From Chrysomallon squamiferum (Eukaryota; Animalia; Mollusca), in the NCBI GenBank assembly GCA_012295275.1, contig CM022670.1, forward strand, positions 8,804,001 to 8,868,000: 64,000 nt of DNA, written 5' to 3'. Below the pieces are notes generated by a model that worked only from the letters and a program-made list of their open reading frames with translations, searched no databases and had not been told where the DNA came from. Positions 1 through 64,000 of the stretch are shown in pieces; within the stretch, counting starts at the first letter, position 1, and every line of letters starts with the position of its first letter. Both the position numbers and the translations under genes were made by a program.

Positions 1-1650
1 TTTTTTTTTTTCTGATTTTCTGATACACTTATGTTCTTTTGGCTTTCATGATATAAACAATACTGATAATGTAATATATGTTAATATGATTGACAAAACA
101 ACTAACATTGTTCAGCAGTATGTAATAACATGTGTTTGTTTTAAAAATATCTTTTATTTTAAACATAAATTTGAAAGTTTTATTCACACAGAGATTAAGA
201 AAGATCAACAATACATATAGTGTAGTGGTTAGCACAATCTGCAAATTTTTGTTTCCTGGATAAATAAAACATTTCAGAAATTTTGTTTCCTGGATAAATT
301 TTAGGATCAAAATGGCTTTTAAAGCAAAACCAAAAATTAGGTTTGCAAACACTTGCTCTGCATATAAAGTATATGTGAACACAGACATAAAAATATTTTT
401 TGAAAAGGTAAAAGAGTGAAACATCAAAACTATTTTTATAAGTTTGTATAAACATTTTATTAAAAATAGGTAAATTAATTCTGAAAATGTGAAAAATATC
501 TGGGATACATATTTAAATTTTCAAGTTGTTAATTAGTTCTATTTTTTCAAACATTAGTCAGTAAATATTTTTTTTTTTTTTTAAATGATAAAATTTTAGC
601 AAAATGAAAAAGATGAATACAAAACAATCTTGTAAGTATTTGCAAAACACTGTCAAACAATAAAATAACTAAGAGTGAAAGTTTTAAAAATGATAGTTTT
701 CAAATTAAATAATATCTGTATAAATATTTTAATTTATGATTGCACTAAAACCAACTTCAAGAATGTTTTTTCATTAAAATATATCTAAAATATGTTAATA
801 ATACACCCTGAAATGACAAGAAAAATATTAGATTAAAAAATCCATTCATTAGTTGAAACTAAAAAAAAAAAAAAAAAAAAACCTTTTCTTTATTTCAGTG
901 TTAATATATTGATATTGTTTATGAATTGTCTGTGGTATTCATACTTGTTAAAAATAAAATAAAATGATTGAAAGTAACAGATAATATTTTTAAAAAATCC
1001 TACATTGTCCCACAATATATTAAATCAGAAAAAAACTATTTTATATAATATAATATAATATAAATAAATAAACAAATAATATAAAATAAATAAAAATACA
1101 AAACTATTTTATCACACAAAATGATCAGAAGAGTGTAAAAAGATTCAGTTTGCCAGTAAGTAGCCATGTTTTAGACTAATAGACTGGTAAACACTCAGAT
1201 GACATTTTCAGACAACAGAATGAGAAAACAGTCTGTGCGGGATCTTTCATTCAAGTGATTTCAGAAAATATTCTAAAACTTTCTTTCATTTTTTTTTTTT
1301 TTAACTTTATAAAATTTAAATGATGTGTTAATCTGATAAATACAATAAACCATACCACCACATTTTTAAAAAAAAAAAAAAATAAATAAATATACATATA
1401 GAGTAAAGTAAAAAAAATAAACAAAAATTAAAAACTGTAAAGAACAAAACTATCAGCCCATATATTTTTTTTCCTTTCAGTATTTTTATATTTAAAAAAA
1501 TGGCTGAAATATCTCATGTAAAAAAAAATAAAACCTTTTTTTTTTTTAAATTAATTTGAAAATTCAGTTTGTTGAAATATTACCCATAATGCAGTTTTTA
1601 CATTATCACAATTTGCTTATTTATTATTATTTTTTTTCTCCCCACACACA

Positions 1651-1807
1651 TTAGTCAATGTAGAAATCGAATGGGTCATTTTTGTTCACTTTAAAGTTAG
1701 GAGAACTGGGGAGGGGGGTGTCTGCCAGGTTGTACGTTCTCAACATCTGAAACTCACTGGGACCTCCTCGGTCTATTTTGATTGGCTTTAATTTTTCATG
1801 TCGTAAT
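1651..1807 (-). CDS. WDR49: WDR49-like terminal exon
   Basis: RLRHEKLKPIKIDRGGPSEFQMLRTYNLADTP...FDFYID*; CAG at 1808-1810, TAA at 1651-1653. Confidence 0.82.
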
Positions 1808-2598
1808 CTGAAGAAAAAAAAATTAATAATAATAATAAATAAAGATAAAAATATAAAAATAAAATAAAATAAAATAAAATATAATAAAAAAAAAAATATA
1901 AAATAAAAAAAATAAAATAAATAAATATATTTAATCATTCAAAACTGTCGGAAAACTTTTTACATTTATTCATTATTGATCTAACTGACAAGTGAAATAA
2001 AATAAAAGTATTTTACAACTGATTAAAATGTCCTGGTCATTTATTATTATTATTATTATTATTATTTTATTTTATTTTATTTTATTTTATTTTATTTTAT
2101 TTTATTTTTAAAATGTATTATTATTATTATTTTTGAATTTGAAAGACAATTATAACTGTTATGAACAACACAATTCCTCTAAAGGAAATGTCTTTCACTT
2201 CCCCCTAAAAAATATTATAATTATAATATAATATAATTTTATAACATTAAATTGTTTATTCATCCTGATTAAAAAAAAATAAACCCATAATTAGCAAATA
2301 AAAAATAGAACATTAACAATGTTGATAAATCTTGAAAAAAAAAAAAAAAAAATAAAAAATAAATAAAACAATAAATAAATAAAAACTTCGAATCAAAACA
2401 AATACCTCTTTCCCATTCCATTTTTTGGTTTCTCTTTGAGCTGTTTAGCGATTGTCTCATCGTCTATAAAAACCTGCTGTTTTTTGAATGGTATAATGAT
2501 AGGTGTCGGGCTGTGGCCATCCTGAAGCAAACAACAGATAATTTTACATTAAAAATGTGATTTTATACCTGACAATATAACTAGTAGTTTTGTGTATT

Positions 2599-2646
<48 letters not shown>

Positions 2647-3096
2647 AATTAAATATATATCAGAAAAGTGTATGCTATGATCATGGCTTATGTTATATCA
2701 TGATCATAGGTATCTAATGAACACAGAACATCTTATGACCATAGATTATGGTAAATGCATTGGTGGATTATTTAATAATTTAAATGATTATTTCAACACT
2801 TACATCTTCATCATCGGAGCCTTTGGCTGAGTCCATGTGCACAACTTCATGGGTGGTCTGTTTCTCTGCCAGGATGGGGTGGGTGGGCAGACTCAGGGGG
2901 TCAATGAGCACATCGTAGGGAACCATGGGGTGCTGGTATGTGGAAGGGTTGTAGATGTCCCAGGGTTCAGGCTGGCCAAATGTACCTAAACAAAATTGAC
3001 AAAGGTTTATTTTATAGGACATATATATATATATATATACCATATATATATATACTGAGAGAGAGAGAGAGAATGAGTGAGAGAAAGAGAGAGAGA

Positions 3097-3143
<47 letters not shown>

Positions 3144-3663
3144 AGAGAGTGAGAGTGAGAGAGAGAGAGTGAGAGTGAGAGTGAGAGAGAGAGAGATATA
3201 CATACAGATATGGCTATGAAACAAATATATAACAAGTTTCAGTTAACTGTTTGACGGACCTGCAGAGATAAATAAAAAACAAGTGTTCACCTATGTACTG
3301 TCCTTCTGTTGTCCATATTCGGACAGTGCAGTCCACAGAACCAGTGAGCATGACGTTGAAGTCTTCAACCAGCTCCAAGCACGTCACACTGCTGACGTGA
3401 CCTCGCCACGACACCAGCACTGAAAATACACACACAGCTTGTCTGTTACACTGTAACTTCACTTAGTTACACTGTAACTGTACTAAGTTACATATACTAC
3501 TTAGCTAATAACATAAAAAAATATGTTGTTATCTTTATATAACTTATGCATTTATTCACATAACTTTATCTAGTTACACATAATGACAGTATTGAAATAT
3601 TTTCATCATGATAATATTGAAATAATTTCACATGTTAACAGACTCACTCAGGGATGGATAAAC

Positions 3664-3709
<46 letters not shown>

Positions 3710-4937
3710 CCATGTATACACACGGATGGATGGATTATCCAGAAAGCCAACAGTTAAACTGTACAAGTTGTGAGAGTGAAAAAAACCAGTAATAATTATA
3801 AAATGTTTTCTGCACTCACATTCAGGTGGGTTGACTTCATTGCCTTTCAAGCAGTATCCCTCCATGTTCCAGACATTGATAAATCCTAAACTGTCTCCAG
3901 TGTACAGCTCTGTGTCATTCTTTGATATCACCATTGTACTCACCATAGCACCCTCCATCTTTGACTGCACATAAAGAAATAAAATAAATCAATATAGTAA
4001 GTAAGTCATAAAATAATAATAATAAAAAAAATATATATATATTAAGTAAGTAGGTCAAAATAAAAAAAATAAAAAAAATATACAGAAATATATAGTAGTA
4101 TCTACAAAAACATACACAATATATATAGACAAAAATACAGACAAAATTACATACATATAATCAATGACTATAGAGAAAGCAGAACGACGAAAAATAAATT
4201 ATTTAAAACTAGTTCTAAATATGAATAATTTGGTGCTGTTCTTTATATAAGAGAAGTTGAAATAATTCTTGGAATAAATCAATGACCTAACAAATTAACA
4301 ATCACGGAAGAAAAAACTAACTGGTATCCATTGTGTTGTGAATATACAAATACAATAAAGTTATCTGTGTAACTACATAAAATTATATATGTAACTATAT
4401 AAAGTTATATATGTAACTACCCAAAGTTATGAAATTATAAATAAAAGATAGATAAAAAGATAGACAGACAGATGTATAGTTAGATAGATATGATATAGAA
4501 ATAATTATTAATGTATTATTTACATGATTATTTCAATTTGTGTACTTTAACTGAAACAGGACAGTACATACCACAGGGAATTGTGCCTTTAATTTTCCAC
4601 CTTGAAAGACGTTCCACAGATGTATATGAGCACGAGGTCCACTGGCAATCAGGGAGGCGGCATCTTTGTTATACGCTCGGCTCTGCAGAAAAACCAGCGC
4701 ATTGATACTCAAGTCTCCATCCACTGGAAGTTAATAAATAAATAAAACAATAAAAATATAAATGGTGATTGTGATGATAAATATGATAATGATGATAATA
4801 ATAATAATTAAAAAAAAAATTAATAATAATAATGATAATAATAATACAACTACCTATTCACTATTACTTCAACTACTATTACCGTCTCTATTAATACTAA
4901 TTATGAAGATAGTAGTAGTAGTAGTGCAAGTAATATC

Positions 4938-5022
<85 letters not shown>

Positions 5023-6842
5023 ATATAATGACAAAACAACAATAAAATAATATTTACCATAAGAACACAAGCAACAACACTAACAATATTATACAATATA
5101 TTACATTTTAGTAATTTTTCTTCAGTTCAGAATGCCTTTTTTTTTTGTTTATTTATTTTTTTTTTTTTCTATAATGAAAATTCAATAGAGCATTGACCTC
5201 TCTTATCACTTAGCAAAAAGAAATCATTTACACAGGAAGGAACAGATGGGAACAAGGGCACTTAGAAGAATCTGCAATGCAACTACATCACTGAACTGTG
5301 GTTAAAAATATCTCAAAATAAAACAATACTGAGAATCCTAACTCAAGTTATCATCACTCACAGGACTGGTCGTGATAATTTGGCGGTGGTGGACCATGAA
5401 GGTGACAGAAAATGTGGCCTGAGACCATGTTCCACACAATTATCTCCCCATCGTAACTCGCTGTTGCCAGGAGGTTAGGAAGGCACTGAGCAACAGCAAG
5501 AATGTCCTCTTTGTGTCCATTGTTCTGAAAAAGAATTTTTTTACTAAATATTGACTCAAAATATACAAACTAAGTAACAAGAAATGGAAAAAAAATTTTT
5601 TTAAAATATGCTGTTTGAAATTAAAGTGGAAACCATTATTATAGGTAATGCATTTCTGTTATGAGATCAAATTTTAAGCTAAAACTGAAAAAAAAAAAAA
5701 AAAATTATTAAATTTAAAACAATGCAATGTTTGACAAAACAATTTTCATTCTTTATATTATTTTATTATAATGAAAACTTAATAAATAGGATTTCTCAAT
5801 AATTTTAGAATATCGTTCTTTGAACAAACAAATCAGATCTAATAAAGGCAAACAATATAAAAAAGGACTGATATCTATTGAGCTAACACTGATTTCATCT
5901 TTCAAATAGGGCCAAAACAATTAACCAAAGAGTTATTTAATAATCAAAGAAGAAAAGTTTTTTTATTTTAGAAGTTTTTTCAAGATTTCAGGATTTCAGA
6001 ATTTCAGTTGAGGTACCCCCAAACATGTAATATAATATACAAATCATAATATAAGAACTATACAGAAGTGATTTCATTACAGAAATTAGACTAAGATTTT
6101 TATTTATACACAACTCACAAGATCATCATGCCAGTATGGAACTGGATGCTGTACGTGATGGATGTTGCTGTCTGAGTTAGAATCGTAGTAGATGTTGATG
6201 CGTCTGTCCCAGCCGACAGCCACAACATACCTGAAGTAAAAAAACGGCATATTATTATCTTTCAGATTCTAGATTCATTATTTGAAGACTAAATGATAAT
6301 TTCAAATCTGGGACATATAAAAGTATTAAAATAAAAATAAGGTTGTCGTGATGACTGAGTGGCATCATGTCTGCCTGTGGAGTGCACTTGAATCTGTGCC
6401 ACATGCTGAAGTCTGACTAGAGACATCTGTGAGGTTGTGACTGGACATTGTCCACCTTGGCCAGTGTTTTCCCAAATATTGTCTATGTGCAGAGTCTAAT
6501 CAGATGTACAATCCTGAATATATACCTACATACACACATACATACATATACACACATATATGAACATATATAATATATATACACGTACGAACATACATAC
6601 ATATACATGTAAATACATGCATGCTCATACATATATAGTATATGCTATGTATGTTGTAACAGTGTAATATTCACCTGTTTCTGTTCATTTCTATGTATGT
6701 GACATCACATATCTCCTCATGTCCTTCTTCTGAAAGTAACAAAATAAAACATTTTATTTCAAACTGAACATTTTTTTTTTTTTTTGGAGGAATTTGCAGA
6801 TGAAACATTTATTGATCTAGGCTGTTAATTTATTTTTCAAAT

Positions 6843-6873
<31 letters not shown>

Positions 6874-7250
6874 TTTTCTATGATTATGGTTTTAGTTTTT
6901 ACCTTTCTGAAGAATTCTGAGACAGTGTCCATTGTTGTAGTTCCATATTCGTAAAATACCATCTCTACCTCCAGTGATCAGCCTGTAAACAGACAAACAT
7001 CACATACATTTCACTTGTTTCCCTCATCTGCATGTTTTGATACATAAAATCATCCCAGAGATAAAACTGGTGACAAAACCAAATTCTTTAGTTCAAGTAA
7101 ACATGAACAACATTAAATTAATTTTGCTAAGAGTCTCATTTTTTTATCTTGAATATGATGAGTAGTTCTGGTGTTAAATTTTGTCTGTTATAAAAAGCCT
7201 TAAAGTTACGTATTGTATTGATAACAGTATATACTTATACACATATATTT

Positions 7251-7292
<42 letters not shown>

Positions 7293-7388
7293 ACACACAC
7301 AGTGTATATATATATATATATATACAGGCACACCCAAACAATACTATGCATACACATAGCCTCATATACACATCCACAGACAGCAAAC

Positions 7389-7428
<40 letters not shown>

Positions 7429-7658
7429 TACACATACATGTGCAAACATACTCTGACAGAATCACTGACAGACACACATATGGACAGTCAGCACCTACCT
7501 TCTTCCTGTTGTGTCAAATGACATAGATGTAATTGCTGTGTCCCCATGGGCATCACCATATTCAAATATAGCAGTTCCTGTCTCAAAGTCCCACAACTTT
7601 ATTACCTGAAACAAACACAACAACTGTTTATCTTTTACACACCAGCAACCCACTTTAC

Positions 7659-7755
<97 letters not shown>

Positions 7756-10354
7756 ATTTATCAATCTAAAACATTTTAGCAAATAATATAACTAATAAGT
7801 TTACAAATTAAATACTCAAATAAATAAATAAATAAATAAATAAATAAAATGAGAATTTGTGAGTATCACTAAAAAAATCTTTTTAAAAAATATGTAAAGA
7901 AAAGAAAAAAATGCAGAAAGTTTGAAAATAAACATTTTTTCACCAAAAAAAAATTCAAATATCACTAATAAAAAATAAATTTAACAAAAAAAAAATAATA
8001 ATAATATAAAAAAATACAGAAAGTTTTTTGTTCAGAATTTGTTCTAATGGTTACAGCAGGTGTTTTCAGACACTAATTTATTTCTTAATCCTCAGTGACA
8101 AATATGGGCAAAAAACCCAACAAAAATAAAATAACAGTAATAATTACAAGCAGAGGTTTTATTTATTACTACACAATTGTTTAACAGGCAAAAAAACTAG
8201 ACAGCTGAAATATAAAACTAGTTTGATTACTAAGTCAGTCATTGTCAGAAATAGTCTTTGTGTTGTTGTTGTTTTTGGTTATCATAAAACTTCAGCTCAT
8301 TTCTGTTTATTAAACATCAGTTTTATATTTTTACAATTCATGTGTAAGGGAGAGAATTAAATCATTAGCAACATTAGGACACCATTAATACAAACATTCA
8401 CCCTGACAGATAAGTAAATAAAGAAATAAATAGAGAATAATAATTTTTTTAAAAAACCACATACTCATAACAAAATTAAAAATTTAAAATGACCTTACTT
8501 GGACTTGTGTATATATTTTACATTTATTAAACACTGAATATAACAATGTTGATCTTCACTATTACACTGTTATAGTATATCTAGTTTTAAAACAAAAAAA
8601 GTATTGATGGGAAATATATATATATATATATATAAAATTCTGAAATATTTCTTTTATTAGATAATTCCACTAGAAAAAAACAAACAAATAAAAATGAGTA
8701 GCTTGCACTGAATGAAATTATAAATGTTAGAATACATTAAAGAACGTGTGTTTGAGGTTTCACAGTAAAGGCAGTCTATACTTACAGAGCCATCTGAAGC
8801 TGTAACAACTTGTTTGAAGCTGGGGTTGTATTTACAGCACGTGACAGGCTCTTTGTGAGTGATCACAATGTCAGCATGTAGTACTGGTCTGTAATATACG
8901 ATATTCATTTTATAATTAACACTCAGTTTTTTAATTAAGATATATAAAAAAAAAAAAAAAAAATTTAAAAAATTACAAAATAATTAAAAATAGAAAGTAT
9001 AAATAAATTTTAAAAACATTGGATAAACATAAATATATGAAATGATGTCATGACATACGTTGAATGTGGCATTTATATTATTCACATTGTTTATTATTAG
9101 TAAAGGTTCATGTTAAAAAAAATAAAAAGAACTTCATTGAAGGACATAAAATATTTAGGATATTTGTTCATGTTATACAGAATCAGGTCAATGTGACAGA
9201 ATCTTTAGTATGATCAGTTAGAGTCGGGTCAGTGTGACAAAATCTTTAGTACGGTCAGTTAGAGTCAGGTTAGTGTGATGGAAGCTTTAGTAAGATTATT
9301 TAAAGTCAGTATGGGTCATCAATATTCCATCACACTGACCTCACTTGAATTGTTCATACTAAAGATTCCGTCACACTGACCTCACTTGAATTGTTCATAC
9401 TAAAGATTCTGTCACATTGACCTGACACTAAAGCAATCTTTCTAAAACCACTGTCACACTGACCTCACTCTAAATAATCTTACTGATCACTTTATTTTCA
9501 AACTGACCTGAGTCTGAGACTGAGACAAGCCATCTGGTCTGTGGCCACTGCCAGGGCTTTGGACACTGAGGAGTAATGGATTGCCTGGAGGTCACCTCGA
9601 ATCTTGTGACCTTTTGGACGAAGTGTCAATAGACAGTTGTGATCATGAATGTCCCACACCTTTTAAAATGAAATAAAATCAACAACAATTTTTTTTTTTT
9701 TTCTTAAAACAACCTCAGAATGTTTTTTTAGTATTAATGTTAATTAGATGACATATACAAAATGTAATTTAATTTAATTATTGTCAAATATGATGGTTTT
9801 TATTATTATGTTCTCCAGTGAAAGTATGTATATATATTAACAATAACACTTTTGCTACCTATTGGTTGGAATGGGAAATATTCTAATGGATTAACCCAGA
9901 AAAATAAGTCATGCAGAAATGACAGATCAAGGGGTGTGAATTCTTAACCACAGATAAAAATGTGTTAGTGTTTTAAACAAATTATTTGTTGCAATTTACC
10001 TTGATGCATCTGTCTGTGGAAATACTGAAAATCCTGTCATCTTCTTCAGCAATGAACAGGTAGAATATTGGAGCATTGTGTCCTCTCAACATTGCTGTGG
10101 GTTTTCTGAAAAAAACATCATTGGTACATTTACTTGTTTATACCATTCAGTGGTTTACATGAAATGCACACAAAATCACATATATAAAATAAAACAACAG
10201 AAATATATATACACAGATGTACTGTTGAATAAGTAGATTTATATATTAGTTTTTTTTTTCATATAATTAAAAAACATTTAAATTAAATACAAAATAATAA
10301 AAGAGATAAGAACACAAACATACAAATAATTAAATAAATAAATAAATAAATATA

Positions 10355-10401
<47 letters not shown>

Positions 10402-12436
10402 AAAAAAAAAAAAAAAAAAAAATGAAATTTCCACAAAGTGAAAAAAAAAAAAAAATGAAATATAAATAAACAGTCACAAATATTCTACAGGTGTTTATTT
10501 TTCAACATTAAATTTGTTTCATTATTAGGAAGAAAAAAAAAAAATCATTATCTGGGAAACAAAATGAATGCTAGATATATTCCAATATAAGCAAAGGAAT
10601 TTTTTTTTTAACATACCCTGAGACATATGGATTCCAGAGCCTGATGATTCTGTCCATGCCTGAAAAGAGGAGTGTTGTATTATGAGACAGTGTTGTTAGA
10701 TTTGACTCTTTCGCACAGCATTCAACTCACCTCTCTCTGGGAATTAAACCTTTATCCAGGCTAATTATTATGTGGATGTTTTAATGAATCTGGTCTATAA
10801 TTACAGTTTCTTGCTGTGTTATTAGATATATTTCATTAAGAATAAACAGTTGAAATATTCAAAGCGAAAAGGTCAATGAAATAAAATAAAATAAATAAAA
10901 ATTAAACAATATTCATTCATTAAGCCAAGAAACAGTTCTGAGATATTCACAATTGAAAAGGTGACAAAAAATTTAAAAAAATAAAATAATAACAAATTCA
11001 TTGGTTCAGAGGTTTATAACAACATTTCAGATGGTTATTTAATTTAAAAATGTGATTGCCAAGTTCTGAATTTTTATCAAAAGAAAAATATAAATGTGTT
11101 AAACTGAAATTTTAAATTTAAAATAATTTCAGTTAAATTCCATTTTTTTTTCATGTTAAAAATAAATTTAACAGAAGAAGTATTCCAAATGCTCCTTCTC
11201 ACTGACAGGAAAGCACAAAACATGTACACGTTAATAATCTAAAACATTTTTTTTCAGTAGCCTGTTGAAGGTCACTTAGTGGAATTGGAAACATACCTAC
11301 ACTCTGCTCCTATCAGATGTTATAAAATTAAGAAGTGCCAGTGTTTTATAAACTGTTATTCCCTTGTCACAAAAAAAAAGAAAGAAAAATGAACAACAGC
11401 AAAACAAACAACAAAAGATTAACACAGTGACAAACCTCCAGTGATCATGATGTTCTTCTCTTTAGAGAAGTCAAAACACTTGACTCCCTTGTACACTTTG
11501 AATGTCGACTGATCTGATTCCAGTCTGGGTTTGGTGTTGAGGTAAGCGTAGACGACTTTCTGCTTGTTCTTCTCCTGACCTATCTCCTTCACCTCCTTCA
11601 GCTGCTGCTCTACATGAGTGCTGCCAATCGTACAACCTGAATCACAACAATGAGTTTCCAGACTGTTTATTTGTCAAAAGTAAATGGATGGGATGGCTTG
11701 ATGGATGGATGGATGAGTAGATAAATGAAAGGATTTTTTAATAGATGCATGGACTAATGCATGACTGTTTGTTTAATATATGAAAATGTAATTTTTAAAA
11801 CATGCATCAGTCAGAAATTGTTCAAACACAGTTTCACAATCATATTCCTTGAATCAAGAACATTTAAAGACAAGACAAGGTTTACGACTGTTTAAAGACA
11901 TTTTAATATAAGTTGATATTAATGACTATTCCTAACAAATAAAATCTTGTATAATGATGAACCAAAACATGTATACATAAATAAATAAAAAATATATAAA
12001 AAAAATAAAATAAAATAAAATAAAATAAAATATATTTTAAGAAATAAAAGAATATGAAGAAACAAAGACATATTGAAAAAAGAGTTTGATAAAGAATGAC
12101 AAAAGATGTTGACACTGAAAATATATTTTCACAAAGTCAATCCAGATGTTTTGATTGACAACATAGTTAATAATAAAATCATATAAATTTTATGTCATCA
12201 ATTATTATAAAAATCCAGGACAAGAAAGAAATAAAGAAAAAAAAAAAAAAAAAAAAAAAAATAAAAAAAAAAATAAATAAATAAATAAAGGAAGAAAAAA
12301 TAAATAAAGAAGAATGAAAGTATCTAAATGTATAACACACCTATGACTAAAGCAGTTGCTGCATGGTTTGAGCAGGAGATCACTTGTCCTATTTCATGAT
12401 AATACTTTATCTGAAACACATCACACATTTGTAAAC

Positions 12437-12476
<40 letters not shown>

Positions 12477-12961
12477 ATATTATGTATCACATACACTTAT
12501 ATATAAAACAAAGAATTATATATATCACATATTACATATAAAATGCATGGTTCTATTTATATATATATATCATTTATTTTTTTGAATTACTGATGATTTT
12601 AATGTTGGTTTTTAAATGTATGTATGTATGTATGTATGCATGCATAGATAATAGATAGCTACATAGATACATGTATATTAGATTATACATACATATTATA
12701 CAAGTCTTAATTTCATACATTATACATCCGTCTATCACAGACAGATGTAGATATAGTCAAACGTGTATATTAAACTATGATGTAAACGCAAGTGTGTTAA
12801 ACATGAGACTGTCTACCTGCTGAACCCAGTCTCCGTGGACCTGCCAGCGAAGAAACTGAACATTAGGACCACTTGCTACAACATCCAGACTGACACTGGC
12901 AATAAAACCATCCTGTCTCGGCATCTTCTTCCACGTCCTGACAATAACAACAACAACAGTT

Positions 12962-13017
<56 letters not shown>

Positions 13018-13078
13018 AATAGTAATAATAGCAAAAATGATAATAATAATGATGATGATGATGATGTTGATAACAATG

Positions 13079-13109
<31 letters not shown>

Positions 13110-13299
13110 AATAAAACAAAAAGTAAGGATAAAAATATTATTGATAAAATAATAATCCTAGGAGAATAGAATTAATAATTTAGATGATGACATTGTTAAT
13201 AGTATTAATATTAAAAATAATAATAATTCAGTACTAACATTAATAATGTTAATAATAATTATAATTATTAAAAAAATAACATTAATATTAACAAAAATA

Positions 13300-13354
<55 letters not shown>

Positions 13355-15776
13355 TAAAATCAGCAGCAAAAACAGCAATGATGAAAGTAAAAAAAAAAAA
13401 GCTTTTATAATTACATTTATTAAAATAAACTCCTGTAAATGTCAATAAATAACTAATATATTTATATGTTTACTGACAGTACATACCGTAAACATTCCCC
13501 TGTAGACTTGATTACCAGTATATTGATACAGCCCTGACTGTCTCCATACAGTATCAGACATTCATCATATCCAGTGGAGCTGTGTAAACAGAAATAAACC
13601 ATTATAAATACATGTTAATATAAAACATCCTATTAAAAACTGTTAGTATCTTTTAGTAATGCTTTAAATAAACTGTTATTTGCACACACAGAAGTGTTTA
13701 GGATCTGTTTCTAAGCAATAGTTAAATTTAATAACTTACAGTCATTTGTAAATGAACTCTTGTCAAGTTCTAAAGGAACTGTTACTAACCTCTAGTCAAG
13801 ATCTAATAGAACTGTTACTGTTACTGACTATAGTCAAGTTTTAAAGTAATGTTACTAACCTGTAATCAAGTTCTAAAGGTACTGTTACTAACCTGTAATC
13901 AAGTTTTAAAGGAACTGTTTCCAGGCCACTGATTTGACAATAAGGCTCAAATGATGACAGCTCAAAAAACTGAATCTCTCGATCTCTTTAAAATAATATT
14001 AGAAGTAAACAAATAAATAAACAAATAAATAAATAAATAAACAAATTAAAAAGTGAAAAAATATTACATAATCAACATATCATAAAGTAGTATTCTTACA
14101 GTTTTATGATTAGAGTTTTATAATTAATATATTATTTATTTTGCTAGTAATATCAGTATGCCTACTGGTCTTTCTATATCATAAATTAAAAACAAAAAAG
14201 AATAATATTAAAAAAATAAAATGATATCATGTATTACTTTATTATAATTCTCATAAATAATTATTATCTATTATTGACAAGAAAATAAACATATTTTAAT
14301 TTTATTGATAAATCTCTTAATAAATAAATAAATAAATAAATAAATATTAAAATAATAATAAATTGATAATTATAATGACATTGATGGTAATAATAATATT
14401 ATCAATAATAATAAAAATAATAAATGGTTAACTATGACACTGATGATAATAATAATATTATCAATAATATAATAATAATGATGATGATGATGATAATGAT
14501 GATGATAATAACAATAACAATAAAACAACAACAACAATAATAATAATTACCCAGTTCCCACAATAAATTTGTTGAAGTGGGGCATGATGACAAAATCTGT
14601 GATCCACTTTGGTTTCTGCCTTGTGTTAACATCAGCATTCTACAACATACAAGTAACATCAATAACAAACACTGAGTTTACAACACTTTCACAGATTAAA
14701 ATATACACACAATCAAATCTTACACTAACATGTAGACAATCATTATGCTCACACAAAGATGCACATTTTCACATATACTATCACACCATTTTTCACACAC
14801 ACACACACACACACATACATACATTAATGTCCGGTTATTTCTTACCACAACAGTCCTAGTTCTTTTGAGGTCTGCATTAGGTGACCAAAATGACACCATG
14901 CCATCCTGCAACCAAAAAAACAAACATATACATATGATTTTCCATTTTATTTTGTTTTACTTTTAAATATTTATTATCATTATCATCAATATCGTTATTA
15001 TTTCTTTTAATGTACTTCTGAAACTTCTATTATATTTTGGATGATGTTATAATAATAATAATAATAATGTAATAATAATAATGATAGCATATAATAATAA
15101 CAATAGTAATAGTAAATAATAACAGTCACAATAATAATAATAATAATAGCAATAACGATAATAATAATAATAATAACAATAACAATAATAATAATAAATT
15201 TAATAATAACAATAACAATAATAATAATAATAATAACAATAATAATAACAATAATAATAATAACAATAACAATAACAATAACAATGATAATAATAATAAA
15301 AATAATAACAATAACAATAACAATAATAATAATAATAGTAATAATAACAGTACAACTGACCTGACTGCAGGCGACGAATGTTCCGTCTGTGGTGTCCGTG
15401 ATGCGTAACACGGGGTCTCGGTGGGGCAGATTCTCGATCTTGGCGGGGAGGTGAAAGGACACTTCCTTCGCTCGCAGGTAGGAATCTTCTTTCTCTGCAT
15501 ACTCCAGCTGCATGTACGTACAGAACTCGTCCCAGGTAATCGAACCCTCTGACGACCAGTCTATCTTCATAAACAGAGCATCTATCTGCTGCTCCTGTAA
15601 CAACAACAACAACCATAATGATGATAATGATAATGATAATGATAATGATAATGATAATGATGGTGATGATGAAGATGATGATGATAGGATGATGATGATG
15701 GTAATGATAATGATAACAATAATAATTACAGTAGTAATTGCAATAACAATAACAATAACAAATACAATAACAACTA

Positions 15777-15823
<47 letters not shown>

Positions 15824-16105
15824 TTATTAATTCTTGCTGGTGCCTTTTTCAATATAAAATATAAAACTACAATTTACAATAACATATTTTATAAACTGTG
15901 GTTAAAATACTAACATTAATGAAAACTCATTCACTGAGTGAATTGTTAAATTATCAGCTGTTACCTTGTTTGGAGAGATGTTGAGTTGACTTTTGAGAAG
16001 CTGTTTGAACTCGCCTAGTTCCAAACATCCTGTGCGGTTAACATCTGCCAGCTGAAACGCTCTCTTCAGTTCTTCTAGTGTGTCGATGTTTATCTTCTCT
16101 TCTAT
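1651..16105 (-). CDS. WDR49: EF-hand + WD40-repeat protein, WDR49/CFAP337 (WDY/EFCAB8-like family); 24 common coding exons, 2904 nt = 967 aa plus a variable first exon
   Basis: Hand-spliced; all introns GT-AG and phases consistent. Exons: 16105-15965, 15594-15361, 14905-14846, 14639-14551, 13985-13893, 13579-13487, 12937-12817, 12410-12341, 11636-11436, 10659-10617, 10105-10000, 9659-9508, 8888-8786, 7605-7499, 6982-6903, 6729-6675, 6230-6119, 5524-5362, 4723-4572, 3964-3820, 3419-3291, 2985-2804, 2521-2406, 1807-1651. N-terminal EF-hand pair (FQLADVNRTGCLELGEF; FMKIDWSSEGSITWDEF) then WD repeats (TGGMDRIIRLWN, GHNAPI, TGGRDGILRIWN, GHVSSVT..GSVDCTVRIW). The symbol is by family recognition; the paralog assignment is not certain. 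Confidence 0.85.
2406..2521 (-). CDS. WDR49: WDR49-like exon
   Basis: DGHSPTPIIIPFKKQQVFIDDETIAKQLKEKPKNGMGK; phase 0/2. Confidence 0.8.
2804..2985 (-). CDS. WDR49: WDR49-like exon
   Basis: GTFGQPEPWDIYNPSTYQHPMVPYDVLIDPLSLP...SDDED; phase 1/0. Confidence 0.85.
3291..3419 (-). CDS. WDR49: WDR49-like exon
   Basis: LVSWRGHVSSVTCLELVEDFNVMLTGSVDCTVRIWTTEGQYI; phase 1/1. Confidence 0.87.
3820..3964 (-). CDS. WDR49: WDR49-like exon
   Basis: SKMEGAMVSTMVISKNDTELYTGDSLGFINVWNMEGY...; phase 0/1. Confidence 0.85.
4572..4723 (-). CDS. WDR49: WDR49-like exon
   Basis: DGDLSINALVFLQSRAYNKDAASLIASGPRAHIHLWNVFQGG...; phase 1/0. Confidence 0.85.
5362..5524 (-). CDS. WDR49: WDR49-like exon
   Basis: NNGHKEDILAVAQCLPNLLATASYDGEIIVWNMVSG...; phase 0/1. 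Confidence 0.85.
6119..6230 (-). CDS. WDR49: WDR49-like exon
   Basis: YVVAVGWDRRINIYYDSNSDSNIHHVQHPVPYWHDDL; phase 2/0. Confidence 0.85.
6675..6729 (-). CDS. WDR49: WDR49-like exon
   Basis: EEGHEEICDVTYIEMNRN; phase 1/2. Confidence 0.8.
6903..6982 (-). CDS. WDR49: WDR49-like exon
   Basis: LITGGRDGILRIWNYNNGHCLRILQK; phase 2/1. Confidence 0.85.
7499..7605 (-). CDS. WDR49: WDR49-like exon
   Basis: VIKLWDFETGTAIFEYGDAHGDTAITSMSFDTTGR; phase 0/2. Confidence 0.85.
8786..8888 (-). CDS. WDR49: WDR49-like exon
   Basis: PVLHADIVITHKEPVTCCKYNPSFKQVVTASDGS; phase 2/0. Confidence 0.85.
9183..9480. repeat. inverted arrays of a 41-43 bp unit (foldback/MITE-like)
   Basis: 9183-9212 is the exact reverse complement of 9396-9425; about 3 units on the left arm and about 4 on the right. 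Confidence 0.75.
9508..9659 (-). CDS. WDR49: WDR49-like exon
   Basis: VWDIHDHNCLLTLRPKGHKIRGDLQA...; phase 0/2. Confidence 0.85.
10000..10105 (-). CDS. WDR49: WDR49-like exon
   Basis: KPTAMLRGHNAPIFYLFIAEEDDRIFSISTDRCIK; phase 2/0. Confidence 0.85.
10617..10659 (-). CDS. WDR49: WDR49-like exon
   Basis: GMDRIIRLWNPYVS; phase 1/2. Confidence 0.82.
11436..11636 (-). CDS. WDR49: WDR49-like exon
   Basis: GCTIGSTHVEQQLKEVKE...FKVYKGVKCFDFSKEKNMIITG; phase 1/1. Confidence 0.83.
12341..12410 (-). CDS. WDR49: WDR49-like exon
   Basis: IKYYHEIGQVISCSNHAATALVI; phase 0/1. Confidence 0.82.
12817..12937 (-). CDS. WDR49: WDR49-like exon
   Basis: TWKKMPRQDGFIASV...RWQVHGDWVQQ; phase 2/0. Confidence 0.83.
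13487..13579 (-). CDS. WDR49: WDR49-like exon
   Basis: STGYDECLILYGDSQGCINILVIKSTGECLR; phase 2/2. Confidence 0.82.
13761..13918. repeat. 33-bp minisatellite spanning a splice donor
   Basis: Unit AACTGTTACTAACCTGTAATCAAGTTCTAAAGG, about 4.5 copies. Confidence 0.8.
13893..13985 (-). CDS. WDR49: WDR49-like exon
   Basis: DREIQFFELSSFEPYCQISGLETVPLKLDY; phase 2/2; donor lies inside a 33-bp tandem repeat. Confidence 0.82.
14551..14639 (-). CDS. WDR49: WDR49-like exon
   Basis: NADVNTRQKPKWITDFVIMPHFNKFIVGTG; phase 0/2. Confidence 0.82.
14846..14905 (-). CDS. WDR49: WDR49-like exon
   Basis: DGMVSFWSPNADLKRTRTVV; phase 0/0. Confidence 0.82.
15361..15594 (-). CDS. WDR49: WDR49-like exon (EF-hand 2)
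   Basis: EQQIDALFMKIDWSSEGSITWDEFCTYMQLEY...ACSQ; AG/GTCAGT boundaries. Confidence 0.88.
15965..16105 (-). CDS. WDR49: WDR49-like exon (EF-hand 1), first common exon, phase-0 acceptor
   Basis: CAG at 16106-16108; IEEKINIDTLEELKRAFQLADVNRTG...; GT donor at 15963-15964. Confidence 0.85.
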
Positions 16106-16480
16106 CTGTAACACAGAGCAAAACACTTGTTACAGCTGTAACATGGAAAAAAAACATCTGGTACACTGATAACAGAAGAAACAACATTAATTACATTTGT
16201 AACCTAGAACAAGAACATTTGTCACAGCTCTAACATAGAACAACACAATTTATTACATTTGTAACACACAGAACAAAAACATTTATTACAACTGTAACAC
16301 AGAACAAAAACAATTATTACAACTGTAACATAGAACAAAAACAATTATTACAACTGTAACATAGAACAAAAACAATTATTACAACTGTAACATAGAACAA
16401 AAACAATTACAACTTACATAGAATAAAAAATTTTTGATTAGAACCATTTGTTACAATTGTAACAGAACAAAACATTGTTA
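16106..16480. repeat. 31-bp minisatellite derived from a splice acceptor
   Basis: Unit AACTGTAACATAGAACAAAAACAATTATTAC; near-perfect copies at 16290, 16321, 16352, 16383 with degenerate copies either side. Confidence 0.8.
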
Positions 16481-17709
16481 TTAAAAGTAATAGTAATACT
16501 GGTAACAGAAAAACAGTTATTTGAATTTGATTAGATGTAATAAAACAAAATTTGAAACATTCAGTAAATTAATTGATTTGAAATTAAATAAATAAAATAA
16601 ATAAATAAATAAACAAAATAAATAAATAAATAAACAAATAATAAAAACAAAATAAATAAATAAATAAACAAATGGTAAAAAATAAAAAATAAATAAATAA
16701 ATAAACAAAATAAATAAATAAATAAATAAATAAACAAATTGTAAAAAATAAATAAATAATAAAAGAAATAGATATATTTTATCAAACAATTTTAAATTAT
16801 AAAAAATAATAATAACAATAAATTAAATAAAAGATCTTCATATATCCTGGTATACAAGTAGATGATTGTTTACATTTTAGTGCATGGCTAACTTTGTTGT
16901 CCACATATCTACACCCCTTTTTGTATATCTATGACGAAACAAGGTAATTATTTCAGTATCCTCTCCATAAAACATCGAACAAGAAAACAGTTCAGGAATG
17001 ACATTAAATAAATTAAGTATGGCATTTTATTTAATATGTTAATAATTAAATAGATCAAGTATGGTATTTTATTTAATCTGTTAATACTGCATATTGAATT
17101 TAATGTTACTAGGCTTTTAACCTTAAACACAAATATAAGTGATACATGGTTGAATGAAAAAACAACATTTTTGTCATCTGCTATTGAATATCAAAGACTT
17201 GCTGTATCACTCAAGACCATAGAACATTATTCCAATAGCACAATAAGACACTACCTTTTCAATGGCAGCAAAACAGATCAATAACAGGGGATAAACAAAA
17301 TAACCAACAAAAGAAATTATTGCAGTACTGAACAAGTGGTTAGAACAGTTCAAGTGATCTATCAGTTTATGGGTTTTTCCCTTTATAACTGTTCATACAC
17401 ACACTTGTATACTTATTCATACAGATTAAGAAGCATAAATTAATATGACAGTTTCCACTCCATAGCATACAGTCAGTAATCAACGTTTGAATGTTATATT
17501 TAATATCTGTGGTGAATCAGAAGACAGCTATCTTTTGACTTGAAATAGAGTGATATTGAAGATAATAAAAAACCTTTGCTGATACTTCCGAAGTTAAGTA
17601 CTATGTTATGTAAACTGAATAGATGTCAATATATTATAAATTATATCTGGTTAAAATACATCAGAAAAAAGGAGGTAAAAATTAAAATAACTGTAAAGTG
17701 TGTTTCAGG

Positions 17710-18116
17710 GATACTAAAGTTAAAGAATGTTTAACATAACTTAATAAAGCAATTTTTGACATGCTATAATTCAGGAATATTTAACATTAACAGTGTCATT
17801 CAAAAATATTATAACAGCACTTAACATAAGAATATTTAACAGATGAAAAAAGAATATCTGACATTACTAAATACAGGAATATTTAACAGTTCAATTCATG
17901 ACTATTTAAGAATAGTTTAACTTTATTTAACATAGGTATATTTAACAGTTTCCTTCAAGAATATTTTGATGAAACTTAAAATTACTTAACAGGAATATTT
18001 GACAGTTTCATTCAAAAATGTTTTACTGTAGTTTGACTTCGTTTAACATAGGAATGTTTAGCAATTTCAATCAGGTATCTTTCACTTTAACATTACTTAA
18101 CATAGGAATATTAAAC
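17710..18116. repeat. degenerate tandem repeat with core GGAATATTTAACA
   Basis: Core recurs about every 25-35 bp. Confidence 0.55.
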
Positions 18117-18427
18117 ATATATATATATATATATATATAACAGAAAAATAATTAAGAAAACCATTTAATGTATTACTGAAGTTAATGTTATATGTTTAAT
18201 GTATGTATGTATGTATGTGTGTATGTATGTATGTATGTATGTATGTATGTATGTATGTATGTATGTATGTATGTATGTATGTATTTATGTTTGAATGTAT
18301 ATATGTATGTATGTATTTCTGTTTGTATGTGTTTACATATATATATATGTACATGTGTATGTATATCTGTTTGTACACAAATGTCTACAGATAATAAAAA
18401 AGAACACCAGTACAGTAAGAACTCTAC

Positions 18428-18649
18428 CTCTGATGTGTTACTGAATTTGATGCACACATTACTAGACACCTCACTTGCTGGACTGATATTAGATATTACA
18501 GCTGACTGTTTACTGGGAAATGTTTTCTTTCCTTTGTCTATCGCATCCCTCCATATTTTAATCCTTGGATTTCTCTCCAGCTGCATCCCATCACCAGTTA
18601 GAAACATGCCACGTGTTTTCTCAAGTGACCTGTGTTTTTTCTTTTCCAT
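18428..18649 (-). CDS. candidate alternative first coding exon of the WDR49-like gene (74 aa)
   Basis: ATG with an in-frame TAA two codons upstream; open non-repetitive frame MEKKKHRSLEKTRGMFLTG...NTSE; ends GAG|GTAGAG in phase 0, matching the 16105 acceptor. Confidence 0.5.
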
Positions 18650-20169
18650 CGTTTATGTCAGTTCAACTCAGAATTTGTTTTTTAAATTCCAAATTTAGTA
18701 AATAAATATCTTAACACTGTCCACAATTGTCAGTAATATAAATTTAGAACTAATTCAAGAACATTAAAATAGGAAGAAGTAGGGGCCTTAATAGAAAAAC
18801 AAACTAAAATACTTTTTATCCACTGGTTCATTTATCTATTTCTTCTGTTTAAATCTGTATTTGCTTCCCACGCAGTCTGTATACACATATTATATCTTTT
18901 ATAAAGTAAACCTCTCAGAGTTTAAATACAAACTGTTAACTGATTTAAGGTCATCATTTAAAAAAATTATTTTATTCGTTTTTATTTAATTTTGACATGA
19001 TATGTTTATTTGTTTACAAATTATTTACTGACAAAGGAAATAATTAAGTGAAGGTGATCATTTACAAATTTATTTTTTAACTTTTACTTATTTTACTTTT
19101 GGCATGAAATATATATCTATCAAAAATTATTTACTGATTTTAATCAAAACAGAAGATTTATTTACAGTAATACATCATTCAGAGAGACGACTGATATGAA
19201 AAATCCTTTTTGATAAATAATTAAAATTCAAAGTTTCAAAAAATTTCATAGAATTTTACATATCAAATGATGAATAAAATTTCTTTTAATACATATATAA
19301 ATTAAAAAAACAAAAAAGATTTTTAAAAAGGTGAAAGAACCCCCAAAACAGTGATCCTTTTTGAAATAAAATTTATCTATTTATTATTAATAATATTCTT
19401 TTTCTTTTTTGGTACTGAAAATAAATATAAACAGGAGTTTTTCAGATACAAACTACTGAATAATGTGAATATACTAACATAATACTGCTCAGCAAAAAGA
19501 AAAGTATACAACTTAAAAATACATTTTATGCTTTGAAAACAGAAATCAGATACTATTTCTCACTTAAAGCAATAGGATATCATTATTATAAATAAAGTAA
19601 CAAGACATATTCATCAAATAAATAAATATGTTGTTTTCAAAAGATCTAAATTTACTTCAAGTCCAAAATAAAACTTTGAGAAATCTATATTACTGCTACT
19701 ATAATATTCAGCATTTATAAACTTAACTTTAAGGATTTTTCATATTTTCAAAACACTACTGTTTCAAAAGTGTTCCAAATTTACAATCTAAAAAAAAGTA
19801 ACTTCCAAATTCAGATATTCCACAAAAACTTTAAAACTTAAAGAATATTCTAAATGTAAAAAAACTAAACCAAAACCCCAGAAAACCCCCAATTGCTCAT
19901 TTCTTTTTCTAACAAATTACACTGAAAAAGAACACTCCAAAGTAAAATTGTTGTTTTTGTCAGATCTGTTCAAAATATATTAACATAGTCCCAATGAATA
20001 ACAATGGAAAAAACATTATTCCAAACTAAAACCGAAAATACACGTACTTCTTATTTATGGATTTTTCTTCTTCTTCTTTTCTTTCACAATAAATATATAT
20101 TCTTTCTTTTCAAATATTATCAAAATATATATAACATAATCTTAAAGAATTGAAGAGAAAAAAAATAAA

Positions 20170-20381
20170 TGGAAGAATATTCCAAATGTGAAGAAGAAAC
20201 ACAGTTTTTTGGCGGGTGTTTTTCTACTTTTCAAAGCTATTCAAAACATATGCAACAGAATCGTAATGAACTGCAGTGAAAAAGAATATTCCAGAATCAG
20301 CAAAAACACACAGTTTCTTGGTATGTTTTTTTTTTTTTGTAAAATCTATTCAAAACACATATTTCACTGAATCCTAATGAA
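20170..20381. repeat. two degenerate tandem copies of about 110 bp
   Basis: AAGAATATTCCA...AAACACAGTTT...CTATTCAAAACA...GAATC(G/C)TAATGAA occurs twice. Confidence 0.55.
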
Positions 20382-20660
20382 AATCTGATCAATTTTCCTT
20401 GGTTATGAGAATTAAGTCTGAAGTTTGCTGACTCCGTTTCTCAGTAAAATGTTGTTGGATACAATTTGACAGATTATAAATCTATAAACCTATAAAAGAT
20501 TGTAGAGCAATGCTCTTGGGACCTCTTCAGCTCAAGACATGTAATTTATACACAAAGCCATAAAAAACAACAAGAAATACAACCATTACCTTAGACCTAC
20601 TGCCTTCCATTACAGTGTTCCATAATGATTGTGGGCATTCTGGGTAATTATAGTAGTCAG

Positions 20661-20699
<39 letters not shown>

Positions 20700-20830
20700 T
20701 AATGATAATGATAATAACAATGATGATGATGCTGATGAATGAAAATGTTGAAATAATAATAATAATCATGATGATGACAATGATAGTAATGATGATAATA
20801 ATGGAATAACAATAATAATGTTGAAAACAA

Positions 20831-20883
<53 letters not shown>

Positions 20884-21369
20884 GCTACAATCATAATAAA
20901 AACAGTTAAGAAAACAAAATAAATATCTTTGGCAGTTTTATGACTTTAATTAATGTCTTGATATTCTTGCATGAATTCAGCTGCAATTGTTCACACTCAG
21001 GCTGTGTGAAATTGTTTTTCATTAGATTGTGGAATAAAGAACCCAAATTAGTTCTCGGTATTTTTCATCAAGGATCCAATAACAGGCATGAAATGAGTCA
21101 TAGGATGACAGCCACAAATAGACCCCATCTATCAAACTTCAATAGTGTAAGAGAGTAGTTAAACAAAAATTAAAATTTGATTTCAAGGTGTGAATAAAAA
21201 AAAACCCCACTAAAGTGTCTTTTCTTTTTGTTTGTTGCTGGTTTTTATTGGGTTTTTCAATTTGTATAATATATAAAATATAAAAATAATAATTATCTTA
21301 TTTGAAAGAAACAGACAGACAGCCAGACAGAGAGAGAACAAGAGAAAGAAAACAAGCATAGAGGAAAAG

Positions 21370-21482
<113 letters not shown>

Positions 21483-21934
21483 TAAAAGAAGAACATTATT
21501 TTTATTAAGTAATTATACATTTAAAACAAAAACATTATTAAATTTAAAAACATAATTAAAATTACAAGATTATTAAATTTTAAAAAAAACATTTAAAATT
21601 ACACAACTACAGACCATAACCACTTCCACAACAAAATGTCTCAGTTTCTGCAGCATGTAAATATTTGTATTACTTTATTTATTTTGTTAACAGTATAAAC
21701 TCTTGTCATTTACAGCTTGGTTTACAGACACCAATGTGAACAAGATTCTTGTTGCAGCTTGCATAGTTCAAGATAATTAGTTTTAATTTGTTTTGGCTTC
21801 TAAAGTAACAATTCAATTACTGAATTAACAGACCATATAATTAGCAGCTAAAACATAACCAGATTGGCACAGTCATGTTGGCAGAATAGGTATATATTCA
21901 TTTATATATTCAAAAAATCATCTATAAGAAGCCA

Positions 21935-22170
21935 AGAAAGATAAAGTTTTATTTAACTGTGTTCTCAACACATTTTATTTGAATGGACATATGTTTAAGG
22001 ATCATGGTGTACTGACCACATTCAATAGATTGTACTTCAAGTTATATGACTTTGGACATATGTTTAAGGACCACTCAGAATTAGAGAGGAAACCCACTAC
22101 CTCAGTTCATGAGCTACTGGGTTTTATTATCAGCAGCAAGGGATCTTTTAAAATACCATCCCACCACAGA
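21935..22170 (+). mobile_element. decayed copy of a dispersed non-autonomous repeat
   Basis: Motif chain GTTTTATTTAAC..CTCAACACATTTTATTT..GACATATGTTTAAGGACCAC..GAGAGGAAACCC..AGCAGCAAGGGATCTTTTA..ACCATCCCAC, which I recall from gastropod genomes (memory only, not searched); internal repeat TGGACATATGTTTAAGGA x2. Confidence 0.45.
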
Positions 22171-22746
22171 GTGAGTAAACCAAACCCAGATTTGGTCATC
22201 ATCAAGTTTTGTGTTCCAGTGATTTTTTGAAATATGAAAACATAGTTGTTTTATTTTGTTATCTTTCCTGGTTGTTAGGAAAGATTATTCTCCAAAAACA
22301 AAAATACAGATACAGTATATATGGACCATCTCAAGTATAAATAAAATAATAAAATATTTCATAATCTGATTTTCATACAGACAGGTATAAAGTTTTGTGT
22401 AGCTTTTTTTTCTTCTTTTTAAAAAAATTAATATTAATGGACTGAGTTCTGTATTTTATGAAGGTTTAGAAATTAAGGAATAATCAAGAAAGAGACACTT
22501 TATTTGAGAAGAGTGAATAAGGAAACCTGCTAAACAAATCTTTTATAACTGTATGCATATTTTGGAAGACAGGAGTTTAAAATTACATATACTAAAGGGT
22601 TTATCAATAGAATATTTGAAATATAAAGACTTCTTCATGAATCTCCTAATCATTTTTGCTTAAATTTGGACAATAAAATAAATATTTCTATTGCAGAAAA
22701 CAAAAGAGAGAGAGAAACAAAAAATATTTAAATTTCATGTACCTAC

Positions 22747-22860
22747 CAAGAGAGAAAACCTTAAATAATCCCAAATGTCTTTCTTTTCCATACCAAAATT
22801 CTCTCCTGTACTGTCTTCCCATGATTCACCAACCACCTCGTTTTTTACAGATAACTCCAT
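22747..22860 (-). CDS. candidate alternative first coding exon of the WDR49-like gene (38 aa; about 72 aa if the A-run near 22950 is 1 nt short)
   Basis: MELSVKNEVVGESWEDSTGENFGMEKKDIWDYLRFSLL|GTAGGT, phase 0; the frame stays open upstream to about 22952. Confidence 0.35.
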
Positions 22861-24285
22861 TATAGGTTCATCATTGTAAAGTAACTCTTCTGTCAGTGAA
22901 GCGATAAAATGAAACCAACGTTCTCCAGGTGGTGCTTTTATTACAGTTTTTTATTTTTCATTTTTTTGCTTTTATTTTTTTTAAAATAATATTAATAATT
23001 TAAAATAAAATATTAAATTTTAAATCTTATCCTTCAGAAGAAAGAATAATATCCGAATACCTCTGTCTCTCTTATTCAAATCTAATAATACCAGTTTTCT
23101 TTTTTTTTAGATGATATGTAAATATACAGTTTTTGTTTTTTTCTTAAACTTACACAACATTATGTCAATTCCTCTTCTCTAATATACAATTAATGAAATA
23201 ATTAATGTTAGTTTGAATTGATAACAAACGACAGATTTCATGAAATATCCAGCATATTTTTCTTCCCATTTAAAATGTGTGGAGCAGTTAGAAATCAGAT
23301 CTGTTTTGTTTGTCATTTGGATCGCCACGGTGTAGATAGGATAAATTATTTACGTAAAGAATTGGTCACATACAGTTTACCCTAAACTAAAGGAAAAATC
23401 TAATTGTTCAGTATGGATTGCCGTATATATAAAGATAATTGAAGACATTTGACACTAACTGATTTAGATGTATATTTGTCAACATGTCTCACCTGTGTGT
23501 CAGTGTAAAAAATAACTTGTAAAAGTAGCCAAAAATTTGTTTAAAACAGATCAGTAAATATATTTTAAAAAAAGAAAAAAGAAAATCAATAAATAAGTTC
23601 TGGAAAAAAGGTAAATAAATTGAAAAAAGTAGTATTTAAAACAAACAAAAAAGAATGCATATATATTAAATAAATGAATGAATAATGAATGAATGAGTGA
23701 CCGAATGAATGTTTGAATGAAATATTGACAAAATACATAAGTTAAAAAAAAGTGTCAATTAAAATATGTTTTAATAAATATAAATAATTACTAAAAAAAA
23801 AAAAGATTAAAAAAAATGAATGACAAAAAAGAAATAATACAATGACAGTAATAATGATAATTATATCAGTAACAATAAATAATAAATAACAACTAACTAA
23901 AATACTAAATCAAAAAATAGTTAAAAAAATAATAATAAATAGAGAAATAAATTAATTTCCCTACCCATAACTATAACAACATTAAGAATTATGGATTAAC
24001 TCTAAAGTTTTGTAGTCATTATAAATGGTTTCTCTGTATTCTGAATGTCTGTAATTTGAGTCTTAATTCATATATGACTGACTTTACTATCAAGGAGTTT
24101 CTGATAATCTTATTATAAAGCTGAAACGTGCTCTATCTATGTTCACTGGATATACTGTGATCCCCAGGGGCTGAGGAAAGCTAGGCTGAGTATGGCTGGA
24201 AAGCTTAAAAGGAATTTCAAAATTGGAGTTTAAACTTAATGTATTGAGAAAGAAAGAATTGTTTGCATATAGGCTGTGAGCACTC

Positions 24286-24380
24286 TGAAGTTAAAAGCTG
24301 TTCTATTTATCTTTAAATATATTTATTTGTATATGAAGAATACATTTTTTTGAAAGTGAATAGAACAGCTTTTAACTTCA
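24286..24380. repeat. 95-bp hairpin with perfect 22-bp inverted repeat
   Basis: TGAAGTTAAAAGCTGTTCTATT (24286-24307) / AATAGAACAGCTTTTAACTTCA (24359-24380). Confidence 0.8.
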
Positions 24381-24418
24381 CCCTTCTTTGTTTGTATGAG
24401 TGTATATATCTATCTATC

Positions 24419-24484
<66 letters not shown>

Positions 24485-25530
24485 TGGATATAACATACAG
24501 GTTTTGTAGATATTTGTAGGAAAGGGTTGAAGACAAGATTATTATTTCATTTTTTTTTTTTTTATTATTATTTATTCTCGTGGTGCCTCTTCAGTCAAGG
24601 AGGTCACAAAATTCAGTCAGTGGTTGGTAATCAGAAACTTTGAAATATCTTCCCCTGTCAGACATACAGATATATAAGCTGCTATTTCTACTGTTATACT
24701 GATAATTATGATTAACAAAATTTCTACTGTATTTCACTGACTGGATTAAAGGGTGACTGCAGTAAGGTCAGAGAAATTGGTAGACAGCTTTCAGAGGCTA
24801 TTACATTTGTTTGTTTGGAAGGATTCTTGGATAACAGCAGTATATTTCATCATATATACAACAAAATACCTTATTTAAATTACTCTTTTTATCGTTTCTT
24901 TGTATGTGGATATTTACTGGAATATCAGTATATTTGTATTTTTGAGTTGGTTTTTTTGTGTTTGTGATTGTGTCTCACCCTCTCTGTGTGTCAAAACAAT
25001 GTAAGAATAACAGAAGTTAGTTAGATTTGTTAGGTGAAAGAGTTATATAAGAGTGACAAAGTCTGTTACTGCAATTTGCTATTGCTAACTGTTACAGACT
25101 ATCAGTGATGATTTTGAAATTAAAATAAGTAATCAAATATTAACAAATAAAATGTTACCAGTAATGACATGCATTTCACAATTCCAGTAAAAAAAAATTA
25201 TTATTCACTGTAATGCAACTTTAGAATTTGGATTTATAAATCATTTATCACAAGAAAATTATAAATCTCAATTTTAACAGTAATATATATGTGTGTATAT
25301 GTGCATGTATGTATGTGTGTGTGTATGTGATGTGTTTGTTTGTTACCTAATTTATAGAGCAATAAACTTTTACAGAAATCAGATTTGGGTTGTCAATATT
25401 AAATACATAAAATAAAAATAAAATATTTAATCATTTCTTTTATCAACTCTTATATTCTGTGAAATAATTCATTTCAAAGATTAGACAACATCAGATCGCG
25501 GGAGAAGAACACACCACCACCCAGACTCAC

Positions 25531-25743
25531 CAGCTCTTTGTTTTTAACAATCTCAACCTGCCATTCTTTGTCACTTCTCGCCTCACTCTTCACGTCTCTG
25601 ATATCTGTTGCTTCCGTTTGAGACTGTGGAGAAAATGAAATCTTTTCTAACCAAACATTGTGTTTCTCAGCCTTCTTGTATTTCCAGTCGATGGCTCCCA
25701 AATCTTCCACAAAATCAGAATTAAATCCAATATATTTTGCCAT
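25531..25743 (-). CDS. candidate alternative first coding exon of the WDR49-like gene (71 aa)
   Basis: MAKYIGFNSDFVEDLGAIDWKY...VKNKEL|GTGAGT; consensus donor, phase 0. Confidence 0.5.
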
Positions 25744-26031
25744 ATTCAGTGTAACCTTCAAACTATACCGTTGATATAGATTGGGGTTTTTAATGTAAAA
25801 ATAATTTAATCGTTTGTCAAACACACTTTTTTACTTTAACTAAGAGAAGAATTAAAATCCAGTTTTTGCAACTTGGTGAATCCTCATAACTGTCAGTTGT
25901 TCAAACTATCCATTACAAAAACCCCGGCAACATTTTTATCTCATTTAACCAAGTGAAAAATAATTTCCTGACAAAGATGCTTAACAGTAGATCCATCCTT
26001 GTATCTCCAGTAACTAGCTTCATTCATGACT

Positions 26032-26045
26032 GTTGCCATGTCTAC
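26032..26045. promoter_or_regulatory. RFX X-box-like motif GTTGCCATGTCTAC
   Basis: Close match to GTTGCCATGGCAAC, about 290 bp upstream of the 25743 ATG of a cilia-family gene. Confidence 0.4.
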
Positions 26046-27947
26046 AATGCCATGCTGCTTTGGGTTACAGATGGAAGCATCTTTCAGAGTAATAGAATAT
26101 ATAATTAAATCAACCAGTGCGATATCTGTTATTTTCTAACTAATTCAATTTTTAATGCACATGTATCAGGTAATAACAGATAGTATAACAAAATGTTCTT
26201 TTTTTATTTCCTTTCTGTTGAAAATAAAATTAAAACTAACAATATTTAGTATCTTTTCAATTTTTAAAAATTAGCCTTTTTACTACACATACATTTGAAG
26301 GTTCATCATATAGAGCCCCAAGAAGACAATAACGTAGAGAAACTAATTACTCGTTGCATCTTCCAGATATCATTAAAAATAAATGATCTACGATGCTTGC
26401 ACAGCCCTGCTCTGTCATCCACTTCATTCAATATAGATGTTAGCACCAGCTTCTTTGATCATCTTGTCTATAGCTTGTCTTACAGGTGTGTGTTACCTTT
26501 GATTGCAAGGTAATCCTTAGTTATGATGATTAATAGCCAGGTAAGTAGTGTTGTATTAATTTAACAGGGAAAGAAAGGATGCTCGAAATAATGTATTATT
26601 GTTATTGTTATTTTATACTGCTGTAATTATTTGTCAGAATAACAAAAGAACACTGGGTTATTTGTAATAAACAAAGCATAGTCATATATATGAGTATGTG
26701 TATCAATATATGAGTAGGTGTATGTGTATTGCATATATATATGTGTATGTATACACGTATGTATATTTGTATGTTTATATGTATACAAATATTTATACAT
26801 ATATTTATGCATATATTTATGCATATTGTATGTATATATGTATGTATGTATGTGTGTGTATGTGTGTGTATGTTTGTGTGCGTGTATGTATGTATATAAA
26901 CTTGGTTGTTTGTACTAAGAGAATAATTATGATCTAAAACATTAAATCTCATTTTGTTTCTGTACATTCTGAAGATGTCTATTTACTTCTGTTTTACAAG
27001 AACACATCAGATGTATTTGACTGTGTGGTAATTAATCTGAAATCTGTGTATCTTTTATACATGCACGGATACATACAAAATATATATATATGAATAAATG
27101 TTTAACAACACCCTAGCATGAATATGTACATACATACACTTGTGAATGTCTATGAATCTCTCTCTAGTGTTGGCTTTATTTCTGTACAGATATTTTATAT
27201 TAACCAAAGGGAATAATTATTGTTTAACACAAGTAAGACTTAATTTATTAATAATTATTTTTAAATAAAATTTACTGAAAACTATTACTTTATTATTTTT
27301 ATTTATTTTTTATTTGTTAATGGTGCAAAAATTTGATTCATTACAGATGTTGATAAATGATAATGATTATGATAATAACAACAATAATTTTATTACTATA
27401 TTCAATGTTGTTATTGTTATTGTTATTATTATTATTATTGATAAAACAATTAACTCTGGTAAATAAAACAGATAATAAATATAAATTTAATTCTGTTTAT
27501 TAGTCAAATGGAAACATTGCGTGTCTGCTATGCTTGATTAGTTTTTGTAGAACAATGTGATCAGAATACGGAAGTGAGGAGGCAGACGAGTTGCTACAAC
27601 AAACCGCGCCATGTTGAATAGTAGATTGGTAATGTCAGCTGAACACGCGATGCGGCCGGCTTGGGGAATAAATAAATAATTAACACAGTGAAATAAAAAC
27701 ACCATATGTTTGTTTTATTTAGACACTCATGCAAAAAAAGTCAAAGATGAGACAGCAGTCTGCATTACTGACACCACGGTAATATATTAGTTACGAGTCA
27801 AAAGCTGAAAACATTTTTGTCAGCGACCCAATTACGTGCCCTTTGTTTACAGTGGTTACCCGAACACGCATGAAAATTTGTGAAATGATGAATAATACTA
27901 TAATAAAAAAAAAATAAACAATAAAATAAATTACAGAACGAACTTAC

Positions 27948-28313
27948 TTTACTTTTCAGTTGGTTTGCTGCTGTCCCCTGGGGCAGGCCTGGTCGAATGG
28001 AAGATTCTGTGTCTGCGATTCCATCCACTGTCCCGACAGTGAGGCGTCGCGGGTGTTTGATCGCTTCTTTCTCCAGCAGACTTTTTACGGTCGGGGGTCT
28101 CGACTGCCATGGACGTCGTGCACTAGCGGCCTGTGTCGCAGGTCGTTTCGGCAGTAACGCGTTTAAAGACGCCGACGCTGTGGACGGACGGACGAAGTTG
28201 TCAAACAACCCACTGCTATATCCTGGGTATGTCTGTAAATTTGCGGCTGCCGAAGTAGGACGAATTTTCTTTTTCGCTCGGCTCATCGAAGACGCTGTCG
28301 GACCCGTCGGCAT
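27948..28313 (-). CDS. WDR49: probable distal first coding exon of the WDR49-like gene (122 aa, RPxSA/RPxTA-rich)
   Basis: MPTGPTASSMSRAKKKIRPTSAAAN...QLKSK|GTAAGT; perfect donor, phase 0; CpG-rich, next to a CpG-rich promoter-like region. Confidence 0.65.
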
Positions 28314-28379
28314 TCTTGGGGATTGTTGTTTTTGTTTTGTTTTGTTTCTTTTTTTTAACCAAAGTATATGTTTCACTTG

Positions 28380-28590
28380 TCACAGTGGGGTTTTTTTTTT
28401 CGTTACCTCCCTTGACGAATCTATTAGTTTCTCTGCTTGTCCCGTAACACACCTTTCAACTTCCCGCAACCAAACAACCGCTGACCAGTGTTGCCTAAAT
28501 CCACGGGAACCCTAAACAAAGCGTAACGGAATCAAAACTGATTGTAACGCATTCCGTGCTATTGTACCTCGGTGTGTGCACGAAGAGGAA
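28380..28590 (-). promoter_or_regulatory. CpG-rich promoter/5'UTR region of the WDR49-like gene with X-box half-sites
   Basis: CpG enrichment relative to the gene body; GTTGCC...GGGAAC at 28490-28510. Confidence 0.35.
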
Positions 28591-28878
28591 CGACCTACTC
28601 GACAAGTATTACAATATTCTGTACTTAATATATATACACACACACATTACTAAGCAGATTATATCATTTAACAATATTGTTTTATTAGTGTATAGATCTC
28701 TCTGCGGATGATAATAATAACATTACAGTACTAAACAATACATATTGATATTCTCCATGGATTCAATTATCACTAAATTACAGAAATTTACAAGTTACTG
28801 GTGGTAATTTCGCGAGTTGTTTAGGAAACTAAACAATATTAACAAAACTTCTAACTTCAAGAAAAATAAATTAATTTG

Positions 28879-28925
<47 letters not shown>

Positions 28926-29422
28926 CGTAAATATATGCATAAAATCTCCCAAATTAAGTAAATAAAACAGCCATTTTGTAACATAAATTATTACTTTTTC
29001 TACTATGGTTTCAATCAAATTTTCTATAAAAATACATCGATAATATTAAATTATATGTTTTTGTGTTTCATATAAATATAATATCTTACAGCAAATAGTA
29101 CATACCTATTTGATTATCCTTAGAAAAAATTCGATAAATGTGTTTGCATTTCACGAGTTAAATAAATCATCTATAATGACGTCATAAAAAGAATGCTGTT
29201 ATAGCAACACTCGTTACGTTTTTATTAACAACATACGTACGTTTTGTTTTCGTCTTCACATCTGTGATTTATTTATTTATTTATTTTTATTTATTTATTT
29301 TTCCTAGTTATTTCGATTTGGTGAAACGTTAATGAGTGATGCACTCATTATTTGCTTTTTTTCCTTTTTTTTTTCTTATAAATATAATATTTCTTCCGTC
29401 CTTTTTATAATAATAATAATAA

Positions 29423-29453
<31 letters not shown>

Positions 29454-31086
29454 AAGAAGAAGAAGAAGAAACAGAAGAAGTAATAAATAAATATAATTTT
29501 TTATTTTTATTTTTGTCACTGAAGAGAGATATTTTTAAATTTATAATCTGTGTTGATAATGCTACCATTAACATTCTCGTGCGCTGGTGTACTCGTAAAA
29601 TATGCCCAATAAACATTAAATTATTGTAATTTCAGCACGTTTATTTTACTTGGGATTTAGCAGGCCTGAAGATGAAGTTTCACGTTATAAATATGTTAAA
29701 ATCGTTTTTGTACAACCGCTAGGGTCATGCAACCGAATACGATGGATAAGGTGGGTCGGGTTTTTTTTTTTTTTTTTTTTTGCGGGGTGAGTGGGTGGAG
29801 GGGGAACGGGTTTACTTTATTTCACCGGCACAGCGTAATATATATATATATATATATATATTTAAATGCAACTACTGATTTATTGTGTCTCATACTATTC
29901 ACTATCAAATCACACTTCGTAAAGTAAAAAAAAAAAAAGAGGAAAAATAATATGGTTTGTAGGCACTAAACATACAGACGTTAAATGATTGGTTTGCTGT
30001 TGTTTCTGCTATTAACGGATTCTTTCATGTACTTTTCTTCAGTTTGTTCAAGCTGCAACAACAATTAAAGAAACCTTTTTTCTTTTTTTAAAGTGCCGCT
30101 TCTTTAATCGAAAAAAGCTCCTCATTATTAATTTTATCGTATGTAGCTGTAGTCTCGATAGTTCAAATCCGCCTAAATCGGAAATTACCGGGAATATAAT
30201 CTTTTGATATTTATAAAATTATTTTAAAATTAAATACCATTGTTATAAGCACTAATTATTTTCTTACTAGCATTTAATGTTTTTATTTCCACTTTAAATA
30301 CTTTAATTATTAAATTAATGTAAACGCCTTTTAATTAAACTGGATTGTCTTCACAGCTGGTTTTGCAATATTTATCAAGTAACTTTTAACAAATCTTAAT
30401 GTATAAAATCAAACCAGGTAACAGAATACGACAGAGATGTATGTGGCTGAACAATAAGTAAAGTTTGACATCTATTTTATACCTTCTGAACTTATAATGT
30501 TAATTTAATGAACTGATTAATGTTTGTGTATGTGTTTATATATATGAATGAATAATTATCTCAGAACTGTTACATAATAAAATATTGTTGTTTTAATGTT
30601 TTAGGCCTGTATTTTTAACTAAATAATATGAACAAAAATGAAATAATAATTCTATACCCAGAGTATATATCATTAATATTTAGTATGACTTTTCATACAC
30701 CCGATATCAAATATTGAGAGCTTGATCAATACATTATGAATAAACAAATCACTTAAAAACAAATCCCAAAAAATATTTTACAAATTTTATTTTATAATAT
30801 TGGTTTGTACATAAATGCATAACAGTAAACAAAAACTTAACTAAAGCAATATATTTGTAATATATCTTTGTTATTTTGTTTCAAAAAATATATATATAGA
30901 CAAGTGTTCTCATAAAAAAAAAAAGGCTTTGCCAATTCTATGCATTTTTGCATCCGCAAATAGACAAAGGAACAATTTTTTTTACAAGGTTCAATATCTG
31001 AAATGTATCTGCAATCTGCAAATGAGGGTTTGTATTTGTGGTGTTTTTTTTTTTTATATATAATAAGTTAATTAGATATTTGTTTC

Positions 31087-31644
31087 TCAACACCACGTAC
31101 AAACTTTCCCGTCCTTGAAATACGTATCAAGAGAATCGTCAAACACGTTTTCAGAAATGTTTTCAAGATCGCTGGACAACGAATCGCTGTCTTTTGAATC
31201 AGGAGACGTGAAGAAATTGTCGTTCAGAATTTCCAGCAGATCTAACTCTTCTGAAACACGGCGCGACACACCAGCGACGTTGCAGCTACCTCTGCGGTGC
31301 AGTGGGTCCGTGTTCCTCTGCGGCGACAAATGTCGGTCGAGGATGTTCTGCAGAGCGTCAAAGCCCGGACTCCCCGAACACGCCGGCGAGGAGTGTCGTC
31401 TCGATATCTTGTGTTTCGGGGATGCGTCGCTTTCAGAACTCAGAAAGGGTCGAATTTTCCGCTCGCTTATTTGTTTGATAAGTTTCTTTACTTGACTCTC
31501 CTTCCTTCTGTAGCTGCCGCAGTCCGTTTCTCGTAACATTCCGTCCATTTCCGTGATGAGTTTTTGCTTTCTGTTTCGTTCTTCCTGTTCGGCGCTCTTC
31601 AACTGATTCAAGATGGAATCTTTAAGCTGATTTTGACTTGGCAT
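31087..31644 (-). CDS. uncharacterised intronless 185-aa protein (N-terminal coiled coil, RRxS motifs, acidic Ser-rich tail, C-terminal VCTWC)
   Basis: GC-rich non-repetitive ORF in AT-rich flanks; ATG 31642-31644 in AAAATG context; TATA-like TATATAA near 32114-32120 on the minus strand. Confidence 0.7.
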   Translation of the reverse strand: MPSQNQLKDSILNQLKSAEQEERNRKQKLITEMDGMLRETDCGSYRRKESQVKKLIKQISERKIRPFLSSESDASPKHKISRRHSSPACSGSPGFDALQNILDRHLSPQRNTDPLHRRGSCNVAGVSRRVSEELDLLEILNDNFFTSPDSKDSDSLSSDLENISENVFDDSLDTYFKDGKVCTWC

Positions 31645-32776
31645 TTTTTTTTTTTTATACTTTAACAAATAACTTTCAACTTCAACAACAAAAAAAACCC
31701 GCACACAGGTAATTTCTCAGATCTGACTTTCCTTTCGCTGGCTGAGGTGAATGTAAACGTTTTCGAACTCGAACTGTTTTAAATGATGGCTGTAACGGCC
31801 AAGAGCCTATTATTATGTAGTCTGGTTTTACAGGTGACACCAGGTGGTCCATGGAAATGATCGGATGTACGAGAGGCCCTAGTAACACTTATTTTCTGTT
31901 CCCAAGCGAATGTGATTGCTACCCGGAGAGGAAAAGTGAAAGATCAAAAGGATCCAAGTAACAGGTGCGAATAGTGTTTTTCTTTGAAACAAAAAAAAAG
32001 CTAGCTTTCGCTAAGCGGTCGTTAGGTTGTGTTTAATGCCATTGTTACTCTCAGCGTGTCTGCTAATTAGCCACTGCATTGATTACCGTCTACTTGGAAT
32101 TCACTGATAATAGTTATATAAACAAAGCTGCTAATCTGTCATTGTCTAGAAGCACAAATTAAGTCATGCTTTCTTTTTCTTTTCGTTCTCGAGTACAACC
32201 TACACTTCGTTATTCGAAACACTGAATGGAGCACACTTTGTTATATAGAGCAGTAAGTTATATGTAGTTGAAAGTTTATGAGGTTTAAGAGAAAAGTGTG
32301 TTATATTTTTTTTTACAATATTAACTATTTAGAAATCTTTGACATGCTCTATAACCATTTTCTTACCTGACAGTTTTCTCGGTTTTCAAGAACGTGGATT
32401 AATAAAAGTTATTTATTATTACCTGCAGTTGGTTTGTAACCATATGGTTGTATTTCATTCAAAATACTGGTAATTTACAAACATTATTTTTATATTAATA
32501 GTGTTATTAAAAAAAAGTAAATAAATAAATAATTAAATAATAAGATAAACTATAAACAAAGCTAAATGAAATAAAGAAATAATCAAAGAAATATCAGAAT
32601 ATTAATTACACCTACACACTATTTTGTGCTCTTGTAATGAAAAGAAGAAACATTTTTTTTTTCTTCTTTTTATTATTATTGCTGTTGTTATTATTTGAAC
32701 AATGTATATTATTAGCGATATCGGAAAGTCCGAGAAAAATCATTATTAAGGCATTTAAAAAAAAAAAATTTTTTTT

Positions 32777-32860
<84 letters not shown>

Positions 32861-33510
32861 AGCATTCCTTTTTTTTTTTTTTTATTGTTCATAACAAAAT
32901 AACCATAACCTTTTTCTTTATTAATATTATCACACAATATTTTTTTTTTACACCTTCATCCCCAGACGTAATTTAATAACTGCCTGCTTGCATTACCTTC
33001 AATCTGTTATGACAGTAATTAATTGCTGTTCCGGTTCTTTCCACATCAGAGAACGAAAACTGTCATTAATAACTTAAAAGCCACTTTATGTGAAGCCGCG
33101 CTGATTGCTATCCGGGATGGCGCCGCATTCATCTGCTGGCGTCACTGAATACACAGAAGCAAATTAACTACAGTTATTGAGTTGCCGGGTTGGTTCCATT
33201 CAAAACGTTGCTATCTGATTTCACCATACATCGTTTTGCAGCTTATCCAGAACGCAGGAATATTAACCGGCTTGAAATTTTGTTTTCTTCGTGAATCCAT
33301 CCGATATTAATGGAAGTGTAATTAAAGATAAGACCGAAATGCTACCAGGGACCTGCATAGAAATAATTACGCTAAATTAACAAGAAGGTATTGTATCATG
33401 ATGATGATGATGGTGATGATCAGTAATAAACGTTCTACGATTATCACCAGGGGTGAACAGATAAAATTTGAAAAAAATTGACGTGTGCGTCTCTTGATAA
33501 AAAATATATC

Positions 33511-33548
<38 letters not shown>

Positions 33549-33880
33549 CAAACATTTTGAAACGTTTCAGTAATTGGGTTATTCTTTACTGAATCTTTTT
33601 CGTTAGTGGGGAAAAAAATCAAAAACAGAAAACACCCCAAAATAATAACAACAACAACAACAACAAAAATATAATAAATAATAATACTAATATTCTATAG
33701 CATACATGTACATTTATTTTCACTATTCCTTGTTTATACGGTTCTAATTGTTCAAAATATTGTTTCACTTAGTTTTGACTCACTTGTTAGAAACTTACAT
33801 TATATAAATATTATTTGTTATTCTGCTTTATAAAAAAAAAAAAAAAAAAAAAAGAAAAGAAAAAAAGCGAAATGATACAT

Positions 33881-33962
33881 CGACGAGGATGGGATTCGAA
33901 CCCACGCGGGCAGAGCCCAATGGATTAGCAGTCCATCGCCTTAACCACTCGGCCACCTCGTC
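33881..33962 (-). tRNA. tRNA-Ser(GCT), intact (copy 1)
   Basis: GACGAGGTGGCCGAGTGGTTAAGGCGATGGACTGCTAATCCATTGGGCTCTGCCCGCGTGGGTTCGAATCCCATCCTCGTCG; 82 nt, long variable arm, A/B boxes, downstream T-run. Confidence 0.97.
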
Positions 33963-34285
33963 ATAGTGTTCACATGTTGAATACCTTCATGTACACCGAT
34001 ATATTAAAAAATACTTGCGTATGTTGAATAAAAATGACATTAAGTAGAATTAAAACAAAATGCTTTTGGTGCAGTTATAAGTCAAAACAAAACAAAACAA
34101 AAAATAATAATAATAATAATAAATTTTGTATTAAGTTATATAAAAGTAATGTTAACTTCAGTCACTATAATTAAAAATGAAATTATAGACTATTATAACT
34201 ATTAAATGGTATAGAGATGAAAAACAGAAACTATATTTCAAAAATTAGAATTACTATTAAAAAAAAAAAAAATAAAACACATCAT

Positions 34286-34367
34286 CGACGAGGATGGGAT
34301 TCGAACCCACGCGGGCAGAGCCCAATGGATTAGCAGTCCATCGCCTTAACCACTCGGCCACCTCGTC
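34286..34367 (-). tRNA. tRNA-Ser(GCT), intact (copy 2)
   Basis: Identical 82-nt sequence; downstream T-run. Confidence 0.97.
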
Positions 34368-35397
34368 ATGGAGGTCACATATTGAATACCTTTATGTACA
34401 CATTTAAAAATGCTTAGATACGTTGAATAAAAAAAACAAAAACAAAAACAAGAAACTTTTCTTCTTTTTTCAAAATAATATTCTTAAGATGCTTCAATGC
34501 TTTGACAACATTTATAAAAAGAAGAAGGAAAAAAAAAAGGCATATTGGTTAATTTTCTAGTTAATACTTTTTAAATTCTTTATATTATTATTTTATTTTA
34601 TTTTATTATTTATTTTTGTTTTGTTTGTTTGTTCCTTTTCCATCCCGTCACCACACTAGATATAATATAATTTTTGTTTTCATTGTTATATAGGGAAAAT
34701 GTATATAAAAGTTCCTTGTTGTTAGTCGGTAACAATAAAGCCTGTGAAAGTGGTGACAATAATGGGTTTATCTGTTCTCTTCGACATACTCTTTATGGAC
34801 GATTTCTGATTAACTACTCACAATCTGCTACGCCGGCCATTTTGATAAGCAAACAGTAGTGTTTTCTTAATCGCTTGTATGTGAAAGATGTTTTTCCAGA
34901 TGTATTTGTTATTTAACTGCTGTGGTTTTGTGAAGAACGTTGAAGCTTACTTCCAGTTCGTAAGTATATGCGGATCTTACTTTATTATTGTCAAGTTAAA
35001 TGGCTTGTTTGTGTATGAAATAAAATGCTGGAGCATCTCCAAAAAGTCATTTATATGGTTCATTATAAATAAGGGAAAATACTTTAAATTTGTTGCCTCA
35101 GTGAATAATATTCTCGTGTTGCTTCAATGCTTTTGATCACATTTTCAGCTTATCAGCGAAATAAGTTAATTAACATATCTCAGAGGCTTGGCAAAAAATC
35201 GTAAAATCATTCATTAAAACCTTTTGACACATTTGACACATCTGTTAATAAATATATTTCTATAGAATAGACAGAAAAAATGAAAGAAATAAAAAGTGAT
35301 AGACTTATAAAGAGAATGAAATAAGTAATCTTGAAAACAAATTATTAGCATATCAAAACGTTACAAATACTGTATAAAAAAAGAGTAAAGAATACAT

Positions 35398-35479
35398 CGA
35401 CGAGGATGGGATTCGAACCCACGCGGGCAGAGCCCAATGGATTAGCAGTCCATCGCCTTAACCACTCGGCCACCTCGTC
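35398..35479 (-). tRNA. tRNA-Ser(GCT), intact (copy 3)
   Basis: Identical 82-nt sequence; downstream T7 run. Confidence 0.97.
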
Positions 35480-35633
35480 ATACGGGTTACACGTTTAACT
35501 TTCATAACAGTAAAAATAAAAATAAATAAAAATAAATAATAATAATAATAAAAAAATATATTATTCATCGAAGAGGATGGGATTCGAACCCACGCGAGCA
35601 GAGCCCAATGGATTAGCAGTCCATCGCCTTAAC

Positions 35634-36077
35634 TTTTTTTTTTGTTTTTTGTTTATGAGATGTGTTTATTATACAGAATGAAACAATGATTAAAAACAGA
35701 GAAAATAGTTCAGTCCTTCATTTCACCTTCCTCGTCTTCTTCTTCTACTCCACGAATATACAAAACATTATTGCATCTGATCAAACATTCACCAAGATTT
35801 CCTGCCAGTGCTCCATCAATGTATTCTTCTGTATTAGCCAACTGAAGATTCATGTAGCCATCCACAGACACCAAATAACCTTTGTACTCCATTCCCCATT
35901 TCAGTTTCACCATCACAGGTTTGCCAGTTAACTGATTCAAGAAGGGTTTTGGGTTCATAGGCAGCGTCGCCATTTTGTAATTATTGTGTATGTCTCTACT
36001 TTAAATGAAAAAAATCGCAAGTAATGTCAACATTCATAAAACTAGTAATCGTCCACCAAACGTGCTCTGAACACCAT
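35634..36077 (-). mobile_element. processed retrocopy of SmF mRNA (104-nt 5'UTR, CDS, 3'UTR, poly(A)), 444 bp
   Basis: Poly(A) remnant at 35634-35643, AATAAA at 35665-35670 (minus), intronless ORF, TSD 35622-35633 / 36078-36089. Confidence 0.92.
35710..35973 (-). CDS. SNRPF: small nuclear ribonucleoprotein F (SmF), intact intronless retrocopy, 87 aa
   Basis: [54 protein letters not shown]...[12 protein letters not shown]; typical SmF Sm1/Sm2 motifs. Confidence 0.95.
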
Positions 36078-36257
36078 CATCGCCTTAACCACTCGGCCAC
36101 CTCGTCATACGGGTTACACGTTTAACTTTCATAACAGTAAAAATAAAAATAAATAAAAATAAATAATAATAATAATAAAAAAATATATTATTCATCGAAG
36201 AGGATGGGATTCGAACCCACGCGAGCAGAGCCCAATGGATTAGCAGTCCATCGCCTT

Positions 36258-38107
36258 TTTTTTTTTTTTTCTTTTTTAATAATTTTATTGAATCAAAATA
36301 GTGTAAAAACATTATAAAAGTTCAGTTTATACAAGTGATAAATCAAAACTTCTTTGAAAATATATATATATTTTTTTTAAGTAAAAAATAAAAAGAAATA
36401 TATTTTAAGACATATTTTAGATGTTAATGTACTGATAAAGTCTTCTAAAGCACCACAGCTGCAGACAAACATTATTTCATAGAAACATTAGGTCTGATTC
36501 TAACTGGTAATATAAATTATCTTACAAAGCTTCTACCTTCTTTATCTGGAATGATGTAAATGATCACATTTGAACAAACCTTTGTGAACATCAGTAAATG
36601 AATGGTTAAGCAAAAACTTGTTTTCTTCTTAAAACCTGGAATAAGTCATGTGTTTGCCAATCTTGATGATGAGCCACTTGAAGAACACTCTTCACCCGTA
36701 TTGGCTGTTGACTGTTCACAGAAAGCTCTTAGAGCATGGATCAGTTCTAATGAATTATTAATGTTAGTTGTTGTCTGAGCCATTTCACTGCAAAACTGGT
36801 CAAAAGATTCACGAGAATCATCTTTCCTACGAATATTTCCAAAAGCACTTTCAGCCATGAGTACAATTTGGTTTTGTACATCCTCCAAAGTACAAACATG
36901 TTCTTTTTCAGCTTCCACATTCAGCTATCATTGGGTGTAAACCTACACTGTAAGATACACTGACCGGGTAAATTGTATAAAAGTCTTCCAGAATCCATCT
37001 TGGACATTAGAATTATGTAAAAGCTACTGTCAGTAAAACGATGTTTTAATTTTTGTTTCAACACTGATCTATTTCCAAGTGCAAGTGTTTCTCAACAGGT
37101 TGTATCTGCTCATAATCAGCAATGTGGATTTTCATCTAACAACTGGATGGCTTACTAGATTGTTAGCATTTCTTAGTCAAATGGCACCGTGATCAAAATT
37201 ATTACTAATTTTATTATATCAAATGTATCAGTTATTATTTGGAAAGAAGTACTTATCTCGACTGATATATTTATGATAAGAACAAAATGGACTTGAAATC
37301 CATTAATTCAATCACCAACACATTTCTTCATAGTGCAGCAATAATAAAGCATACAGTTTGAAAAATTGCTTCTTTTCAATAAAATGATTTTCTCCCCTTC
37401 CAGGATGATTTTCATTTTCAGATGCTTTGCATGGTGTCAGAAAGGTTTAAAATTCTGTACGGACATTTTTCTGTTCAGTTCGGCAAGGACAATGGAATAC
37501 TGCAAAGCTTTCTCAGGCGGCACATTGGCAAACATGTCTTCCTCTGGAAGTGGCTTCACTTCTTTTGCTACTTTGTCTTCAGATTTTGACCTATTTAACG
37601 AGCCCTTTGGACGACCCCTCCTTTTCTTAGAACTGTCATTCACATTCTCAGTTTTGCTTTCACTTTTAGTTCTAAATCTTTTTGTTGTGTATTCAATATC
37701 TAAAGGATTGAAAAAGTCTGGTCTAACTCGTTTCGTCCTAACTGATCTTGTTTGTTTTGGCATGTTATCTTCTTTTCCAGGAGGACTTTCTTTGTCTTCA
37801 GATGTTCCAGAAAGACGTCGACATGGGAAAGTGAAACCACATGCACATGACTTACATGCTACAGGTATCTGTTTCTCGCATGTTGGACAGGACTTAACTA
37901 CAGTGCGGTCAATTTTCTTTCCTTTTGCCACTTTCATTGTGGATTTTTTGGCTATTTGATCAATTTTATTTTGAACAGACATTATTAATATGAAAAAGCT
38001 ATAACCTTGTTATGTAATTATATGTCAACTGCTGACGATAAAAGTCCTTTATCTTATAAAAAAATATTAAAACTAAATATCCATTCTACAGAACTTACTT
38101 CCTATAT
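36258..38107 (-). mobile_element. processed retrocopy of C16orf87-like mRNA (125-nt 5'UTR, CDS, about 1.17-kb 3'UTR, poly(A)), 1850 bp
   Basis: Poly(A) at about 36256-36270, AATAAA at 36284-36289 (minus), no introns or microsatellites, TSD 36244-36257 / 38108-38121. Confidence 0.9.
37437..37982 (-). CDS. C16orf87: UPF0547 protein C16orf87 homolog, intact intronless retrocopy, 181 aa
   Basis: Zinc ribbon KSCPTCEKQIPVACKSCACGFTF, AT-hook-like KRRGRPKG, C-terminal EDMFANVPPEKALQYSIVLAELNRK. Confidence 0.9.
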   Translation of the reverse strand: MSVQNKIDQIAKKSTMKVAKGKKIDRTVVKSCPTCEKQIPVACKSCACGFTFPCRRLSGTSEDKESPPGKEDNMPKQTRSVRTKRVRPDFFNPLDIEYTTKRFRTKSESKTENVNDSSKKRRGRPKGSLNRSKSEDKVAKEVKPLPEEDMFANVPPEKALQYSIVLAELNRKMSVQNFKPF

Positions 38108-38444
38108 CAGTCCATCGCCTTAACCACTCGGCCACCTCGTCCTACACGTAACGTGTTGCAAACAGACAATTCACAATAAATAACTACTCTTCCATCTCCT
38201 CTCATGTATTGCCTACTGATTTATGGAACGACTTCTACTACTGCTAGACGTAGTATAAGTAATAATAACGTCAACAACAACAACTAGTTTATAGAAATGT
38301 TAGCTTTGAACATGGGAGAAGACAGAATGGAATTATAGAGTAATACACGTATAAAGAAAATCACATAAGAAATCTTGAAAAACGTTATGAGTTATAATTT
38401 TGTTACACATTTTAAAATACTGTTTAAAAGGAATAAAGAAACAT

Positions 38445-38526
38445 CGACGAGGATGGGATTCGAACCCACGCGGGCAGAGCCCAATGGATTAGCAGTCCAT
38501 CGCCTTAACCACTCGGCCACCTCGTC
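38445..38526 (-). tRNA. tRNA-Ser(GCT), intact (copy 6)
   Basis: Identical 82-nt sequence; T4 run about 16 nt downstream. Confidence 0.96.
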
Positions 38527-38938
38527 ACATGTATTGCATATTGATATATGGAACGACTAGTAATAGTATTAGTAATAATAACAATAACAAAAACAATTAT
38601 TAAATATTATAATATGTATAATAATTGTAACTGAATGCAGCATGGTTATCAGTGTATGTTTTTCTAAACTATTTCTACAATGAGGATATGAATCAAATCC
38701 AAACTCATTGGATTAACGGTCCTTTACTACTCTGCCCTCTGTTGTTGAATAAAATAAATAAATATACAAACAAACAAACAAAGAACAGACATTATCTGAA
38801 TCTTTATTTTAGAGGATTCAAACAACTGTAAAAAGAAGAGCATATTTTCAAATGATCTTGAATGATTGTCATGGTCAGAAAGCTTTAAACAAACAGAGAC
38901 GATATGAAGTAATGAAAATGAGGTTAATGAACAAGGCA

Positions 38939-40314
38939 TTAGTCTTCCTCCTCCACGATTGGTTTTCCAATCTTTTCCACACCCTGCCATTTCAGTCTCT
39001 GCAACTCGTTCAGCTCAAAGTACGAGAGAGGGTCGTCTTCTATGAAGTCATCATACTCCATCTCTATATCCACAGAAGCGACATCTGACGGTGAGTGGAC
39101 ACTACGAGACGGCGACAGGGTTTTATTTGTTTTTGAGCTACTATTGCTGGCTGAGGAAAGACAACTCTTGGGTGTTTCTTCGCGCGAAGCTTTCGGGCTC
39201 TGACCGTCTGGTTTTGGAAGGAGATTTTCCCTCTCTTCCATAGCAGACGAGTTTTCAGACGTCCTGCTTTTAACGTTTTGCTTTTTAGATTTCGCCGGCT
39301 TAGCAGCGTCCGGTGTTTTGTCCTTGGGTTTAGCAACGATGGAGTCTTGTGAATAAGTTTCAGTCAGCGAAACTGGACGACGTGCCTTCACGTTTGGCTG
39401 AATGAACGACGTCGTCTCCGCGTTCTCTTCATCAGCGAAAGCCAAGTCACTGCTGTCTTTGCTTGTTCCACACGGGTCCTCCCGCATCGTGTTTAACACT
39501 ATCACATCATTCTGAGGAGTCTTGTCGTCCCCGGGAGAAGACGTTGGAAACGAGTCTGCCAAATTTCCATCGGTGAATCCTGTGGGTGTTGGTGTTTCAG
39601 GAGACGCTACGGGAACTGACTGCTGATGTCCAGACGAAGATGACGACGACCCGGTCACAACTCTGTCCATGTTAGAATTAAGCTTCTCCTGTCTTTTTTT
39701 AGTGAGAAGATCGAACTTAGTTGTCGAAGGCGAAGTGGGACTTGCTGCAACTGGGGAACGTTTAAGTTTAGGAGATGGATGCACTTTGGGTGATCGGCAC
39801 TTTCTGAGGTTAGGACTTGCTTTGAAGAAATCGGCGTCGTGCAAAAACTCTTCAGGTGAATTATTTACAGAGTACGGACTTGCTAGTGGTGTGTAGTTCT
39901 TGGTTGATGGTTTCGGGCTGCCGTTAGCTACAACAGACTCCGCTTTGGATCGAAGCTTTTTCAAGCCCGTACTGCACGTGCTAGAAATGGACGAAGCGCG
40001 TGACGCACGTGATTCCTTTTTCTTTTTGTCCCCGGTCAGCGGGGCTTCGATATCCACGTGTGTGATGCACGGTGGGGGGCTGCTTGTGCGTGAACTCTGA
40101 CCGCTGGTACTTCTAGCTGGCAAATGGACAGGACTCTCTGATGATGTCATCGCGTATTTGTAGCGTTTGTGGTAAAATCTGTGAAAAAACACGAAGGCGA
40201 CTGTCACGATGATGATGATGCCACACAAGGCAATTCCGACTACAGCAACTTTGCTGTCGAATATAGACGTCTGTCCTTGTCTCAGAATGGTAGACGGAAC
40301 TACTGCTTGACTAA
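38939..40314 (-). CDS. THSD1: terminal exon: transmembrane helix and cytoplasmic tail
   Basis: VAVVGIALCGIIIIVTVAFVFF followed by HRFYHKRYK; long S/P-rich ORF to TAA at 38939; AATAAA at 38803-38808. Confidence 0.87.
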
Positions 40315-41402
40315 CTGCAAAACAAGATTGTAAGTAGATTAATTATATGAAGTGATATATTAGTGATTCAGTATTATTTGGCTAATAATAATAATAATAA
40401 TAAGAAGAAGAAGAAGAAGAAGAAGAAGAAATGAAAAGAAGAAGAATGAAAGAAAAAGAGAAAGAAAAAATACTGAGTAACCAATGATGAAAGATGTAAA
40501 GATTTATCACTTGTTTTAATTCAAGGAATATCATAACATCATTTCACTGTCTTTTATATAATAAAGAAGATAAACACAGAAAGAAAGATGGGAGAAATGG
40601 ACAGACAAATAAATAGATAGATATATATATAGATAGATAATTGTTTTGTGTGTACAATTCACTGAACGGAAGCATTACAGTCCTAACATACGAAACTGTA
40701 TATTTTTCTGTCGAAATAGATGGGGAAAAACAATTTAGTAGGTCATGGAAATCTAATAAAACATTTAAAATATCCTTCGGTTCTTTTTTGAATTAGTAAA
40801 AGAGAAATATGGAAAACCGTTTCAACCATTTTCCATTTCGTTGTTCACATTGGTTATCGTTACCATACACCTGACAGGTGGCAGCACTTCATTAGTACAC
40901 AAACGTTTTCAACCAGTCTGCTAACAATCATAATTTACTTTATATGAACAAATTACGTTAACGTACCAAATGATGAATATGACGCAATAAATCCGTGAAC
41001 GTGAATGGGGAGCGTGGCACTGGATGACAAGATGGCCAATGAACTGGGAGATGAGCTGTTCACCGACGGCGTCGAAACAACCAATGAAACGAGTTCTATG
41101 AACATGCGGTTTGAAGTCGATATGACGTCACCGGAAGGCGTATCTCCGTCTGACGAAAACAGCAAATCGTCGTTAGCAGATTCACCGTCGCGCACGTGCA
41201 CCAGTTGTTTATCCTCGAATAAACTGAAATATTTAAAAGTCAGTCTGATCTTGTATTTTCTGGCAACCTCGATGTTCCAGATGCCGTGCCTACATCGTCC
41301 TGTCGCGATGATTTCTCCCTTCGCTGACGTCATCTGACAACCACAGGCACACATCAATGTTATGTTCGCCGACGTTAATGGGCTGGCTGGAATTGGTTCT
41401 GC

Positions 41403-41463
<61 letters not shown>

Positions 41464-41783
41464 GAAACACCAGTCATAATCTGGATAATCAAAAAGGAAG
41501 GAAATGTCCTTTACGATTATTTGTTCTCCGTTCATTTAATCATAATTAAAAGAACTCCAAGGGCAATATGCTAAAACTCTAAATAAAAACAAAAGATAAA
41601 ATACTGGTTATTTCATATATTAACAGGGAGATTATTCTGAAAATAAATAACTGCTGTCCAAATGGATTACCTCCCTTGACTATTCTATTATCACGAAAAT
41701 AATAACCAAATTGAAATAGTTATTAATTTTTAAATTTTTAATAGAATATTCCGTTTTTCCCTCAGACCAGTTATTATTATTAC

Positions 41784-41829
<46 letters not shown>

Positions 41830-42303
41830 TTGAACATTAAGAAAGAAGAATAAAAATTAAAAATTATAAACACTCCCTGATAGCGTATATCTTTTCGAGA
41901 AATAAATTTCAGTAAAGACTGTTACTAAATCTGCAGTTGTTGTTAATCTAATAACACAAACTATAACGTTTTTATGAGGAATACGTCTCAAACTATGTAG
42001 CCGATGTTGTAAAGGAGAAACTTGAATTGCATTTAAATCATTTTACACTTGTATTTTTGAGACGTTATTAACAAATAATGTTTATTTAATTGATCTATAC
42101 AAACGTGACACTTGATTGAGTTTTAAAAGTCTAGCATAACTGGATTTTTAAACTTTATAAACTGGGATGTGATTTTTTTTTTTTTTCACAGAAACGTCCC
42201 CACTCCAAAACCTTCATTTTCCGTTCACCCAGTGCCGATAACACCCGATAACACCCGATAACACCCGATACCACCCGATCACCTCTTTATTCATAAAAAC
42301 GAT

Positions 42304-42352
<49 letters not shown>

Positions 42353-43752
42353 GAAAGAAAGAAAGAAAGTAAGAAAGAAATAACAATAAAAAAATCTTCC
42401 ACAAGAAACAAAAGAAGAAGAAAAAGAAGAAAATGGGGTTAAAACGCTTAAAACGCAGATTTCAAATGGGCTGGGAAAAAAGTATACTGTATTGTATTTT
42501 GATTTATTTTTGTACTAGACTGTGTTAAATCTCCATATATCACACACAGCTGCAAACCACAAAGTTAATTTGCTTTGTTTGCAGTGTAACTATCACAGAG
42601 TACAATCACTGGGTCCATATTAATATCACCAGGTAAAAAATAACCAAAAACAACAATACCAAAACATACAGTCAGACACACAATAAATAAAATAATACAA
42701 AATAAAAAAAATAAAAACAAAATATACAAAAAAAAAAATTATTAAAAAATAAACAAACATAAACTGAATAAAAATAAATAAATAATTACCAAAACTAACA
42801 GACAGATATGGTGTCAAATAATTTGTTTTGAAACTTTATGTTTATTGTGACTTTTACTATGTGAAAACTAAAGCAAAACAACAGTGTACTAGCTATAATT
42901 CATCTGCCTTTGACATTAATTGTTCACACATGGTCAAACCTGCTTGTTCGTAGATTTAAAATAAACTATAATGTATACTGAATTTACGAAAAAATTATCA
43001 CAAATAGTGTACATTTCTCACAAATTTCCAGCGTCATTTTTATTTTCTACATTCGTCTTTCAGATCTTGATATTTTGGACTATTCACCTGACTTGCTAAA
43101 GGAACAAAACTTACTGTGGCATATTTTTATATACTGTTTTTATATACTTTGTATTTTTCTTTAGAAATCTTGACAAAAGAAAGCTAGACTTCGTAAATAT
43201 AAATCATAAAGATTTTATTCATGTTACAAAAAGAACTGTAATATATATATTTATGCAAGCATGGCATTTTTTGTTATTATTATTATTATTTTATTTATTT
43301 ATTTTATTTATTTATTTATTTATTTATATTCATTAATTAATTAATTTATTTTTTATTTTACAAAACCCAAAAAAAAAAAAAAAAAAAAAAAAATAAATAA
43401 AATAATAATAATAATTATTATTATAAAAATTAAATAAAACAACAACAAATAATAAAAAAAAAAAAAAAAAAAAAAATAAAAGAAATATCCCAAAAAGAAA
43501 AAAACCCCATCTTCGCTCAGAAAAAAAACTGACCCCACCAGAAAAAAACCAGAAAAAACCCCAGAAAAAATCTCTTCAAAACTGCCATACAACAAAAGCA
43601 CAGCAACCCAAATAAAAATATTTAAACAACAGCAACAACAACAACAACAACAACAATAATAATAAATAAATAATTAAAAATTAAAACATAAAAATAAATA
43701 AGTAAATAAATAAATAAATAAATAATAAATATTAAATAAATAAGTAAATAAA

Positions 43753-43818
<66 letters not shown>

Positions 43819-44412
43819 GATAGTAAAGTAATATTAAAACCCAAAGTAAAACCAGTTTTTCCCATTTCCGAAATTACAGACACTATTGAATACAAGACGT
43901 TCAGGTTCGGATCGACATTATGCGATCTGCCACGGTATTAATTGGGTTATTCACCAAACTGCGAGAGAGTTTCGTGAAAACTTGTCGTACGACAGTAGGT
44001 AAATATCAGTTAATTAGGTGGACAGAAATAACTCATTTTAACCAAGTATTTACATTCAGTTATTGATTCAGCCGAGATGTCTCTGTGTTTGCCGATCAAG
44101 CCTTAATTATTGTTGTAGAAAGAGACGGCATACCTACAGTAGTTCGTTTTAAATAGCAGCAATCAGCGTTATGAAGTAGAACGTAATTATACTCTATAAC
44201 CGAATGAATCAGTGAATGAATAAACTAAAAAAATCAAGCGTAATTATACACTACTGTAATAAATAAATGAATAAATAAACCAAAGAAACAAAAATATAAC
44301 TGTTAATTTCTGTAATATTCATGTAAATATAAAGTATGTACCAAATTTAGCCTAGAAATAAAAAAAAAAAAAATCTAAAAAAAAAAAAGGTTGGAATAGT
44401 ACCGAAAATTTA

Positions 44413-44459
<47 letters not shown>

Positions 44460-45092
44460 TAGTATTAATAATAACAACAACAATAATAATAACAATAATA
44501 ATAACAATAACAATAACAACAACAACAACAACAACAATAATAATAATAATAATAATGTATACACATAAAACAATTACCTGCAGGACACTTATTATAGCAT
44601 TCTCGCCACTGGACAGTCTGCCCGGGGCAGAACCGCCCTCCGTGGAGGGGGTAGGGGCTGTTACACATACGAAATCGACTTCTCTTTCCTTTACCACAAG
44701 TTACAGTACATTTTGACCACACTGACCAGTTACTCCAGCCGCCGTCTATAGGTAATACTGAAAAATACAAAGATTAGCTCATCAAATTAGTAACCTTAGA
44801 TACTTTTACCGTAATAAAAATAAAAATGTAAATTATAAACAATAACAGTAGTAGCAGTAGTAGTAATAGTATTATTAATGGAATAACAGAATAACAATAG
44901 TGATAACAGCAGCAGTGGTTGTATTAGTATTAGTGTTAGTAATAATAATAATGATGATGATGATGATTATGGCAATAACAATAATAGTAGTAACAGTACT
45001 ACTAGTAATAGAAGCAGTAATATAATAGTGATAGTAGTAATGGTAATGATATTAATGATGTAATCTCTGAAACATTTTTATTATTATTATTA

Positions 45093-45155
<63 letters not shown>

Positions 45156-45172
45156 TATTATCTTTATTATCT

Positions 45173-45203
<31 letters not shown>

Positions 45204-45784
45204 TATTACTATTATTATTATTACTGACCTTACTCTTAATCCTTATATTTCTTTAACTCATTATCAGAAAACTTTAAAAACTATTTTAAAGATAACTGAA
45301 ACTTTTAAAACGATCTCTAAAAAACGCAATAACTTAAGTCTCCAGCCGTCTTGCTTCTGCTGTCGCAGTTCTTAATTGGACAGTTACCTAGATCCGTATT
45401 CCATTACGTTTTTCTTTTTCTTTAAGTGAACTTTGAAGTTAAAAGAGATCATAAATAATTTTGTACTGAAGTAACGACATTAAAAATAGCTTTATATGGA
45501 AACTCTTTGAATCAGTAGAGTGAAATCTGGCATTTAGAGAAAACATCGATTATTAACGAGGTGTATGCAACACGAAGTATTCATTTTGAACAAGAAATAA
45601 AAAAAAAGGGAAAGAAAAGGAAAAAGGAAAAATATAACCCTAATGGCTATATGTGCATGCTACTGAAACATAAAATACAGACATCTTTAAGCAATAAGAA
45701 GATCAAAGTAAACATTAAAAAATCTACCGAATTACTAAAACGACAGCAATATATATATATATATATTTTGTATGGTTTGTTGTA

Positions 45785-45839
<55 letters not shown>

Positions 45840-47879
45840 GAATTTTTCATAACAGCTCTATTTATTCAGTCTGCGAAATGATCTAGGTAAGAGCTGTCTT
45901 TGTATTCAGATTCACTGATTCAAAAGAACATTTTTGTTTTGTAAGTTGAGGTTATATTGTAACGTATATTTTGGAGTTTCTAGGATGAACAAATCTTTTG
46001 GTGTTATTCTATGGATATCCGCTACTTTAAGCAAGGTATCGTTTACATTCGCTTGTAAAAATACTAGAAAAGCTATTTAACAAGGTCTTTGGTTATATAT
46101 GTATCGGAAGATCGATCATTCCATTGCATTTTGAAACAGATAGGTTTTATTTGAACCATACAATAACTATACTGTACTAAAATCTTTCTTTATAATGCTT
46201 TTTGCCTGCATCTGTCACAGAATCTACGCAGAAATACGTAACAAGAATTAGGTAATATCTACACTGATAATCGTCATTCCAGATCTATATTCTCCACTTC
46301 AGCGTGAACGTCATCAAGCGGGTTGAAACCAAATTACACCAACTCCCGATGTTTGCCTCTAATCTGGCTTCGGGTATCCATAACGGACGGGACAGTTATT
46401 CCAAGGGCTTTGTCGCGTATTGTTTCAAATAAACAGAGGACAGTTGAAGAGATTCATCGGAGTGAACGGCGGCCTTTGCCCACCGTCCATTAATACCTGG
46501 AATGAACTGGCGGGGACGTTCCAGTCATGACCTCTGGGTGATCGATGATGTTAACCCAGGTGAACTGTTGCACAATGCGAGTCAGCTGAGGCAGATACAC
46601 AAATCATGTCAGTTTCAGCGCTGGACTGTGTTTGCAGACTCGGTGCATTTCATTACCAGTAATAGCAAAGCAGTATTTTGATTTAGAAGTATTTTGACTT
46701 AGAAGTATTTTGATTTAGCAGCATTTTGATTTAGAAGTATCTTCACTTAACCCTTTCATTTTTGATCCCCATAATCATAATAAATGAAGTTCACTCAGTA
46801 GATACTTCACATATATATGTTTTTAGAATTTTATTTCTTTAAAACACTGATCACAAACTGTATCGCATGTATTCTAAGGCAACAATAAGTGTAAAATGAC
46901 ATTCCAACGATTTTTTTTTTTAATATTATACATTACAACAATCAATCTACAAAAAAACACCTAAAAAACACCACCAACAAACAAAAAATACAAATAAGTT
47001 ATCAAGTCTGCTTTTGATTCATTTTATCCACATCATTCTTAAAACCATGAATAACAAAAGGCCTTGAAGCACGTAATAACAAAATCTTTGCGTCACCAAG
47101 ATTAAATGTCATTTTTTTGTTCGACTTTGTTGACGTAAATAGGAAAGTGGCAGTCCTCTCTCATTGTTATTACATACAAAAGGTTTAGCGGCAATTAGAC
47201 AGTCAGCCAGCCAAGACTTGTATCATTTTACCGTTAAATTATTAGCGGGGATCAAGTAACTTCATTAGTTTGCTTAAACTTGTAATTGTATAAGCCATGC
47301 AAAAGTTATTTTGATTTATGGCGAATATGTCCTTTCGTTTTTCTCTGCCGAAAGAGAAATGTATTTACTTCATACATGGGACGTAATAAGGCGGAAAGCA
47401 GTTTCTTCACTACTCTGGTTACAATACATACATACATACATACATACATACATACATAAATATATATATTTGAAATGTTTATATCTTTCTGCAAAATCAG
47501 TGGCGCTCTCAATACGTTTCTAAAATCAAGGCTTTGTGCTTTAATTGTAAGTAGGATTTCTTATATCGTTTTATCTTTTTTTTTAATTTATTTTATTTTA
47601 TTTTATTTTTTTATCATTTTCTACATATTATAGAAAATGAAGGAGGTAAAAACAATATTTTATCAATTTAAAATTTTAAAGATCAAATAAACGAAAGAAG
47701 GAAATTCTGACTGTTTCGTAAATGATCGAATGAATAAAGGATGGAAGGTATAATAAATTAAATTAAGCTAAATAAATAAATAAAAGAGACAAAAAAATAA
47801 TAATAATAAAATAAATGAATAAAAATAAAAATAAAACAAAACAATACAAACAAAGAAACAAAAAGTAGAATATCTAAAG

Positions 47880-47924
<45 letters not shown>

Positions 47925-48825
47925 ATAGTTATTAAAATAAACAAATAAATAAAACAAACACACAAATAGAAAAACACAAAATTAAATAAAGAAATATGTA
48001 ATATATAATATAAAAATAGACAGATTGGGATGTAAATAAGCAAACAAACAAACAAAAAAAAAAAAAAAAAAAAAAAAAAAAACATTTATATATAAATAAA
48101 TAAATAACAAAGTATCAAAGTCTGACAGCTTGAACATAACGACTGGAACAAAAGCCGTAATATCTGATTTCACTGTTTTACAACCTGGGTAGAGATATAA
48201 ATTTACAATCAATATTATATATATGTAATTCATATTAAAAATGAACTTTTTCTTTTAGCAAGATAGATACTGATATACTGGTCCCCAGGAGAGTGTACTA
48301 TGATTTTTATTTTTATTTTGATCCACAGTTTAATATACGTATAATGAGAGAGACAGAAAAAAAAAAAAAAATTGAAAATAGATTTAACCGAGTTGTTTGT
48401 CAGCTGCGCTATAACTTGCATTTTGAGAACTCGCGACATGTAATATATATGGATATACAAAGAGGATATGTTGCTGTGACAAGTAAGGTCAATGATAATC
48501 CAGTAGCAACCAGGTGGTCTCTCTGTATTCTGAGTGATAATATTTCGACTGGGCTTTCGTAACATTTGTATAAAAATAAATAAGTTAAATAAAATAGTAA
48601 CCATATAAGACAACAACAACGAATGAATATATTGCGGGCTTATAATAATGATGATAATAATGATGATAATGAGTATGACGATTTTAATGAAGATGATGAT
48701 CGTGATAAGAATAGTAGTAGTGGTAGCAGTCGTAGAAGTAGTAATAGTAATTCTATAATAATAATAATCATAAAAAGAGTAAATAAAAAACACAAGAAGT
48801 TAACTAAATCTTCAATACACTGAAT

Positions 48826-48858
<33 letters not shown>

Positions 48859-49290
48859 AATCATAAATAAATGAAACATAACAAATATAAAAAATAGATA
48901 AGTAAATAAATAAATAAATAAATAAACGTGTAAGCGATGGGGAGGTGAAAAATGAAAATTGAAAAATTTCTACAAATTATGGGGACAAAAAGCAAGGACC
49001 GAGTCTCCAGGACAAAGCACAACTTGTTACAACTAAACACACTTAAAACGAAGGAGATACGGAACAACACCTAATGTAAAACATCAAACACGTGTTAACT
49101 TACCAAATATCATGTATTTCCATTAGGCAACAATAAATAAAACAGTATCAATTATTTCACTGGGTTTTTGTAACAGTACAATATACAATTAAATTAATTA
49201 ATTAATGAACAAAATTAATGCTTTATGATATCACAGATTATTTTTGATGAGTACTTTTTAATTTTTTTGGTCATATTATGTTAGCTTCAA

Positions 49291-49358
<68 letters not shown>

Positions 49359-49437
49359 ACTCTCTTACCCTTGTGTATGTGGGTTATTTCTAAACAAGAA
49401 TTAAAATCTAAAACATATACATACAAACAGACAGACA

Positions 49438-49484
<47 letters not shown>

Positions 49485-50573
49485 AAACTCACATGCAAGT
49501 ATGTATATTACAGATGCGGAAATTAGATTCCTTAACCCAAGTCATTAACATATATTATTCAAAAAAAGAAAAAAAACCCCATTCAAACCTGAATCTGGAT
49601 GAGCTGCTAAACACAATTGTTTCTGCTCCTGCACGGCGCCATTTCGTGCCATGCTAACATAGGAAAAACAAAATCCAGCCGACGAATCATTAAATATATC
49701 ACATTGCAGAGAAACGGACGTCATATCCGGATGAGCGAAACGTTCCGTGATGTATTTCCGGTACAGTGGCGCCGCCATGGACCCATTTGAGATCCGTTTC
49801 AATTCGTAAACCCTAATTCTGTCCATTAACGTCACATCGGTCTTAGCGCACGAAGGCTGGGTATAAAACACGGTAACACGATCTCGGCACGGAAACACAC
49901 TGTCCGAACGAATGCTCAGGCCGTACCGTTTACTCCACACGACATGCATGATATTGCTCATAGAAACTGTAGACGAGGTTAGAGCGGACCTGAGCACGGC
50001 TTGGTAAACTCCGTTTAAATCGAACAAAATACAAGGGAACCTAAACTGCGAAACAGATTTGGAAATAGCTGTGTAATTTACTGTCTGAATCAGGTACGAT
50101 TCGGATTTCAGTATAAACCCGGTTGTGACGTTTTTCCTCTGAAAATATAAATCAACTTGCATCTCCGTCTGGTGCACGTTTTGATTCACACTTGGCCTGA
50201 GATGTGACATTGAGGTTAACTGAGGAGGTGAGGGCGAAGAGGCTTTCTGGCAGAGTCAGGCGGAACTGCGGCCAGCGGACCTCCATGAAGGACTGCGTGA
50301 GGACCTGGCCGCCGTTGTACTCGTACATCCTGAAGACGTACCGTCCCGCCTTGTCGATGATGCCACACGAGAATCTTCCAGAGCGGACTGCCAGCGGAAC
50401 TCGCTGAGTCTGAATTTCTTCGTCTTCGCCGTTTGTGCCAATGAACATGAGTCTGACGAAGGCGTTTGGGAAAGTCTGGTTGGCAGGAATTTGGTATTGC
50501 ATTTCTAGGTCTCCCGAGAAAGCCACGTACGTGTCTGGGACGATGACTTTGCAGAGATTGTGACAAGGGTTTT
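38939..50573 (-). CDS. THSD1: golden goal (gogo)/THSD1-like single-pass receptor (GOGO-type ectodomain, TSP1, CUB, TM, Ser/Pro-rich tail); 5' exon(s) not located
   Basis: Four phase-1 exons 50573-49589, 44757-44578, 41398-40967, 40314-38939; domain order as in Drosophila gogo; acidic tyrosine motif DIEMEYDDF near the C-terminus; +1 frameshift near 50180. Confidence 0.75.
40967..41398 (-). CDS. THSD1: CUB-domain exon
   Basis: CACGC...IWNIEVARKYKIRLTFKYFSL...VHVRDG...VISTSNRMFIE...GFIASY; phase 1/1, 432 nt. Confidence 0.87.
42234..42280. repeat. 10-bp tandem repeat CCGATAACAC, about 4.5 copies
   Basis: Direct reading. Confidence 0.75.
44578..44757 (-). CDS. THSD1: TSP1-domain exon
   Basis: IDGGWSNWSVWSKCTVTCGKGKRSRFRMCNSPYPLHGGRFCPG...C; phase 1/1, 180 nt. 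Confidence 0.9.
46668..46740. repeat. 16-bp tandem repeat AGAAGTATTTTGATTT, about 4.5 copies
   Basis: Direct reading. Confidence 0.7.
49589..50573 (-). CDS. THSD1: gogo/THSD1-like ectodomain exon (contains a 1-nt frameshift)
   Basis: NPCHNLCKVIVPDTYVAFSGDL...FSCGIIDKAGRYVFRM...EVRWP, then after the shift HQTEMQVDLYFQ...FPCILFDLNGVYQA...GFCFSYVS...QLCLAAHPDS; 985 nt where 984 is required. Confidence 0.8.
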
Positions 50574-51876
50574 CTGAAAAAGAGAAGGGGGAAAAAATAT
50601 ATATATATTTTTTTAAATTTGATTGTAATAAAAAAAGACTAGAGAAAGTGATGGTGACTTCATGGAATCAAATACAAAACATGCACACATCACAAATTCA
50701 TTGATTATAATTAGAGCAAGGACACCAATAAATAGATAGCTAGATAGATAGATAGCCAGACAGATAAATTGATAGATAGGCAGATAAATAGATAGATAGA
50801 TAGATAAATAACTAAAGCTGTAACAGTCAATTTAAATGATTTAGAAAACTTTTATGTATTTGTGTAGAATATATGAATAGCATAGAATCCCTTAATTAGT
50901 TGTTGTTGTTGTTGTTCGTGTTGTTGTTACTGTTGTTGTTATTTAATGGCAATAGTAGTATCTCTCGCATTGAAAGCAGCAGAAACAATAATAGTAGTAG
51001 TAGTGGTAAATATATTTTCTTTAAGACGCTAAATTAACTGAATTATCATACATTATGTCTGTGCAAAGCTACACTATCAAGATATCACAATACCAAACCA
51101 CTCGACATAACTTTTTTTTTGTTATCGGAACAGAATATTTTGACACACGTGTGTATCCTTCTTGCAATACACTTCAGTTTAAGTAATTCTGTCTAAGATG
51201 CTCCGAGGCATGATTATGACGTCATAAATTTACGAATAAGGTTCGTTGCGCGGCACTCGCTAGCGGTGATGGGCATGTTTGAACAATTTGTCTTCTCGTG
51301 TGATCGAAATTCGTGACTGGTTCACCGTCGTGTAACAAACACTGATAACACAGCCTTGTTTATCAGCTTGAGCGCATCTCTCTATCGGAAAACTGTCGCA
51401 CGTTTCCTTTGACAGTGGAAGTCCGCTAACTGATTAGATATTTGTGTGGCGCCCCTGAAGTTTAAAAGGTAGCCGGTGTTGGGAACACACACACACGCAC
51501 ACGCACACAAATACAAACAAATACACACACCCACACACACACACACGGAATCATAAGGAACAAATATTTTTTATCAAAAACATATATCGCTCGTTTACAG
51601 ATTAAATTAACTGGTGTTATATTTAACACTACATTTTATTATACGGAAAAAAAAAACCACCAAAAATTATTATCATGGGATCGACAATATGTTTTTAGTC
51701 TGTGCTTTTATTAGGTTTCACAATGTGCTTTTTATTAGATTTTGTAAATTTTTATAACGGTGATATGTCAGAATCTAGCTTGCAACTGCCATTTCTTAAT
51801 TAAAAACGTTTTCACAGAATATGTTCATAGTGACTTCCTTCAGTCTTCAATCACATTAAATAAAGCAATGAGTACT

Positions 51877-52004
<128 letters not shown>

Positions 52005-55000
52005 CTGTCTGTGTGTCTCTTTGAATGTCTGTCGCTCTCAAATAAGATAATTATCATATTTATTTGTTATTTATGACATAATATACAATGCTCAGATAGA
52101 ATTATCTTACAAGACCCAAACGTTACAAACATGTCAAAACAGAGAAAAAGAAGCGTGAAAACACAGCCCAAAGTGATATAAATTCTGTGTCTAACATAGG
52201 TGTGAAATTGTGATCCGATCTTAAAAGGGATCAAATAACAGCCACCTACTCATTATAAAGCAATATACTAGGCTTAACAACAGCCTACCTTGAACATATT
52301 TTTGTTCAGTCTTTTTCATCCCTGTAATTCATATTTTCTTTCTTTCTTTCTTTCTTTTTATTTTATTCATTCATTCATTCATTCATTTATTATTATTGTT
52401 ATTATTATTATTATTTATTTTTAAAATTTATTATTATTATTAATATTAATTGTTTTAAATTATTATTATTATTATTATTATTATTTATTTTTTTTTATTT
52501 TTATTTTTTTTTTTGTTTTGAATAAAAAATAAGCTGTATTTTCTACCCTATTTTAAATAGAAAATTTTCTGATTTAAATTAAATATGTAAATGAAAAAAA
52601 AAAAAAAAAAAAAAAAAGGAAAGAGGTGTAGTCAATTTATTTTACTAAATACAATCATAGTGATACGTGCTTGTTCAAAGCGTTAACCAAATTTGTTTTC
52701 AAACAACACGACAAGTGTGCAATTGATATTTTTTTTTACGACCCGTGAAAACATTAGTAAACTTTCAGGTTATCTTTGGTTTATGTCCTATTAAATTTAA
52801 GAACGTTTTCTTAACAAAGCAAACCGAAATTTTTCTTATGATAATTAAAGGACAGCAGAAACAACAAAAACATATTTTACAGTCGCTTTCCCACATATAT
52901 TAGGGAATCATTACAAATTACGACAAAAGCAATTCACTGAAGCTGTTTGATCTAACAACAAATGCAAATCATCTAAGTAGGTGTATTCTTCAGACTGTCA
53001 GACTTTTTTGTTTGAAATCTCTTTGATTTGTGCATTTACACATGTACATTTATATTTTTACTAAGACACGTTAATATATATATACACACATGTACACACA
53101 TGCATGTACATAATATGTACACATGTAATCATACACATGTACACGTATATACATACACACAAAACACCTGATTATACATACTCTTATAAACACATATACA
53201 CATAAAACACACACGCACGCACACGCACTCACACACATATATACACACAGACACATACAGATATGCTCACACATATACTCGTATAAACACATAAATACAA
53301 ACAGTTCTCTGCATAATTATATGAATACTGGAATTGCAGGAATACAAATGAACAATTATGATTAATTTTGGGACTGTTACTTTTAATCTTCCTATACTAC
53401 GTGGTTGGAACCGATAATAGCTTACTGACACCGCTCACAGATGAAACATCAGCGCTGACAAGACAGATGCTACTCATTATGTCTGTTACGAATATTGATT
53501 ATTATAACAGAATAAACAGAAATTCCTTGCTCCATTAGAAAGACCGTTCCATTATAATTTTAAAACCCCGTAATTTAATAATCGAGGTTAGACGTCAATA
53601 TTCCATTAGACTGTTCACTCAAGTAAGGAGGACGTTATCTACTCTCACTAAATGGCTGGTATGTCATGAATGTGTTTACTGACACTGATAAATTAAATTC
53701 TTCAAAAATCCCCCAACAAACACATTGATTAATCATGCATTCATCAACGACATGACGTGTTTCTTGTTTTAGAGGGTCAGAAGGTGCTGATGACGTAACT
53801 GCGTCCACTGAACACTTTGCTGGTTTGTTACGACTGACGTGACCAATTTGTCAGTCTTTGCGGAAAGCTTTCACGGTCGATGAACACTGTTACCATCTGT
53901 CCAAGAACTCCCGACAGTTGCTGAAATAAACGTGATGTCCCTTATTTCTTTCTTCCTTTTTCTTTTTTTTTTTTTTTTTTTCCATCGCTGTTTTCACCCC
54001 CGACTTTTAGGATTTTTGTTGTGTGCGTATGTGTTTTTTCTTTCTTTCTTTCTTTCATTTTCTTATTAATATCGGTAAAAAAATTGTTCTTCTAAATTTC
54101 TTTTATTATTATTATTTAAATTAAATTTATTTTCACTAGACATTTTTTATTCTTTCCTTCAATTTCTCTTCTGAACTGAAGTTATTTTTCATGATTTTCA
54201 TTGAACTAAGTTTCAAACACATTAATTACATTAGCAACCAATATGTTTTTCAACAATAAAGGAAATATCTGAAAGCAAGGTCGAAATGAAAAAAAAAAAT
54301 CACATTTTATGGCAGCACATATCAGATTACATACACAGTATTATCCACAATCACGACTGGATGAAATGATTAATATTAAAATACTACGTTTATTATCACT
54401 TGTGCCTTTTCCTACGGTATTAACCTGTCTGTTACTTTTCTTCACAAATTACGGAATTCCTGCAGTTCTTTGTTCTAAATAGGGACTAATAAGTGGCAGG
54501 AAGCTGGTGTCGCTGACGTCGCTACGGGAGACGTTGGTGTTGGTTTGCGTTCAGCAACAGCAATTACTGAAGACAAAATGAATGTCTGCGATCCGCCATA
54601 TCTTGTGACAGGATTCATTAGAACGGATTTCTAATTTATAGCTAATGCCAAGAATAACTCGTTGACCATAAATTGGAAAAGATTCACTATCGCGGTCAAA
54701 GAGAGGTAATATGATCATCAGATCTACTGGCCTTTGCTCTTTTATTAAGTAAAACACTAAACGATGTTCTGACAAGAAGAAGGAAATTGTTCTCTTCATC
54801 TCACTACTCTGTGATAGATATTTTATGATAAAATAACTGTAATATAACTCCTAGTAATTCTCAGAGTTAATATTATATATCGTCGGAATACCATCTACGA
54901 AGTGACGGTACAGTATCTAAAAATATAACACAGTCTGTTTTAAAACAGTATTCAAAGATACAATATCCGAAGTATATCTGTATAATAATAATAATAAAAA

Positions 55001-56312
55001 TAAAGTTAATAATAAAAATAAAATTAATAATAATAATAACAACTACAACAACAACATTTAAATTTATTTCAGGTAAAATGTGGCAAATTTAACCATCTCA
55101 CAGTCACCCGATCATTTCTCCATTCTGTGACTGCAAACATGAGTTTAATGTGATATTTGTTAAACTGTTTATCACTGGTAACACTTTATTAAACTGGACA
55201 CTGTAAATTAGAGTTAACACCTTACTTTCGAATACCAACAAATGTGATAAACAGAAATAGAATTTTGACCACCCTGATGAATGGCTGGCTTTCTTCTCCG
55301 ACCTTTGACACCCCGTGTTAAATGGCCATACAGACAAAACAAAGCTGAAAAATGCCAGTAATTTTGAAAATGCGTCACTCAGTCCAGCATTTCACTCTCG
55401 AATCCATTACTGGGGACCCTGCACGAAATCTGATAACCGGAAACGGACACAATCAACAACCAATTACACCAAGTCTGTTGCGCCGAAACAATACACCACG
55501 ACGTGTACCAGTCAATTAAATATTTGCACATCTGACCACAAAGTAGGGTGGGATAAATAAACCATTACACTGTGATTTTTCCGATTTACTCGGCAGCAAT
55601 TTCAATAGTTGGTAGCAATTTCAATAGTTCAAAAACTTAAGCCATTCAGAAATTTTATTTTTATTTTTATTTTTTATTTTTATTGATTCGCCTTGCACTG
55701 ACTGGCTCGTGGCTCAAGGGTCGTCATTATTTTTGGATTCCTTTGTTCGTGTATGGTTTGTCGCAGAGACTTCACAAACGCACGTGTGTTACAGTCATTC
55801 ATTAGGCTCTGACTCATGGAGTCGTGAACTTTTTACGCTGCAGATTATTATTGTTGTAACGCGACAAATTGCCTTCTTCACAAAGCTTTTCTTTATATCT
55901 CTCTCTTTTTTAAAAACCAAAAAAATTTATTGATTTTATTTTTACCTTGTAACAGTGACACATAGCAATGTTGCACTTTGCTTTAAATGACACAGACCTT
56001 AATACATTTATTTTTTAAAACTGTTTACAGCGATCTGACATTCGTTCGTTGAAATCCAGCTTTATTATACGTGCTAACTAACACGAAGTATTCTTCTGCT
56101 ACAGTGCAAATGTGAGATGTTATTCAATCAGTTGAACTGGCGTAGTTCACATTTGGAGGATCTCTCTTCTCGTTGGTTTACTTTTTATTTTTCATTTTGT
56201 TTTAAATTTTAGTATTATATATAATATTTTTTTGTTTAAAAATAATAATAATAAAAAATTATACATATACTGTTTAATAAATAGTTTTTCCTTCTCATAA
56301 ATAGTTTACATA

Positions 56313-56354
<42 letters not shown>

Positions 56355-58102
56355 TTTGAAAAATAATAATAATAATAATAAAATAATCCAAACATATATT
56401 TAGATAACATATAATTATTTACCGACTTGTGTACAATTTGCATCCAATATTTCAAATATAAGATATTTAGTATTAACACTATCCACCATGTGTGAACAGT
56501 TCCTGGTAGGTTTATTTTAATTTTAAAATATTACTGTCATTATTATTATTATTGTTGTTGTTGTTGTTGTTCATCGTCACCATCATCATCATCATTATTA
56601 TTATGACCATTTTGATCATCATCATTTCTCTTTGTCCAGAGAACTATTAACATATTACGCACTATGACGTATCTCTGGTATGACACTCCCAGTCATACTC
56701 TGTGACAGAAGTTCACTTCGTTGTGTTTTTGTCATTTTTACCTGTCGTTCTACATCGATTTGAGATCCAGTGAGACCATTTGAAGGTTGTAATCAATACA
56801 GAACAGTAATTTCTTCATTATTAAAAAAAAAAAGTAACAACAAGGAGCTTAAAACAAACCCTTCCCTGATATAACAGAGAAACGTAGTTTATAAAACGAA
56901 CTGTTCAATCCTTGATCCATAAATCTTCTTTTAATAGGTTCAGTTATATCATCTATTTTCAGCCTGTCAAACGCTGTATCTTAAACAGATTTCCTTTTGA
57001 TGTCTTTCCTGCTTTGTTATTTACAAACAGTGAAAGAGAGAGTGAGAAAAAAAATCAATATATGTTTAGTTTCGTTTAGCTCATTAATTTTTGTCGTAAG
57101 GAAATGGAATAGATTAACAAGTCCATAAATTACGTTTTCCTAACCACACTGTACGACTGCAGAATCAGGTAGATTTTTCATCTGCATAATCGTTATGTTT
57201 GAGTAATTTTGGATTATATTTCCTGTGAAACAAGATCCAGGCAAATAGATAAAAAAAGAAAAAAGAAAAAAAAAGAAAAGAAAAGAAAAACCAAAAAAAC
57301 ACAATCAAAAACATATGTTGTTTTATAGGACTAATGGTAATTTTATGTATGTATGTTTGTCGTGTGCGTGTGCGTATGCATATTCAAGTATATTTATATT
57401 TGTCCGCTGTACTAATACTCCAATTAAATGAAACATGCTGAAAACATTACTGCCGAACAACTAAAGATATGTTAATTTATGTCATATATATATATATATA
57501 TATATATATACACGACTGTATAAAATATTAACACTTACTTATATGCACGCTATTATTTTTGATTCGTTGTGACATACACGTGTCAGACGTTTATTTGGAA
57601 ACATATGGATAACAACATCTTGTACTGACACTATCATAATAGTTATGCAGGGCGGGTCAAGTACTGTAACAAACAGGGTCCTTTCTCTTTCAGGACTGAC
57701 TGGATTCTTAGCGACATCTCATCACATTTTAATATTAACTGTAACGAGAAATCAAACATGGCAGTTCTGAATAATGATCATTCAAAAGCGAAAACCGGTT
57801 TAAGTCCTGCTGTGAGTTGCTAGTTATTTATCAACACAAAACCGGATTCACTTATGACATATGCCTGTTTACATTGAATGTATATATGCAAATATGTGAA
57901 AAAATACTACACATATCGTAGGTCACCGGTGCAGTTTAAAAAAAGATATACGACTCGTAATCTTTGTGGGAGTGATCTTGCTACCAGTTTTGACAAAGTC
58001 TGTGTACTTCCAATGAGCAAAAATCCTATCAGTCAGTTCTAATATCGAAAAGAGCGAGACAAACTTATAATGAATGTATTATTATTATTATTATTATTAT
58101 TG

Positions 58103-58147
<45 letters not shown>

Positions 58148-60303
58148 GTTGTTGTTTTAACAGCTCTATCATTCAGGTATATTATTAGCATGGAGTCCCA
58201 TTCCATATTTTCTTTTGCTCCGCCGCTTTTGCACATCTGTCTCGCGTTCTTGTTAAATCATTCACAGAGCAGAAACATTTTATACATTCTTAAACCATCA
58301 CGTTATATCACCGTCTGTCACAGCACGCTGAATAGATCAGCATTTCTTTCATTTTACTGGCCGAGCTTCGAACATTCAACTTGACAGCATCTGCCACGAG
58401 GAAAGAGAGAGCGTTTTCTGTGGCAAACACACTTTGTGATCTCAACTCATGACTCAGATTCGAAGGGATCATTCCAATGATTTCAATACCTTTATTCCGA
58501 AGCCTTCAGAAAGTCTTTCTTTATAGTCCTGTCAGTATGGTGAAAAAGATTGAAAATGAAAAGAATATTTTTCTTTGGGAACCTTAGTTAAAGAACTTTA
58601 ACATAAAAATTTCACCTTTTTATTACTTTTTTTTTTTATGAGAGGTTATTGGGTACCATACATGTAGCTTTTAAAATTACAATAATAATACTGATTTATA
58701 AAAGACAAAATCAGCTGCCCTCATTTCATGAGTTTTTCTTATCGATTGACATCAAGGCATCTTTTATGCAACACCCGACTTGAAAATACATAGCCCTTGA
58801 TCCTGCGATTCATCATACCTCAAACAGAACTGAAACTACTAACTAGAACCTGCTCCGCAACAAAATGTAGTTCAGAAGTATAGACTGTCTAATTTGAATG
58901 GTAAAACCTGTATATTTTGTAAGTGACAGATGCAACATTCGAGTAATAATTCAGGACAGCAGTGAAAAACCAAAAAAAAAACAACACAACCAGATGTAGT
59001 CTTTTCGCCGTCAAAATATTTACACACTGTTCAGTACAACTACCTGTTTATTACATTCTAACCAGATAAGCAGGTGACCGTAAAAGATAGTTGCAGTTTA
59101 TCTTTTCTTTAACAAATTTCCTTTGCTGTTTGTTATATTACCTGATATGTGAAATAACGTGCACCAAGTATTCTGTTATATTATTAAACTAGTGAGACTT
59201 TTAAATATTTAAACATGATTATGGCCAGTGAATGAACAATTTAATCTGGAATTGCTCGTTTTAATTAGTTTTGAAATGGAGAAGCTCAAAGAAACTCTGG
59301 TATGGAGCTAATCTATTTGCCTCTGTGAAATGTGACAGTGAACACACAGCCAGGTTTTGAATTTTAATCACAGCGAGAACATTTATATATATCGTGTCAT
59401 ACTCAAAGTTATCTACCACAGGGAACCCTTGAGATAAGATACGAAACTGCAGAAGTGTCATTCTTTTTAGATAAATATCAATGTTTTTTTTCTCACATAT
59501 ACCTTCCCATAACGTAGGGAAGCATATGACACCGTACCTGACTGTCATGTTGCACTGGTTTGTGAATTGGACACAGACAAGACAGTAATGGAATATAAGT
59601 AGTTTAACAGGTTCCAAAAAGAGGTGGAGGAGAGATTCCAAAACTTTAAAGAATTAAATTGTCTCAGCTGTATTTTTTTTATTTTTAAAAGCTCATATTC
59701 AGCTATCACTGATACGCGGTCACGGTCACGTAACGTGATAGCGTAAAGAGACCGCCTGATACGGGGGACACCTGTGAGAAACGAGTTACCCCCGTGCATT
59801 CCATCGGTCTCGGGTTCTGAGGACTCGGAGAGGCTAAGTGACGAGCCCACGTCTCACGTTTCTCACCCGTGGCCTCTCTCCGTTAAAACATCATTAATTA
59901 GACCCGTCTCGCAACAGCAAACTAAGACATCTTCGTTACAAGTGTTTTCCCGTGTCACCGTGAAATACACAAAGGTGAATTTTTGGGTTTTGAAAACTCC
60001 TACATTGACGACAGATAGTTAAATCGTGTAATAAATGAGTGTGGTTAATGCTTCACATATATAGATATAGACATAGATACATAGATACATACATACATAA
60101 ATACATACATACATACATACATACATACATACACATACATGTACACATACATACATACATATATATGTATATATGTATGTATGTGTATATCTGTGTGTAT
60201 GTGTATATCTATACTACACACACACACACACACACACATACACACACACAAAACAAATCTACGTAATTAATTGACGAGCATGAGTGTAAACAGACCTGGC
60301 GGC

Positions 60304-60883
60304 CTGGTACATAAATAATAAAGCAGTGCTTGTATTTATATATGTCTGGCACATTAATAATAAAGCAGTGCTTGTATTTATATATGTCTGGCACATTAAT
60401 AATAAAGCAGTGCTTGTATTTATATACCATTAATAATAAAGCAATGCTTGTATTTATATATGTCTGGTACATTAATAATAAAGCAATGCTTGTATTTATA
60501 TATGTCTGGCACATTAATAATAAAGCAATGCTTGTATTTATATATGTCTGGTACATTAATAATAAAGCAGTGCTTGTATTTATATATGTCTGGCACATTA
60601 ATAATAAAGCAGTGCTTGTATTTATATATGTCTGGCACATTAATAATAAAGCAGTGCTTGTATTTATATATGTCTGGTACATTAATAATAAAGCAGTGCT
60701 TGTATTTATATATGTCTGGCACATTAATAATAAAGCAGTGCTTGTATTTATATCTGTCTGGCATATTAATAATAAAGCAATGCTTGTATTTATATCTGTC
60801 TGGTACATTAATAATAAAGCAGTGCTTGTATTTATATATGTCTGGTACATTAATAATAAAGCAATGCTTGTATTTATATCTGT
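60304..60883. repeat. 42-bp minisatellite, about 14 copies
   Basis: Unit ACATTAATAATAAAGCA(G/A)TGCTTGTATTTATAT(A/C)TGTCTGG(C/T); one copy has a 9-bp deletion near 60425. Confidence 0.93.
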
Positions 60884-61447
60884 CAGCAACACAACATTAT
60901 GAAAGGTATTTTTGCTGCAACAGTCATATCAATATTTAAACAATGAGCAAATGCGACGCAGAGTAATTGAGTGTTACATTTGTTTTTGTCGCTTACCATC
61001 ACACTTACAATGGCAACAATAGAATATCCCAGTTTCTTATCTCTTGACACTAATCTAAGAAAGCATTATTTATATTGTTATTATTTGCTCTCAAGATTTA
61101 AAAAAAAGGAAGAAAAAAAAGAAGAAGAAGAAAGAATGGTACTTTGGATTAGAAAAACTAAATGAACGTTAAAGACAGAGAAAAAAAAAGAAATGCACAT
61201 ATACATACTTACACACAGATACACGTACAAATAAAAATATATACATTCAAACACATACAAATGCATACTTACATAGACACAAATAAGTACACACCCTGCC
61301 TGACACAACACGAAAACTAAACAACTAAAATTAAAATAATAATGATGAAGATGATGATCTCAAAAATAGGTCCTGTTTGTGAGAAAATAAAATAAAATAA
61401 AATAAAATATATAATAAAATAAAATAAAATAAAATAAAATAAAAAAA

Positions 61448-61505
<58 letters not shown>

Positions 61506-62106
61506 ATGTTCACTAAATTTAGCTAAAGTCAGAAGGTTTGACAGTGGTCATTAAACAAATCATTGTATTATCTTCTTCTAAACAGCCAGAGATTTAACTT
61601 ATCTATTAAATTTAATCTCCTGTGAAAACAATTTCTTGTTCCCACAGTCATATCACAGCGGCTGTAATTAAAATGGGCAGGAAAAACAATTCTGATCATT
61701 CTCTCACAGTAATTATGCAATCGAGTTTTACTGTGTTTGCAAACAAATAAACGTTAGTCAAAGAAAGCATTTCACGCTTTTACTATTATTTGTTATTTAT
61801 TTGGGGTTAACCACACTAACCCGTGTCAGTAACGGTTCGAGTGTAGAGTTTCTCGGAGGTAAGCTCCTTGAAACCACGCACGCAATGACGTGTGGATTAA
61901 TTAAAACTATCACAGCACAAATGGAATATTATTTACAGTTCTGGGTGGACTGTAGGAGCACTAAGAAAACAATTAGCTTCTTTCTCTCCTTACTGAAATA
62001 AGACACTGGAAATTTATCAATGGAGATGTCAGTTTAAGACCAAGGGATTTCTGGTTTTCTCAAGCGTGACCTTTGAAGGTCATTTAATTATATATATGAA
62101 AAAGAT

Positions 62107-62197
<91 letters not shown>

Positions 62198-63106
62198 GTG
62201 GGTCAGCTTTTTTGTAGGTTTTGTCTATCTTAGTTCTTTTCTCTCGCACTAATTCATCTCTATTCCGCCTTAACGTCTGTCTCATAAATAACATTTGTTT
62301 CTTAGGTAGCGTGCTGGATTAACTGTGACAATAGGTGCTAATATAATGCTATGGTAGCTACAGAAAATTCTTATTCAGTATGCTAACATTTATTACATAT
62401 TTCTCTTACACCGCCATTTTAACATCACAATGTAACAGTACAGACTGCCCTAAGAATCTCAAAGCAATTACTTTTTGTTCTAAAAAAAAACCTGAGAAAG
62501 AACATAAATATTGCGTCCCCAGATTCATTTGATCAAAAAAAAAAAAAAAAAACCTTCCAAAACATAAATTTATAAATGTAAGAGAGACTTAAAACACGAC
62601 AAACATTCAAAATTGCAAAAGAAGTCAAATATTAATAACAACCATTACACGGGTCACAGTGACCCGACACTAACTCTTTAAATACCGATTCAAAATAAAA
62701 TTACCCGTCAACAAAACTGAACCTGAAGAAACTAATAATATTTAATGAAATGTAGCTTTTTTATTATTATTATTATTATTCGGCTGTGAAGAAAATAAAT
62801 AGCTGTTAGAATAAAAAAATGAAAAAAAATGTTTTACCTTTCTATTTCTTGGCTATTAACATAGTTTATGCCCATTTAATACTTATTATGAGATTTAGTG
62901 AAGCGGTAACATGCCATACTATTGAATTATACTTAGCCTCAACATGAAGTCAGTTTGATTAAAAACCCGAATAACTGCTGCTGATGTATTTATAGGTAAT
63001 TATTGATTTTCGTGGAATGTTAGAAATAATTACAATAATAAGCGGACATGGTAACAATTTGCTGCATACCTACACCTTTCAAACCATTATGTCAGTTTGA
63101 AATAAT

Positions 63107-63140
<34 letters not shown>

Positions 63141-64000
63141 TAGGAGAATTCGTGTTTACTTTAGCATGTGTAGTTCTATTTATGCCATAAGCAATAATGT
63201 TCATGAAATATATGTGTGTATGTGTGTGTGTGTGTCTGTTTTTGTGTCTGTGTGTATGTGTGTGTGTGTGTGTCTGTGTCTGCATATGTGTGTCTAGGAG
63301 TTTTTGTTTATAAATTATGTATGTTTGTCAAACAGAAACCTACATAGTGAATTAACTTTGAGCTTTTATTTGACAACATTTTTTTTTTTCAAACATTCGA
63401 CCTAGGATACCATACAAGTTAAGGAAGATAAGCGGTCTAAATTTGACAATTAAAAATGGACGATTAAAAGTGTAATAAACTGATAACGCTGACTTCAATG
63501 GAAAACAAACAAGGAGGATGAAAGGAATTCGCATTTCAAACATGCTGTCTCCGACAACTTTACACTTGAATCCGCTGTGATTTGAACTTAATTTATTGCA
63601 GACGATACCTTTAAGTAGTTCATTCTGAAAGTGTAATCTAAAAGTTGTGGAATGTTTAAACACGTCTTTAGTTTCACGCCGTGCAAACAGAGAAATAATA
63701 AAAGATAAATATCATTGTTCACATCACTGATTGTCTGAGGAAAATGGTGAACTCGGTGACCGAGGGTAGCATGTTCTTCTCCACCTGGCTTTCTCGTCGT
63801 TTTTTTTTTAAATCCTCTCTTTGTATTTAGCGAATCAAGAAAAGCGCTCGTCTTTTCTGAATGTGCATGTAAAACTGTCATTATTTCTGTGTTCGTTTAT
63901 GCCAAAGAAAACGAACACTTAATTCGAGATACAGATATACTCAAAGATAAGAGAAAGCACACTAAATTGTTATTTCCACACAGTGAAGCAAATTTGAAAC

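What the first reader, a model, noticed from the sequence alone, without database searches (positions are those of the whole stretch)
35398..38141. Two unrelated host mRNAs retro-inserted at the same site of adjacent tRNA-Ser(GCT) genes: tRNA-targeted mRNA capture
Seen: tRNA copies 4 and 5 are each split in the D-arm/anticodon stem by an intronless, poly(A)-tailed mRNA copy (SmF; C16orf87). Both inserts are in the tRNA-sense orientation, both have short TSDs (tRNA nt 18-29 and nt 21/23-34, only 3-5 nt apart), and both keep a 5'UTR, intact ORF, AATAAA and tail. Established: poly(A) plus TSD plus intron loss is the signature of target-primed reverse transcription by non-LTR retrotransposons acting in trans. 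L1-made retrocopies are normally dispersed, whereas some non-LTR lineages (e.g. Tx1-clade Dewa/Keno, R2/R4 group) are sequence-specific for multicopy RNA genes. Inference: two independent hits to one ~17-bp window in a very AT-rich 64 kb are unlikely by chance. That implies a tRNA-Ser-specific endonuclease/RT with relaxed RNA choice that writes cellular mRNAs into tRNA arrays, a natural site-specific RNA-to-DNA gene-insertion system. I do not know of this having been described, but could not check.
Basis: partly seen in the sequence, partly recalled or inferred. Interest (0 to 1): 0.96.

Follow-up and report, generated by a model that had tools for sequence, protein, structure and literature searches.

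The report
Two mRNA retrocopies splitting adjacent tRNA-Ser genes
Two different cellular messenger RNAs were copied back into DNA and pasted, three to five bases apart, into the same spot of two neighbouring serine-tRNA genes of a snail-type genome; this likely reflects a copy-and-paste element that aims at that spot, but the element itself was not seen.

Summary
Six tRNA-Ser(GCT) genes lie on the minus strand. Four are intact. Copies 4 and 5 are each split by a sense-oriented insert with an encoded poly(A) tail, an AATAAA signal and a target-site duplication (12 bp; 10-14 bp).

- Deleting each insert plus one duplication copy restores a complete tRNA-Ser gene.
- Insert 1 (444 bp) carries a full 87-aa SmF ORF.
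- Insert 2 (1850 bp) carries a full 181-aa UPF0547/C16orf87-like ORF, 89% identical to the Gigantopelta aegis protein. It also carries a second, unexplained conserved ORF.

Two separate retro-insertions in one 17-bp place cannot be chance, so some form of targeting is well supported.

The rival is an ordinary L1-like machinery drawn to Pol III genes and using their only TTAA. No genome is held. The window holds no RT/endonuclease ORF (0 of 103).

tRNA-gene-specific LINEs and poly(A)-driven mRNA retrocopying are each known. I found their combination in no paper. Verdict: real, n=2, a new variant of known kinds, interest 0.6.

The parts
35397..35480 (-). Intact tRNA-Ser(GCT) copy 3. It serves as the reference for the uninterrupted target. 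The other intact copies are at 33880-33963, 34285-34368 and 38444-38527.
   Evidence: ARAGORN; Rfam RF00005, 66.3 bits.
35568..35633 (-). Copy 4, 3' portion (tRNA sense nt 18 to the 3' end). It carries two substitutions that copy 5 shares.
   Evidence: blastn-short, 97% over + strand positions 1-66; sequence.
35622..35633 (.). TSD of insert 1, left copy (CATCGCCTTAAC, tRNA nt 18-29).
   Evidence: Overlap of the two tRNA pieces at positions 55-66; read directly.
35634..36077 (-). Insert 1: 444-bp retrocopy of an SmF (small nuclear ribonucleoprotein F) mRNA. Its 5'UTR is about 104 nt. The tail A6CA10 is at 35634-35650 and AATAAA at 35665-35670.
   Evidence: Sequence. Removing it restores the tRNA.
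35710..35973 (-). Intact SmF ORF, 87 aa.
   Evidence: Pfam LSM E=5e-23; 94-95% identity over 99-100% of its length to the SmF of Lingula and oysters.
36078..36107 (-). Copy 4, 5' portion (tRNA nt 1-29). Its first 12 bp (36078-36089) are the right TSD copy.
   Evidence: blastn-short, 100% over positions 55-84.
36108..36194 (.). 87-bp spacer, identical to the spacer at 35481-35567. The whole block 36078-36257 is 180/180 identical to 35451-35630.
36195..36257 (-). Copy 5, 3' portion. The left TSD copy is 36244-36257 (maximal) or 36246-36255 (minimal).
   Evidence: blastn-short, 97% over positions 1-63.
36258..38107 (-). Insert 2: 1850-bp retrocopy of a UPF0547/C16orf87-like mRNA. Its 5'UTR is about 125 nt. 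The tail A6GA13-15 is at 36258-36277 and AATAAA at 36284-36289.
   Evidence: Sequence. Removing it restores the tRNA.
37437..37982 (-). Intact UPF0547 zinc-ribbon ORF, 181 aa.
   Evidence: Pfam UPF0547 E=6.5e-6, which is below the gathering score; 89% identity to the Gigantopelta aegis C16orf87 homolog, with the same C-terminus.
36649..36924 (-). Second conserved ORF (92 aa stop-to-stop, with no ATG at its start) inside the '3'UTR' of insert 2. Its meaning is unexplained.
   Evidence: 74% identity to the unnamed 107-aa protein P0141; no Pfam or Atlas match.
38108..38141 (-). Copy 5, 5' portion (tRNA nt 1-34). The right TSD copy is 38108-38121 (maximal).
   Evidence: blastn-short, 100% over positions 50-83.

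Best explanation
Two poly(A)-tailed, TSD-flanked mRNA copies sit in the same 17-bp place of two adjacent tRNA-Ser(GCT) genes. They were likely written there by two separate target-primed reverse transcription events of a LINE-type machinery that is predicted to aim at this place and to choose its templates by their poly(A) tail.

**Shown by the sequence.**
- The antisense strand of the tRNA gene was opened in the D-loop-coding stretch: after ...CCTTAAC for insert 1 and after ...CGCC(TT) for insert 2.
- A cDNA starting on the poly(A) tail is joined to that 3' end.
- The sense strand was opened about 12 nt downstream, in the anticodon stem/loop. This gives TSDs of 12 bp and 10-14 bp.
- Both RNAs were copied to, or near, their 5' ends.

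**Inferred.**
- The enzyme is an apurinic-type-endonuclease LINE of the L1/Tx1 kind acting in trans.
- Its endonuclease or DNA-binding part recognises this tRNA-Ser sequence.
- One precise first nick after TTAAC, with 3 nt trimmed before priming in one event, would reconcile the two junctions.
- Both events are young. The TSDs are perfect, the two 180-bp flanking blocks are identical and the ORFs are intact.
For: - **Anatomy.** tRNA halves, TSDs, tails, AATAAA signals and sense orientation are all present.
- **Precise insertion.** In-silico excision restores a complete tRNA-Ser(gct) in 2 of 2 cases.
- **Full-length, uninterrupted ORFs**. By contrast, the neighbouring genes of the same window are broken into short exons: WD40, EF-hand and CUB/TSP1/THSD1 pieces.
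- **No shared 3' motif** other than the polyadenylation signal and the A-run, so template choice by poly(A) is the simplest reading.
- **Better generic sites were available.** The window has 715 TTAA and 263 TTTTAA/TTAAAA sites at 30% GC, yet both events used the single TTAA region of a 59% GC tRNA gene.
- **Youth.** The blocks flanking the inserts are 180/180 identical, including an 87-bp AT-rich spacer.
- **Precedent.** tRNA-gene-specific non-LTR elements exist: NeSL-1_TV, LIN15_SM and LIN25_SM (PMC4640811, passage). L1-Tx1 LINEs are reported in 35 mollusc species (PMC10294476, passage). L1-clade LINEs mobilise mRNAs through the poly(A) tail (PMC3472496, abstract start in the listing).
Against: - There are only two events, in one window.
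- No RT, endonuclease or transposase domain is found in 0 of 103 ORFs of 70 aa or more. These 103 were kept from 169 such ORFs after low-complexity ones were dropped.
- No LINE copy is seen at the same site.
- The 3' junctions differ by 3-5 nt, whereas target-specific families are described as having precise 3' boundaries (PMC4640811).
- For insert 2 the nick CCTT/AACC has the TT/AA core of the generic L1 endonuclease site (recalled consensus TTTT/AA), so no special specificity is needed for that event.
- The known tRNA-gene-specific LINEs are NeSL-like restriction-type elements, not poly(A)-dependent L1/Tx1-type ones.
- The junctions could not be checked against reads.
- Parent genes were not seen.
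- Nine runs of three studies hold 45-62% of the stretch's sampled words. Nothing was laid, so it is unknown whether the junction words are among them.
Confidence: 0.5

Rival explanations
1. An ordinary, non-site-specific L1-like retroposition machinery made both copies. The coincidence would come from two layers of bias. The first is attraction to active Pol III genes, through open chromatin or contact with TFIIIC/TFIIIB. The second is that the D-loop TTAA is the only A/T-rich nick site in the GC-rich tRNA body. No tRNA-Ser-specific enzyme would be needed.
For: - The insert 2 junction, CGCCTT/AACC, has a TT/AA core.
- The insertion place lies directly behind the A-box region (nt 8-19) of the gene (sequence; box positions recalled).
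- The 3-5 nt scatter of the junctions fits tethering better than base-specific cutting.
- Retroelements that target tRNA genes through host proteins are known, such as TRE5-A (PMC3706591, passage).
Against: - Elements that target through host proteins are described as inserting at a distance from the tRNA gene, not inside it (PMC3706591).
- The insert 1 nick, TTAAC/CACT, is not an L1-type site.
- Hundreds of better TTTTAA-type sites lie in the same window, including the A/T-rich spacers of the array itself.
- Only tRNA-Ser genes are in the window, so isotype breadth cannot be judged here.
Confidence: 0.3
2. The structure is not two independent germ-line insertions into tRNA genes. It would instead be an assembly chimera, or the by-product of recombination or duplication of a single event.
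For:
- The region is a tandem array with 180/180 identical blocks, which is hard to assemble.
- Copies 4 and 5 share two substitutions, so their histories are linked.
Against: - The two inserts are unrelated sequences with different junction positions and different TSDs, so one event cannot give both.
- A mis-join would not create perfect TSDs, nor leave tRNA halves that rejoin into a complete gene.
- Every recombination model I could build still needs two separate hits at this place. The models were a prior 171-bp tandem duplication, a 183-bp TSD with the second nick in the neighbouring copy, and an unequal crossover between two alleles.
Confidence: 0.07
3. Free cDNAs of abundant mRNAs were captured during repair of recurrent breaks at a fragile point of highly transcribed tRNA genes, without a targeting endonuclease.
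For: - tRNA genes are sites of transcription-replication conflict (recalled, not tested).
- Both captured RNAs are housekeeping-type messages.
Against: - The cDNA is joined exactly at the end of the poly(A) tail.
- Both junction pairs show a 10-14-bp duplication with no deletion or filler. That is the mark of staggered nicks and priming on the target. End-joining capture usually lacks TSDs (recalled).
Confidence: 0.05
4. These are ancestrally intronless genes that merely lie between tRNA genes.
For: No parent genes could be shown. Both ORFs are intact.
Against: - Poly(A) tails are encoded in the DNA directly abutting tRNA sequence.
- TSDs are made of tRNA sequence.
- The tRNA gene is restored after excision.
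Confidence: 0.02

Closest known systems
LINE-1-type processed retrocopies (mRNAs mobilised in trans through their poly(A) tail)
   Same: They share an encoded poly(A) tail, an AATAAA 11-17 nt upstream of it, TSDs of 10-14 bp, uninterrupted ORFs, and no shared 3' motif between the two templates.
   Different: L1 retrocopies are dispersed. Here 2 of 2 lie in one 17-bp place of a tRNA gene, in one orientation. Both are full-length rather than 5'-truncated.
tRNA-gene-specific non-LTR retrotransposons NeSL-1_TV (tRNA-Pro), LIN15_SM (tRNA-Arg) and LIN25_SM (tRNA-Glu); also Dewa (spacer of tRNA-Leu arrays)
   Same: They show recurrent insertion into a defined place of a multicopy tRNA gene or array (PMC4640811, passage; PMC3706591, passage).
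   Different: - Those are the elements' own copies. Here the cargo is cellular mRNA and no element is seen.
- Those listed in PMC4640811 are NeSL-like restriction-type elements.
- tRNA-Ser(GCT) and a gastropod host are not among the cases I read.
[quoted passage not shown]
   Same: The idea is the same: a site-specific LINE protein writes a foreign RNA into a multicopy RNA gene (PMC11371274, abstract start in the listing).
   Different: The R2 target is 28S rDNA, and template choice relies on R2 3'UTR elements (recalled). Here the target is a tRNA gene and the templates have only poly(A) in common. Nothing here is experimental.
Pol III-directed retroelements (Dictyostelium TRE5-A; yeast Ty3, recalled)
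   Same: They prefer tRNA genes.
   Different: They insert near, not at specific positions inside, the tRNA gene (PMC3706591, passage). Here the gene body is split.
Dada-tS DNA transposons of fish
   Same: They target tRNA-Ser genes at a fixed internal site (PMC8869645, passage).
   Different: Dada is a DDE transposon with 6-7-bp TSDs (PMC3706591, abstract passage) and the target TGGCCG at the position corresponding to tRNA nt 8-13 (PMC8869645, passage). Here there are poly(A) tails, 10-14-bp TSDs and nt 18-34.

Membership tests
LINE-mediated processed retrocopy of an mRNA | Encoded poly(A) tail at the 3' end, preceded by a polyadenylation signal and abutting the target | tested here: met
   Insert 1 has a tail of A6CA10 and insert 2 a tail of A6GA13-15. 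Their AATAAA signals are at 35665-35670 and 36284-36289.
LINE-mediated processed retrocopy of an mRNA | Target-site duplication flanking the insert; excision restores the target | tested here: met
   The TSDs are 12 bp and 10-14 bp. ARAGORN calls a complete tRNA-Ser after in-silico excision in 2 of 2 cases.
LINE-mediated processed retrocopy of an mRNA | Coding sequence uninterrupted by introns | tested here: met
   The ORFs of 87 aa and 181 aa are colinear with full-length orthologues. Neighbouring genes in the window are split into exons.
LINE-mediated processed retrocopy of an mRNA | An intron-containing parent gene elsewhere in the genome | not testable with these tools
   No genome is held. 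Neither ORF is in the protein collection as an exact sequence.
Target-specific non-LTR retrotransposon system | Independent insertions at the same place and in the same orientation in a multicopy target | tested here: met
   In 2 of 2 inserts the priming nicks lie 3-5 nt apart, the TSDs overlap by 7-9 bp and both inserts are in tRNA sense. With n=2 this is weak.
Target-specific non-LTR retrotransposon system | Precise, identical 3' junction | tested here: inconclusive
   The junctions lie after + strand position 66 and after position 61-63. They are identical only if 3 nt were trimmed before priming, which is an inference. The criterion is from PMC4640811.
Target-specific non-LTR retrotransposon system | An RT- and endonuclease-encoding element occupying the same site | tested here: not met
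   In the window, 0 of 103 ORFs have an RT, endonuclease or transposase domain. The rest of the genome is not testable.
Pol III-tethered retroelements (TRE5-A/Ty3 type) | Insertion at a distance outside the tRNA gene body | tested here: not met
   Both inserts split the gene body at nt 18-34.
Dada-tS DNA transposon | 6-7-bp TSD at TGGCCG (tRNA nt 8-13) and no poly(A) | tested here: not met
   The TSDs are 10-14 bp at nt 18-34 and poly(A) tails are present. Criteria from PMC8869645 and PMC3706591.
Chimeric retrocopy by RT template switching (small RNA fused to mRNA) | The small-RNA part belongs to the insert, inside a single TSD of unrelated target DNA | tested here: not met
   The tRNA parts lie outside the TSDs and continue into the normal flanks of the array. 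Excision restores the gene.

The most novel reading that the evidence does not exclude
This gastropod lineage harbours a poly(A)-dependent LINE whose endonuclease is specific for the D-loop/anticodon-stem stretch of tRNA-Ser(GCT) genes. It therefore acts as a natural site-specific RNA-to-DNA writer. Any polyadenylated cellular RNA can be deposited, full-length and with an intact ORF, into tRNA arrays. That would make those arrays nurseries of retrogenes and the enzyme a candidate safe-harbour insertion tool.
Probability: 0.35. Interest if true: 0.85.

Novelty: new variant of a known kind. Interest (0 to 1): 0.6.

Why it matters
- **Two known phenomena, possibly combined.** Retrocopies of cellular mRNAs are normally scattered. 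Site-specific LINEs are normally thought to copy only themselves or dependants that share their 3' end. A machinery that is both site-directed and indifferent to its template apart from poly(A) would link the two.
- **A route to intact retrogenes.** It would explain how intact retrogenes can accumulate harmlessly in redundant tRNA arrays.
- **A possible tool.** It would offer a natural counterpart to engineered R2-based transgene insertion (PRINT, PMC11371274, listing), aimed at a target conserved almost base for base across animals.
- **If the rival is right.** Pol III-gene tethering of an ordinary LINE, with insertion inside the gene body, would still be an unusual targeting mode for animals.

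Tried and rejected
- **Whole genome.** None is held.
- **Reads.** The look-up of sequencing runs listed 9 holders in 3 studies with 45-62% of the words, 2 of them RNA. These shares support neither the junctions nor expression.
- **Pattern scan of public contig collections for tRNA-poly(T) junctions.** I did not run it.
- **The search for related loci** with the UPF0547 protein in metagenome contigs gave one weak, unrelated locus (L001, 44% identity over 40 residues).
- **Earlier findings of this scan.** There is nothing for this genome or these sequences. The 8 of the 15 'tRNA retrocopy' notes that one search showed concern other phenomena.
- **TSD-plus-tail scan of the whole window for further retro-insertions.** It returned 12 hits. 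Two were the tRNA inserts themselves. The other ten had 10-18-nt A/T-rich or otherwise short repeats that I take as chance.
- **The search of protein representatives** for the second ORF of insert 2 met a full queue three times. The Atlas and Pfam gave nothing.
- **Literature.** Six searches found no paper describing mRNA retrocopies inside tRNA genes. The library lacks most subscription journals, and Kojima & Fujiwara 2004 was not readable here.
- **Rejected readings.** Template-switch chimera, Dada transposon, LTR-mediated retroposition (no LTRs) and ancestrally intronless genes.
Full report
**What is there.** The window is AT-rich animal DNA, 30% GC overall. Its protein-coding genes are split into short exons. 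ARAGORN and Rfam find four intact, identical tRNA-Ser(GCT) genes on the minus strand at 33880, 34285, 35397 and 38444. A short-word BLAST with the intact copy finds four more pieces and nothing else in the 64 kb:
- 35568-35633 with 36078-36107, which make copy 4;
- 36195-36257 with 38108-38141, which make copy 5.

In each pair the two pieces overlap. For copy 4 the overlap is 12 bp (CATCGCCTTAAC, tRNA nt 18-29). For copy 5 it is 10-14 bp (nt 21/23-32/34), with ambiguous ends because TT merges with the tail and CA with the insert. These overlaps are target-site duplications (TSDs). When a script removes each insert plus one TSD copy, ARAGORN again calls a complete tRNA-Ser(gct) in 2 of 2 cases. 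The insertions are therefore precise.

**The inserts.** Both read on the minus strand, the sense of the tRNA.
- Insert 1 (35634-36077, 444 bp) consists of about 104 nt of leader, an 87-aa ORF, AATAAA and a tail of A6CA10. The ORF is a textbook SmF. Pfam LSM gives E=5e-23, and it is 94-95% identical over 99-100% of its length to the SmF of Lingula and oysters.
- Insert 2 (36258-38107, 1850 bp) consists of about 125 nt of leader, a 181-aa ORF, 1.18 kb of trailer, AATAAA and a tail of A6GA13-15. The ORF has the UPF0547 zinc ribbon. It is 149/167 identical to the 176-aa C16orf87 homolog of Gigantopelta aegis and ends at the same residue. The host is thus probably a gastropod close to that genus.
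- The two 3' ends share nothing but the polyadenylation signal and the A-run.
It is 74% identical to an unnamed 107-aa protein, which has no Pfam or Atlas match. No internal A-run marks a junction of two templates. I therefore take it as one long or read-through transcript, but this is unexplained.

**History of the array.** The block 35451-35630 is 180/180 identical to 36078-36257. The first block is the end of copy 3, the spacer and the start of copy 4. The second is the end of copy 4, the spacer and the start of copy 5. Copies 4 and 5 also share two substitutions absent from the four intact copies. One of them breaks the third acceptor-stem pair (my reading of the sequence). Three histories fit:
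- a recent 171-bp tandem duplication followed by two insertions;
- insert 1 arriving with a 183-bp TSD, because the second nick fell at the homologous bond of the neighbouring copy, followed by insert 2;
- an unequal crossover between two alleles that carried different inserts in one copy.

All three need two separate hits at this place, and all imply young events. The perfect TSDs and intact ORFs agree.

**More than chance?** Yes.
- With inserts placed uniformly in 64 kb, the chance that one lands in any of six 84-bp copies and the other within 5 bp of the homologous position in the same orientation is about 4e-6.
- If insertion were confined to the window's 715 TTAA sites, the chance that both use the six TTAA sites inside the tRNA copies in one orientation is about 4e-5.

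Both figures are my arithmetic on the numbers. They are post hoc, but far beyond what a scan of many windows would produce, given how rarely a window holds both a tRNA array and two retrocopies.

**How it most likely works.**
- *Shown.* The antisense strand was nicked in the D-loop-coding stretch, after CCTTAAC for insert 1 and after CGCC(TT) for insert 2. cDNA synthesis started on the poly(A) tail from that 3' end. The sense strand was cut about 12 nt downstream, in the anticodon stem/loop. That is the geometry of target-primed reverse transcription by a LINE.
- *Inferred.* The enzyme is an L1/Tx1-type LINE that accepts any poly(A) RNA. L1-clade LINEs are described as recognising the poly(A) tail (PMC3472496, abstract start in the listing). 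L1-Tx1 elements are reported in 35 mollusc species (PMC10294476, passage). I further infer that the enzyme, or a partner, recognises this tRNA-Ser place. A single first nick at TTAAC/C, with three bases trimmed before priming in one event, would make the two 3' junctions the same. Variable 5' junctions are usual in site-specific families (PMC4640811, passage).

**Against this, and rivals.**
- No RT, endonuclease or transposase domain occurs in 103 ORFs of 70 aa or more. These were kept from 169 after low-complexity ones were dropped. No LINE sits at the site.
- As read, the 3' junctions differ by 3-5 nt.
- The insert 2 nick has the TT/AA core of the generic L1 site (recalled consensus).
- The main rival (0.3) is therefore an ordinary LINE drawn to Pol III genes that uses their only TTAA. 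Against it, protein-tethered elements are described as inserting near, not inside, tRNA genes (PMC3706591, passage). The insert 1 nick is not L1-like, and far better A/T sites abound, even in the array's own spacers.
- Assembly error or a single event (0.07) is hard to square with two unrelated cargos, two different perfect TSDs and restored genes. Still, the junctions were not checked against reads.
- cDNA capture at breaks (0.05) does not give TSDs with tail-exact junctions.
- Ancestrally intronless genes (0.02) are excluded by the junction anatomy.

**Comparison with what is known.** These are processed retrocopies by every feature testable here. Only the parent genes are missing.

As for a target-specific LINE system, recurrence and orientation are met with n=2, the precise 3' junction is inconclusive, and the element itself is not found.

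Several points were read in passages:
- tRNA-gene-specific non-LTR elements are in print: NeSL-1_TV in tRNA-Pro, LIN15_SM in tRNA-Arg and LIN25_SM in tRNA-Glu (PMC4640811).
- Dewa sits in the tRNA-Leu spacer (PMC3706591).
- Dada-tS DNA transposons hit tRNA-Ser at the position corresponding to nt 8-13 (PMC8869645).

Six literature searches found no report of cellular mRNAs written into a tRNA gene at a recurrent site. The library is incomplete, and the key 2004 survey by Kojima and Fujiwara could not be read.

**What could not be done.**
- No genome is held.
- Nine runs of three studies hold 45-62% of the sampled words. Unlaid, this says nothing about junctions or expression.
- A metagenome scan gave only a weak, unrelated locus.
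- Earlier notes of this scan hold nothing on this genome.

**Verdict.** The specific agent is unproven. This is a new variant of known kinds, with interest 0.6. The boldest reading not excluded is a poly(A)-dependent, tRNA-Ser-specific LINE acting as a natural site-specific RNA-to-DNA writer. I give it 0.35.

Noticed in passing
window 36649-36924 (minus), inside insert 2: A second conserved ORF lies 512 nt downstream of the UPF0547 stop codon. It is 92 aa and has no start codon at its head. It is 74% identical to an unnamed 107-aa ENA protein (P0141; its cluster has 2 members) with no Pfam or Atlas match. The retrocopied transcript may have been a read-through or overlapping transcript of two genes.
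   Followed up: partly
window 35572 and 35596; 36199 and 36223: Split copies 4 and 5 share two substitutions absent from the four intact copies. One turns acceptor-stem pair C3-G into C3-U, and the other makes a G-U pair in the variable arm. The hit copies may already have been weakened genes.
   Followed up: partly
window 35451-35630 versus 36078-36257: These blocks are 180/180 identical and are bounded exactly by the 5' junction of insert 1 and the 3' junction of insert 2. This is compatible with an insertion that made a 183-bp TSD by cutting the second strand at the homologous bond of the neighbouring tRNA copy.
   Followed up: partly
window 35634-35650 and 36258-36277: Both encoded tails have the same form: A6, one non-A base (C or G), then A10-15. 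This may be coincidence, a cleavage-site feature or mixed tailing.
   Followed up: no
window 38942-50667 (minus): Exons of a THSD1-like gene: THSD1_N, THSD1 Ig-like, TSP1 and CUB domains, then a 467-aa last exon with a membrane span. Its stop codon lies about 400 bp upstream of tRNA copy 6, on the same strand as the retrocopies, so read-through could transcribe them.
   Followed up: no
window 3217-16129 (minus): WD40-repeat and EF-hand exon fragments of one or two host genes, separated by introns rich in ATT/AAT microsatellites.
   Followed up: no
window 60212-60939: In the ORF listing all four frames that span this stretch translate to reiterated peptides with a period of about 14 aa (about 42 bp), which suggests a minisatellite. 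No repeat finder was run on it.
   Followed up: no
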